The notes under the pieces: model-generated
Database searches by the model: none
What the model was told of the DNA's origin: nothing
Seen by the model: only the letters and a program-made list of their open reading frames with translations
In this document: in pieces, positions 1 to 64,000 of the stretch
Layout: every line of letters starts with the position of its first letter
How positions within the stretch are numbered: the stretch's first letter is position 1
Translations under genes and position numbers: made by a program
From: Nitrospirota bacterium
GTDB taxonomy: Bacteria > Nitrospirota > UBA9217
Reading direction: 5' to 3'
Length of the DNA stretch: 64,000 nucleotides
NCBI GenBank assembly: GCA_035623825.1
Contig: DASPSR010000007.1
Location: 96,001 to 160,000 of the forward strand

Positions 1-1
1 C

Positions 2-109
2 GCCGCTACGCTCAAGGACTACCAGCAGAAGTCCGCGGCCGCTCCGAAGAGCATGGGGTCTCTGGGAGACCTCCTGAAGGCGAAAATGGACCAAAAGGGG
101 CACAAGTAG
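2..109 (+). CDS. 3' end of a gene truncated by the window, probably S1 RNA-binding / 30S ribosomal protein S1 family
   Basis: Frame 2 reads AATLKDYQQKSAAAPKSMGSLGDLLKAKMDQKGHK*; 'MGSLGDLLKAKM' resembles RpsA-family C-termini. Confidence 0.5.
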   Translation, partial: AATLKDYQQKSAAAPKSMGSLGDLLKAKMDQKGHK

Positions 110-157
110 CAACAAAATGCGCGGCTCCGTGGTTATCCGCGAGCCCAGAGACCTGTC

Positions 158-775
158 TCATTGAGATGACTGTTTCGCTTCAACGCCATAAGCTTGGGAA
201 AATCTGTGTTGGGTAGTAAGATCCAGTTCTATCGCGGCTGCCCTGAACGGATACAGCAGTTTTTCAGGGCCTTCAAGTCTTGGCTCTATGATATATCGAG
301 CTATAGCGATATCTTTGAAGCAGCCGTCGCACCTGTTTTTTCTGACCCGATATTTCAACCTCATCGAAAACGCCCCGTCATTCGAGGAAATGATGTTATT
401 CATGATGCTGGAGAACTTTTCGACATCAGAGGCGGTCAATATGGCCAGAATATTAAGTGATTTATATTTCCTCTTGCCGTAAAGGTAGAGATTCTTGACT
501 GCTTCTCCTCCCAGATAAATGACATGACCTGAATTGCCGATAAAGTAATTGACAACGGGAACGATGTGTTCCCTGTCTTTTTTCTTCAGGAGGTGAGCAT
601 ATTTTTCAGGATTCTTCTCGAGTTTGAACAAGGGCATCGAACTGAAGTGGATCAGCGAAGGATGGTTGACATCCAGAGGGTCTCTAGAAAAAAAAGCGGA
701 TATGTTTTTCTTCTTAGGCAGTTTCGAAGCATGCTCCGGATGCCCTATTAGGTGTTCAGTTTTATGCTGAACCAT
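158..775 (-). CDS. Hypothetical protein with a degenerate nucleotidyltransferase (CCA/polyA-polymerase head-like) motif
   Basis: Long AT-rich ORF, likely start MVQHK at 775; GHVIYLGGEAVKNLYLYGKRKYKSLNIL resembles YLVGGAVRDLLLG..KDIDI. Confidence 0.55.
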   Translation of the reverse strand: MVQHKTEHLIGHPEHASKLPKKKNISAFFSRDPLDVNHPSLIHFSSMPLFKLEKNPEKYAHLLKKKDREHIVPVVNYFIGNSGHVIYLGGEAVKNLYLYGKRKYKSLNILAILTASDVEKFSSIMNNIISSNDGAFSMRLKYRVRKNRCDGCFKDIAIARYIIEPRLEGPEKLLYPFRAAAIELDLTTQHRFSQAYGVEAKQSSQ

Positions 776-1087
776 AATGCCGTTCCTCTGTACATCAATA
801 TTATAATCGAAACCTGAGAAAAAAAGAAGGGGATTATTTTTATGATAACAGTAAAACATGCATTTTTTGGGTGCTTGCCATGTAATCAAGCACAGCTGCA
901 GTGTAGCAGACATCAGTTTTTTCGTAAAATGAAGGCGACACAAGTCATTGATATCGCCATGCTCACTGCCCGTTAATATGCCGACTGGGTAAGGATATAC
1001 AGGCGGCACATATCACGTGCTCATTGCACATTCCCAGATTTTGCACAATGCTTGAATTTACCCGCCCGTCCATGGTAAAGTGCCTCC

Positions 1088-2779
1088 GTGCTGAGCGCGT
1101 TCATCATCTTCATCATTACCTATCTTTTCATCGGCCTCCGGCAGATCCCGCGGATCCATATCGACAGGCCCGCGGGTGCGCTCGTGGGCGCGGTGCTGAT
1201 GGTCGTCTTCGGTGTGCTCACCCTTGACCAGGCTTTTGCCGCGATCGATATGCACACACTGCTTCTTCTCCTGGGGATGATGATCGTAACGAGCTACCTC
1301 AGGGCCGCGGGGTTCTTCGAACTCATGGCAGACAGGATCCTCTCTCTCTCGAAAACGCCCCTCCAACTTCTTATCTTCATTATGGTCTCGTCGGGAGTAC
1401 TATCTGCCCTTTTTGTGAACGACACCATCTGCCTTCTTTATACTCCGATCGTCCTGGAATTGACGATCCATCTGGGGGTGAATCCCATGCCATATCTGCT
1501 CGGGCTCGCCATGTCGTCGAACATCGGGAGCGTCATGACTGTGACCGGAAATCCGCAGAATATGCTGATCGGCATCCATTCAAAAATTCCTTATCTAGCA
1601 TTCCTTGGCGCACTCTTTCCGGTGGCGCTCCTGGGTATAATCGTCAGTATCATTGCAATCCGCGTTATATACAGTCAAGATATGAAGAAGTCGCGTTTCC
1701 TCGAGAGGCCCACAATACCCCCCTACACCATAAACAGGCCGCTTTTGATCAAGTCGCTCCTGGCCTGTGCCTCGATTCTTGTAGCGTTCTCAATCGGCTA
1801 TCCCTATTCGCTCGCTGCAGCGGGTGGCGCGGTCATGCTGATGCTCATCGGCGGCGTGCGCACTGAACGGGTCCTGGAAGGCGTGGACTGGACGCTCCTG
1901 CTGTTCTTTTCCGGGTTGTTTGTGGTGATGCACGGTGTTGAGGTCTCGGGCCTAGCGTCGGCCATTATTGACCGCACGGGCAATGTCGGAGCATATTCGG
2001 CCGTGGGTAAAATCACAGGGATTTCCCTGGCCTCTGCCGTTCTTTCGAATGTCGTGAGCAACGTGCCAGCGGTAATGCTGCTGAAACCGCTCATCGTATC
2101 GATTGGCGGAGAACGCATTGCCTGGCTCGCACTTGCCATGAGCAGTACCCTGGCCGGGAACTTCACTCTCATCGGTTCGGTTGCGAACCTGATCGTTGCT
2201 CAACAGGCCAGAAAGAAGGTGGAAATCGGTTTCGTGGAATACTTCCGCGTTGGCGCTTTAGTCACGGCCATCACCATCGCGACCGGTATCCTGGTCCTCG
2301 CCTTTGAAGTGGAAGTTGTTCAAGGCGCTGAAGCTCTGGCGGGTGAACAGCAGGAAAGACAGATGACCGTAACGGTCACTCCACGTGGTTACTCGGCCGG
2401 TCGCCGGACATTCACGGTCGTGCTTCTGTGCGATACGGACCAGTCCCGTGCCAAGGGGCTCCAGGGATTCAGGCCGCTCCTGCCGAGGGAAGCAGCGCTC
2501 TTCGTCTTTCGTGAACCCGAGGCTGTAACCTTCTGGATGGGAACCGTCACCTACCCGATCGACATTATTTTTGTCGGTCCTGATGGGCATGTCATCGAAG
2601 TCGCTCAACGATGTCTGCCTGGAAGCCATGAGTTCTACGGCTCCGGAGTGCCGGTTAAATGGGTGGTTGAAACTGCAGAAGGATCGGGCATCATGATTGG
2701 CGACAGGGTGAAAATAGAAGGGTTCGGTGCCCATGGTCACAGGGGAACGAACAGGTCAGGGACGGGAGAGATCGAGTGA
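1088..2779 (+). CDS. ArsB/NhaD (SLC13-like) anion transporter fused to a C-terminal DUF192 domain
   Basis: Multi-TM N-part with LFVNDT, GNPQN, VSNVPAV, SSTLAGNFTLIGSVANLIV motifs; C-part RAKGLQ...ALFVF...FWMGTVTYPIDIIFV. Confidence 0.85.
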   Translation: MLSAFIIFIITYLFIGLRQIPRIHIDRPAGALVGAVLMVVFGVLTLDQAFAAIDMHTLLLLLGMMIVTSYLRAAGFFELMADRILSLSKTPLQLLIFIMVSSGVLSALFVNDTICLLYTPIVLELTIHLGVNPMPYLLGLAMSSNIGSVMTVTGNPQNMLIGIHSKIPYLAFLGALFPVALLGIIVSIIAIRVIYSQDMKKSRFLERPTIPPYTINRPLLIKSLLACASILVAFSIGYPYSLAAAGGAVMLMLIGGVRTERVLEGVDWTLLLFFSGLFVVMHGVEVSGLASAIIDRTGNVGAYSAVGKITGISLASAVLSNVVSNVPAVMLLKPLIVSIGGERIAWLALAMSSTLAGNFTLIGSVANLIVAQQARKKVEIGFVEYFRVGALVTAITIATGILVLAFEVEVVQGAEALAGEQQERQMTVTVTPRGYSAGRRTFTVVLLCDTDQSRAKGLQGFRPLLPREAALFVFREPEAVTFWMGTVTYPIDIIFVGPDGHVIEVAQRCLPGSHEFYGSGVPVKWVVETAEGSGIMIGDRVKIEGFGAHGHRGTNRSGTGEIE

Positions 2780-2827
2780 TATGAGACGGCGGAACGCGGA
2801 AGTGCAGGTTTTGGACCAGAAGTGACA

Positions 2828-2869
2828 GATCATGATCCATGAGCTAAGAGCCATGAACTATCAACTTAC
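2828..2869. repeat. Degenerate 7-bp tandem repeat (6 units)
   Basis: GATCATG ATCCATG AGCTAAG AGCCATG AACTATC AACTTAC. Confidence 0.4.
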
Positions 2870-3026
2870 GCATGATAACAATCCAGTCTGATTTTGAAAC
2901 ATCACTCATTGCGCTTGGATGACGAGCGAAAATCTGACGAAAGCCCTTAAAAATGCTTGTATTTCACCGCTTCATCGTTTATAATTAAAATTCATCATTT
3001 ATTTTCTGTCTTGGAGGTTAACTCGT

Positions 3027-3323
3027 ATGCCTATTTATGAATACCAATGCGGCAGTTGCGGCGGCCGCTTTGAGGTGACCCAGAAATTCAGCGATCCCCT
3101 TCTCTCCAGGTGCAAGCTCTGCAATGCCGAGGGTGTACGAAAGGTGCTCTCGCCCGCGACCTTTGTACTCAAGGGAAGCGGCTGGTATGTTACGGATTAC
3201 GCTTCGGGCGACAGGAAAAAGGCCGGGGAGGAGTCAGAGAAGCCCTGCAAAGAGGGGTCAAAGCCGTCCACGGGTTGCACTACGGGCACGTGCGCGTCGG
3301 GGGCCTGTGCATCTAAAGGTTGA
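3027..3323 (+). CDS. FmdB-family zinc-ribbon protein
   Basis: MPIYEYQCGSCG...CKLC...FVLKGSGWYVTDY; GGAGG RBS. Confidence 0.92.
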   Translation: MPIYEYQCGSCGGRFEVTQKFSDPLLSRCKLCNAEGVRKVLSPATFVLKGSGWYVTDYASGDRKKAGEESEKPCKEGSKPSTGCTTGTCASGACASKG

Positions 3324-3328
3324 ACCTG

Positions 3329-4120
3329 ATGGAACCGGTCCACATCCACATCCCTTATCCCAAGCTGAAGGATTATGTCGAGCTGCTGCGCAACCGTCGG
3401 TACGATCTCGAGATCTATCTTTCCGCTGCGGTGCTCGACCAGATAGAAAAACCTGACCTCGAGAGGCTGCTTGAACATCTCGACTGGACGCCCGCGCTCA
3501 CCCTCCATGCACCGTTCATGGACATGAACCCTGGTGCCGTGGACCCCATGGTGAGGTCGGTGACCCAAATGCGGTTTCGACAGTTCCTGAAGGTCGCAGC
3601 CTTTCTCAAGCCCCGAGTAGCCGTGTTCCATGCGGCCTACGACCGGTGGCGCTACAGCGGGCGCAAAGATATCTGGCTCGAGTACAGCCTTGATACCTGG
3701 CATAAGGTGATGGACTCCGCGTCGAAAATCGGCCTGCGGGTGGCTGTGGAGAACGTGTTTGATGAGGACCCCGAGGCGCTCCACATGCTCGTCGAGAAGA
3801 TCGGGAGCCCGGACTTCGGGTTCTGTTTCGATACAGGGCATTTCAACATCTTTTCCTCGGTTTCGATGGAGCAGTGGTTCGAGAGCCTCGGGAAAAACCT
3901 CATCGAAGTTCATCTGCATGACAACGACGGTAAGGCCGATTCCCACTGGGCTCTTGGGCGCGGTGATATTGATTTTCAGCGGTTCTTCCGATTGATGCGC
4001 CGCCATTCACCGAAGCCGGTTTATACCATCGAGGCGCATGACAAGGACGATGTGGAAGCAAGCCTAGGCCGTGTAAAGGCCCTCCTGCAGGAGCAGCGTA
4101 TCGAAGGCGGAAGACGTTAG
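3329..4120 (+). CDS. Sugar phosphate isomerase/epimerase (AP endonuclease 2 TIM barrel)
   Basis: HAPF, VENVFDE, FCFDTGH, VHLHDNDG..DSH, TIEAH motifs. Confidence 0.88.
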   Translation: MEPVHIHIPYPKLKDYVELLRNRRYDLEIYLSAAVLDQIEKPDLERLLEHLDWTPALTLHAPFMDMNPGAVDPMVRSVTQMRFRQFLKVAAFLKPRVAVFHAAYDRWRYSGRKDIWLEYSLDTWHKVMDSASKIGLRVAVENVFDEDPEALHMLVEKIGSPDFGFCFDTGHFNIFSSVSMEQWFESLGKNLIEVHLHDNDGKADSHWALGRGDIDFQRFFRLMRRHSPKPVYTIEAHDKDDVEASLGRVKALLQEQRIEGGRR

Positions 4121-4154
4121 ACATAACGAATACCGTATCGGCGGCAAGTTTACC

Positions 4155-4183
4155 TTGACATGACCAGGGTCGTGCCTTAGACT
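4155..4183 (+). promoter_or_regulatory. sigma70-type promoter, probably giving a leaderless TPR-operon mRNA
   Basis: TTGACA-N17-TAGACT, ATG 6 nt downstream, no SD. Confidence 0.6.
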
Positions 4184-4189
4184 ATTTGC

Positions 4190-5938
4190 ATGAAAAATAC
4201 CATTATAATCAGCATATTGATACTCTTCACCGCATCCTGCGCGACGGTTCCACCGAACATGTCCGAGACAACCGCCGGAAGCATGACCAAAGAGGAGCGC
4301 GCTCAAGCCGATGCCTATTACCATTTCGCGGCCGGTAACCTTCTGGAACAGGACGGGGAGTTCGATGCGGCCCTGAAGGAATATGAGGCGGCGTACAGCT
4401 TGGACCCTCACGCCGCCGAGATCGCACTCTCGCTAGCGGCCCTTTATATCCGCAAGGGGCAGCTCGACCAAGCAACAGTTTTTGCGCAAAAGGCGGCCGA
4501 ACTCGCACCGAACAAGACCGACGCCCTTTTAATGCTTGCCAGCGTCTATACCAATAAAAAGAAATATGATGAAGCAGCGGACATCTACCGGAAGGTTATC
4601 GCCCTTGACCCCAAAAGAGATGAGCCTTATATGTACCTCGGGTCACTCTATGCCGCGATGAAACGGTATGATGAAGCGGTTGCGACGTTCAATGCGCTCG
4701 CGAAAGTGAATCCGTCCTCGCTGATGCCGCCATATTACCTAGGCAGGATCTATACGGAACGCCAGATGTATCCTGAAGCGCTCGCAGAATTCAAGAAGGC
4801 CGTTGCGCTCCGGGACGATTTTGAGCCCGCTTACACCAGCATGGGTTTCGTCTATGAACTCATGGACAGGACCGGCGATGCCATCGAGATGTACAAAACG
4901 TCCCTCATGATCAATCCCCATAACCTTGAGATCATGCAACATCTGGGTCAGCTCTACATCCAGCAGAACGACCTTAATGACGCCTTGGAGCAGCTCAAGC
5001 GCGTGGTGGCTCTGGATCCGAAGAACTACGACGCCCACATCAAGATGGGGCTCATCTACGCAGAGAAAAAACAGTACGACAAGGCGGTTGATTCCTTCAT
5101 GATCGTTTCAAACGCCCTGCCCGACGACCTGAAAGTGAAGCGGTATCTCGCCTCCACATACGTTGCCATGGAGCGATATGATGATGCGCTCAAGGTATAC
5201 ACCGCAATCCTTGCGGCCGCTCCAGACGATACCGATACCCTGCTCCAGATAGCCTATATCTATGCTCAGCAGAAGAGAACGGCAGAGGCGGTCCCGCTCC
5301 TCGAGAAGGCTCTCCGGGAACAACCGGGTAAGCCAGAACTCTACCTCTATCTTGCCAATGCATATATGGACGTAGACAAGCCCCAGCAGGCGGTGGACAT
5401 TCTGAAAAAGGGAATCGAACTCGCTCCGGACCGAGACGATCTTGTGTTCAGCCTGGCGATAGCCTACGAGAAGCTTGGACGGCGCGACGATATGATTGCT
5501 GCCTTAAAGAAGACACTCAGCCTCAAATCCGACAACGCCGATGCGCTGAATTATCTCGGTTACACCTACGCCGAGAAAGGCGAGTATCTTGACGAAGCCA
5601 TCCAGCTCATCAAGCGGGCGCTTGTTCTCAAGCCGGACAACGGCTATATCCTCGACAGCCTTGCCTGGGCCTATTATCAAAAGGGCATGCTGAGCGAAGC
5701 CCTCGAAGTGATGACTAAGGCGGTCGCCAAGACCCCGGATGATGATCCGGTGATGCGCGAGCATTATGGCGATATCTATCTGAAGCTTTCCAAGAAGGAC
5801 AAAGCACGCGAGCAGTGGCTGAGATCGCTCGAGCTCGATCCGAAGAATGAGAAGCTTAAGGATAAGTTTAAGGCAGCGGGATTCGGCGATCCCGACATTC
5901 TGCTGAAAGACGTGAAACCGAGGAAGAACAAGAAGTGA
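4190..5938 (+). CDS. Tetratricopeptide-repeat lipoprotein
   Basis: Lipobox FTASC; many TPR units; ALNYLGYTYAE...YILDSLAWAYY C-terminal motif. Confidence 0.92.
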   Translation: MKNTIIISILILFTASCATVPPNMSETTAGSMTKEERAQADAYYHFAAGNLLEQDGEFDAALKEYEAAYSLDPHAAEIALSLAALYIRKGQLDQATVFAQKAAELAPNKTDALLMLASVYTNKKKYDEAADIYRKVIALDPKRDEPYMYLGSLYAAMKRYDEAVATFNALAKVNPSSLMPPYYLGRIYTERQMYPEALAEFKKAVALRDDFEPAYTSMGFVYELMDRTGDAIEMYKTSLMINPHNLEIMQHLGQLYIQQNDLNDALEQLKRVVALDPKNYDAHIKMGLIYAEKKQYDKAVDSFMIVSNALPDDLKVKRYLASTYVAMERYDDALKVYTAILAAAPDDTDTLLQIAYIYAQQKRTAEAVPLLEKALREQPGKPELYLYLANAYMDVDKPQQAVDILKKGIELAPDRDDLVFSLAIAYEKLGRRDDMIAALKKTLSLKSDNADALNYLGYTYAEKGEYLDEAIQLIKRALVLKPDNGYILDSLAWAYYQKGMLSEALEVMTKAVAKTPDDDPVMREHYGDIYLKLSKKDKAREQWLRSLELDPKNEKLKDKFKAAGFGDPDILLKDVKPRKNKK

Positions 5939-6708
5939 AGATATCCCGGCCCATTGCTCTTGCCATTATTCCGCTCCTCTTCGCATGCTACCCTAAGAAA
6001 CCAGAAATTCACCTGAACGAAGTCCCGTCCGCACCATTGGTCCAGATGCTAGAACAGCGCCAGCAATCGTTTTCCGGCCTCAAGGCCATTGTGAGCATCG
6101 AGACGGTCAGGTCCGGCCGTAAACGCGCCTATGATACCGTCGGCATCATCATTGACGGCCAGAGGCGGCTTCACATGGAAGCCTATGGTCCCTTGGGTCA
6201 ATCCCTCGTGACCCTCGTGTGGAACGGCACCGATATGGCGGTCCGCCTCGACGATGGCAGAGTGGTGAGGCCAGGGCAGGCCGGCCTTGAGAGGATTTTG
6301 GGCGTGGCCATCGATGCGCGAGAGCTCTGCGCCGTGCTGTCAGGCAACATTCCCGCTCTTGCACCATCGACGACAACGCGTGCGTTTCGTGAACCCGACG
6401 GCAGCTTTCTGACCGAGACGACCGACCGCGACATGCGTCGCCTCGTACATGTCCTACTTCCGAAAGCTGGTTCTGGACAGGGCATCCGCATCATTGATTC
6501 TGAACTATACCGGTCGGACAAGCTCATATATCGGGTCCGGTACGAAGAGATGGAGCAGATCTCGGGATACCTTATTCCAAAGAGCCTCCACATGGAAAAT
6601 CCCGAGAAAAAGATTTCCATGGAGGTCGTCTATAACGAAACGGATGTGAATGTACCGCTCAAGGAGGACTCCTTCAGGCTTCCTGAGGAGGGGGCCGTGG
6701 AACCATGA
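5935..6708 (+). CDS. LolB-like / DUF4292-like outer-membrane lipoprotein
   Basis: Lipobox LFAC; beta-rich; YGPLGQ motif; located between TPR gene and ispE. Confidence 0.6.
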   Translation: MKISRPIALAIIPLLFACYPKKPEIHLNEVPSAPLVQMLEQRQQSFSGLKAIVSIETVRSGRKRAYDTVGIIIDGQRRLHMEAYGPLGQSLVTLVWNGTDMAVRLDDGRVVRPGQAGLERILGVAIDARELCAVLSGNIPALAPSTTTRAFREPDGSFLTETTDRDMRRLVHVLLPKAGSGQGIRIIDSELYRSDKLIYRVRYEEMEQISGYLIPKSLHMENPEKKISMEVVYNETDVNVPLKEDSFRLPEEGAVEP

Positions 6709-7580
6709 ACGAAATTACGGTCAATGCGCCGGCAAAGATCAATCTTTGCCTGTCAGTGCTCGGGAAAAGATCAGACGGCTACCACGAGGTGGAGATGCTG
6801 ATGCAGATGGTCGGCCTGTATGACGAGGTAACGGTGGCACGGACGAGCCGCGGAGTCTGTGTCCGGTGTGATGACAGCTCGATACCATCGGGCGAGGCAA
6901 ACATGGCCTGGAAGGCCGCAGCAGCGATACTCAAGCTTTCAGGCAGTAATACGGGGCTCGATATAGAGATCAAGAAGGCTATTCCCGTAGCTGCAGGCCT
7001 CGGCGGGGGGAGCGGGGACGCCGCGGCTGTGCTTGCGGCTGCCAACAGGCTGCTTCAGACCGGTCTCAGCCGAGAACGGCTGGCTGAGGTGGGCGCCAAT
7101 CTTGGCATGGACGTGCCGTTCTTTTTCTACGGGCCCACAGCCATGGCACGGGGTCGGGGCGACATAATCACTGCGCTACGGCCGCTGCCGAGGTTCCCGG
7201 TTTTACTCGTAAATCCGGGGTTTGAGACCCCTACGGCATGGGTATACAATAACTTGAATTTGAGGTTGACAAAAAAAGTTGACTGTAATAAAATTGCAAG
7301 GCTTACGGTCCGAAATATCGCGGAAGGGCTCCATAATGACCTCGAGACCGTGACGGCGGCAGTACATCCCGTGATCGGAAAGATCGAAGAGGCATTGAGG
7401 GCCCAAGGTGCCGCCGGCGTGAGTATGAGCGGCAGCGGCCCCACGGTGTTCGGGATATTCGAGACCAAGAACGCCTGCCGGACAGCCGCGGAGAACCTTT
7501 CCCAAGAGGGATGGCGGCTCTATCCGGTGGAGTCATTGACCGAGTCGCCGATCGCGGAGTATCTTATAGAAGGGAGTTGA
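6705..7580 (+). CDS. ispE: 4-diphosphocytidyl-2-C-methyl-D-erythritol kinase
   Basis: APAKINL, IPVAAGLGGGSGDAA, DVPFF, MSGSGPTVFG. Confidence 0.97.
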   Translation: MNEITVNAPAKINLCLSVLGKRSDGYHEVEMLMQMVGLYDEVTVARTSRGVCVRCDDSSIPSGEANMAWKAAAAILKLSGSNTGLDIEIKKAIPVAAGLGGGSGDAAAVLAAANRLLQTGLSRERLAEVGANLGMDVPFFFYGPTAMARGRGDIITALRPLPRFPVLLVNPGFETPTAWVYNNLNLRLTKKVDCNKIARLTVRNIAEGLHNDLETVTAAVHPVIGKIEEALRAQGAAGVSMSGSGPTVFGIFETKNACRTAAENLSQEGWRLYPVESLTESPIAEYLIEGS

Positions 7581-7660
7581 AGTGATGATAAGGCACGGCG
7601 GCATGATGGAATTTCAGCGCTGAACGGGCGTCCGCGATTGTCCAGCATGAGGGGGCGTAT

Positions 7661-7957
7661 ATGGAAATCACAGAGGTCAGGGTATTTCCGGTAACGAACG
7701 AAGAGCGGCTGAAGGCCTATGCTACGATTACCATCGACAATGTGTTCCTCATCAGGGACCTCCGTGTCATCAATGGCAATGCCGGGCTGTTTGTGGCCAT
7801 GCCGAGCAGGAAGATGAAGGACGGGACTTTCAAAGACATCGCTCATCCTCTGAACAGCGAAACCAGGCAGATGATCGAATCGAAGGTCCTTTCCGAGTAT
7901 GAACGGGAGCTGGCGAACCCCACGAAACGGGAGTATCCGCCGAAGAACCCAGAATAG
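7661..7957 (+). CDS. spoVG: Septation regulator SpoVG
   Basis: MEITEVRVF...GLFVAMPSRK...FKDIAHP. Confidence 0.96.
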   Translation: MEITEVRVFPVTNEERLKAYATITIDNVFLIRDLRVINGNAGLFVAMPSRKMKDGTFKDIAHPLNSETRQMIESKVLSEYERELANPTKREYPPKNPE

Positions 7958-8007
7958 CCGTTGAGTCGCACCTGTATAAGTTCTGCCGATTCTACATCTA
8001 ATACGAG

Positions 8008-8033
8008 AGGATAGGCGCATGCCTATCCTTTTC
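8008..8033 (+). terminator. Hairpin (terminator or processing stem) between spoVG and tRNA
   Basis: AGGATAGGC-gcat-GCCTATCCT followed by TTT. Confidence 0.5.
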
Positions 8034-8075
8034 ATGTTTGTCCGGCCTAGATCTCATTTGAGATTCGGCCACCAA

Positions 8076-8149
8076 TCGGGGATCGTCTAATGGTAGGACA
8101 GAGGCCTTTGAAGCCTTTAATCGGGGTTCGACTCCCTGTCCCCGAACCA
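8076..8149 (+). tRNA. tRNA-Gln (anticodon TTG)
   Basis: Acceptor TCGGGGA/TCCCCGA, anticodon arm GAGGC-CTTTGAA-GCCTT, GGTTCGACTCC T-arm, encoded CCA; U1:A72 pair. Confidence 0.96.
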
Positions 8150-8176
8150 GTCTGACAAGAGAGGTCTTTGAAGATT

Positions 8177-9124
8177 ATGGTTAAATCACGAGAGATCAAG
8201 GTATTCACCGGGAACGCAAACCCCGCACTGGCAAAGGAAATCTGCCAGAAGATGAGCATTCAGCTTGGAAACGCACTTGTGGGTCGGTTCAGCGACGGCG
8301 AAATCAACGTTCAGATCGTCGACAATGTGCGCGGTATGGACGTCTTCGTGGTGCAGCCCACGTCGAGCCCGGTGAATCGGCACATCATGGAGCTTCTCAT
8401 CATGATCGATGCGCTCAAGCGGGCCTCCGCCGAGAGGATCACGGCCGTGCTCCCCTACTATGGGTACGGCAGGCAGGACCGCAAGGTGCAGCCGCGAGTG
8501 CCCATTACCTCCAAGCTCGTGGCGGACTTGATTACTACTGCGGGGGCGAACCGCGTGCTCACTGTAGACCTGCATGCGGGCCAGATCCAAGGGTTCTTCA
8601 ATATCCCCGTTGACAACCTTTTCGCGGCACCGGTGCTTCTCGAGCATCTACGGCCGAAGAAGTTCACGAACCTGACGGTGGTGTCGCCGGACGCGGGTGG
8701 CGTGGAGCGGGCCAGGGCATTCGCCAAGAGGCTTAACGCCGCGCTTGCAATCATAGACAAGCGGCGAGACAAGCCGAATGTGGCCCAGGTTATGAACATC
8801 ATCGGCGATGTGAAAGAGCATGATTGCCTGCTGCTCGATGATATGGTGGATACCGCCGGCACCCTGACCGAGGGCGCTTCTGCTCTCAGGGCGAATGGCG
8901 CGGGCAAGATCTACGCTGCCTGCACGCACGCCGTGCTCTCGGGGCCAGCCATTACCCGGATCAATGAATCGGCAATCGACGAGTTAATCGCGACAAACAC
9001 AATTGCACTCGATAACAAACAGCAGGAATGCAAGAAGTTGACAGTCCTTTCGGTAGCGCAGCTGCTCGCCGATGCGATTACGAGGATCCACGAGGAGACT
9101 TCGCTGAGCTCGCTGTTCGTCTGA
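8177..9124 (+). CDS. prs: Ribose-phosphate pyrophosphokinase
   Basis: FSDGE, PYYGYGRQDRK, DLHAGQIQGFF, VSPDAGG, DDMVDTAGT. Confidence 0.98.
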   Translation: MVKSREIKVFTGNANPALAKEICQKMSIQLGNALVGRFSDGEINVQIVDNVRGMDVFVVQPTSSPVNRHIMELLIMIDALKRASAERITAVLPYYGYGRQDRKVQPRVPITSKLVADLITTAGANRVLTVDLHAGQIQGFFNIPVDNLFAAPVLLEHLRPKKFTNLTVVSPDAGGVERARAFAKRLNAALAIIDKRRDKPNVAQVMNIIGDVKEHDCLLLDDMVDTAGTLTEGASALRANGAGKIYAACTHAVLSGPAITRINESAIDELIATNTIALDNKQQECKKLTVLSVAQLLADAITRIHEETSLSSLFV

Positions 9125-9136
9125 AATAAAATCAAA

Positions 9137-9166
9137 CCGTTTGAACCGTACAGATAGTTCAAACGG
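9137..9166 (+). promoter_or_regulatory. Perfect 10-bp hairpin just upstream of the rplY RBS
   Basis: CCGTTTGAAC-N10-GTTCAAACGG. Confidence 0.45.
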
Positions 9167-9186
9167 AGTTTACTTACGGAGGAGAT

Positions 9187-9939
9187 ATGGAAAAGATCGC
9201 ATTAACAGCACAGGTCCGAGAGAAGGCAGGCAAAGGAGTCGCCCGGGGCCTCAGGCGAAGCCAGATGGTGCCGGCGGTTCTCTATAGTCGTGGTAAGTCC
9301 GTGCCCATCGCGCTGGGCAATAAGGAAGTAACGAGGATCCTCAACGCCAAGGGCGGGGAGCACGCGCTCATCAGTCTCAAAGTCGAGGGAGCCAAAGGGG
9401 CGGCCGAGCGGATGGCCCTGATCAAGGATTATCAACTCGACCCCATAACCAGTTCGCTCCTGCACGTCGACCTCATGGAGGTCGCCATGAACGAGAAGGT
9501 GAAGATCCCGGTTGCGGTGCATTTGAGCGGCGCATCCATAGGCGTGAAGGAAGGCGGCATCCTCCAGTACGGGATCCGGGACGTCGAGGTGGAATGCCTC
9601 CCGTATCAGATCCCTGACCACATCGAGATTAACATTTCGGCGCTCAAGGTCAACGAGTCTCTCCACGTGAGGGATATTGCAATCGCGGAGGGTGTCAGGA
9701 TTCTGACCGATGGGGATGCTACCGTCGTGACCATCCAGCCGCCGATATCTGATGCCAAGCTTGAAGCCATGCTGTCCGCGACGCCCGCGGTGACGGAAGC
9801 CGGCGAACCAGAACTCGTCAAGAAGCCCAAGAAAGAAGCTGAGGTCGCAGCAGCTGCACCGGCGGCCGCCGAGACCAAGGGCAAAGAAGCAGCCCCTAAA
9901 GAGACCGCGCCGAAGAAGGAAGCCGCACCCAAGAAGTAG
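9187..9939 (+). CDS. rplY: 50S ribosomal protein L25/Ctc
   Basis: GKGVARGLRR..VPAVLY, Q.DP...LLHVD, GVKEGGIL; Ala/Lys/Pro-rich tail. Confidence 0.96.
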   Translation: MEKIALTAQVREKAGKGVARGLRRSQMVPAVLYSRGKSVPIALGNKEVTRILNAKGGEHALISLKVEGAKGAAERMALIKDYQLDPITSSLLHVDLMEVAMNEKVKIPVAVHLSGASIGVKEGGILQYGIRDVEVECLPYQIPDHIEINISALKVNESLHVRDIAIAEGVRILTDGDATVVTIQPPISDAKLEAMLSATPAVTEAGEPELVKKPKKEAEVAAAAPAAAETKGKEAAPKETAPKKEAAPKK

Positions 9940-9995
9940 GATCCCGATGAGGTGCCGTCTTCTGCAGTGAACATGGATCACATCCTGAATTCTCG

Positions 9996-10562
9996 ATGAA
10001 AATCGTCGTCGTTGGGCTTGGCAACCCTGGCAAGAGGTACGAGCGCACGCGCCACAACGCTGGTTTTATGGCGGTGGGAGAGCTTGCCCGCCGTCTCCGA
10101 ATCGAGGTTTTCCAGGAAAAGAGTCACTCTCTCATCGGCAGGGGGCGCATTGAGACCGCACAAATCGTGCTGGCCAAACCGCAGACATTTATGAACGAAA
10201 GCGGCAGGGCCGTCGCTGCGATCCTCCACGATTTCTATGTATCCCCCGGCGATCTCATCGTGATCCATGATGATCTCGACCTCCCGCTCGGTACGGTCAG
10301 GATAAAGACCGGCGGCGGACACAGCGGCCACAATGGGCTACGGTCCGTCATCGAATCCCTCGGTACGCCTGATTTCGTCAGGGTGCGTATGGGAATCGGG
10401 AGGCCTGCCCAGGGCGTGGATTCCGCGGACTATGTGCTCAGCCCTTTTCTCTCGGACGAGAAGAAGGCAGTGGCCGATGAGGCTGACAGGGCCGCTGACG
10501 CAGTGTTGGCCATTGCGTCACAGGGCATGACCAAGGCGATGAGCCTGTTCAATCAACGGTAA
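9996..10562 (+). CDS. pth: Peptidyl-tRNA hydrolase
   Basis: VGLGNPG..Y..TRHNAGF, KPQTFMN.SG, HDDLD, GHNGL. Confidence 0.98.
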   Translation: MKIVVVGLGNPGKRYERTRHNAGFMAVGELARRLRIEVFQEKSHSLIGRGRIETAQIVLAKPQTFMNESGRAVAAILHDFYVSPGDLIVIHDDLDLPLGTVRIKTGGGHSGHNGLRSVIESLGTPDFVRVRMGIGRPAQGVDSADYVLSPFLSDEKKAVADEADRAADAVLAIASQGMTKAMSLFNQR

Positions 10563-10572
10563 CCATACGGTG

Positions 10573-10613
10573 ACCCGGACCTGTAGGCAGCATACCAACA
10601 GTCCGGGTTTTTT
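10573..10613 (+). terminator. Rho-independent terminator after pth
   Basis: ACCCGGAC...GTCCGGGT followed by T-tract. Confidence 0.7.
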
Positions 10614-10753
10614 ATTTGAAAACGCATTTGCGGCGGAGACCATCGAGGTCATCGGGAAAACGATTAATGAATCTCAGAAGGAGTGGAGAAGAGGTTCTTA
10701 TTCTCATCCGATTTTCCGAGAACATCCGCCTATCCAAAAAAGAAAGGACCTTT

Positions 10754-11848
10754 ATGGGTTTTAACTGCGGTATTGTCGGCCTGCCGAACGTAGGCAAGTC
10801 CACCATCTTCAACGCGCTGACATCGGCTGGCGCCCAGGCATCGAACTATCCCTTTACGACCATCGATCCGAATGTGGGGATGGTGGACATGCCTGACGAG
10901 CGGCTCGACAGGCTTGCTGAGATATACCAACCGAAAAAAGTCACACCGACGACCATGGAGTTCGTAGATATCGCAGGGCTTGTCAAGGGCGCAGCGCAGG
11001 GAGAGGGGCTCGGGAACAAGTTTCTGGCCAACATCCGCGAGATGGACGCCATCGCCCATGTGGTGCGCTGTTTCGATGACCCGAACGTGGTCCACGTGGC
11101 GGGGAAGGTCGACCCGCTGACGGACATCGAGGTAATTGAGGCCGAGCTCATGCTTGCGGACTTGGATTCAGTCGAGAAGAGGCTCTTCAAGGCCGAGAAG
11201 CTGGTCAAAGCCGGAGACAAGAAGGCACTGGAAGAACTGGAGTTCATGACGCGGCTCAAGGACATTCTCGGCAGGGGAGAGCCCATACGCCGCTCGACAC
11301 ATTCCGAAGATGAGGTGATTTGGCTCAAACAGTACAATTTGTTGTCGGCAAAGCCTGTCCTGTACGTGGCGAACGTCGCCGAGGACATGCTCGACAAGCC
11401 CAATCCGCACGTGGACGCCGTCCGGAAAATTGCAGCGGAAGAAGGCGCGAAGGTTGTAGTAATATCGGGCCAGGTGGAGGGAGAGATTGCCCAGCTTCCG
11501 AAAGAAGAGCGTAAGGAATACCTCGCAGGCATGGGACTTAAGGAATCAGGCCTCGATCGCATGATCCGCGCGGGTTATGACCTGCTCGGCCTCATCACTT
11601 ACTTTACAGCGGGAGAGAAGGAGGTCCGCGCGTGGACCATCACCGAAGGCACCAAGGCGCCGCAGGCTGCCGGCAAGATTCACACGGATTTCGAAAAGGG
11701 GTTCATCCGCGCCGAGGTGTTTCATTACGATGACCTCATGAGGCTCGGGAACCCACAGTCGGTGAAAGAGGCGGGTCTGCTCCGTTCAGAAGGAAAGGAT
11801 TACGTGGTTAAGGACGGGGACATTATGCTGTTCAGATTCAATGTCTGA
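10754..11848 (+). CDS. ychF: Redox-regulated ATPase YchF
   Basis: GIVGLPNVGKST, NYPFTTIDPN, DIAGLV, TGS domain; start MGFNCG. Confidence 0.98.
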   Translation: MGFNCGIVGLPNVGKSTIFNALTSAGAQASNYPFTTIDPNVGMVDMPDERLDRLAEIYQPKKVTPTTMEFVDIAGLVKGAAQGEGLGNKFLANIREMDAIAHVVRCFDDPNVVHVAGKVDPLTDIEVIEAELMLADLDSVEKRLFKAEKLVKAGDKKALEELEFMTRLKDILGRGEPIRRSTHSEDEVIWLKQYNLLSAKPVLYVANVAEDMLDKPNPHVDAVRKIAAEEGAKVVVISGQVEGEIAQLPKEERKEYLAGMGLKESGLDRMIRAGYDLLGLITYFTAGEKEVRAWTITEGTKAPQAAGKIHTDFEKGFIRAEVFHYDDLMRLGNPQSVKEAGLLRSEGKDYVVKDGDIMLFRFNV

Positions 11849-12054
11849 TTTCCCTCCGGATCATGATCCCCCTGCACTCGCGGTATTTTGATTTAGTAGC
11901 TTGATTTTTACTTGTTGCGCTAAACCTGTGCTGAAATTCGCTTGATGTTTGCCTTATGAATGTGGTATTTATGAACTATTCACGATCCCGCTTATCAGGT
12001 TTCTGATGATATTTTGTTCGTAGTTTCACGACGGTCATCGTGTGAGCTAGTCTT

Positions 12055-13191
12055 GTGGACCGGCTGCGGGAATCTATCGAAAAGGATCTTCAAACAGTGG
12101 TGAAGCATTGCAGTATCATGTTTCTCTTGCTCTTCAGCATCTTCGTTCGCGGCGCCTCCTCCGAGACGCCTGAGGATAGTTGTCTCACCATTGCCGCCGT
12201 CGGCGACATCATGATGGGCACAACGTACCCTGAGAACATGCTCCCGCCGAAAGACGGAGTCGGGATCTTCGACGGCGTGAAGGACGCACTCGCGGGCAAC
12301 GACATCGTATTCGGTAACCTCGAGGGGCCGCTCGTGGACGAGGGGACCACAACAAAATGCAAGGGGCCGGGAAAGACGTGCTATGCCTTCAAGACACCGA
12401 CGCGGTATGTAAAGTATTTGAAGGAAGCGGGTTTCACAACGCTAAATATTGCCAACAATCATGCCTCCGACTTCGGGCAGGAGGGACTCGAGAGCACTCT
12501 CCGCACGCTCGACGGAGCGGGTATCCAACCCGTCGGCGGGAAGGTGGTCGCGCATTTTGAAATCAAAGGGAAACGAATTGTCGTGGCTGGATTCTCCTTT
12601 TCTGATTCACTTTATTCCTTTTCCATCCTTGATACTGATGCCGCGCAGAAGGTCGTCCGCGAACTGAAGGCCGCAAACGATCTCGTTATCGTATCGTTTC
12701 ACGGCGGAGCCGAGGGATCATCTGCGGCCCACGTGACCGGCGAGAACGAGGTGTTTCTTGGAGAAGAGCGGGGGAATGTGGCCTTTTTTGCGAAAGCGGT
12801 CATCGACGCCGGCGCGGACATGGTCATCGGCCACGGCCCACATGTGCTGCGGGCCGTAACGGTGTACAAGCACAAGCTGATAGTATACAGTCTCGGAAAT
12901 TTTCTGACCTATGAGCGGTTCAATCTCGACGGTCCGAACGGGGTGAGCGTCATCCTGAAAGCGCGCATCGACGCTTCGACGGGCGATTTCATCGACGGAG
13001 AACTGGTACCGGTGAGGCTTGTGAATGAGGGCATTCCACTGCGCGACCCGACAGGTCGAGGCATCACGATTATCAGAAAGTTGACGAAGGAAGATACCGC
13101 CGGAGGGAATATATCGATTGCTGACAATGGCAGGTTTTGCATCGGAGATGACTGTCTCAACCGTACCACCTCCGTAAGGGCTCTTCATTAG
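12055..13191 (+). CDS. CapA-family metallophosphoesterase-like protein (start may be ~12118)
   Basis: VGDIM, GNLEGP, ANNHASDFG, VSFHGG.E, IGHGPHV, YSLGNF. Confidence 0.9.
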   Translation: MDRLRESIEKDLQTVVKHCSIMFLLLFSIFVRGASSETPEDSCLTIAAVGDIMMGTTYPENMLPPKDGVGIFDGVKDALAGNDIVFGNLEGPLVDEGTTTKCKGPGKTCYAFKTPTRYVKYLKEAGFTTLNIANNHASDFGQEGLESTLRTLDGAGIQPVGGKVVAHFEIKGKRIVVAGFSFSDSLYSFSILDTDAAQKVVRELKAANDLVIVSFHGGAEGSSAAHVTGENEVFLGEERGNVAFFAKAVIDAGADMVIGHGPHVLRAVTVYKHKLIVYSLGNFLTYERFNLDGPNGVSVILKARIDASTGDFIDGELVPVRLVNEGIPLRDPTGRGITIIRKLTKEDTAGGNISIADNGRFCIGDDCLNRTTSVRALH

Positions 13192-13524
13192 AGGGATCAC
13201 CGGAACCGGATACGGAGCTGTCCCGGCGACAGCACATAGAAAAAGGTTTGATGAACCGACGGCGAAGAGGTTGTGGGCAAAAAGCCAAGAGATGGGGAAT
13301 GATCCGTTGATCTACCCGGCCTGGAGGCCGGGGGTTTCAAATCAGGAAAAACCTTAGGATATGCTTCTGGACTTCCCCGAGTCATGGGCTCAGGCTTGGT
13401 ATTATTCCAGACGACGCGGTGACCACAATCTGTAGCAAGCAGGCTAACCTTATATGCTTTCGCTTTGGAAGATGCCTTCAGGCCAAGAACATGTTTTTTG
13501 GCATACCGCTCATCCCCTTCATAA

Positions 13525-14628
13525 TTAAACTCTCATGCCGGTCAACTCGTTCATTAGGGTTTTGACGGGGAGAATCCTGTCTACTCTCGCGGCATTGGTA
13601 CCTACCGTATAGAGCGGTTCTTCCTTGTCCGTATTGTATCCTGCTGAACTCAACAGACCGTTGCAGATACAGAAGTAATCCTTATTGTCTTCCTTTGCGG
13701 GGCAGACGGTAAAGTTGCCCTCTGCATCCTTCATGAGCACATATCCCTTGTCGCACTTGGGCGGTCTCTTTTGCTGCAGCGAAGAGACATACATGGGGGA
13801 CTGCATTATGACCCGAAATGGCAGTCCGCAGGGCGATCCCGGATGATGCGCGACGAGGATGTCCTCTTTCTTTGCCCTGACCACGGCCTGCTTGTATGTC
13901 GTGGAGGCACTGCTTTCCTCGGTTGCGAGAAACCGCGTCCCCATCTGCACGCCGTCGGCGCCCATGCTCATGAATCTCGTTATGTCATCATGCGTGTAGA
14001 TCCCGCCAGCGACTATAACGGGGAAGTCCCCGCATTTGACTGCCCTGTCCTTGATCAGCGGGAGGAGGTTCTCAAGCCTATTGGATTCAAGGTCAACTTG
14101 GTCGATCCTGAAGCCCAGGTGGCCCCCCGCCAAGGGGCCCTCAAGCACAACGGCGTCCGGACGGTACCCCAGTTTCTCCCATTTCTTGCAGATGATATCG
14201 AGCGCCCGAGGCGACGATACGATGGGGATCAACGCCGTCTCCTTCGGCGGCTGAATTGCCGGGAGGCCGAGCGGCAGGCCGGCACCGGAGATTATGACAT
14301 CGGCTCCGGCATCAAGGGCGCCCTTAACCGAATCATTGAAGTCTCTGGCAAGGGCCATCATTATGTTTATGCCGGCGAATCCCCCTTCCGTCTTTGCCAG
14401 CGAAACTTCCTCGTATGCTGCTTCATAGGTGTTCTTTTTCTTCCCCGTTCTGCTGCTTACCAGCCGGTCAAGGCATGCGCTTGATACGATACCGAGTCCG
14501 CCTTCTTTCGCAACCGCCCGTGCCAGGGGATGCAGCGACACCCCAACGCCCATCCCGCCCTGGATGATGGGTATTTTTATTCTTTTGCCTTTGATGATGA
14601 GCGGTTGTAACGCCGAATTAGAATTCAA
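13525..14628 (-). CDS. Nitronate monooxygenase / FabK-like FMN-dependent oxidoreductase
   Basis: PIIQGGMGVGVS, EGPLAGGHLG, AGGI, GVQMGTRF. Confidence 0.9.
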   Translation of the reverse strand: MNSNSALQPLIIKGKRIKIPIIQGGMGVGVSLHPLARAVAKEGGLGIVSSACLDRLVSSRTGKKKNTYEAAYEEVSLAKTEGGFAGINIMMALARDFNDSVKGALDAGADVIISGAGLPLGLPAIQPPKETALIPIVSSPRALDIICKKWEKLGYRPDAVVLEGPLAGGHLGFRIDQVDLESNRLENLLPLIKDRAVKCGDFPVIVAGGIYTHDDITRFMSMGADGVQMGTRFLATEESSASTTYKQAVVRAKKEDILVAHHPGSPCGLPFRVIMQSPMYVSSLQQKRPPKCDKGYVLMKDAEGNFTVCPAKEDNKDYFCICNGLLSSAGYNTDKEEPLYTVGTNAARVDRILPVKTLMNELTGMRV

Positions 14629-15000
14629 ATTGCCCCCTTCTCTCTTTCCCGCTGCCAGAAGATAATCTCATCCTGTTTTTTCTCAAGCAGTCAACATCGC
14701 AAGGTTTCGAAAAATAATGACACGAAAAACGGGTGATATTATACCACATGGATAGTCCTTATACAAACAAGATTTTACAAGATTTTACAGAACGTGATGT
14801 AAAAAAGCGCATGATGGGGCTATAAACAATTTATTTTCAAAATCACACGGTTTTAATCCACGTCGTGGATGATATTTCCGCCTTTTCCAAAAATGAATTT
14901 TCTTATTGACGACATGAGCTGAATGAGGTATCATAAAAAAGTCGTCAATTTATCAATAATCTTTTTTCTGGGCACTCCCAGGAAGAGCGGACTTATTATA

Positions 15001-15684
15001 ATGTACTTTGTTCTTCTTGTAGCCGGATTTATACTTGTTCCGTCCTTTGCGTTCGCATGGGGGCCCATGACCCACATGTATCTCGGCAATGAACTTCTCT
15101 CCTGTGCTCCGCTGCTCCCCGCCGGCATCCTCGCGCTTCTGAAAAAACATAAGCAGGACTTCCTCTATGGCAATCTCATGGCCGACATCATTCTCGGGAA
15201 AAAATATCTGCCCGATGATAAGAGTTCGCACTCTTGGGATGTGGGATTGAAACTCCTAGACCAGGCCAAGACGTGGCCCGAGCGGGCTTTTGCCTACGGT
15301 TATCTCGGCCATCTTGCCGCTGATACCGTGGCTCATGAAGCCCTTACGGACGAGAAAGGGAACATGGGACACACTTGGATTGAGATGAAGGCCGACAGCC
15401 TGATCGATAAGATCTACTGGTTGCAGTGCGTTACGATTAGCAAGACGGTCCGCCGGAGGAGCGATCTTCTCCTCGAGAACTCCCTCGACAGCTATATTTT
15501 TTCGTTCAAAACGAATAAGAGAATATACAAGAGCATGGTCTTCCTCTCTTTTCTCAATAAGAAGAGACGGCGAGGCGTTGACAGGGAGCTCATTCACGAT
15601 CTTCACGAGGAGTCTATTGCGCGCATGCTGGACCTGCTCAAGAACGGCACTGATTCCGCGGTCCTGCAGAAAAATCCGCTCTAA
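15001..15684 (+). CDS. Zinc-dependent phospholipase C family protein
   Basis: Signal peptide then AWGPMTH; GYLGHLAAD.VAH; H..IE. Confidence 0.85.
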   Translation: MYFVLLVAGFILVPSFAFAWGPMTHMYLGNELLSCAPLLPAGILALLKKHKQDFLYGNLMADIILGKKYLPDDKSSHSWDVGLKLLDQAKTWPERAFAYGYLGHLAADTVAHEALTDEKGNMGHTWIEMKADSLIDKIYWLQCVTISKTVRRRSDLLLENSLDSYIFSFKTNKRIYKSMVFLSFLNKKRRRGVDRELIHDLHEESIARMLDLLKNGTDSAVLQKNPL

Positions 15685-15798
15685 TCACATCATATTCTTT
15701 CCCCCGTCGTTTCTTTCTTGTCTCGACTGGCGTTACGTCAAAGCTGGTATAGTATCATCGCGGAGAGGATTTCACGAAAATCCTGAGAGGAGGCGAGC

Positions 15799-16281
15799 AT
15801 GGAGACGATTACAGTCCCGGTTGACATCCCTGAAGGCTGCAACATCATTCTCGGCCAGACCCATTTCATTAAGACAGCGGAAGACCTATACGAGATTATC
15901 GCCGGAACCGTGCCGCAGGCGAAGTTCGGCATTGCCTTTACCGAGGCATCGGGTCCCTGCCTGATCCGAGTCGAAGGGAACGACGAGGGCCTCATTGCGG
16001 CGTGTGCAAAGACCCTTGGGGCCATCGGCGCGGGCCACATATTCTGCATCTATCTGAAGAACGCCTTTCCCATCAATGTCCTCAACCAGATCAAAGCCTG
16101 CCACGAGGTCTGCCGTGTTTTCTGCGCCACGGCGAACCCGCTCGAGGTTGTCGTAGCGTCGACCGCACAAGGACGGGGCATCCTCGGCGTGATCGACGGC
16201 TTCTCTCCGAGAGGTGTGGAGACTTCATCCGACCGTGCGCAGCGGAAAGAGTTCCTCCGCAAGATAGGGTACAAGCTTTGA
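15799..16281 (+). CDS. Adenosine-specific kinase family (DUF355)
   Basis: NIILGQTHFIKTAEDL, FTEASG, FCATANP, GVIDG, IGYK. Confidence 0.92.
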   Translation: METITVPVDIPEGCNIILGQTHFIKTAEDLYEIIAGTVPQAKFGIAFTEASGPCLIRVEGNDEGLIAACAKTLGAIGAGHIFCIYLKNAFPINVLNQIKACHEVCRVFCATANPLEVVVASTAQGRGILGVIDGFSPRGVETSSDRAQRKEFLRKIGYKL

Positions 16282-16428
16282 ACTTGTTTGAAGACCATGA
16301 AGATTTCAACGGTATTTCACATCTTGCCATATTGTGTAAGCCAGTGAGCAGGAACCTGTCGGTCAGGTCCTATTGTCATTTTAAGAAACGCGTTCCGACA
16401 GCCCCACTTTATATTAAAAGAGGGTCGT

Positions 16429-16926
16429 ATGAACACTACACATGATGATGTCCTCGGTGGCCATTTAAGATCAACGCTAGGGCTCGAGATGCGCGTTCAC
16501 GATGTGATGACGAAAGAGGTTATTTCAATCCCGAAATTTGAGAGCATCGTGCGCGCGGCAAATATTTTATCGGAGAAAAACATAAGCGGGCTGCCTGTAG
16601 TGGACAAGGGACAGAAAGTGATCGGCATTATTACGCAAGCTGATATCCTTTCTATGTTGGGCGTGGGCAGGGATCATACTTTCAAAGACCTGTTAAAATA
16701 TATGCTCGGAGAGCCGCTTCCTGAACGCAAGATCGGGGACCTTGTAGGAGACATTATGACTGCTCCGGCATTAACCATAAGACCCGACGCGAACATTGCT
16801 GAAGTCGTACGGATTATGGATGAGAGAAAGGTCAGAAGATTACCGGTGGTAGATGAAAGGGATATCCTGATCGGGATTATATCGAGAGCCGACATTTTGA
16901 AGGCGGTAATCAGAAAATTAAAATGA
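16429..16926 (+). CDS. CBS domain pair protein
   Basis: ISGLPVVD..GIITQAD; RRLPVVD..GIISRAD. Confidence 0.9.
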   Translation: MNTTHDDVLGGHLRSTLGLEMRVHDVMTKEVISIPKFESIVRAANILSEKNISGLPVVDKGQKVIGIITQADILSMLGVGRDHTFKDLLKYMLGEPLPERKIGDLVGDIMTAPALTIRPDANIAEVVRIMDERKVRRLPVVDERDILIGIISRADILKAVIRKLK

Positions 16927-17274
16927 TACGCCCGAGCTGCTCTTCATGCTGCGTCTGACAGACTTCCTCGTGATCGTCTTCGTTCTTGACATGTATAGGA
17001 AGCGTCTGTTGTTATCGCCCGTATCGGGTCGATACCAATGCGAACCCACCCGCTGCTGCGTAGAAAGGATGCAATCGCCCCTGTCTCCATAAACTCATCA
17101 AGGCGGGAATCCTTAACAAAATCATGTCCCTGACTCTGAGGTGAGTGCTGGCATGGTTAGAAAAAATAAGAAAAACTAGCTTGCTTATTTCCTCTAAAAG
17201 AAGTAAATTTTAAAATTCAGGACCGTGACAGTTCAAAGTGCCGGTCCGACACTTGTTTTAAAGAATGGAGATGA

Positions 17275-18045
17275 ATGATGAAACGATCGATATTTTTGCT
17301 TATAGCGGGTTTTTTGGCCCTGTCGGCCTCGGGCGCTTATGCCGCTCCTGAGGGTGAGAGATCCTTGCCGTCGAAGCAGACCCAATTGGCCGAAGAGACG
17401 GCGGGAACGATGGGACCGTCCCCCTCCGGGAAGGTGGTGGAAACAATGAACGCTGGCGGGTATACATATGTCTGCCTTGAAAAAGGCGGGAAGAAGACCT
17501 GGGTTGCTGTCCCCGAGATGAAAGTGACCGTGGGGCAGCAGATAACGTTCAAACCAGGGCAAGAGATGACGGATTTTAGCAGCAAGACGCTGAACAAAAC
17601 GTTCGCGAGCATCATTTTTTCCGAAGGCCCTGCTGCTTCCCAGAAGAACACCGGCAATAAGGTTGAGCCTGCAAAGGCCCCTGGCAGCAAAGCGGCGGTG
17701 GTAGCGTCCGCAGGGGAAATTTCCGTGCAAAAGGCCGCCGGTCCGGATGCTTATACCGTGGGCGAGGTGTACGCGAAGGGAGCGTCGCTGAACGGAAAAT
17801 CCGTTATCGTCAAGGGCAAGGTCGTGAAGGTGTCAAAGGCCATCATGGGGAAGAACTGGCTCCATCTTCAGGACGGCACCGGAGATTCCGGCAAGGGGAC
17901 ACACGATCTGGTAGTGACGACGGCCGCGGACACGGTTGCCGTTGGTGACGTTGTGACGGCAAAAGGGACCGTTTACAAGGACAAGGACTTCGGGTCCGGA
18001 TACAAGTATGACGTGATCATGGAAGAGGCGACCATCCAGCACTGA
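17275..18045 (+). CDS. Exported OB-fold protein (NrfJ-like N-domain)
   Basis: Signal peptide; GKVVETMNAGGYTYV; GKVVKV..IMGKNWLHLQDGTG; KDFGSGYKY. Confidence 0.75.
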   Translation: MMKRSIFLLIAGFLALSASGAYAAPEGERSLPSKQTQLAEETAGTMGPSPSGKVVETMNAGGYTYVCLEKGGKKTWVAVPEMKVTVGQQITFKPGQEMTDFSSKTLNKTFASIIFSEGPAASQKNTGNKVEPAKAPGSKAAVVASAGEISVQKAAGPDAYTVGEVYAKGASLNGKSVIVKGKVVKVSKAIMGKNWLHLQDGTGDSGKGTHDLVVTTAADTVAVGDVVTAKGTVYKDKDFGSGYKYDVIMEEATIQH

Positions 18046-18079
18046 TTGGGATTTCCACGTATCCACGGTTCGATGACCC

Positions 18080-18115
18080 AAGCCCCTTGCTCGGTCTGCA
18101 GGGGGCTTTACTTTT
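18080..18115 (+). terminator. Rho-independent terminator
   Basis: AAGCCCCTTGC/GCAGGGGGCTT stem plus T-rich tail. Confidence 0.6.
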
Positions 18116-18245
18116 ATCTGGCAATCGTGCATAATGATCGCTCTCTCGATCGGTATCGACCGGAAAAGGATACCGCCCTTTCTGTGCGGGCATGGGGATA
18201 TGGTGGCATGAACATAATGAGGAGAGCGCTTCAAGGAGACTGCTC

Positions 18246-20033
18246 ATGACAGAAGGATCAAGGAACAAAAAACTGAACTCCTGGGTAAAGGAGGTCGCTG
18301 ACCTCTGCCAGCCCGATTCCATCTATTGGTGCGACGGATCGAAAGCAGAGTACGACCGGCTTATGATGCTCATGCAGAAACGGGATATGGCGTTCCCTCT
18401 TAGCAGGCGGCCCAATAGTTTCCTATTCCGCACCGATCCCAGCGACGTGGCACGCGTGGAGGACCGTACGTACATCAGTACGCCGTCGAAAGACGAGGCC
18501 GGCCCCACGAACAACTGGGTCCATCCCGACGAACTGAAGAAGACCATGCGGGGCCTTTACAAGGGCTGCATGAAGGGCCGGACAATGTACGTCATCCCCT
18601 TCTCCATGGGGCCCATCGGTTCTCCCATCGCGAAGATCGGAATCGAGCTGACCGATAGCCCCTACGTGGTATGCAGCATGCATATCATGACCCGGGCCGA
18701 TTCGAAGGTTCTCGATACGCTCGGTGAGACGGGAGAATTCATCCCCTGCTTGCATTCCATCGGTGCACCTCTGGAGAAGGGGCAGAAGGACCTTCTCTGG
18801 CCATGCGCTCCTCTCGAACGCAAATACATCAGCCATTTCCCGGAGGAAAACCTCATCTGGTCCTACGGCTCTGGATACGGTGGTAACGCCCTGCTCGGGA
18901 AGAAGTGCCTGGCACTCCGGATTGCCTCGAACATGGCAAGGCGGGAAGGTTGGATGGCCGAACATATGCTGATCTTGCGCCTTATCAGTCCCGAAGGGAG
19001 GCGCTACCACATCGCGGCCGCTTTTCCCTCGGCCTGCGGCAAAACAAACCTCGCTATGATGCAGCCGTCCGTGCCTGGCTGGAAGTGTGAGTGCATCGGA
19101 GACGATATAGCCTGGATGAAGGTTCGCGGAGACGGCCGGCTCCATGCCATCAATCCCGAGAGCGGGTTCTTCGGCGTAGCGCCCGGCACGTCCTACGGCA
19201 CCAACCCCGTGGCCATGGACACACTGAGGGAAAACGTCATTTTCACGAACTGTGCACTGACGGATGACGGCGATGTGTGGTGGGAGGGCATGACCGATGA
19301 ATCACCATCGCATGTTATAGATTGGAAGGGCCACGACTGGACGCCGGAGAGTACCGAGGACGCGGCGCATCCGAATGCGCGTTTCACTGCACCCGCATCG
19401 CAGTGCCCGGGCATCTGTCCGGACTGGGAGGACCCAGAGGGAGTGCCCATCGACATCTTCATCTTCGGCGGCCGCAGGAGCAGTGTTGTGCCGCTGGTAT
19501 TCGAATCGTACTCCTGGGACCACGGCGTGTTTCTCGGTGCGACAGCCGCGTCGGAGACCACGTCGGCGAACATCGGCGCCGTGGGCAACCTGCGCCGAGA
19601 CCCCTTCGCCATGAAACCATTCCTAGCATACCATATGGGAGACTATTTTCAGCACTGGCTGAACATGGGAGATCGGCTCGGGAAAAAAGCCCCACGGATC
19701 TTCTATGCGAACTGGTTTCGGAAGAGCAGTGAGGGCAAATTCCTCTGGCCCGGTTTCAGCGAAAATAGCAGGGTGCTTAAGTGGATGTGCGACCGTGTGG
19801 ACGGCAAAATTGGCGCCAAAGAAACGCCAATTGGCCTGATGCCCGAGGACGGGGACCTTGACCTCGCGGGTCTGGACATTTCCAGTGAGAATGTGAAGGC
19901 ACTGATGGAAGCGGACCCCACGGAGTGGAGGGCCGAGGTTTCCGACATCGAGAAGCACTTCTCAGTATTCGGGAACAGGCTGCCGGCACGGCTTACGAAA
20001 CAGCTCGAGGAACTGAAGAAGCGTCTGAGATAA
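18246..20033 (+). CDS. pckG: Phosphoenolpyruvate carboxykinase (GTP)
   Basis: [46 protein letters not shown]. Confidence 0.97.
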
Positions 20034-20170
20034 TTGAAAGAACATTGCGGACACAGAAAAACGGGATAATATCCGAAAGAAACGATAACAGGCCTTCGCG
20101 GGGCCAAAGATCGACTTCTGTCTTAAAACGACAATCCCCTCGAGCGCCTTGAAGGAGATAACCAGTTTTC

Positions 20171-21925
20171 ATGGATCCATCAGCAGAAATGATCCGCACG
20201 AAAAAGCCCTCTCAACAGAAGGCTCTTGTCAACGTGCTGGGCGTTGTCTACTTGCACTCCACGACGGAAGACGGGGGGGACCTGTATCTTACCAGGTTCG
20301 CCGAGTCCCACCATCAACATCTCGATATCAGGAACTGGTACGAAGAAAGCTGGTTCACCAGGCACCGCGTGCGGCTACAGGGAACAAGCTCCGTTTACCG
20401 AGTCCCGACGAGACGCATCGGAGGAGTGCATCTCGACCTCGTGGTCAAGAACTGCCGCGTTGGGGAGGATGTTCCCCTTAACACCCATACCCTGAAGGAG
20501 TTCATGAGCGCCGAGTTCAACAGCCCCTGGGAGGAATTCGCCCTGGTCATGGAGATGGGCGACAAGCAGTTCGGCCAGCGGATCGAATGGGTCAAGGTGC
20601 AGCAGCCTCTGGCCATCTACGTGCCGCCCCAGCGCATGCAGCTGTGGCAGAGCGGACGGTCCCGGGCCAAGATCAACCGCATCCGCGCGCGCCATCCCGG
20701 CATCGATCTCGACATCCTAAAGCAATACAAGCTTGTCTACGAATGGATTCGAGGTAAGAACCTCATCGAGATCTTCGAGCACATCAGGCTCGGGCTCCCC
20801 GATGTTGTTCATCACCTGCAAGCAATGCAGAAGAAGGCCTTCGAGGACCTCACCACAAAGGGTTACCACATGGCGGACATGAAGCCAGAGCATATCATTC
20901 TCGACGAGGAGGACTGTGAACGCATCGAGCAGGCCGGTGAAGACACCGATGCGAACAGGAAGCAGGTCGAAATGCTCTATCATCTGCTGAATATCGGGAA
21001 ATACTCAGTGGTCGATTACGAGCTGCTCTTCCGTACTCCCGAGCATGAGGACAGGGTTAAGGCCTCGCGGCGGCATTCCTATCTTGATGAGATGCGAGGC
21101 AGGCTCACGCCGACACCCCTGCCTTCTTACCTGACGCGGGCAGAAATCTTCGGAGTCCCCTATATCTTCGGCCATGCGGAAAGCACCGGTGGCCGCATGT
21201 GGGTCGTTGGGAAAAACGGACGCCTATTCGACTACTTTCTTCCGGAACGCTGGCGGAAGACACCTTCCCTGAGCCTTTCCGATGACAATGAGGTGTACTA
21301 TACGGTCACCAAGGACAACATCCATCTTGTCTGGGAAACTTCCCGGGTGGGCGAGATACCGGCCGACAAGAAATACAACATGGAGGAGATCGAGAAGATC
21401 AAACAGTACGGGATAAACAGCCCGTTCGAAGAGTTCGCCATCTCGCAGGATCTCAATCAACGGGGCATCCATGCGGTGTACGTCCGGGCGATCTACGCCA
21501 CGGGAAGCGAGAAGGTGGAGCGGTCGGTCGACCCAAGGAGATACGAGTCCCATCGGTCAATCCTGGACAATGACGGCAATCCGGTACTGGAGGAGGACCA
21601 CAACTACATTTCGATCCGCGGCTACTACAACGGTCCAGACGACTGGGTGCCGGAGAACGAAGGCTCATTGCTGACACCAGTAGATCTGGCCAAAGCCTTG
21701 CGCAAGAAAATCATCGATGAATCCCAATGCAGAAGCTATCTTGAAAAGGTTGTAGAAAGGCTGCGGCATGCAGGATACGACGGCACGTTGTTGAAGCCGA
21801 ACGACTTTCTCCTGACTTTGGACGCAAGAGGAGAGGTCATGAAGGACGGGAACGGCGACCCCGACATCATAATATGCAATTTCGAGGTCCTTTGGAAGAT
21901 CATCGGTTCAACATCAACGTCATGA
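20171..21925 (+). CDS. Uncharacterised protein with two tandem protein-kinase-like domains (intact + degenerate)
   Basis: Internal duplication FNSPWEEF/INSPFEEF; N-half VVK, HMADMKPEHI, DYE; C-half VWE, LLKPNDF, NFE. Confidence 0.7.
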   Translation: MDPSAEMIRTKKPSQQKALVNVLGVVYLHSTTEDGGDLYLTRFAESHHQHLDIRNWYEESWFTRHRVRLQGTSSVYRVPTRRIGGVHLDLVVKNCRVGEDVPLNTHTLKEFMSAEFNSPWEEFALVMEMGDKQFGQRIEWVKVQQPLAIYVPPQRMQLWQSGRSRAKINRIRARHPGIDLDILKQYKLVYEWIRGKNLIEIFEHIRLGLPDVVHHLQAMQKKAFEDLTTKGYHMADMKPEHIILDEEDCERIEQAGEDTDANRKQVEMLYHLLNIGKYSVVDYELLFRTPEHEDRVKASRRHSYLDEMRGRLTPTPLPSYLTRAEIFGVPYIFGHAESTGGRMWVVGKNGRLFDYFLPERWRKTPSLSLSDDNEVYYTVTKDNIHLVWETSRVGEIPADKKYNMEEIEKIKQYGINSPFEEFAISQDLNQRGIHAVYVRAIYATGSEKVERSVDPRRYESHRSILDNDGNPVLEEDHNYISIRGYYNGPDDWVPENEGSLLTPVDLAKALRKKIIDESQCRSYLEKVVERLRHAGYDGTLLKPNDFLLTLDARGEVMKDGNGDPDIIICNFEVLWKIIGSTSTS

Positions 21926-21978
21926 CGTTCGTGCGTTCGTCCGGGCGGGTGCAGGCTCCGGACGCCGTTAAATTCGCA

Positions 21979-22005
21979 AGGCCGGAATGAAACCCGGCCT
22001 TTTTT
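21979..22005 (+). terminator. Rho-independent terminator
   Basis: AGGCCGG...CCGGCCT followed by TTTTT. Confidence 0.75.
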
Positions 22006-22092
22006 ATTTCTGAGGTGCTACAATAAAAACAGGTTCAGGAGTCATTATCCGTTTCTTTCAATACTCATTTGTAGCTTTTATTGGGGTTGAAT

Positions 22093-23835
22093 ATGAAGAA
22101 CCAGCAGATAGCGCGGATCTTCAACGAGATTGCGGAGCTTCTCGAACTTAAAGGCGAGAACGTATTTCGCATACGGGCGTACCGTAGGGCTGCACAGAAC
22201 ATTGACGGCCTCTCAAAGGACGTAGCCGCGCTCTCCGTGGAGGATCTTGAAGCGATTCCCGGGATCGGGAAGGACCTGGCCAATAAAGTCCGGGAATATC
22301 TGGAAACGGGGAAAATGGCAAAACACGAGGAATTGAAAAAAGAAATTCCTGAAGGGGTATTGCAGCTTCTGCAGGTCCCCGGACTGGGACCCAAGAAAGC
22401 CAAGATGCTCTTCGACATGCTCAAGGTAGAAAGCATAGAAGAGCTTGAAGAGGCTGTTCAGAAGGGGAAACTCACCGGTCTGCCGGGTATTCAGAAGAAA
22501 ACGGAAGAGAACATATTGCAGGGCATCGAACTGCTGAAACGTGGTACCGAGCGGCGGCCCCTGGGAAGAGTGCTGCCTCTAGCGGAAGACATAGTAAGGC
22601 GCGTACGCGATACCGCTCCCGTCGACAAGATAGAGATCGCAGGCAGCATCCGACGGATGAAGGAAACGGTTAAGGACATCGACATCCTCACCACGTCGAA
22701 GAATCCCGCAGCTGTCATGGATGTTTTCGTGAAGCTCCCGCACGTGTCCCGGGTCCTGATGCACGGGCCGACAAAATCGTCGGTTATCACCGAAGAGGGG
22801 ATTCAGGTGGACCTGAGGGTGGTCGAAGAGGATTCCTTCGGCGCGGCGCTACAGTATTTTACCGGAAGCAAGCAGCACAATATCAAGCTTCGGGAAATGG
22901 CGGTCAAGTCGGGCTTCAAGATCAACGAATACGGCGTGTTCAAGGAACCAGGTGGCAAGAAGATTGGCGGGAAGAAGGAAGAGGAAGTCTATAAAGCGCT
23001 CAAGCTTCCTTACATTCCTCCAGAGCTGAGAGAAGACACGGGCGAGATCGAGGCCGCCCAGAAGGGCAAGCTCCCTGACCTCGTAACGCTTCATGATATC
23101 AAGGGCGACCTCCACGTCCATACAAAGTGGTCCGACGGGAGTCATGAACTTGACACGGTGGTTCAGGCAGCAAGGGAGAAAGGTTACCAGTACATAGCGA
23201 TCACTGACCATACCAAAGGGCTTGGCGTTGCACATGGCCTTGACGAAAAAAGGCTTGCACAGGAGATCAGGCTCATCGATGGGGCGAACAGAATGCTATC
23301 AGGGTTCAAGATACTGAAGGGGACAGAGATCGACATTCGTTCAGACGGCGGACTGGACCTGTCCGACGATGTACTCATGCGGCTTGACATCGTGGTGGCC
23401 TCCATCCACTCAGGGTTCAAACAGCCGCGGGAACAGATAACGAAGAGACTCCTCTCGGCCATTCGCAGCCCCTGCGTGAGCGTGATCGCCCACCCCACAG
23501 GCAGGCTTATCGGCGAGCGCGACGCCTATGCCGTTGACATGGTGATGGTGCTGAAAGAGGCGGCAAAGTATGGTGTGGCAATGGAAGTGAACGCATATCC
23601 CCTACGGCTGGACCTGAACGATATTCACATCAAAATGGCCAAGGAGTATGGCGTGACGCTGGTCATCAGCACGGATACCCATGTCACGAGCCAATACGAT
23701 TTCATGGCCTATGGAGTTTCCGTTGCGCGTCGCGGCTGGGTTGAAAAGAAGGATGTGCTGAACACGCTTGGCTACGAACAGCTCATCAAGAAGTTGAAGG
23801 CATGCGCGGCACGGAAGGCAAAACTGAAACAATAA
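22093..23835 (+). CDS. polX: DNA polymerase X / PHP 3'-5' exonuclease
   Basis: HhH motifs, GS.RR..KDIDIL, QVDLRV, YFTGS; PHP DLHVHT..SDG, TDH, HPTGR. Confidence 0.96.
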
Positions 23836-24003
23836 ACCGACATGTTCTGCAGGATAGCAAACCAAACCCGGCATTGAATCGGCCCGCGTTCTCTGATCAT
23901 TGCATGACCAAAGGGAGCATGGCAAGAACTGCATAGTAGCAGCGTATAATCTGGCAATACGTGATCGCTTCCTGACGCCGCTCCCCGCAATGATGCATTG
24001 TGA

Positions 24004-24648
24004 TTATCCCTTCTTGATCTGGCATCCCTTGTAAGTCCTTTCAATCTCGGCTTGAAGATTGTTGAAATCTCCTCTGCCTTTTGTTCTGATGACAACTCTC
24101 CGATACCCTTCCTTCACCCCCTCGTAGGAGGTCAGGATCCCCTGGAGGCGGAAATTATATTTTCTGACGATATCCGCCACTTCTTTTATCGAGCCCGGCC
24201 GGTCTTCGATCGTAACGCACAACCGATGCCCGCCGTGCCGCGCGCCGGTAATATCCACGAGCGCGCGGAAGATGTCTTTGTCGGAGATGATGCCGACGAG
24301 TTGTCCCTGCTCGAGCACCGGCAAGCATCCTATATTACGATCCAGCATAATCATTGCCGCCTCTTCAACCGGGGTACCGGGATCAGTAGTGATCACCTTA
24401 GCCTTCATCACGTCTTTTATCTTTGTTTTCGCGAGGAGATAGTGGAGCTCGTAGATATCGAGCGCCGTGGCCTTTGAGGGACTATGCTCCTTGATATCCC
24501 TGTCTGAGATAATGCCTAACAGCTTGCCATTCTTCAGGACGGGGAGGTGTTTTATGCCGTGCTGCTTCATCATGGAGAGCGCATCGGAAAGATAATCGTC
24601 GGGATACAGAATAATAACCTTTTTCGTCATCCAGTCGGACACGTACAT
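24004..24648 (-). CDS. CBS + ACT domain protein (AcuB-like)
   Basis: MYVSDWMT, two CBS repeats, EDRPGSI ACT motif. Confidence 0.88.
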   Translation of the reverse strand: MYVSDWMTKKVIILYPDDYLSDALSMMKQHGIKHLPVLKNGKLLGIISDRDIKEHSPSKATALDIYELHYLLAKTKIKDVMKAKVITTDPGTPVEEAAMIMLDRNIGCLPVLEQGQLVGIISDKDIFRALVDITGARHGGHRLCVTIEDRPGSIKEVADIVRKYNFRLQGILTSYEGVKEGYRRVVIRTKGRGDFNNLQAEIERTYKGCQIKKG

Positions 24649-24790
24649 GGAGCACCTCCGGTGGAAATTTCGAGATTCAGTTGACAAATCCTGGAAAAAC
24701 AATAATATGCCGAATTTCTTGATGGCGCTTTTAATTTATTGTGGCGTTGAACATGGGCGTTTGGCATCTTGCCACCTTCATTCTGCTTGT

Positions 24791-25495
24791 TCACAAACCC
24801 AGATACGCCGTCTTCACATGCTCGTCATTCAGCAGCGCTTGGCCGGTCCCTTGCATGGCCACCCTGCCGTTCTCAAGCACATAGGCGCGGTCGGCGATGG
24901 CAAGGGTTTGCTTTACATTCTGTTCGACAATGAGGACCGTCGTCCCCTCTTCGCGGATCTTCCCGATGATACTGAAGATCTCACGGACGAGGATCGGAGC
25001 GAGTCCGAGCGATGGTTCATCGAGCATGAGGAGTTTTGGCAACGCCATGAGCCCTCTCCCGATGGCGACCATCTGCTGCTCCCCGCCTGAAAGCGTTCCC
25101 GTGGACTGTTTCCTTCGTTCTCGTAGTCGAGGAAAGAAACGGAATACCATCTCCTTGGTCATCTCCCTCATCGCTTTTGCTTCACCGCGGAGCGATCCCA
25201 TTTCCAGGTTCTCTTCCACGGTCATATCGATGAAAAGCCGCCGCGCCTCGGGGCAGTGGGCGATTCCCAGCTCGATGAGCTTGAACGGTTGGACGGTGTG
25301 GATCGGCGAACCGTCAAACAGGACCGACCCGGTTCGGGGGCGGAGGAGACCGGAGACGGTTTTAAGCATTGTTGATTTGCCTGCGCCGTTCGCTCCGAGA
25401 AGGGCAACGACCTCTCCCTGCTTCACCTCGAATGAGACATCCCAGATCACTTGGACGTCACCGTAAAATACGTCTATGCCTCGTATCTCCAGCAC
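24791..25495 (-). CDS. livF: Branched-chain amino acid-type ABC transporter ATPase
   Basis: GANGAGKST, LSGGEQQM, LDEPSLGLAP; GTG start. Confidence 0.9.
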   Translation of the reverse strand: MLEIRGIDVFYGDVQVIWDVSFEVKQGEVVALLGANGAGKSTMLKTVSGLLRPRTGSVLFDGSPIHTVQPFKLIELGIAHCPEARRLFIDMTVEENLEMGSLRGEAKAMREMTKEMVFRFFPRLRERRKQSTGTLSGGEQQMVAIGRGLMALPKLLMLDEPSLGLAPILVREIFSIIGKIREEGTTVLIVEQNVKQTLAIADRAYVLENGRVAMQGTGQALLNDEHVKTAYLGL

Positions 25496-25496
25496 T

Positions 25497-26210
25497 TTAT
25501 GCCTCTCCCAGATAGGCCTCGACGACCAATCCATTATCCCGGATCTCCTGAGGTGTCCCCTCGGCGATCTTCTCACCGTAGTTGAGTACTACAATCCGGT
25601 CTGATATGGACATGATCACCTTCATATGGTGCTCAATGATCATGATGGTGATGCCCCTTTCCCTTATCTTGCCGATGATGCCAATGGACGCGTCTAGCTC
25701 CGAAGGGTTTAATCCGGCAAATGACTCATCGAGGAGCAGGATCTCCGGCTGAGTAGCGAGTGCTCGCGCGATTTCAAGCCGCTTACGCTTGCCGAGCGGC
25801 AATCCCCTCGAGATTACTTCGCGGTCGTTATCGAGAGCGGTGAAATGGAGTATATCCCGGGCAGCCACTTCAGCCTGTTTCCTGTTCCCGGTTCGGAGCA
25901 AGGCTGATGCAATGACGTTATCCAGGACGCTCATACGCTGAAGCGGCTTGACCACCTGAAAAGTCCTGGCGATGCCGCGCTGGCATATCTCGTGCGGCTT
26001 GTGCCCCGAAATTGTGATGTCATTGAAAAAGACATCACCGCGCGACGGTTTGTAGAATCCGTTCACGACGTTAAAGAGCGTGGTTTTTCCGGCACCATTG
26101 GGACCGATGAGCCCCAGGATTTCTCCCTTGGTGATCCCGAATGAAACATCCTTGAGAGCGGCAAGACCTCCAAAGAACATTGAAACCTTCTTGATCTCCA
26201 GAAAGCTCAT
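25497..26210 (-). CDS. livG: Branched-chain amino acid-type ABC transporter ATPase
   Basis: FGGL.AL, GPNGAGKTT, ARTFQ, IEHHM, AYLG. Confidence 0.9.
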   Translation of the reverse strand: MSFLEIKKVSMFFGGLAALKDVSFGITKGEILGLIGPNGAGKTTLFNVVNGFYKPSRGDVFFNDITISGHKPHEICQRGIARTFQVVKPLQRMSVLDNVIASALLRTGNRKQAEVAARDILHFTALDNDREVISRGLPLGKRKRLEIARALATQPEILLLDESFAGLNPSELDASIGIIGKIRERGITIMIIEHHMKVIMSISDRIVVLNYGEKIAEGTPQEIRDNGLVVEAYLGEA

Positions 26211-27148
26211 GACGGCCCCCTCGAAAGGTCACGAAGCTTCCTCAGTTTAGGAAAATCGCCGACAATACCGTTGGGCAGGAAGATGATGATAACAATCAAA
26301 AGGATGCCGAAGAACGTATGGTGGGCCGTGCCGAGCGCAGGGACCGATCTGATAATCTCGGATAAAAGCACCATGATGATCGCACCTACCACCGGACCCC
26401 AGTAGGTTGCGACTCCTCCAACCATGACGACCATGATGGTCACGATCGAAATGTCATGAAGCGCGAAAACCACCTTGGGATCGATATAGCCCATATAGTT
26501 CATATAGAAGACGCCGGCAAACCCTGTGAGCATGGCACTCAGACACAGCGCAATGGTTTTATAAAGCGTCGTGTTAATTCCGAGCGACTCGGCAGCATCC
26601 TGATCCTCGCGAATGGCAACGAAGTAATAGCCGAGTTTCGACTCGATGACAATTTTGATCGCGAGGAAGGTCCCGCAGGCGACGGCGAGGATGATGTAGT
26701 AGTACCATGTTTTTTCGATCCAGGTCCGTTCGCGGATCATGATGCCGAGATCTCCGCCCGTGAAATTCACAAGATTCTCAGCAGTGATCCGAAGGATGAC
26801 CCCCATCGAGAGTGTAGCAAGGGCGAAGAACGGTCCTCGAAGACGCAGGCAGATGTATCCGATGACAAGGGCTAATAGGGTCACCACGATGATGCTGAAT
26901 GGCAGCCCCCACCATGCCGAGATGCCGAACTTGCTGTAGAGCATCCCGGACGCATAGGCTCCGGTTCCAAAGAACGCGGCATGCCCGAAGGATACCTGGC
27001 CGCAGTACCCGCTCAGAAGATTCCATGCCATGCCGATCACCGACCACATGATGACGAGGATGATGATGTGCATTACGTAGGAACTGAGGCCGATGAATGG
27101 CAACGCCGCAAGCAGCACTGCGATTATGATGGGAAAATATTTTTTCAT
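26207..27148 (-). CDS. livM: ABC transporter permease
   Basis: GQVSFGHAAFFG, LRLRGPFFALATL, AIRED..AAE. Confidence 0.88.
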   Translation of the reverse strand: MKKYFPIIIAVLLAALPFIGLSSYVMHIIILVIMWSVIGMAWNLLSGYCGQVSFGHAAFFGTGAYASGMLYSKFGISAWWGLPFSIIVVTLLALVIGYICLRLRGPFFALATLSMGVILRITAENLVNFTGGDLGIMIRERTWIEKTWYYYIILAVACGTFLAIKIVIESKLGYYFVAIREDQDAAESLGINTTLYKTIALCLSAMLTGFAGVFYMNYMGYIDPKVVFALHDISIVTIMVVMVGGVATYWGPVVGAIIMVLLSEIIRSVPALGTAHHTFFGILLIVIIIFLPNGIVGDFPKLRKLRDLSRGPS

Positions 27149-27251
27149 TTGAAATCCGTTGTCTCGCATCTGCATAGCAAAGTGAGCCTAGATCTTGCCG
27201 CCGTTTGCCTCTGCGAACTTGCGGAAAATTATAAAACAGTTATGGTTGTCT

Positions 27252-28187
27252 TCATCTTCCGATTCCGAGCCTTTTTGCCTTCAGGAGCGAAGCAACCCCA
27301 CCCGGCAGAAAGATCAGAGCCATCACGAAGATGACGAAGCGTCCCACCGGCGCCCAGCCCATGCCCACGTAAGTCGCAGTGAGCGATTCAAAGAGGCCGA
27401 GAATCACACCGCCGATGATGGCCCCCACCGTGGACCCGAGGCCGCCAAGGATGGTGATGACGAAGGCAATCAGCGTAAACTGCCCCCCGATGTCGGGATA
27501 GATATAATAGATGGGAATGAAGAGGCAGCCCGCCGCACCGACGAGAGAGGATCCGAGCCCGAACGTGATCACTCGCATCTTGTCCACGTTGACGCCCATC
27601 AGGAGTGCCGCATCACGATCCTGGGCCGTTGCCCGGATAGACTTACCGGTGTCCGTCTTGGCCAGGAAGAACCAAAGACATGCTGTTATGAGCACGGCGA
27701 TGACGAATGAAACCGACCAGGGCATTGAGAGCGAGAGCTCGATAGGTGTTTTTTCCCAGATATCGGAGAGGTACCATGCCTTGGTGGCGTAGTCCACGGG
27801 CGTTTGCCGGTAGTCGGACTTGAATATAAAGGTCGCGATATTGGCAAGCACCATGCCGATTCCTACGGTAAGGATCACCTGATTCTCTGGCAGAATGGAC
27901 TCGACCTTAAGCACGGGGTTGATCAGATACTTCTGAATCGCTATACCCAGGAGGAAGAGGGCCGGAGTAGCGATAAAGACTGAGAGATAGGGATCCATAT
28001 GAAAGAGGGAGAAGAGCACATAGGCGATGTACATGGCCACCATCATGAGCTCGCCATGGGCGAGGTTGATGATCTTCATGACGCCCATGATTATGGTCAT
28101 GCCGATGCCTATCAACGCATACAGTCCACCGAGCAGAATGCCGGATATCAGAGTCTGCAGTAGGACTTCAAGCTGGATCGATGTCAT
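27252..28187 (-). CDS. livH: ABC transporter permease
   Basis: GGLYALIGIG, INLAHGE, GKSIRA, LGGLGS. Confidence 0.88.
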   Translation of the reverse strand: MTSIQLEVLLQTLISGILLGGLYALIGIGMTIIMGVMKIINLAHGELMMVAMYIAYVLFSLFHMDPYLSVFIATPALFLLGIAIQKYLINPVLKVESILPENQVILTVGIGMVLANIATFIFKSDYRQTPVDYATKAWYLSDIWEKTPIELSLSMPWSVSFVIAVLITACLWFFLAKTDTGKSIRATAQDRDAALLMGVNVDKMRVITFGLGSSLVGAAGCLFIPIYYIYPDIGGQFTLIAFVITILGGLGSTVGAIIGGVILGLFESLTATYVGMGWAPVGRFVIFVMALIFLPGGVASLLKAKRLGIGR

Positions 28188-28386
28188 GAAGCACCATACT
28201 TTCCGCCATGGAGTTCACAGAGGGCACTGAGGATATGAAGCTCCAGTTCCCGACGCCGGATCTCCAAGAGACCCAGACATCAAAGACACAGTCTCGACCC
28301 GAAAACACCGATCATTAGGTGCTCATTCGGATTTTCTCGAGGCGATTTGACATGGTCTCCTCTCGCGCGCAATGACCAAAACACTT

Positions 28387-29577
28387 TTACCTTCTCTCCC
28401 TCCAGGTGGGAATGGGGTAAATGTAATGAGCGCTGGCATGTTGTTTCGGCCAGATCGTCTCGAACTTGCCGTGAATGACTTGGATAGCGAGGGTATCCAT
28501 GAAGTTCTGGTTCTGATAGCCGTCCTTGTTCTGAAACTTGATGGGACCGAAAGCAGTCATGAGGTTTGCAGCCTTCAGTGAGTCGCGAATGCCATCCTGG
28601 GTCCAATTCTTCGCCCTCTCGAGAGCGTTCTGCACGACGAACAGAGCGGCATAGGCTGACGCACCATGATAGGAAGGATAGTCGCCATATTTTGCCTTGT
28701 ATTTTTCAGCGAATTCCTTCGCGCCGGGATACTTGAGCTGCGGCGTCCAGAGAGTCGCGCTGACCACGTACTCGGCGGCATCCTTGGCGCCATCGATGAA
28801 TTCCGGTATCGCAAAACCTGCTGCACCGCCGGCGTAAAGCTTAGCATCGACCCGCAGTTCTTTAACCTGCTTCATCAAGAGCTGAGCCTCGTTTGCATAT
28901 GATACAGTGTAGATGACGTCTGGCTGTGCTGCCCTTACCTTGCCGAGGATTGGTCTGAAGTCGATAGCGCCGGTCTCGAATTTTTCCTTCAGCACAACCT
29001 GGATGCCCAGCTTTTGAGCATCCTGCTCCATGGCGTTTGCACCTGATGTGCCGAACGCCGAACTCTCGTAGAGGATCGCCATCGTCTTGGGTTTGATGAC
29101 CTCTTTCAAGAAGGAGACAAGAGCGTCGGCATAGTGCTCATTAACCTCGTTCTGGCGGAATACATACGTGTAATTCTGCCTCGTGATATCGTCATCGGCG
29201 CTAGCCACGATCAGATAGGGGGTTTTACGCTCCTCCGCGACAGCCGCGACTGCCTTCGCGCAGGAGGATGTATATTCTCCCACTATGATAGGCTGTTTCT
29301 TCACATCTATCAGCTTCTCCACGATGGCGCGGGCGGTCTCGGGTTTACCGCTCGAATCCTCGAAGGAAAGAGCCAGCATCTTACCTTTGATGCCACCCTT
29401 GGCATTGATTTCCTCGGCAGCCATTTCATAGGACCTTTTCATGATTTCTCCGAACTTTGCCTGCTTGCCAGTAAGTGGCAGGGGGATTGTAAGATCGAAG
29501 TTCTCCGCTGCGTACAAAGGCGCTGCGAAGAGAATCACGGCCAATGTAAAAGTCATTGCGAGTGTCAAACGTTTCAT
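28387..29577 (-). CDS. ABC transporter substrate-binding protein (LivJ/K type)
   Basis: Signal peptide; PLTG, INAKGGIKG, periplasmic binding fold; RBS AGGAGG. Confidence 0.9.
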   Translation of the reverse strand: MKRLTLAMTFTLAVILFAAPLYAAENFDLTIPLPLTGKQAKFGEIMKRSYEMAAEEINAKGGIKGKMLALSFEDSSGKPETARAIVEKLIDVKKQPIIVGEYTSSCAKAVAAVAEERKTPYLIVASADDDITRQNYTYVFRQNEVNEHYADALVSFLKEVIKPKTMAILYESSAFGTSGANAMEQDAQKLGIQVVLKEKFETGAIDFRPILGKVRAAQPDVIYTVSYANEAQLLMKQVKELRVDAKLYAGGAAGFAIPEFIDGAKDAAEYVVSATLWTPQLKYPGAKEFAEKYKAKYGDYPSYHGASAYAALFVVQNALERAKNWTQDGIRDSLKAANLMTAFGPIKFQNKDGYQNQNFMDTLAIQVIHGKFETIWPKQHASAHYIYPIPTWRERR

Positions 29578-29660
29578 GGAAACCTCCTTGTACGGGCAGA
29601 ATATCTTTTTTTGGATACGAAAGGTGTTCGCCATGGTGATATTTGCCCTGCTTTTTATGT

Positions 29661-30428
29661 TTAGTGGCTCCCGCTCGTTCGATCCCTCCCCATGATCAGG
29701 GCCTTGATGAACTCCCGGTTCAGTTTTGCGATGAACTTCACCTTGATCCCTTTGGGACACACGGACTCGCATTCATAATGATTACTGCAGCTTCCGAAGC
29801 CCTGCCCGAGCATCTCATCGGTCATGACGCAGACGCGCCGCGCCGCCTCGACCTGGCCCTGAGGCAGCGATGCAAGGTGCGATATTTTAGCCGCGGTAAA
29901 GAGCATGGCCGAGCCATTCGGGCAAGCGGCCACGCAGGCGCCGCAGCCGATGCACTCTGCAGCGTCCATGGCGGTATCTGCGTCGGTTTTCGGAATGAGG
30001 ATCGTGTTGGCGTCCGGGACGCCGCCGGTGTGGACGGAGATGTATCCCCCTGCTTGGATCACGCGGTCGAAAGCGCCACGGTCCACGACGAGGTCCTTCA
30101 GCACCGGGAACGCCTGGGCCCGGAAGGGTTCGACGTAAATCGTGTCGCCGTCCTTGAAATGTCGCATGTGGAGCTGGCAAACCGTGGTTTTTCTCCGGGG
30201 TCCGTGGGGGATGCCGTTGATGACCTGGCCGCAGGAACCGCAGATCCCCTCGCGGCAGTCGTGGTCGAATGCTATGGGCTCCTGGCCCTTTCTGACTAGG
30301 TCCTCGTTCACCACATCAAGCATCTCGAGAAAGGACATATCGACGGTAATGTCGCGGGCTTCATATTGCTCAAGCCTTCCCCTCTCTGAGGGATCTTTCT
30401 GACGCCAGACATATAAGATCAGGTTCAT
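29661..30428 (-). CDS. sdhB: Succinate dehydrogenase/fumarate reductase Fe-S subunit
   Basis: [36 protein letters not shown]. Confidence 0.95.
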
Positions 30429-30568
30429 TATCAACCTCTGTGAAAAGTCCAAAATCCCGAAAAACGTCAAGCGCCGGTGTCAAAATTTTTAAGCATACTC
30501 GACACGCCTCGTTGACGTCACAGGTCGTTATTTGGAACGTGTCGCGTGAATTTCCGTTGCTTGCCTCA

Positions 30569-32482
30569 CTACTTGTAGCTTCTCACCGTCAAAGGCGCGT
30601 TCTCGAACACGAGCGGCTCCTTGTGAAGTTCAGGCTCGCGGTCAACTCCCCTGTACTCCCAAGCCGCAACATACGCGAAGTTCTTGTCATCACGCACGGC
30701 CTCGCCATCGGGTGTCTGGTACTCTATCCTGAAATGCGCACCGCAGGATTCGTCCCGGTGAAGAGCGTCTTTGGCCATAAGCTCGGCAAACTCAAGAAAA
30801 TCGGCAACGCGGCCCGCCCTTTCAAGTTCCTGATTCAGTTTCTCTCCGCTGCCGGTCACTTTCACGTTCTCCCAGAACTCTTCACGCAATTCCGGAATCC
30901 GCCTGAGGGCCAACTTCAGCCCCTCTACACTCCGCTCCATGCCCACATTGTCCCACATGAGCCTGCCGAGCTCACGATGAATCTCGGTTGCAGTCTTGTT
31001 GCCGTTTATGGAGAGCAGTCTTTTGGTGAAGGACATGACTTCTTCGCGTGATTTCTTGAATTCTAGGTTATCCGCATTCACGGCGCCCGGATTTATTGAG
31101 GCCAGATAATTTGCGATAGTGTAAGGGATGATGAAGTATCCGTCAGCGAGACCCTGCATGAGTGCGCTCGCACCGAGTCGATTCGCGCCGTGATCAGAGA
31201 AGTTCGCCTCACCGAGGACAAAAAGCCCTCTGATATTGCTTTCGAGATTGTAGTCAACCCAAAGCCCCCCCATGGTGTAGTGGGGCGCGGGGTAGATACG
31301 CATCGGCTGTTTGTATCCATTCTCTGCCGTGATTCGCTCGTACATCTCGAAGATATTGCCATACCGATCGCGGATTGTGTCCTCACCGAGTCGTCTGATG
31401 GCATCGGAAAAATCAAGGAACACGCCCCGTCCACCGGGGCCCACGCCTCTGCCATCATCGCAGACCTCTTTTGCAGCACGAGACGTGATATCGCGAGCCG
31501 CGAGGTTGCCGAAGGCGGGGTATTTACGTTCCAGGTAATAATCTCGCTCTGCTTCCGGAATTTCGTTCGGTACGCGAGTGTCGCCTTTCCTCAGCGGCAC
31601 CCAGATCCTGCCGTCGTTCCGGAGCGACTCGGACATGAGCGTCAGCTTGGCTTGGTGCTCGCCCGTGACGGGGATGCAGGTGGGGTGGATCTGAGTATAG
31701 CACGGGTTTGCGAAGAACGCTCCTTTTTTGTAAGCCCGGTACGTGGCGGTGACGCTGGAGGCGAGAGAGTTTGTCGTCAGGAAATAGATGTTCGAGTATC
31801 CGCCGCTGCAGAGGCATACCGCGTCTGCTGCCATGGACTCCACTTTCCCGGTCACAAGGTCCCGAGCCGTTATGCCTCTCGCATGACCTTCAATGACCAC
31901 GAGGTCGAGCACCTCTGTGCGCGGGTGAAGGATGACCGTGCCGGCCTTCACCTGTCGTGAAAGCGCGCCGTAGGCGCCGAGCAAGAGTTGCTGGCCTGTC
32001 TGACCGCGCGAATAAAAGGTGCGTGATACCTGGGCGCCGCCGAAGGAGCGAGTCACGAGATAACCAGCATAGTCGCGGGCGAAGGGCACGCCTTGTGCTA
32101 CGCACTGATCGATTATGTTTGTGCTCACCTGTGCCAAGCGGTATACGTTCGCTTCTCGTGATCGGAAGTCTCCGCCCTTGATTGTGTCGTAGAAGAGACG
32201 GTAAACGCTGTCGCCGTCGCCGGGATAGTTCTTGGCTGCGTTGATCCCCCCCTGCGCCGCGATGCTATGGGCGCGGCGCGGGCTGTCCTGTGCGCAGAAG
32301 GACTGCACCTCATAGCCGAGCTCACCAAGGGTTGCCGCAGCGGACGCCCCGGCGAGCCCGGTTCCGACCACGATGATGCGGTGCTTCCGCCTGTTCGCTG
32401 GATTCACGAGTTTCAGTTCTTGGCGACGCCGTTCCCACTTCTCGGCAAGATGGCCGGAAGGAATTTTACCGTCAAGGATCAT
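30569..32482 (-). CDS. sdhA: Succinate dehydrogenase/fumarate reductase flavoprotein
   Basis: [44 protein letters not shown]. Confidence 0.95.
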
Positions 32483-32580
32483 TGTATCAAGCTCCGGAAT
32501 TTGGTAGGCAGCATAGCACATCGAGGATGGTGCTTTTTATCCTCTGACTCATGGGGTCTTTCACCCTGCTCTATGCGTCA

Positions 32581-33249
32581 TTACTGCCTCAATATCCCCA
32601 GAACCACTGCCACCGGGATTGACATGTACCAGAAAAAAAGAATGACCGACGCTATCGCTCCCGATTTTTCGAATGCGGGGATCGTCCTCTCGTTATTCAA
32701 CCCCCATGTCTGAAGGGAGCTCTGCATGCCGTGGAGCAAGTGAAGCCCCAAGGCCGCCAGGGCAATGACGTAAGACCCGCAAACGGCGATATTTTGAAAA
32801 CTGCGAACTACCATCATGAGCACGTCCGGTCTTCCCATGGCATCGACATGGCTGTCCGCAGAAATCGCAGGATTCGTGATTTGGAATGTGAACTGCAGGA
32901 GATGATAGATAAGGAAAATGACGATAACAATGCCGGTCCAGAACTGATTTCTTCCCGCAAAGGTCGCGTGTAGGTAATGTGTCACTGCGTAGGGCTGCGG
33001 CTTTGCCGCCTTATTGTCGATCTTGATCACGATGCCATAATACAGGTGGACGGTAAAGGCCGCTATCAGAACAATCCTGCCTCCCCAGACAAACAGCGGC
33101 AGGGTATATAAAGCCGCGACATAAGAATTGAGCTTGTGAAAGAAGATAGTTGAGTTACCGGCTATGTGAAAGATGACGAAGACGACAAGTACCTCTCCAG
33201 AGATTGCCATAAGTATCTTTCTGCCGACAGTGGATGTGGGGAAGACCAT
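32581..33249 (-). CDS. sdhC: Succinate dehydrogenase cytochrome b subunit
   Basis: STVGRKILMAISG, five TM helices with heme-ligating His. Confidence 0.9.
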   Translation of the reverse strand: MVFPTSTVGRKILMAISGEVLVVFVIFHIAGNSTIFFHKLNSYVAALYTLPLFVWGGRIVLIAAFTVHLYYGIVIKIDNKAAKPQPYAVTHYLHATFAGRNQFWTGIVIVIFLIYHLLQFTFQITNPAISADSHVDAMGRPDVLMMVVRSFQNIAVCGSYVIALAALGLHLLHGMQSSLQTWGLNNERTIPAFEKSGAIASVILFFWYMSIPVAVVLGILRQ

Positions 33250-33378
33250 TCAGGATTCCTTTGTAGTTCGGAGTCGGTTACGATGACCGTTTCGAAAATG
33301 AGAAGGTGCGTTCTTCGCATTTGGCGCCACCGGGTGGCCCCGATCGATGCAAGCCTCGTAACCGTTTTGCACCAACCG

Positions 33379-34782
33379 TCATTTTCCCGGTTCTTCCATG
33401 ATTCCGCCCTCGGTCATTTTTCTCGGATCGAGCAGTCGGTCCAGCTCCTCTTTCGACAAATTCGTCATCTCGGCAGCGACGTCTTTTAGCGAACGTCCTT
33501 CGGCATAGGCTTTCTGCGCGATCTGGGCCGCCTTCTCGTAGCCGATGACGGGGTTCAGCACCGTCACGAGTACCGGGTTCTGGCCCACAAGTGCCTCAGT
33601 ACGCTCCCGGTTCACGGTAAAGCTTGCCACGACCTTGTCTGCAAAAAGTCGAGCAGCATTTCCAAGAAGCGTAATCGACTGGAGCAAGTTATGGGCGATT
33701 ACCGGCAGCATGACATTCAACTCGAAGTTGCCGTGCTGGTTGCATACGGTGATGACCACGTCGTTCCCTATTACCTGGGCGCAGGCCATCATCATCGCTT
33801 CGCATATCACGGGGTTCACCTTGCCGGGCATGATGCTCGAACCCGGTTGGAGCGCGGGCAAGGATATCTCCCCCAGTCCAGCGACCGGACCGCTGTTCAT
33901 CCACCGGATGTCGTTGGCGATCTTCATAAAGGACGATGCAGTGGCTTTCAGATGCCCGCTCAGCTCCACGGCCGTATCCATGGTTGCCTGGGCTGCGAAA
34001 TGGTTGTTGGTCTCGGCAAAGGGGTGCCTCGTGCGCTGGACGATCTTGTCCACGACGCGCCTGCCGAATCCCGTCGGTGCATTGATGCCAGTGCCCACGG
34101 CCGTGCCGCCGATGGAGAGCATTGCCAGACGCGGCAGGCATGACTCGAGACGCTCGATTGCCTGCGCGACCTGAAAAGCCCAGCCGCCCATCTCTTGACT
34201 GAGGAGGATTGGCACGGCGTCCATAAGGTGCGTGCGGCCGGTTTTGACGACATCACGAAAATCAGGTTCACGCTTTTTGATCACTTTGTTGAGGTGCTTC
34301 AATGATGGCAGAAGCAGTTCGGTCACGTGAAGGAAGGCGCTTATATGGATAGCGGAAGGGATAACGTCGTTTGACGATTGGCCCATGTTCACGTGGTTGT
34401 TCGGATGGACCTTTGTGCCTGAGCCGCCGAGGAGCTGTGTAGCCCTGCGTGCGAGCACCTCGTTGGCATTCATGTTCGTCGATGTTGCCGAGCCTGTTTG
34501 GAATATATCGAGGGGGAAGTGGTCATCCCATTTCCCCTCGACAATTTCGAGTGCCGCTTGGCGGATAGCCTGCGCCGTTCTGGGTTCGAGCAGGCCGAGC
34601 TCCGCGTTCACCTCGGCAGCGGCAGCCTTGATGAGCCCGAGGGCCCGGATAAAGACATGGGGGAAGCGAATTCCGCTCACAGGGAAATTGTCAATCGCTC
34701 GTTGCGTCTGTGCCCCATAGAGGGCGTCTGCCGGAACCTTGACGTCACCAAGGGAATCTTTTTCGATACGGTAGTCGGTCAT
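33379..34782 (-). CDS. fumC: Class II fumarate hydratase
   Basis: YGAQTQRA, GRTHLMDA, GSSIMPGKVNP. Confidence 0.95.
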   Translation of the reverse strand: MTDYRIEKDSLGDVKVPADALYGAQTQRAIDNFPVSGIRFPHVFIRALGLIKAAAAEVNAELGLLEPRTAQAIRQAALEIVEGKWDDHFPLDIFQTGSATSTNMNANEVLARRATQLLGGSGTKVHPNNHVNMGQSSNDVIPSAIHISAFLHVTELLLPSLKHLNKVIKKREPDFRDVVKTGRTHLMDAVPILLSQEMGGWAFQVAQAIERLESCLPRLAMLSIGGTAVGTGINAPTGFGRRVVDKIVQRTRHPFAETNNHFAAQATMDTAVELSGHLKATASSFMKIANDIRWMNSGPVAGLGEISLPALQPGSSIMPGKVNPVICEAMMMACAQVIGNDVVITVCNQHGNFELNVMLPVIAHNLLQSITLLGNAARLFADKVVASFTVNRERTEALVGQNPVLVTVLNPVIGYEKAAQIAQKAYAEGRSLKDVAAEMTNLSKEELDRLLDPRKMTEGGIMEEPGK

Positions 34783-35144
34783 AGGGATAAGAATGTGGAC
34801 CCGGAATTTGCTTAATCACAAATCACGATGTTATTTGAAGTCAATAATTAGGATGACAGTGTTGCTTTTTTACACCTTTATTGCGTATTGTGCTAAGAGT
34901 CCAATCCTTGAAGAGACATGGGATGCAAAGAACTTGTTTTGTGATCAGACGCAGCCGTGAATCATGGATGTTATTATAGCGACTTTGAAAGGATTTTGCA
35001 CTGTGTTTTTTAAAAAAGAAAATACCGGAAGCTTTGCCAGTGACGATGCCGAAAACCTCTTCTTTAGAAGAGGGTCGGGATTCAGCAGGCGACAAAAGGG
35101 CCGCCAGTCCTCGATTTTCCGCAGCGAAGTGTAGAAAACTCGAG

Positions 35145-35173
35145 TTGACCGGCACAATAATTAATTCTATAAT
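35145..35173 (+). promoter_or_regulatory. sigma70-type promoter of the malic enzyme gene
   Basis: TTGACC-N17-TATAAT. Confidence 0.65.
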
Positions 35174-35194
35174 GAGGGCAAGAGGAGATGCGCT

Positions 35195-36613
35195 ATGGAC
35201 TCTGGATGCAACCCCGGACCCAGTCCCAGCTATAGCATAACAATCAGGCTAGAGATCGAGAACCGCATAGGAATGTTTGCCAAGATAGCCACGGCCATCA
35301 GCAGCGCCGGCGGCGACTTGGGTTCTGTAGACATCGTTCGCGTCCAGAAGGGCAAGATCATCCGGGACATCACTGTGAACGCCAGCAATGAGGAGCATGA
35401 GAAGGCGATTGTACGATCGATCAAGACTGTGGTTGGCGTGAAGGTCCTCAGGGTCATGGACCGAACCTTTTCGTCGCATGAGGGGGGAAAGATCGAGATC
35501 AAAAACAAGCTCCCTATGCGCGACCGGAGCGACCTCTCCCAGGTCTACACGCCGGGCGTTGCACGTGTGTGCATGGACATCCATGAGAACAAAGAACACG
35601 CCTACCGTTACACGATTAAAGGTAACTCCGTGGCTATTGTCTCTGATGGAACCGCCGTGCTCGGCCTCGGTGATATCGGGCCTGAGGCTGCGCTGCCGGT
35701 TATGGAAGGCAAGGCCATGATTTTTAAGGAATTCGCAGGCATCGATGCCTTCCCGATTGTACTCGCGACCAAGGACGTCGAGGAGATCGTGAATACGGTT
35801 AGATCTATCGCTCCGGCCTTCGGAGGCATCAACCTCGAGGACATTTCCGCCCCGCGGTGCTTCGAGGTAGAAAAGAGACTCCGAAAAATGCTTGATATTC
35901 CGGTATTCCATGACGATCAGCACGGTACCGCCGTGGTCGTGCTCGCCGCGCTCATCAACGTTGCGCGTCTGCTGAAACGCGATATCAAGAAGTTCAAAGT
36001 CGTTGTTGTCGGTGCAGGCGCAGCAGGCTCGGCCACAGCACGGATCCTCCTTGCCTCAGGCATCAGGGACATCATCGTCTGCGACACAGCCGGGGCCCTG
36101 TACGCCGGCAGAAAACAGGACAGGGATCCTGCTAAGCGAGAGCTCTCGAAGGAGACGAATCCGCGGAAGGTGAGGGGGAGTATTTCTGAGGCAATGAAAG
36201 GAGCGGATGTGTTCATTGGCTTGTCTGCACCGAACGTCATCACGAAAGAAGACATTCAGAGGATGTCCAAATCCCCTGTGGTTTTCGCCCTTGCCAATCC
36301 CGATCCCGAAATCAGACCTGAGGATGCCATGCCGCTGGTGCGCGTCATGGCGACGGGCCGGTCCGATTATCCGAACCAGATCAACAATATGCTCGGGTTC
36401 CCCGGCATCTTCCGGGGCCTCCTTGATGTCCGCGCTAGGGGCGTGAACGAAGCAGTGAAGCTCGCCGCTGCACGCGCCATCGCCCATATCGTAGAGGAGG
36501 ATGAGCTGCACGAGGACTATATTATTCCGAGCATCTTCGACCGCAAGGTGTCCGCATACGTGGCCGCCGCAGTTGCAGAGGTGGCGAAGAAGACGGGCCT
36601 GGCACCGGAATAA
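35195..36613 (+). CDS. NAD(P)-dependent malic enzyme with N-terminal ACT domain
   Basis: YTPGVA, GTAVLGLGDIG, NLEDI, FHDDQHGTA, GAGAAG, NQINN. Confidence 0.95.
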   Translation: MDSGCNPGPSPSYSITIRLEIENRIGMFAKIATAISSAGGDLGSVDIVRVQKGKIIRDITVNASNEEHEKAIVRSIKTVVGVKVLRVMDRTFSSHEGGKIEIKNKLPMRDRSDLSQVYTPGVARVCMDIHENKEHAYRYTIKGNSVAIVSDGTAVLGLGDIGPEAALPVMEGKAMIFKEFAGIDAFPIVLATKDVEEIVNTVRSIAPAFGGINLEDISAPRCFEVEKRLRKMLDIPVFHDDQHGTAVVVLAALINVARLLKRDIKKFKVVVVGAGAAGSATARILLASGIRDIIVCDTAGALYAGRKQDRDPAKRELSKETNPRKVRGSISEAMKGADVFIGLSAPNVITKEDIQRMSKSPVVFALANPDPEIRPEDAMPLVRVMATGRSDYPNQINNMLGFPGIFRGLLDVRARGVNEAVKLAAARAIAHIVEEDELHEDYIIPSIFDRKVSAYVAAAVAEVAKKTGLAPE

Positions 36614-36749
36614 GTAAGTGCGGGAGACGCCGGGCGACCTGAGGGCCTCTCCACTAGTGAAATTAAATCTTTTGCCACCCTTATGTTTCTGCGAATGAAG
36701 ACATCTTCGTCTCCACTTGTCCGAAATTGATCATCAGGAAGGAAAACCT

Positions 36750-38021
36750 ATGGCCGTGAATCATGAGAGATTACACAAAGACGAGAAAGACCTCCGCAGC
36801 CTGGCCATGACCGAGCTGCAGGCCATCTATGCCGATCTCGGGCTCACCCGGGACGAACTCGACCTCTTGGTTGCTCCACGCCGCTCCTTCACGGTGAGCT
36901 TTCCGGTAAAGACATCCGCGGGCAAGACGCAGATGTATACAGGCTACCGCGTACAGTACAATGACGCGCGCGGCCCTGCAAAGGGTGGCATCCGGTTCCA
37001 TCCGGATATGAACCTGGGTCACACGAGCGATCTCGCCTTTCTTATGGCCCTCAAGTGTGCGGTCGTGGATATCCCCTTCGGCGGCGCTAAAGGCGGTGTA
37101 GTCGTAGACCCCTTGGAGCTCAGCCGGGGGGAGCTTCAGCTCGTTACACGCGGCTACATCCGGGCCATCGCGGACTTCATCGGACCGTTCAAAGATATCC
37201 CCGCCCCCGATGTCTATACCGACGAGCACATCATGGCATGGGTCCTTGACGAGTATGAGCGCATCAAACGGGAACACATCCCCGCTGTGGTAACGGGAAA
37301 GCCGCCGGAGCTCGGTGGCATCAGTGTGCGCAGGTATTCAACCGCGCTCGGCGGGGTGCACGTGCTCGAGCAGGCCATGAAGGAGAGGGGAATGGAGGTT
37401 CGCGGGACGCGTGTCGCGGTTCAGGGCTTCGGCAATGTTGGCGGGAATGTCGCGCGCATCCTCCATCATTGGGGCTACACGGTAGTTGCCGTGAGCGACG
37501 TTAATGGTGCCATCCTGAACCCGAGCGGCATCGACATCTCCTCGCTCAGGCGACACAAGAACAAAGAAGGCAGCGTCGTGGGCTTTCCCGACGCAAAAAG
37601 CATCACGAACGCCGAACTTCTCACGACCGACTGCGACATCCTTATTCCCGCTGCGCTATCTAACCAGCTCGATGAGAACAATGCCCGTGACGTAAAGGCA
37701 AAAATCGTTCTCGAACTCGCCAATGCGCCAACAACCGCTGCGGCCGACGACCTCTTATTCGGAAGGGGAGTCCTGGTTATTCCGGACATCCTCGCTAATG
37801 CCGGTGGTGTAGCTGTGAGCTATTTCGAATGGAGCCAGAACCTAAGTAACGATCGCTGGCCGGAACATAAGGTCCTCGAAAAATTAAAACAGACAGTGAT
37901 AGCTGCCTTCAATGATGTCCATGGGCTCTGCAAGGAAATCGGTTGCAGGCTACGCAAGGCCGCGTACCAGCTCGCGGTAAAACGGATCCTGAACGCGGAG
38001 AGACTACGCGGTAATCTCTAG
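36750..38021 (+). CDS. gdhA: Glu/Leu/Phe/Val dehydrogenase (probable glutamate dehydrogenase)
   Basis: GPAKGGIRF, GGAKGG, DIPAPDV, QGFGNVG, NAGGV.VSYFEW. Confidence 0.85.
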   Translation: MAVNHERLHKDEKDLRSLAMTELQAIYADLGLTRDELDLLVAPRRSFTVSFPVKTSAGKTQMYTGYRVQYNDARGPAKGGIRFHPDMNLGHTSDLAFLMALKCAVVDIPFGGAKGGVVVDPLELSRGELQLVTRGYIRAIADFIGPFKDIPAPDVYTDEHIMAWVLDEYERIKREHIPAVVTGKPPELGGISVRRYSTALGGVHVLEQAMKERGMEVRGTRVAVQGFGNVGGNVARILHHWGYTVVAVSDVNGAILNPSGIDISSLRRHKNKEGSVVGFPDAKSITNAELLTTDCDILIPAALSNQLDENNARDVKAKIVLELANAPTTAAADDLLFGRGVLVIPDILANAGGVAVSYFEWSQNLSNDRWPEHKVLEKLKQTVIAAFNDVHGLCKEIGCRLRKAAYQLAVKRILNAERLRGNL

Positions 38022-38141
38022 GGACTCTTTGGAGTTAAAGCGCAGGGTACGAAATCAAGTACCTTGCCCGCAGGTGGAATCAGGAGAGGGCTGCTTCGCG
38101 CCAAGCACATAAAGAGTCACATTAATACTAAGGAGCGGCTT

Positions 38142-38741
38142 ATGATGAAGTGCAGGTCGTCAGTGGTGAAGCTTGTTTTTTTTATATGCTCTATAATAGT
38201 ATTCTCAGCATGTGCGAAGCCAACAGTGTCTGTATGCTTTACGACCCGCGACAACTGCTCCAGCGCAATCACCCATGAGATCGAACAGGCCAAGACCGAG
38301 ATCCTCGTACAAGCCTATTCGCTCACGTCCAAACCGATTGCGGATGCGATCGTGAAAGCAAAGGATTCTGGCGTGAGCATCGGGGTCATCCTCGATCGGT
38401 CATCCAAATTTGCGCGGAACAGTGCCACTTTTTTCTCCGTGCTCAATGGGATTCCCACCTATCTTGACGGAAGACATTCGATAGCAGACAACAATATGAT
38501 TGTAATCGACAAACGGACGGTCATAACCGGCAGTTACAATTTTACGAACGAGTCCGATGAAAAGAACGCCGAGAATCTACTCATAGTCAAGTCGGACGAG
38601 TTGGCAGGGGCCTATATCGACAACTGGCAGGAGCACAAGGGCCATTCCGAAGAGTTCAAGAACGAACCCCCAAAGGAGCAGCCCAAAACTGAAAAGAAGA
38701 AAACGGTGAAGAAGAAAAAGAAGCCAAAGGAAGGGCAATGA
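38142..38741 (+). CDS. Nuc/PLD-family lipoprotein with a mutated HKD motif and Lys-rich tail
   Basis: Lipobox FSAC; ILVQAYSLTS; IADNNMIVID...ITGSYNFT...NAENL. Confidence 0.8.
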   Translation: MMKCRSSVVKLVFFICSIIVFSACAKPTVSVCFTTRDNCSSAITHEIEQAKTEILVQAYSLTSKPIADAIVKAKDSGVSIGVILDRSSKFARNSATFFSVLNGIPTYLDGRHSIADNNMIVIDKRTVITGSYNFTNESDEKNAENLLIVKSDELAGAYIDNWQEHKGHSEEFKNEPPKEQPKTEKKKTVKKKKKPKEGQ

Positions 38742-39058
38742 CAACGAGCGGCTGGCGGCGGATGGCACATAGAGGTTGGTTCTGTTAGCACGTAATGGGG
38801 GTGTTCTAGCCGGAGCGACGTCGCGAGATTGGATTATACCGGCCAGAACGACCCGATACCGAGGATGAGCGCACAGCGGTTCTCGTAAAGATATAATCAA
38901 TAATAGTCAAAAAAAATGTACACACAGCGATCTTGATGGTAGCGCATCGGCGTTGAAAGGTACTTTCCGATTTATTCTGCACATACCTCCTCGCGCGCAG
39001 AGGTTCTTCATAAGGGGATCCCGATGATTTCAAGGATAGTTTTAACGTGTGGCAAGGC

Positions 39059-39086
39059 TTGAAAAACCCTGTAATCCGGGTATAAT
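39059..39086 (+). promoter_or_regulatory. sigma70-type promoter, probably leaderless
   Basis: TTGAAA-N16-TATAAT, ATG 6 nt downstream, no SD. Confidence 0.6.
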
Positions 39087-39092
39087 CTTTAT

Positions 39093-39458
39093 ATGAAAAC
39101 GAAGAAGAACCTTATCATTGTCGGAGATCGGGTCCTTATTGACCCCGACGAACGGATGGACAAGACGCCTTCGGGGCTTTACCTTCCCCCCACTGTCAAG
39201 GAAAAGGAGAAGATCATGGGTGGGCACGTGGTGAAGACGGGACCAGGCTATCCGATCCCTGAAGCGACGCCGGATGAATCGTGGACCTCAGGGAGGAAAG
39301 AAGTGAAGTATCTTCCCCTGCAGGCGGCAGAAGGAGATTATGCGATCTTTCTCAAGGACGCCGCAATGGAGATCGAATTCGAAGACAAGAAGTACCTCAT
39401 TGTTCCACATTCGGCGATACTTGCCTTGGTTCGTACGGAAATTTCCGAGGAGAATTAA
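39093..39458 (+). CDS. Orphan co-chaperonin GroES-family protein
   Basis: GDRVLI, TPSGLYLP, V..GPG, EIEFEDKKYLIV..SAILA; no groEL adjacent. Confidence 0.85.
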   Translation: MKTKKNLIIVGDRVLIDPDERMDKTPSGLYLPPTVKEKEKIMGGHVVKTGPGYPIPEATPDESWTSGRKEVKYLPLQAAEGDYAIFLKDAAMEIEFEDKKYLIVPHSAILALVRTEISEEN

Positions 39459-39625
39459 AAAACGTCATGACTACCGATAAGCGCTGCATCGAAAAAATTC
39501 GCATATTAATCCTCGATAGTCATTGTTCCCCTTTGATTCAATCCGGCCCTCTGGTGCTGAAATCAAAGTAAGTCTTGATGTCATCGGGTTCTTCTGTTAC
39601 ATTCATTAAACAACCGGAGGAAGTC

Positions 39626-42289
39626 ATGAAAACCGGCAGTATTCGTTTCACACTTATCTTGTCGCTGCTGATCTGTTTCGTCCCGGTCACGCTGCCGGCA
39701 GCAGATAAGGACGTTCTTCGTGCATCGCTCGCGAACGGGCTTCGGGTGGTGATCGTGAAAAACGCGCTGGCACCCGTGGTGACCACAGAGGTGAATTACC
39801 TAGTGGGGTCAAATGAGGCGCCGGAAGGGTTTCCCGGTATGGCACACGCGCAAGAGCACATGATGTTTCGGGGAAGTCCGGGAATGTCCGCTGCCCAACT
39901 TTCGAACATCATTGCCCTGATGGGAGGGGACTTTAACGCAGATACTCAGCAGACCGTTACCCAGTATTTTTTCACCGTACCCAAGGATGCGCTGGATGTT
40001 GCACTCAAAGTGGAAGCAGTGCGCATGCAGGGTGTGCTGAACACTCAGGAGCTCTGGGAGCAGGAGCGGGGGGCGATAGAACAGGAGGTGGCCCAGGATC
40101 TCTCGACCCCGGATTACGTTTTTTCAATGCGACTCCTTGCGGAGATGTTTGCAGGTACACCCTATGCACATGATGCTTTGGGCACGCGACCTTCGTTTCA
40201 GAAGACGACGGGTGCTATGCTCAAGCAGTTTTTTGACTCGTGGTATGCACCGAACAACGCCATCCTCGTCATCGTTGGTGATGTGGACCAGCAGAAGACC
40301 CTGGAAAAGGTTAAGGATCTTTTCGGAGCGATTCCGAAGCGGACATTGCCAGACCGTCCGGCGGTAAAGCTTCAGCCGGTGAAGCCAGCGACGATCGCAT
40401 TTGATACGGATTTATCGTACGGCCTAGCGGTTGCGGCCTATCGCCTGCCCGGATTCGACAGCCCTGACTACGCCACAGGCCAAATTCTGGCTGACGTTCT
40501 GGACAGCCGGAGAGGAAATCTCTACACGCTGGTTGTCGAAGGGAAATCGCTCTTCACAGGCTTCGATGGGGGTACGCTGCCGAAGGCAGCATACGGATAC
40601 GCCTTTGCTGCATTTCCGCCGGGAGGGGACGGCAAAGGCCTGGTTACTACAATAAAGAATATCATTGCCGAGTACGTGAAAAATGGGGTCCCTGCTGATC
40701 TCGTCGAATCGGCAAAACGTCATGAGATCGCTGATGCGGAATTTCAGAAGAATTCAGTTGCCGGACTCGCTGCCGCCTGGTCCCAGGCCCTCGCAGTCGA
40801 AGGCCGAGGCTCACCTGACGACGATATTGAAGCAATCAGAAGAGTAACGGTCGAAGACGTGAACCGCGTGGCCAGAGAATTTCTAGTGAACGATTCGGCG
40901 ATCACTGCAGTTCTTACACCGCGGCCATCGGGAAATCCCGTCTCCTCCAAGGGGTTCGGCGGCAAAGAGTCCTTTGCCCCTCAAGAGACCAGTCCTGTTG
41001 AACTTCCCGCATGGGCGCAGAAAGCTGCAATACCGCCCGGTGTGCCGGTGTCCCTGGTTAATCCCGACGTTTCCACACTGCCCAACGGGATTCGCCTGAT
41101 TGTTCAGCCTGAGAATGTAAGTCCCACGGTTAGCGTTATTGGCCAGGTGAAGAACAACGACGATCTTGAAGAGCCTGCGGGACAAGAAGGGGTCTCCGAC
41201 GTGCTGGGAGGCCTCTTCTCCTATGGGACAACATCTCTCGACAGGCTCGCGTTCCAGAAGGCTCAGGACGATATTGGTGCAGATGTTTCAGCCGGTTTAT
41301 CGTTCTCGCTCAGGGTTCTCTCAGACCATTTCGATCGGGGCATGGAACTCCTTGCGGACAACATACTGCATCCGGCTCTGCCTGAAGCAGCCTTCGTCGT
41401 TGTGCAGCGGGAAACGGTCAGTTCCCTGCAGGGCCAACTCAAGAGCCCTGCCTATCTTTCGAGGCGGGCGCTTCGTGAGGCCCTCTATCCCAAGAACGAC
41501 CCAGTGCTTCGCGATCCCTCACCAGAGACCGTGGCGGCGCTTTCACTGCACGACGTTAAATCCTATTATGCAAAGGCTTTCCGCCCCGATATGATGACCA
41601 TCGTGATAATCGGCAATGTGACTCCGGAACAAGCGCGTACAACAGTGGGAAAATACTTCGGAACCTGGACTGCGGCGGGGCCGAAACCGGCGACGGATCT
41701 TCCAGCCGTGCCGCACAACAAGCCCTCGGCGTCTTCGGTCCCCGATACGAGTAGGGTTCAGAATGAGGTGCTGCTTGCCGAGACAATTGACGTCACGCGT
41801 TCTCACCCGGATTACTACAAACTTCAGCTCGGCAACCACGTTCTGTCCGGTGCATTCTACGCTACGCGTCTCTATCGCGACCTTCGTGAGAAGGCCGGAC
41901 TTGTCTATTCGGTAGAGTCTTATCTCGAGACTGGGAAGAACCGATCCCTTTTCAGCGTTTCATACGCATGCGACCCGCCGAATGTGTCGAAGGCGCGGGC
42001 AATGGTCGAGAGCAATCTGCGCGAAATGCAGACTTCACCCGTGACGGAGGAGGAATTGCAGCGGGCCAAAACGCTTCTCGTCAGGCAGATTCCCCTCACT
42101 GAAGCGAGCACAGATAGCATCGCCCGGAGGCTGCTCTCCCTCTCGCTGGAGGATCTGCCTCTTAACGAACCTGTCCGTGCTGCACAGCATTACCTTGAGA
42201 CGACGGCCGAACAAGTAAGGGATTCGTTTGCCAAATGGATACGGCCCGCCGACTTCGTTCAGGTAACAATCGGTCCTACCCCGGAATAG
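39626..42289 (+). CDS. M16 (insulinase/pitrilysin) zinc peptidase, exported
   Basis: Signal peptide; inverted zinc motif HAQEH; duplicated M16 domains. Confidence 0.93.
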   Translation: MKTGSIRFTLILSLLICFVPVTLPAADKDVLRASLANGLRVVIVKNALAPVVTTEVNYLVGSNEAPEGFPGMAHAQEHMMFRGSPGMSAAQLSNIIALMGGDFNADTQQTVTQYFFTVPKDALDVALKVEAVRMQGVLNTQELWEQERGAIEQEVAQDLSTPDYVFSMRLLAEMFAGTPYAHDALGTRPSFQKTTGAMLKQFFDSWYAPNNAILVIVGDVDQQKTLEKVKDLFGAIPKRTLPDRPAVKLQPVKPATIAFDTDLSYGLAVAAYRLPGFDSPDYATGQILADVLDSRRGNLYTLVVEGKSLFTGFDGGTLPKAAYGYAFAAFPPGGDGKGLVTTIKNIIAEYVKNGVPADLVESAKRHEIADAEFQKNSVAGLAAAWSQALAVEGRGSPDDDIEAIRRVTVEDVNRVAREFLVNDSAITAVLTPRPSGNPVSSKGFGGKESFAPQETSPVELPAWAQKAAIPPGVPVSLVNPDVSTLPNGIRLIVQPENVSPTVSVIGQVKNNDDLEEPAGQEGVSDVLGGLFSYGTTSLDRLAFQKAQDDIGADVSAGLSFSLRVLSDHFDRGMELLADNILHPALPEAAFVVVQRETVSSLQGQLKSPAYLSRRALREALYPKNDPVLRDPSPETVAALSLHDVKSYYAKAFRPDMMTIVIIGNVTPEQARTTVGKYFGTWTAAGPKPATDLPAVPHNKPSASSVPDTSRVQNEVLLAETIDVTRSHPDYYKLQLGNHVLSGAFYATRLYRDLREKAGLVYSVESYLETGKNRSLFSVSYACDPPNVSKARAMVESNLREMQTSPVTEEELQRAKTLLVRQIPLTEASTDSIARRLLSLSLEDLPLNEPVRAAQHYLETTAEQVRDSFAKWIRPADFVQVTIGPTPE

Positions 42290-42443
42290 GCAAAACGAAC
42301 TGACACCACTTCGGCACATTTCCGTTTTGGCTACCAGTGCGCAAATGCTGCTTCATCTCCTCTTCTGCGAAGAGAAAGCCGCTAAAAAGTCACCCCGCAC
42401 GTTCAGGCGTGATTCCGGCGAAGGCTCATCTTAAGATCCTGAT

Positions 42444-42971
42444 CTATTTGATAGCCCCACACGCTACCCTTCCACCTCCGCCTCCCAGCGGAGCCGGCAT
42501 ATCGGAATAATTGTCGCCTCCGGCATGGATCATGAGAGACCGTCCCTTCAAATCGGCTGTCTTGAGCCGTGGTGCCAGAACGGGCGTTGTGGCTTTCCCG
42601 TCAGCGCCGACGTATAAAGCCGGCAAATCGCCGAGATGCCCCTGAGCAAAGGGCCCTTCGTGCTTACTTGTTCCAGCAGGATCGTAGTGCCCTCCCGCCG
42701 CAAGGCCTGACACCTGCTTGCCATCTTTCATAGCCGGGCCGCAATCAGGATTCTGATGCACATGAAAACCATGAATACCCGGCGTCAACTCACTGAGATC
42801 CGGAACCAGCAGCAGCCCGTACTGCGTGTCCGAGATGCTCACCGTGCCGATGCTCTTTCCTGTGCCCTGGTCTGTTATGAGGTTCATTTGAACGACAATT
42901 CCTCCGGCGAACGCAGTCCCTGCGATCACTACTGCAAACACAATCAGCAGAACATATAGACCTTTTCTCAT
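42444..42971 (-). CDS. sodC: Periplasmic Cu/Zn superoxide dismutase
   Basis: [41 protein letters not shown]. Confidence 0.97.
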
Positions 42972-43044
42972 GATGTTTTCCTCCTTTGGAAGTTTTTATG
43001 TTTAAATTATAACACATCCTACATGCCCGAGACCTGGCGAAACA

Positions 43045-43072
43045 TTGACAATCAGGTTCAAGGTGGTAAAAT
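43045..43072 (+). promoter_or_regulatory. sigma70-type promoter of the aconitase operon
   Basis: TTGACA-N16-TAAAAT with extended -10 TG. Confidence 0.65.
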
Positions 43073-43080
43073 TAATCATA

Positions 43081-43191
43081 GAAAGGCCCATTAAAAAGGA
43101 CTACTAACATCCTGTTTTTATGAGGTCTTGATTACGGCGAATGGCCCTTTGGTCTACCCCTCGGAAGGGGGGCTATGCTGAACGGGCTTTC
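43081..43191 (+). ncRNA. Candidate structured 5' leader RNA upstream of aconitase
   Basis: Closing stem GAAAGGCCCATT/AACGGGCTTTC enclosing 2-3 hairpins. Confidence 0.35.
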
Positions 43192-43211
43192 AACCATAAG
43201 ACTATGGACGT

Positions 43212-45161
43212 ATGAAAGTGAACAAGAACCTAACTCATCAAATTTTAGAGGCCCACCTGGTGGAAGGGAAACTGGTTGCCGGCAGGGAGATTGGCATCAG
43301 GATCGACCAAACCCTGCTTCAGGATGCCACGGGAACGCTCGCCATGCTGGAGTTCGAGGCATTGGGACTCAATGCGGTCAAGGTAGGGCTTGCAGCGCAA
43401 TACGTGGACCATAATCTCCTCCAGACGGATAACAAGAATGCCGATGATCACAAGTTCCTCCAGACCGCATCCGCACGATATGGTGTTTTTTTCAGCAAGC
43501 CGGGCAACGGCGTATCGCATCAGGTGCACATGGAGCGTTTCGGCGGTCCGGGCAAAATACTTCTAGGCGCGGATAGCCACACCCCGGGTGCTGCGGGTGT
43601 TTCCATGCTGGGCATCGGGGCGGGGGGATTGGATGTCGCCTTGGCTATGGCCGGATATCCCTATTATCTTCCTTGCCCCATAGTGCTCGGAGTCAAACTT
43701 ACGGGCAAACTCCCTGAATGGGTGAGTGCCAAGGACGTGATACTGGAGATGCTGCGGCGTTACGACGTCAAAGGCTGCGTAGGCAAGATCATCGAGTATT
43801 ACGGCCCGGGGGTCAAGACTCTGTCCGCCACAGACCGCGAGACGATCGGCAACATGGGCACGGAGACGGGGGCAACAACCTCCCTCTTCCCGTCTGATGA
43901 ACGGACGCGGGAGTACCTGTTCGCCCAAGGGCGAGGTGATGCGTGGACTCCGCTTTCTGCCGATGATGGGGCGAAGTATGACGAATATATGGAGATCGAC
44001 CTCTCGAGGCTTGAACCGCTTATTGCCAAGCCTTCGTCGCCGGGTAACGTGGTGCCCGTACGCGAAGTGGCTGGTATCAAGGTGGACCAGGCGATCGTCG
44101 GCAGCAGCGTCAACTCATCCTTCCGAGACCTTATGATTGCGGCCAGAATGCTCGAGGGCCGGCGTATCAATCCCGATACCTCGTTCCATGTAAACCCAGG
44201 GAGCCGCCAGGTGCTCGAGAACGTGTATCGGGCAGGAGGTCTCCTGGCCTTTCTGGCCGCAGGCGCACGCGTCCATGAACCCGGATGTCAGGGGTGCATC
44301 GGCATGGGACAGGCGCCGGGCACCGGTGAGGTGAGCCTCCGCACGTTCCCTAGAAATTTCCCGGGCAGATCGGGGACCAAGGAAGACAGGGTCTATCTCT
44401 GCTCTCCCGAGACGGCGACGGCAGCGGCACTGAAGGGAGTGATCACGGACCCGAGAGATCTTGCACAAGACATGGGATACCCCCGGATCGAAGAGCCTGA
44501 ACAGTACCTTATCGACGAGAAGTCCATCATATTTCCGTCAGAGGCACTGAGGAAGACTGCGATCATCCGCGGGCCGAACATCAAGGCTCTGCCAGAACTG
44601 AAACCCCTTCCCGAAACGCTCGAGGCTGAGGTCGTGCTCAAGGCAGGAGACAACATTTCCACGGACACTATCATGCCGGCAGGGAACCGTGTACTTCCCT
44701 TCCGTTCCAACATTGAAGCGATCAGCGAATTCGTATATTCGCCGATAGATCCCGATTTTGCAAAAGAGTGCAAGTCACGGGGTGCCGTGGTCGTCATTGC
44801 CGGCGAGAACTATGGTCAGGGGTCGAGCCGAGAACATGCAGCGCTCGCACCACGGTATCTCGGCGTTCGAGCAAAAATCGTGAAAAGCTTTGCCCGTATT
44901 CACAAATCGAATCTCTGTAATTTCGGCATCCTACCGCTCACTTTCAGAGACCGTTCGGACTATGACAGGTTGAACAAAGGCATGATGGCAGTGTTTTCGG
45001 ATATCCGAAGGCGGATTGAACGGGGTGACCGGGAAATCCCGGTAGAGATTAATGGACAGACCATAATCACGGTTCTGGACGTGTCCGAGCGTCAGCGGAA
45101 ATATCTGCTGGCGGGAGGGACGCTGAATTTCGTTAAGCAGGAGCTTTTGGCTGGAGTGTGA
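43212..45161 (+). CDS. Aconitate hydratase (short type)
   Basis: QDATG, GADSHT, GCQGCIGMG, RTFPRNFPGRSG, NYGQGSSREHAA. Confidence 0.93.
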   Translation: MKVNKNLTHQILEAHLVEGKLVAGREIGIRIDQTLLQDATGTLAMLEFEALGLNAVKVGLAAQYVDHNLLQTDNKNADDHKFLQTASARYGVFFSKPGNGVSHQVHMERFGGPGKILLGADSHTPGAAGVSMLGIGAGGLDVALAMAGYPYYLPCPIVLGVKLTGKLPEWVSAKDVILEMLRRYDVKGCVGKIIEYYGPGVKTLSATDRETIGNMGTETGATTSLFPSDERTREYLFAQGRGDAWTPLSADDGAKYDEYMEIDLSRLEPLIAKPSSPGNVVPVREVAGIKVDQAIVGSSVNSSFRDLMIAARMLEGRRINPDTSFHVNPGSRQVLENVYRAGGLLAFLAAGARVHEPGCQGCIGMGQAPGTGEVSLRTFPRNFPGRSGTKEDRVYLCSPETATAAALKGVITDPRDLAQDMGYPRIEEPEQYLIDEKSIIFPSEALRKTAIIRGPNIKALPELKPLPETLEAEVVLKAGDNISTDTIMPAGNRVLPFRSNIEAISEFVYSPIDPDFAKECKSRGAVVVIAGENYGQGSSREHAALAPRYLGVRAKIVKSFARIHKSNLCNFGILPLTFRDRSDYDRLNKGMMAVFSDIRRRIERGDREIPVEINGQTIITVLDVSERQRKYLLAGGTLNFVKQELLAGV

Positions 45162-45238
45162 CAGTGTCAAGATTTTTTTGAAGGCAGCGCTCAGCATGGC
45201 CGCGATAGATGAAAATAGGACCCAGAGGGGAGGCAAGG

Positions 45239-46420
45239 ATGTCTGATGCCGTGAAAGTTAAAAACATCGGGTTGCGTGGGGTCACGGTGGCGGACACAAA
45301 GATATGCCATATAGACGGCGAGCATGGTATCCTCATCTATCGCGGATACCGAATCGAAGAGCTCGCCAGAAACTCGACATTCGAGGAGACTGCTTATTTA
45401 CTTCTCCACGATTCGCTGCCGACCGAGCAGCAGCTCGAAGAATTTAAAACCCGGCTCGTTGAAGCACGGGAGGTCCCGGGATATATCTTCGACAGCCTCA
45501 AAAAGCTGCCCGTACGGTCACACCCTATGGACGTTCTCCAGGGATCCATACCGCTTTTGGCCACGGCTGATCCAGATCTGTCGGTCGAAACGAGAGAGGC
45601 GAACATTGTAAAGGCCGTAAGGCTTATTGCTCGCATCCCCCCGGTTGTCGCAGGCTGGCAGCGAATACGGAACGGCAAGGATCCGGTGCCGGCTGACGAT
45701 ACGCTGTCCCATGCAGGAAACTTTTTGTGGCAGCTCACGGGCACGCAGCCTGATGCCGAGATAGCCCACGATCTCGATACCGTGCTGGTGCTCCACGCCG
45801 ACCATGCATTCAACCCGTCCACCTTCGCCTGCCGTGAGGTCGTGTCCACGCGTGCGCACATGTATGCAGGCGTCGCTGCAGGGGTAGGCGCTTTATCAGG
45901 AAGCCTCCACGGTGGCGCCAACGCCCAGGTGATGAAGATGCTCTTGGAACTCCGCAACGAAAAGGACATCGCGGCGTGGGTAAAAAGACAACTTGATAGC
46001 GGCCAGAAGATAATGGGCATGGGGCATGCAGTCTATAAGACGCTGGATCCCCGAGCCGTGTTTCTGAAGGACATGTGTTTCAGACTTGGCGAGAAGCTGC
46101 GTGAGCCGCACTGGTGCAGGCTTTCGACCCAGATTGAGGAGAGCGCAGTGGCGGAATTCGAAAAACGAGGCAAGACAACAATCAAGCCCAATGTCGATTT
46201 TTATAGCGCACCGGTCTACCACATGATGGGTATTCCACGCGATCTCATGACGCCGCTCTTCGCAGTGTCGAGGATCGCGGGCTGGACCGCACATATCATC
46301 GAGGAAAAGTTCGGCGACGCACAAGATAAACCCGCGCTTTACAGGCCATCATCAGAGTATATCGGCAACTACTGCGGCAAGACAGGTTGCGTTTATGAGC
46401 CGATTGAAGAGAGGAAGTAA
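45239..46420 (+). CDS. Citrate synthase / 2-methylcitrate synthase family
   Basis: GLRGV, YRGY.IEEL, HADH.FNPSTF, LHGGAN, MGMGHAVY..DPR, NVDFYS. Confidence 0.93.
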   Translation: MSDAVKVKNIGLRGVTVADTKICHIDGEHGILIYRGYRIEELARNSTFEETAYLLLHDSLPTEQQLEEFKTRLVEAREVPGYIFDSLKKLPVRSHPMDVLQGSIPLLATADPDLSVETREANIVKAVRLIARIPPVVAGWQRIRNGKDPVPADDTLSHAGNFLWQLTGTQPDAEIAHDLDTVLVLHADHAFNPSTFACREVVSTRAHMYAGVAAGVGALSGSLHGGANAQVMKMLLELRNEKDIAAWVKRQLDSGQKIMGMGHAVYKTLDPRAVFLKDMCFRLGEKLREPHWCRLSTQIEESAVAEFEKRGKTTIKPNVDFYSAPVYHMMGIPRDLMTPLFAVSRIAGWTAHIIEEKFGDAQDKPALYRPSSEYIGNYCGKTGCVYEPIEERK

Positions 46421-46565
46421 GGCGCTGAAAGGTATGGTGCCGCAGAGTCAGAGGGCAAAAAAAGAAAACCTGGCTCAACATTCAAGATTAAATGTTCGAT
46501 ACGGCATGATCAGCGCTGCTACTTAAAAAAATCAATCATGGGAAAATGCAAGGGGGGTGACAGAA

Positions 46566-47969
46566 ATGAAAGTTCGATCCATGAAAACATACCGAGACAG
46601 AAGCATTAAGATACAATCGATCAACCCCTATAACGAGCAGGTGGTACAGGAATTCGATCTACTGTCGCGTGCCGAACTTGACCGACAGGTTGAGAGGTCC
46701 CGCGAGGCCTTTAACGCTTGGAGGGGCGTTCCGGTCGTTGATCGGGCCAGGCGCGTGAAGACGCTTGGCGACCATTTGCGGGCTGAGAAGAGGAAATATG
46801 CGGAACTCATAACAAGGGAGATGGGGAAGCCCATCAGGGAATCGTTAGCCGAGGTCGAGAAATGTGCATGGCTCTGCGATTATTACGCGGAAAATGCCGA
46901 GCGTTTCCTAAAGCCCGAGGAGATCAAGACGGAGTCGAAGAAGAGCTACGTCGCGTTCGAGCCACTGGGCATCGTGCTCGCGATCATGCCATGGAACTTC
47001 CCTTACTGGCAAGCGTTCCGCTTCGGCATCCCCGCGATAAGCGCGGGGAACGTCGTTTTGCTTAAGCATGCGTCCAATGTGCCTGCGACTGCGCTGTCTA
47101 TCGAGGGCGCATTCCGGGCTGCTGGCTTCCCGGAGAACGTGCTCAAGACCGTGCTCATCGATGCGAATGCCGCACTTAAGCTTATCGACGATGATAAGGT
47201 AGATGCCGTTTCCCTGACGGGAAGCAACAAGGCCGGCGAGAAGGTCGGCGAAAGTGCTGGGAGGAATATCAAGAAGTTCGTGCTAGAACTGGGCGGTTCC
47301 GACCCCTACATAGTCCTTGACGATGCAGACGTAGAAAAGGCGGCTAGGACCGCCGTGAACGCTAGGATGATCAACACCGGTCAGAGTTGCATCGCGGCAA
47401 AGCGCTTCATTGTCATGGAGAAGGTTGCCGAGGAGTTCAAGAAGGTCCTCGTTTCGCGGTTCAAGGAGCTCACGGTCGGCGACCCCATGGACGATACAAC
47501 CGATCTCGGCCCCGTTGCCAAGAAGGAGATCCTTGATTCCCTGAAGGAGCAACTCAGGGATGCGAGGGCAAAAGGCGCCAGCGTCCTGCAGCCCGATCAT
47601 CCCTTTAAGAAGGGCTTTTACTTCGCACCTGCCATTGTCTTCAATCCCAAGGAGAACATGAAGGTCCTCAAAGAGGAGGTGTTCGGACCCATCGCACCGG
47701 TTATCGTCGTCAAGGACGAGGACGAAGCGGTTCGGGTCGCGAACAACACCGACTACGGCCTCGGCGCCTCTGTCTGGAGCCGGAACACGGACAGAGCAGA
47801 GCGGATAGCTTCACGGATCGAGGCTGGTTTCATTGCCATCAACGACATGGTGAAATCCGATCCCCGCTTGCCCTTTGGAGGCGTGAAGAAGTCGGGTGTC
47901 GGCAGGGAGCTATCACATTATGGACTGAGGGAATTCGTGAACATCAAGACCGTGGTTGTAAGGGAATAA
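46566..47969 (+). CDS. NAD(P)-dependent succinate-semialdehyde dehydrogenase (Sad/SsaD type)
   Basis: SINP, IMPWNFP.WQ, LKHASNVP, LELGGSDP, GQSCIAAKRF, EEVFGP, PFGGVK.SG.GREL. Confidence 0.9.
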   Translation: MKVRSMKTYRDRSIKIQSINPYNEQVVQEFDLLSRAELDRQVERSREAFNAWRGVPVVDRARRVKTLGDHLRAEKRKYAELITREMGKPIRESLAEVEKCAWLCDYYAENAERFLKPEEIKTESKKSYVAFEPLGIVLAIMPWNFPYWQAFRFGIPAISAGNVVLLKHASNVPATALSIEGAFRAAGFPENVLKTVLIDANAALKLIDDDKVDAVSLTGSNKAGEKVGESAGRNIKKFVLELGGSDPYIVLDDADVEKAARTAVNARMINTGQSCIAAKRFIVMEKVAEEFKKVLVSRFKELTVGDPMDDTTDLGPVAKKEILDSLKEQLRDARAKGASVLQPDHPFKKGFYFAPAIVFNPKENMKVLKEEVFGPIAPVIVVKDEDEAVRVANNTDYGLGASVWSRNTDRAERIASRIEAGFIAINDMVKSDPRLPFGGVKKSGVGRELSHYGLREFVNIKTVVVRE

Positions 47970-47985
47970 ATCATAAAGACGATCA

Positions 47986-48137
47986 TAACCGTGGAGGCAC
48001 GGAAGAAAGTTCAAGATCCAAATGCCAAAGATAGTTTAGCGGTCGAAAATCAAACAGGTTGCCGAAAGGCTTTCACATTAATATGATATTTGAGCAATGA
48101 TGCTCGCCTTTCTTTTATCGGTGTGCCTCTGTGGTTA
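47986..48137. repeat. REP/MITE-like element with imperfect terminal inverted repeats
   Basis: TAACCGTGGAGGCAC (47986-48000) pairs with GTGCCTCTGTGGTTA (48123-48137), with three G-T wobbles. Confidence 0.5.
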
Positions 48138-48173
48138 AATTTTTGTTTGAGACGTTCGCGAGGATCGTACCCT

Positions 48174-49805
48174 ATGAAGGCATCTGATCTATTCGTAAAG
48201 CAACTCGAAGAAGAGAGCGTCGAGTATATATTTGGCCTTCCCGGGGAGGAGAACCTCGACTTTCTCGAATCGCTCCGCACATCCTCGATTAAGGTCGTCA
48301 TTACGCGGCACGAACAGGCCGCAGCGTTCATGGCCGCCACTTATGGCAGATTGACAGGAAAGGCCGGTGTCTGCTTTTCGACGCTGGGGCCGGGGGCGAC
48401 AAACCTCATGACAGGCGTGGCTCATGCGCAGCTCATCGGCGCACCGCTCATCGCCATCACCGGCCAAAAAGCTCTTCGCGATAACTGGCAGGCAGCCTTT
48501 CAGCTCATCGATGTTGCGAGCATCATGCACCCCGTCACGAAGTATTCCCTCTCAATTGCCGATCCAAGCACCATCCCTACAGTCACGCGGAAAGCGTTCC
48601 GGATCGCACAGTCGGAACGTCCGGGCGCCGTACATATCGAGTTGCCTGAGGATGTCGCCCAGAGCGAGGCGCGCGCGGCCGTACAGAAACGAGGCTATGA
48701 ACGCCGGCCATCTCCTGACCCCAAGGCCGTGGACCGCGCAGCATCCCTGATCAACGCTGCGCAGAACCCCCTCCTCATTCTCTCCTCCGGCGCCAACCGG
48801 AAGTTGATCTCGCGCCGAATAAGCGAGTTCGTGGAGAAAACGGGGATCCACGCGGTTCATACACAAATGGGCAAAGGCGTGCTGAGCGATGCGTCTGAAT
48901 ATAGTCTCTTTGCCACCGGAATCCACAAAAAGGATTTCGTGAACTGTGGCATCGATAAAGCCGACCTCATCGTCACGGTGGGATACAACATCGTCGAGTA
49001 TCCGCCCTACCTCTGGAACGAGCGCTTGGACAAGGAAGTGATCCATATCGGATTCACCCCGGCCGCACTGGACAGGTATTACAACCCTGCTGTCGAAGTT
49101 GTTGGGGATGTGTCAGCGACGCTCAGATCGCTATGTGAGAGGGTTGGGCGAAAGAGCGGAAAAACGTTCCGAGCCATCCGCGCCTATCTGGGGAAAAAGC
49201 TCGCCATTGATCCCACCCGTCAGTTCCCACCCACTCCCCAAGAGGTGGTCTGGCATGTGCGGAATGTGCTGTCCGAGGACGACATCGTTACGATGGACAA
49301 CGGGATCTATAAACTCTGGTTCTCACGGCTCTATAAGACCTATAACCCCAATACTTTTTTACTCGATAATGCCCTTGCGACGATGGGCGCAGGTCTTCCA
49401 TCGGCCACGGCAGCGAAGATGCTCAATCCCGACAAGAATGTCCTCGCTGTAGTGGGAGACGGAGGATTCATGATGAACTCTCAGGAACTGGAGACGGCGC
49501 TCCGATACAACATTCCCGTTGTCGTGCTAATCCTTAACGATAACGCCTTTGGGTTCATCAAGTGGGAGCAGCAGGCCAAGGGCTTCAAAAATTTCAGCTT
49601 GGACTTCGGAAACCCCGACTTTTCACGTTTCGCGGAGAGCTTCGGTGCGGCGGGTTTCAAAGTCCGGAAAGGGGACGACCTCTCGAATGTGTTACGCGAG
49701 GCCTTTGCACTCAAGAGGCCGGCGGTGATCGAATGTCCCATTGATTATTCCGTCAACTATGCAACTTTCTCAAAAGAGCTCTCGAACTTTGTGTGCGAGG
49801 TGTGA
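48174..49805 (+). CDS. ThDP-dependent acetolactate-synthase-large-subunit-like enzyme (candidate 2-oxoglutarate decarboxylase)
   Basis: FGLPGEENL, RHEQ.AAFMA, STLGPGATN, GDGGFMMNSQELETA; no ilvN/ilvC adjacent. Confidence 0.85.
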   Translation: MKASDLFVKQLEEESVEYIFGLPGEENLDFLESLRTSSIKVVITRHEQAAAFMAATYGRLTGKAGVCFSTLGPGATNLMTGVAHAQLIGAPLIAITGQKALRDNWQAAFQLIDVASIMHPVTKYSLSIADPSTIPTVTRKAFRIAQSERPGAVHIELPEDVAQSEARAAVQKRGYERRPSPDPKAVDRAASLINAAQNPLLILSSGANRKLISRRISEFVEKTGIHAVHTQMGKGVLSDASEYSLFATGIHKKDFVNCGIDKADLIVTVGYNIVEYPPYLWNERLDKEVIHIGFTPAALDRYYNPAVEVVGDVSATLRSLCERVGRKSGKTFRAIRAYLGKKLAIDPTRQFPPTPQEVVWHVRNVLSEDDIVTMDNGIYKLWFSRLYKTYNPNTFLLDNALATMGAGLPSATAAKMLNPDKNVLAVVGDGGFMMNSQELETALRYNIPVVVLILNDNAFGFIKWEQQAKGFKNFSLDFGNPDFSRFAESFGAAGFKVRKGDDLSNVLREAFALKRPAVIECPIDYSVNYATFSKELSNFVCEV

Positions 49806-49851
49806 CCCTAAACAACAACAACAAGAACGACGACGCCGATGAGTGATGATG

Positions 49852-49917
49852 TATCAGGAGACAATAAAGTTCGCCCAGAGATAACAAAGTTTGCCCTAGA
49901 CAATAGAATTCTTCCAA
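49852..49917 (+). mobile_element. Tn7-like transposon right end (degenerate terminus)
   Basis: TATCAGGA terminus (cf. TGTCTGCA), then three contiguous repeats AGACAATAAAGTTCGCCC / AGATAACAAAGTTTGCCC / AGACAATAGAATTCTTCC at 49859, 49879, 49898. Confidence 0.7.
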
Positions 49918-49934
49918 TTAGCACCACTTCAAGC

Positions 49935-50090
49935 TCAATTAAAGACTTCCTCAGGATAGACTTCCGGTTTGTAGTAATGTAATGTATCCTCGGAATGTAA
50001 CGGATGATGACCAATTGTATGAGCAATAGTAAAACGCTGCATGTGCGCATGATCGTCTTCTCTTCCGCCAAGAAATAGTTGCTCCCTCTT
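49935..50090 (-). pseudogene. Relic of an ImmA/IrrE-family metallopeptidase
   Basis: QRFTIAHTIGHHPLH resembles RQRFTIAHELGH; short, no intact gene. Confidence 0.45.
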
Positions 50091-50193
50091 TCTTAAAGAA
50101 AACACCCGAGATGCCGCCATCAGAAAATGGAAAAGGAATAATATCAAGCTGTTCGTGAAACTGCCAGATTGTTTCAAAATTCCTGGCCAGCCC

Positions 50194-51735
50194 CTATTCC
50201 CTCGGAGGGCGACTCAGCACATCGAGGGCTACCGGATTTATAAGGCGCAGGTCCTTTGTATAGATCCCGACGCCTGGATATTCGGAATAGTATTCCCAGA
50301 AGCTCCAATGAAGACCTTCATCGCGCATAATACTGGTGAGATCCTGTAGGTATCTGACAACACTTTCCCGAGCCGGGTTCGCGTGGGCAGTGAATTCTCC
50401 AACATAGAGCGGTACCTTGTGAAGGGACTTGAACCGCAATGCATAGCCAAGTTGTTCGAGGATCGCTTTCCTGTCCACATGCCCAAGCATTCTTCGTTTG
50501 TGCCAGGACAGGGAAAGAACATTTTCTCCGGTCGCTCGTTCTGAGCTATACCATCCTGAAAGACGGTACTCGCCTTGTTCAACTTCAAAGGGGCTGCTCG
50601 TTGCTGAACCAGGCGTCTGGCACCCGGACAAAGCCAGGGAGAATTTCCCGGTATGTGCGGCCTTGTCAGTAACACTCACGCATGCGCCCCGAATATTCCA
50701 GCTTATTCCCGGATAATCTATCTCAAAAGAGCTGTTCGAGACGAGGGGGGCGGGCAGTTCAAGAGTGCGACCATCGACTTCAAGCATGATATCATCGACA
50801 AATACGGTCCCGGCATTACCATATGATGAGATGTTCACCAAAAGCAGTTCAGCCCCTTCAGGGGGCCGCGCCCGGACGCTTACGCGTGACCATCCGTTGT
50901 CTCCTGTCATCGTTCCGGTCTTTGTTTCACCGATCTTTTCCCCGAATGTTGTCATCGCTCCGGGGTATGTTAATGCGACTCGTTCCGTTGTGGTCACGTA
51001 GAGGGTGAAAGAGGACGGGTAGAAAAAGTGAATGCTGTAAACCGTGTTCTTGTCTGGGAAAAGAAACAACTCGTTCCTTCCACCAGGCAGCAGGGCTTCT
51101 TCAATAATAAGAATATGGTTCTTGTCGCGTGAGCGTATCTTTTTTATTGTGGTGCTCATGACGCGGATATAATCCTTTCCTGTTGGAGGCTCCCCTTCAT
51201 TCAGGAGATCATATCCTGCGACGATAGTTTGCTGGGCATACCTTTCAGCGATTTTTTCCCACAGCGAGTAGAAGCATTCCTGATGCTCGTCCTTAGACCA
51301 AAAGTCGAAGGCTGTTTGTCTGTGGACGACAAAATCATGGGAGTTCTGGATTCCCGGAGCAAGGTGCATATCGAGGACGACAAAAACAGCATATTTCTTG
51401 CACCAGTTCAGGAGAGTATCGAGGAGGGTAAAGTTGGCTTCGTTGTAGTTGAACGGCTCGACCACAAAGTCTCGATAATCAATCACGAGACGAATGCTGT
51501 TCCAGGCTGAATCGGCAATTCTCCTTATGTCCTGCTCGCCCAGTGCGTGCTTGAAATGCTTGAACTGTACATTGATGCCACGAAGCAGTATCCGTTTGCC
51601 AGAAGCATCAAGGATCTTTTCTCCCTTGACCTGGAGAAATTTTTCTTGGGTATTGCCGGAAGATACTTGTGTGGTATGAAGCAGTATCGAAATGAACAGG
51701 GTAACCGTAAGAATGGTCTTTATCATTATCGTCAA
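50194..51735 (-). CDS. Glycoside hydrolase family 5 (cellulase-like) with internal carbohydrate-binding-like insert
   Basis: Signal peptide; LRGIN, NSIRL, VLDMH, GYDLLNE, YSIHFFYP, LYVGEF, WSFW. Confidence 0.85.
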   Translation of the reverse strand: MTIMIKTILTVTLFISILLHTTQVSSGNTQEKFLQVKGEKILDASGKRILLRGINVQFKHFKHALGEQDIRRIADSAWNSIRLVIDYRDFVVEPFNYNEANFTLLDTLLNWCKKYAVFVVLDMHLAPGIQNSHDFVVHRQTAFDFWSKDEHQECFYSLWEKIAERYAQQTIVAGYDLLNEGEPPTGKDYIRVMSTTIKKIRSRDKNHILIIEEALLPGGRNELFLFPDKNTVYSIHFFYPSSFTLYVTTTERVALTYPGAMTTFGEKIGETKTGTMTGDNGWSRVSVRARPPEGAELLLVNISSYGNAGTVFVDDIMLEVDGRTLELPAPLVSNSSFEIDYPGISWNIRGACVSVTDKAAHTGKFSLALSGCQTPGSATSSPFEVEQGEYRLSGWYSSERATGENVLSLSWHKRRMLGHVDRKAILEQLGYALRFKSLHKVPLYVGEFTAHANPARESVVRYLQDLTSIMRDEGLHWSFWEYYSEYPGVGIYTKDLRLINPVALDVLSRPPRE

Positions 51736-51774
51736 TGGGCGGGACAGGTAATGAGACTTTTTGAAGGCCTGATG

Positions 51775-51945
51775 TTAAGATGTCTTCATTGTCCGGGGAT
51801 CTGAGCAAGGTTCCCCTCTCCTGCACTGCGAAGACTTAGTCCCGCATAGAGTGTACCAGTTCTTGAAGCCGTAGTAGAATACAAGCGTCACATAAATGCA
51901 GATCGCCGCCACGACGGCTATGATGATCAGCATGATCGTCACCAT
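51775..51945 (-). CDS. Small single-TM protein (56 aa), absent from the ORF track
   Basis: MVTIMLIIIAVVAAICIYVTLVFYYGFKNWYTLCGTKSSQCRRGEPCSDPRTMKTS; strong AGGAGGT RBS; co-oriented with GH5. Confidence 0.65.
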   Translation of the reverse strand: MVTIMLIIIAVVAAICIYVTLVFYYGFKNWYTLCGTKSSQCRRGEPCSDPRTMKTS

Positions 51946-52432
51946 ACCACCTCCTGCCGATATATCTTAGTATATGATAGCGCTGAGACAGAAGAAGTCA
52001 AGAGGAGAAAAGGCTGAGGAAAGAGTACCCTATCGTGTCACTCTAACGCTGCACCCATATCATCGATGGAGCCTTCATCTTTTATCACCATGAAAGTCTC
52101 CGGCTTTAGTTGTTGACTCAGAACCAACTGGATCGTTACAAGAAAACAGGCCATTAAATACAGAAGATGAGAGATATTCCAGGAGGATCTTCACCGAGCT
52201 GCGTATTTCTCGGCGAACACAGAATATATCCGCTCGCTCAGTTCATCTGCTTGTTGGGCGATCGCAAAGCAGGACAAGAGAACTAACGCAACGATACTGC
52301 CGGCGAGAAACGATACTGCGCACAGAATCCCATTCCCTTTTAATTCAATTGGTTCTGACGCAAAAGACGCATTTCAGCATGTGATGTGCATCGGTAATAA
52401 CAAAAAAAGGCAAAAGTAACGCGACCGACGGC

Positions 52433-53314
52433 CTAAGATGTTTCTTCAAGAATGTCCTTTTGATCGCGCACAGCCAGATGGGCGGCCAAGGACCTTGCCA
52501 CAATAGGGTTCGAGAGTTCTGGCGGAATCGAGATATCCTTCAGCACGCATCGGGACAATTCCATGAGATCGGACGTAGCCGCATGACGAGAGCACTTTCT
52601 TACCGCCGTATGAACGCGTTGAAGATACTGCAGCCCCTCATTCATGCGTTGGTAGACGAGGGCACCTTGCCGGGGTTCATCCCAAGAGGGGAGGAGATAA
52701 TGAAGGTCCTTAACGGCCTTAAGCTTTTGTATGGACGCAACCGAGGCCGGGACATCCTCGTAGATGGGCAGCTCGCCGGGAACGGGGATGGCATCTCCTG
52801 AAAAGAGCGCCTGGTATCCGAGCAGCAGAATGGCGATCGAGCCTTTCGAGTGGCCCGGGGTGTGGATCACCTGCAGCTTGAGGCCGCAGCCGAGGTCAAA
52901 AACCTCACCGTCCTCGAGCAGCCTGTTCACTACCAATGATCCAGCCACAAGAGAGCCGAAACCGGGTACCGGCCTCTCCTTTGCCTGCAGCTGTACATTC
53001 TCGATCCAAGCCTTTTCCGCGGCGTGAGCGGCAATAGCGCATCCCGTCTCCCCCTTTATGGTTCTTGATGCCCCGATATGGTCCGGATGAGAATGCGTCT
53101 GGACAATCAGCGATATGTCGCTTACTCTCCGGTCTGTCGCCCTCAGATAATTGAAGATCGTCTCCTCGGCAGACGCCACGCCGGCATCGATAAGACAGAT
53201 CCCATGCGTGCCGTAGATAAGATAGACGTATACGAACCGCTCCAGCGTCACGCCCCACGGGGTCGTTATGGTAAAGGGAATCTTGATTGCATGAATTTGC
53301 TTGTTGATCTGCAT
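52433..53314 (-). CDS. MBL-fold metallo-hydrolase
   Basis: LIDAG, THSHPDHIG, HTPGHS, FSGDA. Confidence 0.9.
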   Translation of the reverse strand: MQINKQIHAIKIPFTITTPWGVTLERFVYVYLIYGTHGICLIDAGVASAEETIFNYLRATDRRVSDISLIVQTHSHPDHIGASRTIKGETGCAIAAHAAEKAWIENVQLQAKERPVPGFGSLVAGSLVVNRLLEDGEVFDLGCGLKLQVIHTPGHSKGSIAILLLGYQALFSGDAIPVPGELPIYEDVPASVASIQKLKAVKDLHYLLPSWDEPRQGALVYQRMNEGLQYLQRVHTAVRKCSRHAATSDLMELSRCVLKDISIPPELSNPIVARSLAAHLAVRDQKDILEETS

Positions 53315-53427
53315 TGATACAGTATTTCCTTTTCCCCATACTATAGAATATTTGAATCCATTGCAAGATAAAACAAGGAAGACCTCGCAAGGGGCTGCCT
53401 TTTTGTCAGTGATCCACATAAATGCGC

Positions 53428-53514
53428 TTCAACGTATTTAACGGCGCTCTCTACTATGCAGCCAATGATGCCACGAATGGTTGAGAGCATTGGAATACTG
53501 ACGGTACCATGGCC
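53428..53514 (+). pseudogene. Fragment of an ELWxxDGT-repeat protein
   Basis: FNVFNGALYYAANDATNG*EHWNTDGTMA (in-frame stop). Confidence 0.6.
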
Positions 53515-53590
53515 GAATTAATAAAACTCAAATCTATACTGGAACACGCAGCAGTTGCGTTTCTTGGAAATTCTAATTTTATCCTATCGG

Positions 53591-53746
53591 CTAAAAAAGT
53601 AAGAACTTTATTGTTTGCGATTGGAAGAACTTTATTGTCTTAAACGGGGAAAAGTAAGAACTTTGTCTTTTTTGCCGATTTTCGAACACTATATAAATCA
53701 ATGAGTTAGAATAAGCATTTTGCAACAACTTTGTTGTTTGCAGACA
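53591..53746 (-). mobile_element. Tn7-like transposon left end #1
   Basis: Terminal TGTCTGCA on - strand; TnsB-type repeats (GTAAGAACTTTATTGTCT consensus) at 53599, 53623, 53654, 53722; IHF consensus AATCAATGAGTTA at 53696. Confidence 0.8.
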
Positions 53747-53879
53747 ACAAACGTCGTCGGCGAAACAAGGGAGAACCATGGACCGTAAAGGCAAGACTGC
53801 ACCTCAATTTCACAAAGAGGAAAGAGAATCTTGGAATTACCGATCTTACTAAATTTCCGCCCAAGTTCTGACATGACGG

Positions 53880-54854
53880 CTATCTCTGCTTCCTCTCCCA
53901 TTCCCATGCAGTCTTGATGATGTAATCGAGGGAATCGAATTTCGGCTTCCAATTCAGTTTTTGTTTCAACCTGGAACTGTCAGCAACCAGGACTGGAGGG
54001 TCTCCTCCCCTTCGCTCAGTCTCCTGGACCACAAAGCTCTTCCCAGTTACCTTCTTGGCGGTATCAATCACTTCCCTTACGGAGTATCCATGGCCGTAGC
54101 CACAATTAAAAAAATCACTCTTGCCACCCTCAAGAAGATATTTGAGTGCAAGAAGATGAGCATCGGCAAGGTCTTCTACATGGATATAGTCCCTGATACA
54201 TGTGCCGTCAGGAGTGGGGTAATTTGTCCCGTATACCTTGATGCTCTGGCGCTCCCCTTTTGCGGTCTTTAATATAAGCGGAATTAGGTGCGATTCAGGG
54301 TTGTGCCGCTCCCCGATTCGTCCCTTAGAATCCGCCCCTGCGGTATTGAAGTAACGGAGGGAAATCTGTTGAAAATCCATGGCAGCCGACAGATCCTTTA
54401 AGACCTGTTCAACAATGACCTTTGATTGACCATAGGGATTGATGGGGCTTATCTTCTCATCTTCGGTTATCGGGACTTTTTCGGGAATGCCGTACACGGC
54501 CGCGCTAGAAGAAAAGATGAATTTGCGCACCCGATGTTTTGTGAGGACATCTAGAAGGTTTAAGGTGTTTCCTACGTTGTTTACATAATATTTAATAGCA
54601 TTACTGACCGATTCGCCGACCTCGATGAAAGCCGCAAAATGCATCACCGCATTAGGCCTGAACCATTTTACGGTATGTTCAAGTCGCATCGTATCAGCTA
54701 GGTCACCAACGACTAGTTCACCATCCAAGACAGAATCACGGTAGCCCCTCGAAAGGTTGTCGTAGACCAGTATCGTAAAACCCGCTTCATCTAGGGCTTT
54801 GACGACGTGACTTCCTATATATCCGGCACCGCCGGTGACAAGGATATTTCTCAA
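53880..54854 (-). CDS. galE: UDP-glucose 4-epimerase
   Basis: TGGAGYIGSH, HFAA..VGES, FSSSAAVYG, YGQSK, LRYFN, DGTCIRDYIHV. Confidence 0.95.
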   Translation of the reverse strand: MRNILVTGGAGYIGSHVVKALDEAGFTILVYDNLSRGYRDSVLDGELVVGDLADTMRLEHTVKWFRPNAVMHFAAFIEVGESVSNAIKYYVNNVGNTLNLLDVLTKHRVRKFIFSSSAAVYGIPEKVPITEDEKISPINPYGQSKVIVEQVLKDLSAAMDFQQISLRYFNTAGADSKGRIGERHNPESHLIPLILKTAKGERQSIKVYGTNYPTPDGTCIRDYIHVEDLADAHLLALKYLLEGGKSDFFNCGYGHGYSVREVIDTAKKVTGKSFVVQETERRGGDPPVLVADSSRLKQKLNWKPKFDSLDYIIKTAWEWERKQR

Positions 54855-55190
54855 TAATGTCTCTCTTATAGTAAAAGTATTATGATCGTATTTCTTTACG
54901 ACTCAGTAAGTTAATAACACGAACACGACTACGAGTCAAATCGTATTTTCCGCTTTTGCAAATTCCTCAATCTAGCCACTTATTTAGTAAATCAAACTGT
55001 AAGTCCGTTACCATCCATTTCTCTGGTAACTAATCGGCTATTGAACAGCCCCACTTAGCTCATTGGAATGCACCTTGTTTAGTTCTTGCCATCATCTTGA
55101 TGTCTCCATAAAATGCTCTTGCAATTTGTAAATCGTTTTTAGTATGATAAGTGCATATGCGTTTTGCGGCCTTAGAATGCGGTTTATGGG

Positions 55191-55344
55191 CCAAAAAAAC
55201 AAGAAATTTATCGTCTGCGATTGTAAGAACTTTATTGTCTTAAACAGGGAAAAGTAAGAACTTTGTCTTTTTTGCCGATTTTTGAGCACTATATAATTCA
55301 ATGAGTTACTACGAGCTTTGTAATAACTTTATTGTCCGCAGACA
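55191..55344 (-). mobile_element. Tn7-like transposon left end #2
   Basis: - strand begins TGTCTGCGGACAATAAAG (cf. Tn7 TGTGGGCGGACAATAAAG); near-copy of end #1 at a 1600-bp offset. Confidence 0.82.
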
Positions 55345-55610
55345 TCTCCTCCTCCTGTATGTTTCATATCGTAGTTATTACTCTCATCAACAGAATATTC
55401 TTCGTACGGATGTTTGCAAATAAAGAGATGTGATGTTGTGCAACATTCTGCCCAGTTTTATTGACAAGCATAGCGGCCATTGCTATCCTTAGATTAGTTA
55501 CAGAGGTATGATATCGCGATAAACTGAAAATAAGGAGAAGACGCCGTACGAAAGCTTGAAATGTGCGCGATTCACAATACTTCACAAATCAGAATGAGGA
55601 GGTGACATTT

Positions 55611-55934
55611 ATGCCGGCAATGGAGACCGTTAAAGAGATGAAGGAATCCATAAGCATACATCGGGGCTTCGGTAGGTCGCGAGACGTGGAATTCGTGCTT
55701 TATGCGCCTGAAGCTAAGAAAGCTTATATCGCAGGTAAATTCAACAATTGGAACACAGAACAGTATCCCATGAAAAAAGGCAAGGATGGGTTTTGGAGAA
55801 TAAAAATCAAACTATCTGCGGGGACGCATGAGTATAAGTATTTTGTTGATGGCGCTTGGGCTCAAGATGTTCCCTGTGCCGCACTGGTGCCGAATCCATT
55901 TGGCACTTCTAACTGTGTAATTTCAGTGAAGTGA
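55611..55934 (+). CDS. Glycogen-binding (CBM48/AMPK-beta, isoamylase early set) domain protein
   Basis: APEAKKAYIAGKFNNW, G.HEYKYFVDG.W, NPFGTSN; GAGGAGG RBS. Confidence 0.9.
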   Translation: MPAMETVKEMKESISIHRGFGRSRDVEFVLYAPEAKKAYIAGKFNNWNTEQYPMKKGKDGFWRIKIKLSAGTHEYKYFVDGAWAQDVPCAALVPNPFGTSNCVISVK

Positions 55935-56020
55935 TCGATTGTCGGGGTGACGATGCAGTCGAGGTCGTGTAAAAACCTCTGGGTGTTTTTCCCAGGCAAC
56001 CGTTAAAGCGAATCTTGACA

Positions 56021-56053
56021 GCCCCGTTCCGTGGACGTTAGGAGCGGGGTTTT
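56021..56053 (+). terminator. Rho-independent terminator
   Basis: GCCCCGTTCC/GGAGCGGGGT stem plus TTT. Confidence 0.55.
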
Positions 56054-56375
56054 GTATTTACTGCTCGTCTTTGCACTAGCAAATCGATGCGCGGACCTTT
56101 TCCGCTGTGTAACTACCAACCAGGGATTCACAATTTAATTTCGATATAGCCTCATGCCTATTAATAGGTGTCTTCGATACTGATGCGAATTCTAAAAAAT
56201 AAGGATTTCCGCTAGATGACTTTCGCCAGGCCTTCCTATTCGAAACGTGTGACTAAGACGTCTTATCAGCAAGAATAGATACATCCTGAAGTCGTTGTCG
56301 ATGTAATTCTTTGCAACCTTCATGTTTCCTGCCGAACGAAACAGCACGTATCCCGACTATCTCCATCCCAGGTGG

Positions 56376-56404
56376 TTGACAATTGTATCGTTCAGGAATA
56401 TAGT
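56376..56404 (+). promoter_or_regulatory. Near-consensus promoter facing the cassette (Pc-like)
   Basis: TTGACA-N17-TATAGT. Confidence 0.7.
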
Positions 56405-56500
56405 TTTTTCGATCCATGAATATCATGGCACAATCATTGCTAAACTCGATAATACCGGAAATTCGTTTTTTACGAGTTAAGCATAACCAGACAATCACTT

Positions 56501-56993
56501 GTTAGGCCTGTTAACAATTTCAAAAATCACCAAGGAGAAAACATGCGCTGGTATCACTACATTGCTTTCTTTTTTGCTGGAGCGTTTCTAACAAACGCAA
56601 TTCCTCATTTCGTCAACGGTATCTCCGGCTCAGCTTTTCAAAGCCCCTTCGCCTCTCCACTTGGGCAAGGCCTATCTTCAGCGTTGGTCAATGTTCTTTG
56701 GGGCTTTTTCAATTTTGTACTCGGCTACCTTCTGGTTTGCAGAGTTGGGACCTTCAGCCTCAGAAAGACCAGCCACGCAATTGCATTGGGTGCCGGAATC
56801 CTTTGTATGTCGCTTATGCTGGCCCATTCATTCGCGCGGTTCCATGGCGGATTGTAGTAATGGTCGGCCTAACCATAATACGCTCAAATCGGACCCAACA
56901 GCCGCTGATTGGTTCCTCCACCGGACATCCGTCCTTCTCGTCTCCTTCGTGCCTCCGGCTGGCGGTTGGTCCGGTTAGCGAGACTCGTTCTGA
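56501..56993 (+). mobile_element. Integron gene cassette with attC site (56867-56993)
   Basis: Core GTTAGGC at 56501 is complementary to inverse core GCCTAAC at 56867; L'' CGCTCAAATCGGACCCAACAGCC pairs with L' GGCGGTTGGTCCGGTTAGCG with extrahelical bases; next core GTTCTGA at 56987. Confidence 0.75.
56543..56857 (+). CDS. Small membrane protein (cassette gene), function unknown
   Basis: AAGGAG RBS; three hydrophobic segments; NAIPHFVNGISG..FQSPFA. Confidence 0.8.
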   Translation: MRWYHYIAFFFAGAFLTNAIPHFVNGISGSAFQSPFASPLGQGLSSALVNVLWGFFNFVLGYLLVCRVGTFSLRKTSHAIALGAGILCMSLMLAHSFARFHGGL

Positions 56994-57185
56994 ATAGTAC
57001 TATTGGAATTATTGGAGTTTCCAACTCTGAGACTTAGTAGGTGCCGTTAACTCCGGTCGAGAGAAGGTCGTCTGATCTTTTCTGGTTGAAATGTTCAGCC
57101 TTAGTGTCTTCCTGAAAGGCGCTAGTTGCCATTCTTTTAAATATTGTTCGTTTCTCGTGAAAGTTGCAATTCTGGATGCAAAATG

Positions 57186-57330
57186 GTAAGAAATTAATTG
57201 TCTGCAAATTTCACAACATTATTGTTTATTGAATTAAAATGTAAGAACTTTAGTTTTCGGGCGGTTTTCCGGCCATTGAAATATCAATGAGCTACAGACT
57301 TGTTTGTAAGGACTTAATTGTCTGCAGACA
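57186..57330 (-). mobile_element. Tn7-like transposon left end #3 (more divergent)
   Basis: - strand begins TGTCTGCAGACAATTAAG; repeats at 57186, 57211, 57241, 57306; IHF-like TATCAATGAGCTA at 57282. Confidence 0.78.
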
Positions 57331-57515
57331 CCCCTCCTCTCTCGCTCGTCGTCTTTTTTTCATGGCTAACTGCAACTAGCTTCAGTTTTTCTCGCCTGCA
57401 TCTCTTCCCGTTGACAATGCAGCGCTAAAAGAATAAAATGTCGGACTCGCAATACCCGTAGATGATCAAGAACTCTTTCGGAATCCAACGCTATCTACTC
57501 CAAAACCGTTCACCA

Positions 57516-57544
57516 TTGACATCGCACTAGTTCGGGCATATAGT
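57516..57544 (+). promoter_or_regulatory. Near-consensus promoter of the DUF1810 gene (a second one at 57411-57439)
   Basis: TTGACA-N17-TATAGT; TTGACA-N17-TAAAAT. Confidence 0.6.
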
Positions 57545-57582
57545 TGGTGTGCTGCGATCTAACTGCAGGCCAAGAGTCAGAA

Positions 57583-58059
57583 ATGACAAAAGCAAACGAT
57601 ACGATAGGCCGTGATGATCCATTTGGCTTAAGTCGCTTCATAAATGCTCAAGACGGCGTCTATGATCGTGTCCTCGAGGAGTTGAAAAACGGCCGGAAGA
57701 GATCGCACTGGATGTGGTACATATTTCCGCAGGTTGATGGATTGGGATACAGTGCTACCTCGAAACACTATGCCATAAAAAGTGTAGAAGAGGCTCGGGC
57801 ATACTTAAATCACCCTGTTCTTGGATCAAGACTGTTGGAATGTGCAAACACTGTCTTGGCCACTGAAGGACGGTCAGCTTCTGGTATTTTTGGCTACCCC
57901 GATGATCTGAAGCTTCAATCCTCCATGACTCTTTTTGCATCCGTAGCGGATCAGGACTCCGTATTTGCCCATGTCCTTGATAAGTATTTTCAGGGCGAAC
58001 GCGACGTGAGAACGCTCCAGATATTGAAGAAAATGAGGGGGGACAAGGGCCGAGAATAG
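57583..58059 (+). CDS. DUF1810 family protein
   Basis: DPFGLSRF..AQ, GRKRSHWMWYIFPQ, HPVLG.RL, D.LK..SSMTLF. Confidence 0.92.
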   Translation: MTKANDTIGRDDPFGLSRFINAQDGVYDRVLEELKNGRKRSHWMWYIFPQVDGLGYSATSKHYAIKSVEEARAYLNHPVLGSRLLECANTVLATEGRSASGIFGYPDDLKLQSSMTLFASVADQDSVFAHVLDKYFQGERDVRTLQILKKMRGDKGRE

Positions 58060-58338
58060 CCTGGCGATGCGCTCCAACAGATGAGCTAATCAAATGATAA
58101 CTGCGCTTATGGTTATGAATCGTATATCTTTTATAGATCCTTTCTGTCATATTATGCCACCGAACCTATACCTATAAATTTGCATTTCGGAAGCCTTTTG
58201 CTTCCAATCGTGCCCGGCAAATATATGCTTCCATAAAATAAGCGAAAAACACTTGGCTTGGACAAACTCAGCCATAGAACGGATATATCATCACACCATA
58301 TGTAAATATATCTAGCAAGCTCACATAGTACTCCCTAT

Positions 58339-58521
58339 ATGAATTACGGGGCCAACAGCGTGAATACATCTGAAGCGAATAACAATTTCAATCCCCTTGC
58401 TAATTGTGCTAACATGATAGCATCAGATACAGGCATGCTGATCAACAACAACCCGGCACAATGAACAACAATGGTGCGCTAAACAATTTCGGGACACTGA
58501 ACAACTTCGTCAATCAATAGG
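58339..58521 (+). pseudogene. Frameshifted relic of an Asn/Gly-rich beta-helix repeat (adhesin-like) gene
   Basis: ...GMLINNN / GTMNNNGALNNFGTLNNF across a frameshift. Confidence 0.35.
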
Positions 58522-58562
58522 GAACAAAATAAGTTACAGATTCATTAATTTCAGGAGGCATT

Positions 58563-59390
58563 TTGACCATATCAAAAAATATTAGGCAATATTATTATAG
58601 CTTGTTTGATCTGTTAAAATTGGATAAAAATGGTGGGGATCCCAATGGGCCTGTGGTATCCCTGACAACTGTCCCGCACCGTATTGATAATATCAAGCCA
58701 ACGCTGGTCAGCTTATTGCGTCAAACGGTAAAACCAAAACGAATTGAAATAAACTTGAGCGAAGAATTGTTTGCGGGGAGAAAAATACCCATGTCGCTTC
58801 TAAACCTGGAAAATGTAAAAATATGTTGGCAAAAAAAGGATTACGGTCCTGCTACAAAATTGATTGCCACGATCGAAAGATATCAAACTCAAAACGAGAG
58901 AATAGTTATAGTTGATGATGATATGTATTATTCGAAAGATATGATATCGGATTTAATGGCTGCTGATATGAAAGCAGATGGCAAACACGTTTTTTGCATC
59001 AATGGCTTTTTATTACCAAGGGACCTTAAATCAGAATCTATTGGATCGGACAAGGCATTGAAGTCAGGCACCAGAAAAGTAGCGGTTATTGAGGGATGTG
59101 GTGGCTACATATTACGTTCTAACCATCTTGATTGGAAGTTACTGTTAAATCTTGAAAATGCTCCAGCAAGAGCCTTGTTTGATGACGATATTTGGTTTAG
59201 TGGTCATTTAAGCAAAGCTGGCGTTGACAAAATACAGATTCCGACCGGCAAAAGGAAGTCTCTGGTCAACTCCCATAAAGGATCTGCTATTAGTGGCGAC
59301 AGGTGGCAATTGCAATCGGATTTGATGATCTTTTTTAAAGATGATTGGAAAGATTATGAGTATGAACGTGATCAACCACGTACCTGCTGA
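58563..59390 (+). CDS. GT-A fold glycosyltransferase (AT-rich)
   Basis: VVSLTT.P.RI, DYGPATKL, IVDDD, DDIWFSG. Confidence 0.85.
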   Translation: MTISKNIRQYYYSLFDLLKLDKNGGDPNGPVVSLTTVPHRIDNIKPTLVSLLRQTVKPKRIEINLSEELFAGRKIPMSLLNLENVKICWQKKDYGPATKLIATIERYQTQNERIVIVDDDMYYSKDMISDLMAADMKADGKHVFCINGFLLPRDLKSESIGSDKALKSGTRKVAVIEGCGGYILRSNHLDWKLLLNLENAPARALFDDDIWFSGHLSKAGVDKIQIPTGKRKSLVNSHKGSAISGDRWQLQSDLMIFFKDDWKDYEYERDQPRTC

Positions 59391-59602
59391 GCCAGCCCAA
59401 TCATTAATCGTCTGTGCATGAAGAGATAGAGACCTGACGAGCACCGTGGTCTGTCATGGGTGCACGGTACACGCAGGGAAAGTGCCGACCACAGAGAGCC
59501 GGAAAGCTCGCCCAGACCGGCTTGAGGCAGGCGGGATTTTCGTCAGTATCTATGCCGGGTCCGTGCGCGCGGTCCGTAGTACGGCGATGAATGAGTTGCG
59601 GT

Positions 59603-60235
59603 ATGAAATCAGACGAGAGAAAAGACTTCGACAGAGAGGCGGCTACCTGGGACCAGAATCCAGGCAGGGTCAAGCTTGCCGATGACGTAGCCGATACGAT
59701 CATCAGAGAAATACACCCGACCAGAGATATGGACGTTCTGGATTTCGGCTGCGGTACGGGGTTGGTGACTCTCCGGCTGCAGCCTTTCGTGAAGACGATT
59801 ACTGGCGCTGACAGTTCAAAAGGCATGCTCGGCGTTCTCCAGGACAAGGTCAGCAGGTCGGGCCTGAAGAACGTTAAGATGCAATTCGCGGATTTTGAAA
59901 AGGGGGAGCGAGTAGAGGGAACGTTTCATTTGGTTGTGAGCAGCATGACCCTGCATCATGTGTCTGACACCGGCCAGCTGTTCAGGCAGTGGTATGGTCT
60001 GCTGCTGCCAGGCGGCGTGCTCTGCGCCGCCGATTTGGACGCGGAGGACGGTTCTTTTCACGGAGACAATTTTGGCGTGCTGCATTTTGGTTTTGATCGG
60101 CGACACCTGAAAGGGCTTCTCCAAAAGACTGGTTTTACGGAAGTCCGTGATGTAACGGCCGCAGCCGTTGAGAAAGAGATCGAAGGGAAGGGGAAACGGA
60201 CGTTCAGGGTGTTCCTGATAATCGGGAAAAAATAG
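59603..60235 (+). CDS. Class I SAM-dependent methyltransferase
   Basis: FD..AATWD, VLDFGCGTG, SSMTLHHV. Confidence 0.92.
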   Translation: MKSDERKDFDREAATWDQNPGRVKLADDVADTIIREIHPTRDMDVLDFGCGTGLVTLRLQPFVKTITGADSSKGMLGVLQDKVSRSGLKNVKMQFADFEKGERVEGTFHLVVSSMTLHHVSDTGQLFRQWYGLLLPGGVLCAADLDAEDGSFHGDNFGVLHFGFDRRHLKGLLQKTGFTEVRDVTAAAVEKEIEGKGKRTFRVFLIIGKK

Positions 60236-60298
60236 CAGAAGACGAATCATACAGGTGGTGGCATGAGGAAGCGGTGCACCGTGAATCACATCATCGCC

Positions 60299-62824
60299 TC
60301 AACACGTTGCCTGCGATCCGCTGCCGAGCATTTCCGCTACCTTGTTTAAGAGCTTATTGGGCGACACGGGCTTTGAAAGAAAGTTAACGTCGTCTCCCAG
60401 GAGGCCTTTTTTATAGATGATTTCTGCGGTATATCCGCTCGTAAAGAGCGCCTTGACTGAGGGGTTCATCTTCCTGATCTCGTTATAGGCCTCTCGGCCG
60501 TTCTTCCTCGGCATGATGACATCAAAGATAAGGAGCCGGATTGTATCCTTATTATCCCGGTATTTCTCTAGAGCCTCTTCGCCATCGGAAGCCTCAATGA
60601 CGGTATAGCCAAATCCCTGTAGCACCGCCGTCGTAAGGTTCCGTACACTGCTGTCATCTTCTGCGACCAGGAGGGTCTCCGTGCCACCAGTCGGCACGGG
60701 GGCGCTGACAGACCTTGCGTGATGGAGCGCGGCCTTGATCTGCGGCAGATAGACCTTGAAGGTCGTACCTATCCCGGGTTCGCTATAGACACTGATATAC
60801 CCGCTGTGCTGTTTTACGATACCATAGACGATGGCAAGGCCAAGCCCGGTCCCTTTGCCCGTGGACTTGGTGGTGAAGAACGGTTCAAAGATCCTCTTTA
60901 CGGTTTTCTTGTCCATACCCGTGCCAGTGTCCGTTACGGTGAGCAGCGCGTAATTACCAGGCTTCCCGTATCCGTGCGCCTTTATGAAATCGCTGTTCAA
61001 CTCAACGTCTCCCGTCTCAATGGTCAACTTTCCCCCTCGCGGCATGGCATCCCTCGCGTTCGTGACGAGATTGATCATGATTTGCTCGATCTGGCCCGTA
61101 TCCGCCTTAATGGGCAATGGTTCATCGTGTAGAACTTGCTTGATCTCGATGTCCTCTCCGATGAGCCGCTCTATGAGTTTCTCGACCCGCCGCACGATTG
61201 TATTCATCTCCACGTGCTTTGGAGTGAGTATCTGCTTCCTGCTGAATGCTAGAAGGCTTTGGGTAAGGCTGGCTGCTCGCTCCGTAGACGCGAGAATGCT
61301 GTTCACGCTTGGCCGAAGGGGGTCGTTTTCAGCCATCTTCATCTGCATGAGGCTGCTATAGCCGATGATCGCCGTTAGGATATTGTTGAAGTCGTGCGCC
61401 ACACCGCCCGCCAATGTTCCTACAGCCTCCATTTTCTGAGAGTGAAGAAGCTGTTCCTCTAGCCTCTTTTTCTCGGTGATATCATTGTGAATCTCGATTG
61501 CCGAAATTATTTCACCGCGGGAATTCTTCAAAGGGAAAGACCTGACCTCGGTATAGACGGAGTCCCCTTCCTTATCATAGTGCGTATGGACTGCGGTATG
61601 TGGTTCGCCGGTCTCAAATGTGCGCTGCACGGCGCAGTCTTCACCTGACTCGTAACAGGGTGAAAGCATGTGGTGCGAGATCTCATAGCAGTGTCTGTAT
61701 ATTATATCGTCCGACGTCATCTTAAGCTTGCTGCAATAGGCTTTGTTGACGGAGACTATCCTGAAGTCGCGGCTGATTACGATGAACCCCTCGTCTACGG
61801 TGTCGAGGACATTTTTGATGAACTCCTCGTTATGCTTGTGTTCGGTGACGTTTTTGAATATGCCCTGTGTCTGCACAGGCCGACCGTCGATGACACTGCA
61901 ATGAACACTGCCTTCGACGATGACTGGCTTACCGGCCTTGGTCATGAACGTAGCACCGATGCGATCGATTTTTTCGCCGCCCAAGATGCGCTCGAACATC
62001 TCCTTGAAGTGATCCCTGGAATTAGGGTGGACAATGTCGAGGACGCTCATCTGGGCTATCTCCTCCTCGTTGTATCCGAGGGTCTCCCGCCAGGCCCGAT
62101 TGACATGCCGGAAGCTGCCGTCCGGCCCAGAGCTCTGGATGAGGTCATGGGCATTCTCAAAGAGGTCCCGGTATCGTGTCTCTCTTTCCGTGAGCGACTG
62201 TTCCATGCGCTTCTGACCGGTGATGTTGCGTGCTATACCCAGGATTGCGAGCATTTTGCCGTTCTGAATCTGCGGCGCCGAAATGATTTCTGTCGTAAGA
62301 TATTCTCCCGATTGCGAGAGAATGCGCAGTTCATAGGGAGACGGGGTCTGACCTGCTGTAAGGCGTTTGAACGCATCGAATGCTAGGTGAAGATCCTCGG
62401 GATGGATGATCGAGTGAAAATGCCTGCCGATATATTCCGTGCGCGGGAACCCGGTAACGGTTTCAAACACGGAGTTCAGGGTGGTGAATGTCCCTTCGGG
62501 GGAAAGGATAAAGATGATGTCCGGAGCAGTTTCGACGAGAATGCGATACCGTTGTCCCGATTCGGTCAGTTCTAACACGGTCGTCCCGAGCCTCCTCATC
62601 ATGAGGCTGCTATACGTGCTGAGCCCGAGAAGAACGATCATGATGCATGTCAGCGTGATGATCTCACCGGCGGTGGGCTTAAGTAATTGACGGAAGAAAG
62701 ACTTCTCCTGGGAAAGGCAAGCATTAATAAAGGGCCCTGAGACCCAGACGAACAAGCAGAGGCTAATCCCTGCGAAAATCATTTTCCATGGCATCCTCTT
62801 GCGCTGTAAGACCTCTGATTTCAT
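60299..62824 (-). CDS. Multi-PAS hybrid sensor histidine kinase/receiver
   Basis: Three PAS domains; [12 protein letters not shown]-box; [20 protein letters not shown]; C-terminal REC (FDVIMP). Confidence 0.95.
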
Positions 62825-63073
62825 TTTTACCTGCCTGACAATGAGGTTTGCCTGTTTATCCGTTTCGACGCACCTGTATAAAGGTCTTATCGGAATTCCA
62901 GGTCAAAACTTTAACTTGCCATGCCTGCGAGCGGTAAGTGCATGGGCCATCCCCCGATTACCCGAACAGATTCATAATTCGAGCGTTCGGAAAGCAGCAA
63001 CGTCATGAAGGTATGGAATAATAGATCAGAAATGATATAATATTCTGGAATACTGGAAGACCTCTTTATTAGT

Positions 63074-64000
63074 ATGATAGATGCGATCATATCCCATTTT
63101 GAGATCCCCGGGGCGCTCACAAGGACGGTGCGGTTCGGCTCCGGACTGATTAACGATACCTACCTCTGCGAGATGAAAGATGGCGGAGAGATACGCAAAT
63201 ACATTCTCCAGCGCATTAATACCTCAGTGTTCAAAAAGCCGGAGCAGGTTATGGAGAATGTGGAGGTCGTGACCAATCATATTGTGAACAGGCTCCGTGC
63301 GGAAGGCGTCAGAGACCCCTATGCAATCACTCCGGCGCTCATCCATATAAGCGGGGGTCGCTCGTTCCATAGAGACGATTCCGGTGCGTACTGGCGCCTG
63401 TTTCATTTCATTAAATCCGGAGTGGTGTATGACAAGGTCAAGGATGTACGGCACGCCTACGAAATCGGTCGAGGCCTCGGAAGGTTTCAGTCGCTCGTAT
63501 CGGACCTCCCGCCAGGACGACTCCACGATACGCTTCCCGGGTTTCATCAAACACCGCACTATCTTGCCGAGTTTGATGAAGCGCTCAAGGCAGATGTACA
63601 AAGACGGTCCGCTGAAGTTCTAGCTGAAAGAGAGTTCGTGTATCACAGAAGGTCCCTTGCACCCGGGTTGACCGGTCTAGTCGCTTTGAAGGAACTTCCG
63701 GTCCGTGTGGTGCATAATGACCCGAAAGTGAACAACGTTCTGATTCATGCCATTACGGGGGAGGCCCTGTGCATGATCGACCTGGATACGGTCAAACCAG
63801 GAATCGTTCACTACGATTTCGGCGACTGCCTTCGCTCCGCAGCCAACCCGGCAGGAGAGGATGCGGAGGATCTCAGAACGGTCGGACTCGATCTTCCTGT
63901 CTTTGAAGCGGTGACCCGCGGATATCTGCGCGAAGCTGGCGGGTTCCTTACGGGAAAAGAGATTGCCATGCTGCCGGCAGCGGTGAAGATAATCACCTTT
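63074..64000 (+). CDS. Aminoglycoside phosphotransferase-family kinase (N-acetylhexosamine 1-kinase-like), truncated by window end
   Basis: FGSGLINDTY, YILQRIN, VVHNDPKVNNVL, MIDLDTV, YDFGDCLRS; open to the window edge. Confidence 0.88.
   Translation, partial: MIDAIISHFEIPGALTRTVRFGSGLINDTYLCEMKDGGEIRKYILQRINTSVFKKPEQVMENVEVVTNHIVNRLRAEGVRDPYAITPALIHISGGRSFHRDDSGAYWRLFHFIKSGVVYDKVKDVRHAYEIGRGLGRFQSLVSDLPPGRLHDTLPGFHQTPHYLAEFDEALKADVQRRSAEVLAEREFVYHRRSLAPGLTGLVALKELPVRVVHNDPKVNNVLIHAITGEALCMIDLDTVKPGIVHYDFGDCLRSAANPAGEDAEDLRTVGLDLPVFEAVTRGYLREAGGFLTGKEIAMLPAAVKIITF

What the first reader, a model, noticed from the sequence alone, without database searches (positions are those of the whole stretch)
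49852..57330. Transposase-less island built from one right and three nested left Tn7-like ends
Seen: three co-oriented ~150-bp elements ending ...GCAGACA (53746, 55344, 57330). Each has a terminal repeat, an IHF-consensus box (WATCAA-N4-TTR, perfect in #1), then 2-3 internal GTAAGAACTTTATTGTCT-type repeats. One oppositely oriented end with three contiguous repeats lies at 49852. End #2 reads TGTCTGCGGACAATAAAG, close to Tn7's TGTGGGCGGACAATAAAG. Known: spaced sites mark left ends and contiguous sites right ends, an IHF site lies between left-end sites in type I-F CASTs, and serial Tn7 insertion builds genomic islands. Inference: at least three related Tn7-like or CAST elements hit this locus in succession and lost their tns genes, leaving cargo modules that might be mobilised in trans with any of three alternative left ends.
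Basis: partly seen in the sequence, partly recalled or inferred. Interest (0 to 1): 0.78.

Follow-up and report, generated by a model that had tools for sequence, protein, structure and literature searches.

The report
Transposase-less Tn7-family island, spare left ends
A 9.8-kb block of foreign genes sits just after an acetolactate-synthase-like gene in an uncultured peat Nitrospirota bacterium; it is bounded by one right end and three left ends of a Tn7-type transposon that has no transposase genes of its own, a known kind of island at an insertion site I did not find described.

Summary
There is one right (R) end at 49852-49967. Three co-oriented ~155-bp left (L) ends finish at 53746, 55344 and 57330.

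They are Tn7-family ends. In a related genus (G012), homologous ends flank a tnsA-tnsB-tnsC-tnsD element at the same site, about 11 nt after the stop of the orthologous acetolactate-synthase-like (TPP) gene. Its TnsB resembles Tn7 TnsB (E 8e-95).

Three same-genus genomes have no island: the TPP gene is followed directly by the gene that starts at 59604 in the window. The insertion is therefore 49806-59603, longer than reported.

No tns gene was found in the window or in this 89.65%-complete MAG. In the order, 12 of 46 surveyed sites carry such ends, but only 1 of 64 genomes has the matching tnsB.

In an independent peat metagenome, a ~98.6%-identical contig leaves the window exactly at the L#1 terminus (53746). 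It lies behind a different TPP gene, so R..L#1 behaves as a discrete 3.9-kb unit.

Serial insertion with loss of the older R ends and tns genes is the best reading, but it is inferred. No 5-bp target-site duplication (TSD) survives in the window. There is no sign of a CRISPR-associated transposon (CAST).

This is a known kind of island at an apparently undescribed attachment site.

The parts
48090..49805 (+). Attachment-site gene: acetolactate-synthase-like TPP enzyme. Its conserved 3' coding end is the presumed TnsD recognition region.
   Evidence: Pfam TPP_enzyme N, M and C domains. NCBIfam NF006187, 785.9 bits against a cut-off of 509. Family ends lie just after its stop in 12 of 46 surveyed genomes.
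49806..49851 (.). 46-nt triplet-repeat tract (AAC/GAC/GAT) between the stop codon and the R terminus. In relatives this gap is only 10-14 nt.
   Evidence: The stretch from 49811 on is shared with the X8 variant. Its origin is unresolved.
49852..49967 (+). Right end: terminus TATCAGGA, three contiguous sites (49859-49876, 49879-49896, 49898-49915) and a weak fourth at about 49936-49953.
   Evidence: R-end HMM E 2.2e-20. Same architecture as R ends in G012, G043, G063, G055 and G054.
49935..50177 (-). Cargo: 80-aa fragment of an M78/ImmA-like peptidase, reading HTIGH where HExxH is expected.
   Evidence: Pfam PF06114, E 9e-4, below cut-off. Sequence.
50194..51735 (-). Cargo: GH5 glycoside hydrolase (cellulase family).
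   Evidence: Pfam PF00150, E 5.6e-24.
52433..53419 (-). Cargo: metallo-beta-lactamase-fold hydrolase.
   Evidence: Pfam PF00753, E 4.2e-22.
53591..53746 (-). Left end #1. Sites at 53599, 53623, 53654 and 53722. IHF-consensus box at 53696-53708. Terminus ...GCAGACA at 53746.
   Evidence: L-end HMM E 1e-37. The X8 contig departs from the window exactly after 53746.
53880..54854 (-). Cargo module 2: NAD-dependent sugar epimerase/dehydratase.
   Evidence: Pfam PF01370, E 3.4e-54.
55190..55344 (-). Left end #2. Sites at 55199, 55223, 55254 and 55320. IHF-like box at 55296-55308 with one mismatch. 87% identical to L#1.
   Evidence: HMM E 3e-39.
55563..55934 (+). Cargo module 3: CBM48 carbohydrate-binding protein. 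It is followed by 1.2 kb (55935-57177) with no recognisable gene.
   Evidence: Pfam PF16561 and PF02922. No Pfam hit for 6 stop-to-stop frames in 56076-57218. Homologues of 50-61% aa identity lie beside family ends in G058 and within 0.8 kb of the TPP stop in G060.
57178..57330 (-). Left end #3. Sites at 57186, 57210, 57241 and 57306. IHF-like box at 57282-57294 with one mismatch. 77% identical to G012 L-B.
   Evidence: HMM E 2e-39. Spanned by an independent X4 contig covering 56786-57719.
57544..58059 (+). Oldest part of the insertion: DUF1810 protein.
   Evidence: Pfam PF08837, E 2.3e-61. Absent from this locus in all 45 surveyed relatives.
58563..59390 (+). Oldest part of the insertion: 275-aa protein with a weak GT2-like match.
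   Evidence: Pfam PF00535, E 0.004, below cut-off.
59391..59603 (.). Right border zone of the insertion. No recognisable end here. Homology with same-genus genomes resumes at 59603.
59604..60235 (+). First native gene after the island: a methyltransferase. It directly follows the TPP gene in G001 and G003, and follows it after about 345 nt in G002.

Best explanation
The window holds a non-autonomous (tns-less) island of the prototypic Tn7 family. It lies at a TnsD-type attachment site just downstream of an acetolactate-synthase-like TPP gene, with the right end next to that gene.

Shown:
- The block 49806-59603 is an insertion relative to same-genus genomes.
- It carries one R end and three full-length L ends, each with four TnsB-type sites and a conserved IHF-like box.
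- Homologous ends flank tnsABC + tnsD at the same site in G012.
- The unit R..L#1 (about 3.9 kb: M78 fragment, GH5, MBL-fold) occurs on its own behind a different TPP gene in another metagenome.

Inferred:
- Related elements entered the site one after another. The newest lies nearest the TPP gene and pushes older ones away.
- The older elements lost their R ends and tns genes, and the newest unit has none either.
- Loss of the resident R end may be what relieves Tn7 target immunity and allows re-insertion. That would explain one R end with several L ends.
- The units can now move only if TnsABC+D is supplied in trans by a rare autonomous relative. TnsB would pair the single R end with a left end.
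For: Ends and their statistics.

Empty site: in G003 and G001 the TPP gene is followed within about 35-50 nt by the methyltransferase. G002 has about 345 nt holding a degenerate R remnant.

Autonomous relative G012: R end 11 nt after the TPP stop; TnsA (PF08722, E 1e-18); TnsB (Tn7 TnsB 7pik, E 8e-95); TnsC (AAA_22/TniB); two TnsD (PF15978, E 3e-67 and 3e-46; Tn7 TnsD 8glu, E 1e-18); then L ends 57-77% identical to the window's.

5-bp duplications in relatives: G014 AATTT/AATTT. In G012, CCTTC before R1, CCTTC after L-C and CCTTG after L-B.

Site specificity: 12 of 46 surveyed genomes have a family site within 170 nt after the TPP stop. The R terminus mostly lies at +10 to +14 nt.

Tandem array with both ends retained in G012: L-B abuts R2 with 6 nt between.

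Two lineages of L end in the window.

No tns found.

Run X8: a 3,665-nt contig at depth 7.33 equals 50437-53746 with 47 substitutions and 27 gap letters. It leaves the window exactly after 53746. A second contig covers 49811-50313 and is preceded by an unlike TPP gene end. X8 has no cover at 90% likeness over 54338-60175 or 48500-49333.

Island G+C is 0.36-0.58 (0.36-0.50 from 53.3 kb on), against 0.51-0.62 in most of the flanks.

The host has two IHF/HU-family genes scoring just under the himA and hip cut-offs.
Against: In the window no L end shares a 5-bp duplication with the R end. The 5 nt before R are TGATG. After L#1, L#2 and L#3 they are ACAAA, TCTCC and CCCCT.

No R-end remnant follows any L end. 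The best candidate, at 55356, ranks only 112-183 of 3,202 places. Serial insertion in situ is therefore not demonstrated.

The last 2.3 kb of the insertion (57331-59603) has no recognisable end.

The R terminus is TAT rather than TGT and lies 46 nt, not about 11 nt, after the stop.

In X8, similarity begins about 40 nt outside the R terminus (at 49811). That does not fit a clean TnsAB excision at 49852.

The X8 evidence is one assembled Logan contig, not reads.

G012's L-A lies inside what looks like one element, so extra L ends can be inherited as a block.

The MAG is 89.65% complete, so an autonomous copy elsewhere in the cell cannot be excluded.
Confidence: 0.75

Rival explanations
1. A single composite element: the whole R..L#3 block (or R..59.6 kb) arrived in one transposition event, already carrying vestigial internal L ends built up elsewhere. 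There were not three hits at this locus.
For: G012 carries an internal L end (L-A) 2.3 kb inside L-B, within the span bounded by R1 and L-B/L-C, whose flanks share the duplication CCTTC. The window has no internal R remnants.
Against: No L end in the window shares a 5-bp duplication with R. X8 shows R..L#1 alone, joined to other DNA exactly at 53746. L#3 belongs to a different end lineage from L#1 and L#2.
Confidence: 0.13
2. The L-end array arose by homologous recombination or duplication. L#1 and L#2 are copies of one end, and the epimerase module was captured between them by unequal crossing-over or by integration of a circular piece at an L end, not by separate transposition.
For: L#1 and L#2 are 87% identical direct repeats exactly 1,600 bp apart, flanking a single gene. 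The flank after L#2 (TCTCCTCCTCC) resembles the flank after L#1 in X8 (TCTCCCCCCCTCCTCC).
Against: 13% divergence between L#1 and L#2 is large for a recent duplication when the X8 copy of the unit differs by only about 1.4%. The CT-rich flank resembles the native sequence after the TPP stop in relatives (TTCTTTCTTCC in G001), so it may simply be target DNA. This rival does not explain L#3.
Confidence: 0.09
3. The repeats are not transposon ends. They would be binding-site arrays for a host regulator, or some other repeat family that only resembles Tn7 ends.
For: No transposase is present in the genome as assembled.
Against: They occur only in this island within the genome. They bound DNA that same-genus genomes lack. 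They have the asymmetric R/L architecture. Homologues flank tnsABCD and carry 5-bp duplications in relatives. 16 of 18 terminal bases match a Tn7-type end.
Confidence: 0.02

Closest known systems
Prototypic Tn7 and attTn7 genomic islands (Parks & Peters 2007 J Bacteriol, recalled and not held; Benler et al. 2021, PMC8649781, passages read)
   Same: Terminal TGT + 5 nt + GACAATAAAG-type TnsB sites, 16 of 18 identical to a Tn7-type end. Contiguous sites at R and spaced sites at L. The R end lies next to a conserved gene's 3' end. 5-bp duplications occur in relatives. The relative's TnsB and TnsD are closest to those of Tn7. Benler et al. state that insertion internal or adjacent to an existing element yields multiple left and right ends.
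   Different: The attachment gene is an acetolactate-synthase-like TPP gene rather than glmS. The R terminus is often TAT. The L end has four sites plus an IHF-like box. This copy has no tns genes and three L ends to one R end. The host is an uncultured Nitrospirota from peat.
Tn6022/AbaR-type resistance islands in Acinetobacter (PMC11014353, passages read)
   Same: Tn7-like elements that build islands through multiple insertions, deletions and remnants at one attachment site. Multiple insertions are recognised there by complementary target duplications.
   Different: Those islands usually keep their tns genes and use comM or other sites. Here no duplication survives in the window, and the cargo is carbohydrate and other metabolic genes, not resistance genes.
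Type I-F CRISPR-associated transposons with an IHF site in the left end (PMC10201428; only the search listing was seen, and the IHF claim is recalled)
   Same: A conserved IHF-consensus box lies between the terminal and inner TnsB sites of the L end. It is present in all 6 aligned L ends: perfect in 2 and with one mismatch in 4.
   Different: There are no cas genes, no CRISPR array and no small TniQ. Targeting in the autonomous relative is by TnsD-like proteins.
Non-autonomous derivatives of DNA transposons (MITE-like or mini elements moved in trans)
   Same: Tns-less units with both ends and unrelated cargo sit at the same site in G014 (FtsH paralogue, exact 5-bp duplication), G043 and G062. 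The matching tnsB was found in 1 of 64 genomes.
   Different: These units are kilobases long, carry genes and are site-specific. Mobilisation in trans is inferred, not shown.

Membership tests
Tn7-like (heteromeric TnsA/TnsB) transposons | Terminal 8-bp segment 5'-TGT...ACA-3' followed by a TnsB-type site | tested here: met
   All three L ends read TGTCTGC(A/G)(A/G)ACAA... on the inward strand. The R end reads TAT + 5 nt + site. That variant is shared by the R ends of G012, G014 and G043.
Tn7-like (heteromeric TnsA/TnsB) transposons | Several ~20-bp transposase-site repeats, contiguous at the right end and spaced at the left end, in inverted orientation | tested here: met
   R end: 3 contiguous sites plus 1, over about 105 bp. 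L ends: 4 sites over about 155 bp.
Tn7-like (heteromeric TnsA/TnsB) transposons | 5-bp target-site duplication flanking the element | tested here: not met
   Window: TGATG before R, against ACAAA, TCTCC and CCCCT after the L ends. Met in relatives: G014 AATTT/AATTT, and G012 CCTTC/CCTTC.
Tn7-like (heteromeric TnsA/TnsB) transposons | tnsA, tnsB, tnsC and tniQ/tnsD encoded within the element | tested here: not met
   None in the window by tblastn with G012 Tns proteins or by Pfam on island ORFs. None in the MAG, which is 89.65% complete. All four are present in the homologous G012 element. The window copy is therefore a non-autonomous derivative, not an autonomous member.
Tn7-like (heteromeric TnsA/TnsB) transposons | Site- and orientation-specific insertion just downstream of a conserved gene, with the R end proximal | tested here: met
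   12 of 46 surveyed genomes have a family site within 170 nt after the TPP stop. The terminus lies at +10 to +14 nt in most and at +46 in the window.
Tn7-like (heteromeric TnsA/TnsB) transposons | TnsB binds the repeats and the ends support transposition | not testable with these tools
   This needs EMSA or footprinting and a mate-out assay.
CRISPR-associated transposon (CAST) | cas effector genes and a CRISPR array or guide inside the element | tested here: not met
   No Cas family among Pfam hits for 10 + 10 window ORFs or for 20 ORFs of the G012 element. No dedicated CRISPR-array search was run.
IHF-dependent left end (as in type I-F CAST; recalled) | Functional IHF site between L-end transposase sites | tested here: inconclusive
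   A consensus-like box is conserved in all 6 aligned L ends. The host has IHF/HU-family genes at 119.3 and 110.3 bits, just under cut-offs of 120.25 and 119.95. Binding was not tested.

The most novel reading that the evidence does not exclude
In this Nitrospirota order a Tn7 lineage survives mainly as gene-carrying, transposase-less units moved in trans by a rare autonomous helper. Matching tnsB was found in 1 of 64 genomes, while family ends occupy at least 12 of 46 attachment sites. Arrays of intact alternative left ends behind a single right end would act as a cassette-like store. TnsB can pair R with L#1, L#2 or L#3 and so export nested sets of cargo. The R..L#1 unit, found about 98.6% identical behind a different TPP gene in another peat sample, would be one such export.
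Probability: 0.25. Interest if true: 0.7.

Novelty: new member of a known kind. Interest (0 to 1): 0.4.

Why it matters
It adds an attachment site that I did not find described: the 3' end of an acetolactate-synthase-like gene. It also adds a little-studied host group, uncultured peat Nitrospirota, to the prototypic Tn7 clade.

In this group the attachment site is an insertion hot spot where transposase-less derivatives far outnumber autonomous elements.

If trans-mobilisation with alternative left ends is real, it would be a simple route for modular gene flow in uncultured bacteria. It could be tested with a standard mini-element assay.

Otherwise this is an ordinary decayed transposon island. 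Its practical value is in marking 49806-59603 as horizontally acquired DNA.

Tried and rejected
- **Remnant R ends after L#1, L#2 and L#3.** By eye, 55356-55430 looked like a decayed R end (TGTATGTT plus three weak sites). The R-end HMM gave nothing there. An architecture score ranked it 112-183 of 3,202 T[GA]T places. Rejected.
- **A fourth L end at the right border.** A weak site-like stretch lies at about 59398-59417, but there was no matrix or HMM hit. Homology with same-genus genomes starts only at 59603. Not supported.
- **tns pseudogenes in gene-poor stretches.** 10 stop-to-stop frames (51775-52419, 56076-57218, 49808-50071) gave 0 Pfam hits at E up to 0.1.
- **Shared cargo with relatives.** blastn of the island against all fetched loci found only the L ends and a CBM48 gene in G058. 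The M78 fragment matches G012's M78 gene over 20 aa only.
- **Wider search for the ends.** One IUPAC pattern scan of genome contigs gave 11 stretches. Only 1 (a Nitrospirae MAG contig of 20,957 nt, the same length as G045 C80) has the family context. The other 10 are lone sites.
- **Wider search for the autonomous element.**
  - Phylum sample: 5 of 401 genomes have a TnsB match at E <= 1e-30, and the 4 outside G012 are only 28-33% identical.
  - Metagenome contigs: 2 loci, one a 3-kb tnsA-tnsB contig at 55-60% identity with no ends on it.
  - TnsA-like genes of G014 C1 and G057 C1 sit beside TnsB-like genes of 24-25% identity, with no family sites.
- **Weak L-model hits in G005 and G076** (E 0.007-0.009) show no sites on inspection and are treated as chance.
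- **The lone rve hit in the MAG** (C42, 305-aa frame; 268-aa ORF) is too short to be TnsB and has no Mu-transpos_C domain.
- **Literature.** 0 papers hold 'Tn7-like' + 'attachment site' + 'acetolactate synthase'. 'acetolactate' and 'thiamine' occur 0 times in the main texts of PMC10293859 and PMC8649781 respectively. Supplementary tables were closed and may list this site.
- **Runs X9 and X7.** Cover is patchy and low-depth, so it gives no evidence about structure.
- **Survey rows left out.** Of 52 relatives with a TPP match, 7 were left out of the 46-genome survey because the gene's 3' end or downstream DNA is cut by a contig end: G065, G008, G023, G015, G056, G041, G010.

Full report
**Observation**

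The four structures are present at the stated coordinates.

- The 18-mer GTAAGAACTTTATTGTCT, with up to 3 mismatches, occurs 8 times in the 64-kb window, all between 49859 and 57323. Shuffles give 0.01 expected.
- A weight matrix built from 15 sites gives no hit of 11 or more outside 49859-57323.
- Profile HMMs find exactly three left (L) ends: 53591-53746, 55190-55344 and 57178-57330, with E 1e-37 to 1e-39. They find one right (R) end, 49852-49967, with E 2e-20.
- Each L end has an 8-nt terminus (TGTCTGCN on the inward strand), a terminal site, a ~65-bp gap holding a conserved box, and then three inner sites.
- The R end has the terminus TATCAGGA, three contiguous sites and a weak fourth.
- The box fits the recalled IHF consensus WATCAA-N4-TTR perfectly in L#1, and with one mismatch each in L#2 and L#3.
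- The comparison with Tn7 was checked against a record. A Tn7-type right end on E. coli plasmid CP057753.1 reads TGTGGGCGGACAATAAAGTC... about 130 bp before tnsA. That is 16 of 18 identical to L#2.

**Extent of the island**

The window is G000:C13:96001-160000, part of a 3.24-Mb MAG in 67 contigs that is 89.65% complete.

- The gene ending at 49805 is an acetolactate-synthase-like TPP enzyme (NF006187, 785.9 bits).
- In the three same-genus genomes the orthologous gene is followed by the methyltransferase that starts at 59604 in the window. After that come the PAS histidine kinase and the next gene. The gap is about 35-50 nt in G003 and G001. In G002 it is about 345 nt and holds a degenerate R remnant.
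- Nucleotide homology with these genomes resumes at 59603.
- The inserted block is therefore 49806-59603, about 9.8 kb. The finding stopped at 57330. G+C is lower in the block: 0.36-0.58, and 0.36-0.50 from 53.3 kb on, against 0.51-0.62 in most of the flanks.
- Cargo:
  - an M78-peptidase fragment, a GH5 hydrolase and an MBL-fold hydrolase, then L#1;
  - an NAD-dependent epimerase, then L#2;
  - a CBM48 protein and 1.2 kb without recognisable genes, then L#3;
  - a DUF1810 protein and a weak GT2-like protein, then a border with no recognisable end.

**Identity of the ends**

G012, a genome of another genus in the same family, has an R end 11 nt after the stop of its TPP orthologue (TATAAAGAAACAATTAAG..., three contiguous sites plus a fourth). 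Reading away from that gene, it then carries:

- defence-type cargo: ThiF/E2, an M78 peptidase and type I restriction-modification genes;
- tnsA, tnsB and tnsC;
- two tnsD-like genes, one with an in-frame TGA;
- L ends at C11:362105-362215 (L-A, inner sites missing), 359698-359851 (L-B) and 352305-352458 (L-C).

L-B abuts a second, divergent R end (R2) with 6 nt between them.

G012's TnsB matches Tn7 TnsB (7pik, E 8e-95). Its TnsD matches the N-terminal part of Tn7 TnsD (8glu, E 1e-18).

The six L ends align over about 155 columns at 75% mean identity, including the IHF-like box. L#3 is 77% identical to G012 L-B but only 64-66% identical to L#1 and L#2. L#1 and L#2 are 87% identical to each other.

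Five-bp duplications exist in relatives. G014 has AATTT on both sides of a 2.8-kb unit that carries only an FtsH paralogue. G012 has CCTTC before R1, CCTTC after L-C and CCTTG after L-B.

This is the prototypic Tn7 clade with TnsD targeting. No Cas domain was seen in any scanned ORF.

**The attachment site in the order**

The order, as held, has 64 genomes, all in one family. 53 of them have a TPP orthologue at E <= 1e-100.

I oriented the downstream DNA of 46 of these. Seven were dropped because a contig end cuts the gene's 3' end or its downstream DNA.

- 12 of 46 have a family site (matrix score 11 or more) within 170 nt after the stop. The terminus (T[GA]T + 5 nt + site) mostly lies at +10 to +14 nt.
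- By eye, six more carry truncated remnants: G002, G048, G044, G060, G050 and G075.
- The distance from the TPP gene to the next conserved gene ranges from about 25 nt to more than 10 kb.
- An L-end model hits 13 of 64 genomes at E <= 0.01. These include the two genomes it was built from. The hits in G005 and G076 look like chance.
- The matching TnsB is found in 1 of 64 genomes. TnsD exceeds its cut-off in 1 of 64. TnsA exceeds its cut-off in 3 of 64. The two TnsA hits outside G012 sit beside TnsB-like genes of only 24-25% identity, with no family sites.
- Tns-less units with both ends and unrelated cargo occur in G014, G043 and G062.
- In a 401-genome sample of the phylum only 5 genomes have a TnsB match, and the other four are 28-33% identical.
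- The genome contigs and metagenome scans added no further autonomous copy with these ends.
- One record title names a relative as a Nitrospirae MAG.

**tns genes in the window and its genome**

tblastn with the five G012 Tns proteins finds nothing in the window. The MAG gave:

- no Mu-transpos_C hit (the control also rang nowhere, so this search is weak);
- no TniQ, TnsD or TnsA hit;
- no match to G012 TnsB;
- a single short rve gene on another contig.

The ends occur nowhere else in the MAG. Because the MAG is incomplete, absence from the cell is not proven.

**Population evidence**

The stretch is held by peat metagenome runs. I laid Logan contigs of four runs at 90% likeness.

- In run X8, which is not flagged as a possible source, a 3,665-nt contig at depth 7.33 equals 50437-53746 with 47 substitutions and 27 gap letters. 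It leaves the window exactly after 53746, the predicted L#1 terminus.
- That contig continues with 36 other letters (TCTCCCCCCCTCC...) and then a diverged copy of the histidine-kinase region (about 60491-60836).
- A second X8 contig covers 49811-50313. It is preceded by a TPP gene end unlike the window's (TGCGAATACTGA TTCTTCTTCTAC...).
- X8 has no cover over 54338-60175 or 48500-49333.
- R..L#1 therefore exists as a discrete ~3.9-kb tns-less unit behind a different TPP gene. It is far more similar (about 98.6%) than the flanking host genes (under 90%).
- This fits recent horizontal movement of the unit, with L#1 as its true boundary.
- Caveats: this rests on one assembled contig, and similarity on the left begins about 40 nt outside the R terminus.
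- An independent X4 contig spans L#3 (56786-57719), so that junction is not an artefact of this assembly.

**Mechanism**

Shown:
- the asymmetric Tn7-type ends;
- site- and orientation-specific occupation of the TPP site;
- an autonomous relative at the same site;
- an empty site in same-genus genomes;
- a free-standing R..L#1 unit.

Inferred:
- Related elements inserted successively at the fixed point after the TPP stop. The newest lies nearest that gene, as in the G012 tandem [R1...L-B][R2...L-C].
- The older elements then lost their R ends and tns genes.
- Tn7-family target immunity blocks insertion into an occupied site (passage read in bioRxiv 10.1101/2025.07.27.667033). I therefore propose that re-insertion succeeds mainly after the resident homologous R end is lost.
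- That filter would leave one R end with several L ends. G012 fits this, because the R end retained next to L-B has divergent sites (GGGAATAAAGTTGTTAC).
- The units can move now only with TnsABC+D supplied in trans.

Against the serial-insertion reading:
- the window has no matching 5-bp duplications and no R remnants;
- the distal 2.3 kb has no recognisable end;
- G012's L-A shows that an extra L end can sit inside one element.

**What is known already**

Islands built by repeated Tn7-like insertion, with extra ends, are established.

- Benler et al. 2021 (PMC8649781, passage read) state that transposition internal or adjacent to an existing element yields multiple left and right ends.
- Parks & Peters 2007 is recalled only.
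- Remnants and multiple insertions are described for Acinetobacter (PMC11014353, passages read).
- Dual tniQ/tnsD loci are common (PMC10293859, passages read).
- I found no mention of an acetolactate-synthase or TPP gene as an attachment site. Supplementary tables were closed.

**Verdict**

The Tn7-like reading is supported and the CAST alternative is not. 'Three successive hits' is plausible but unproven. Trans-mobilisation has one indirect line of support. This is a new member of a known kind, at an apparently undescribed attachment site in Nitrospirota.

Noticed in passing
window 49806-49851; also after the TPP stop in G057, G058, G059, G042, G052 and G002: Triplet-repeat tracts ((AAC)n, (GAC)n, (TAC)n, (AAT)n, (GCT)n) lie directly after the TPP stop codon in several genomes of the order. 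In the window the tract pushes the R end to +46 nt instead of about +11. It is shared with the X8 variant from 49811 on, so the left edge of the shared unit lies outside the R terminus. Unexplained.
   Followed up: partly
window 49834-49845 and 59583-59594: Similar 12-mers (GCCGATGAGTGA and GGCGATGAATGA, 10 of 12 identical) lie near the left and right borders of the whole insertion. This may be chance or a trace of the first insertion.
   Followed up: no
window 55563-55934; L070 (G058 C9) 7270-7581; G060 and G059 survey loci: CBM48-domain proteins of 50-61% aa identity recur near family ends or within 0.8 kb of the TPP stop in three other genomes. This points to an old, shared cargo gene of the element family.
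   Followed up: partly
L030 (G012 C11) 13129-16314 and 7397-12313: The autonomous G012 element carries defence-type cargo between its R end and tnsA: a ThiF/E1-like protein with a prokaryotic E2, an M78 peptidase, and type I restriction-modification genes (HsdM, HsdS, a helicase fragment).
   Followed up: no
G012 C11:368000-369034 (L074): One of the two TnsD-like genes of the autonomous element has an in-frame TGA, so it may be a pseudogene.
   Followed up: no
L062 (G043) 11868-13498; L038 (G001) 107-1781: The TPP attachment gene itself is split into two frames in G043 and G001. The target gene can decay while the elements or empty site remain.
   Followed up: no
L064 (G062) 14975-15010: In G062 an L-oriented terminal site (…GTATCAACTTTGTTGTCGACGTACA) lies directly after the TPP stop, where an R end is expected. 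This may reflect an inverted insertion or a deletion joining the site to an L terminus.
   Followed up: no
window 49935-50177 (-): The R-proximal ORF is an 80-aa fragment of an M78/ImmA-type peptidase. Its metal-binding motif reads HTIGH rather than HExxH. It is probably a dead remnant.
   Followed up: partly
window 53654-53671 and 55254-55271; X8 contig at 53656: Site c of L#1 and L#2 (GTAAGAACTTTGTCTTTT) is shorter than the consensus site. The X8 copy has 8 extra letters (AGAACTTT) here, so this site is length-polymorphic between copies.
   Followed up: no
window 8076-8149: A tRNA-Gln (TTG) gene is the only tRNA in the window. It is unrelated to the island.
   Followed up: no
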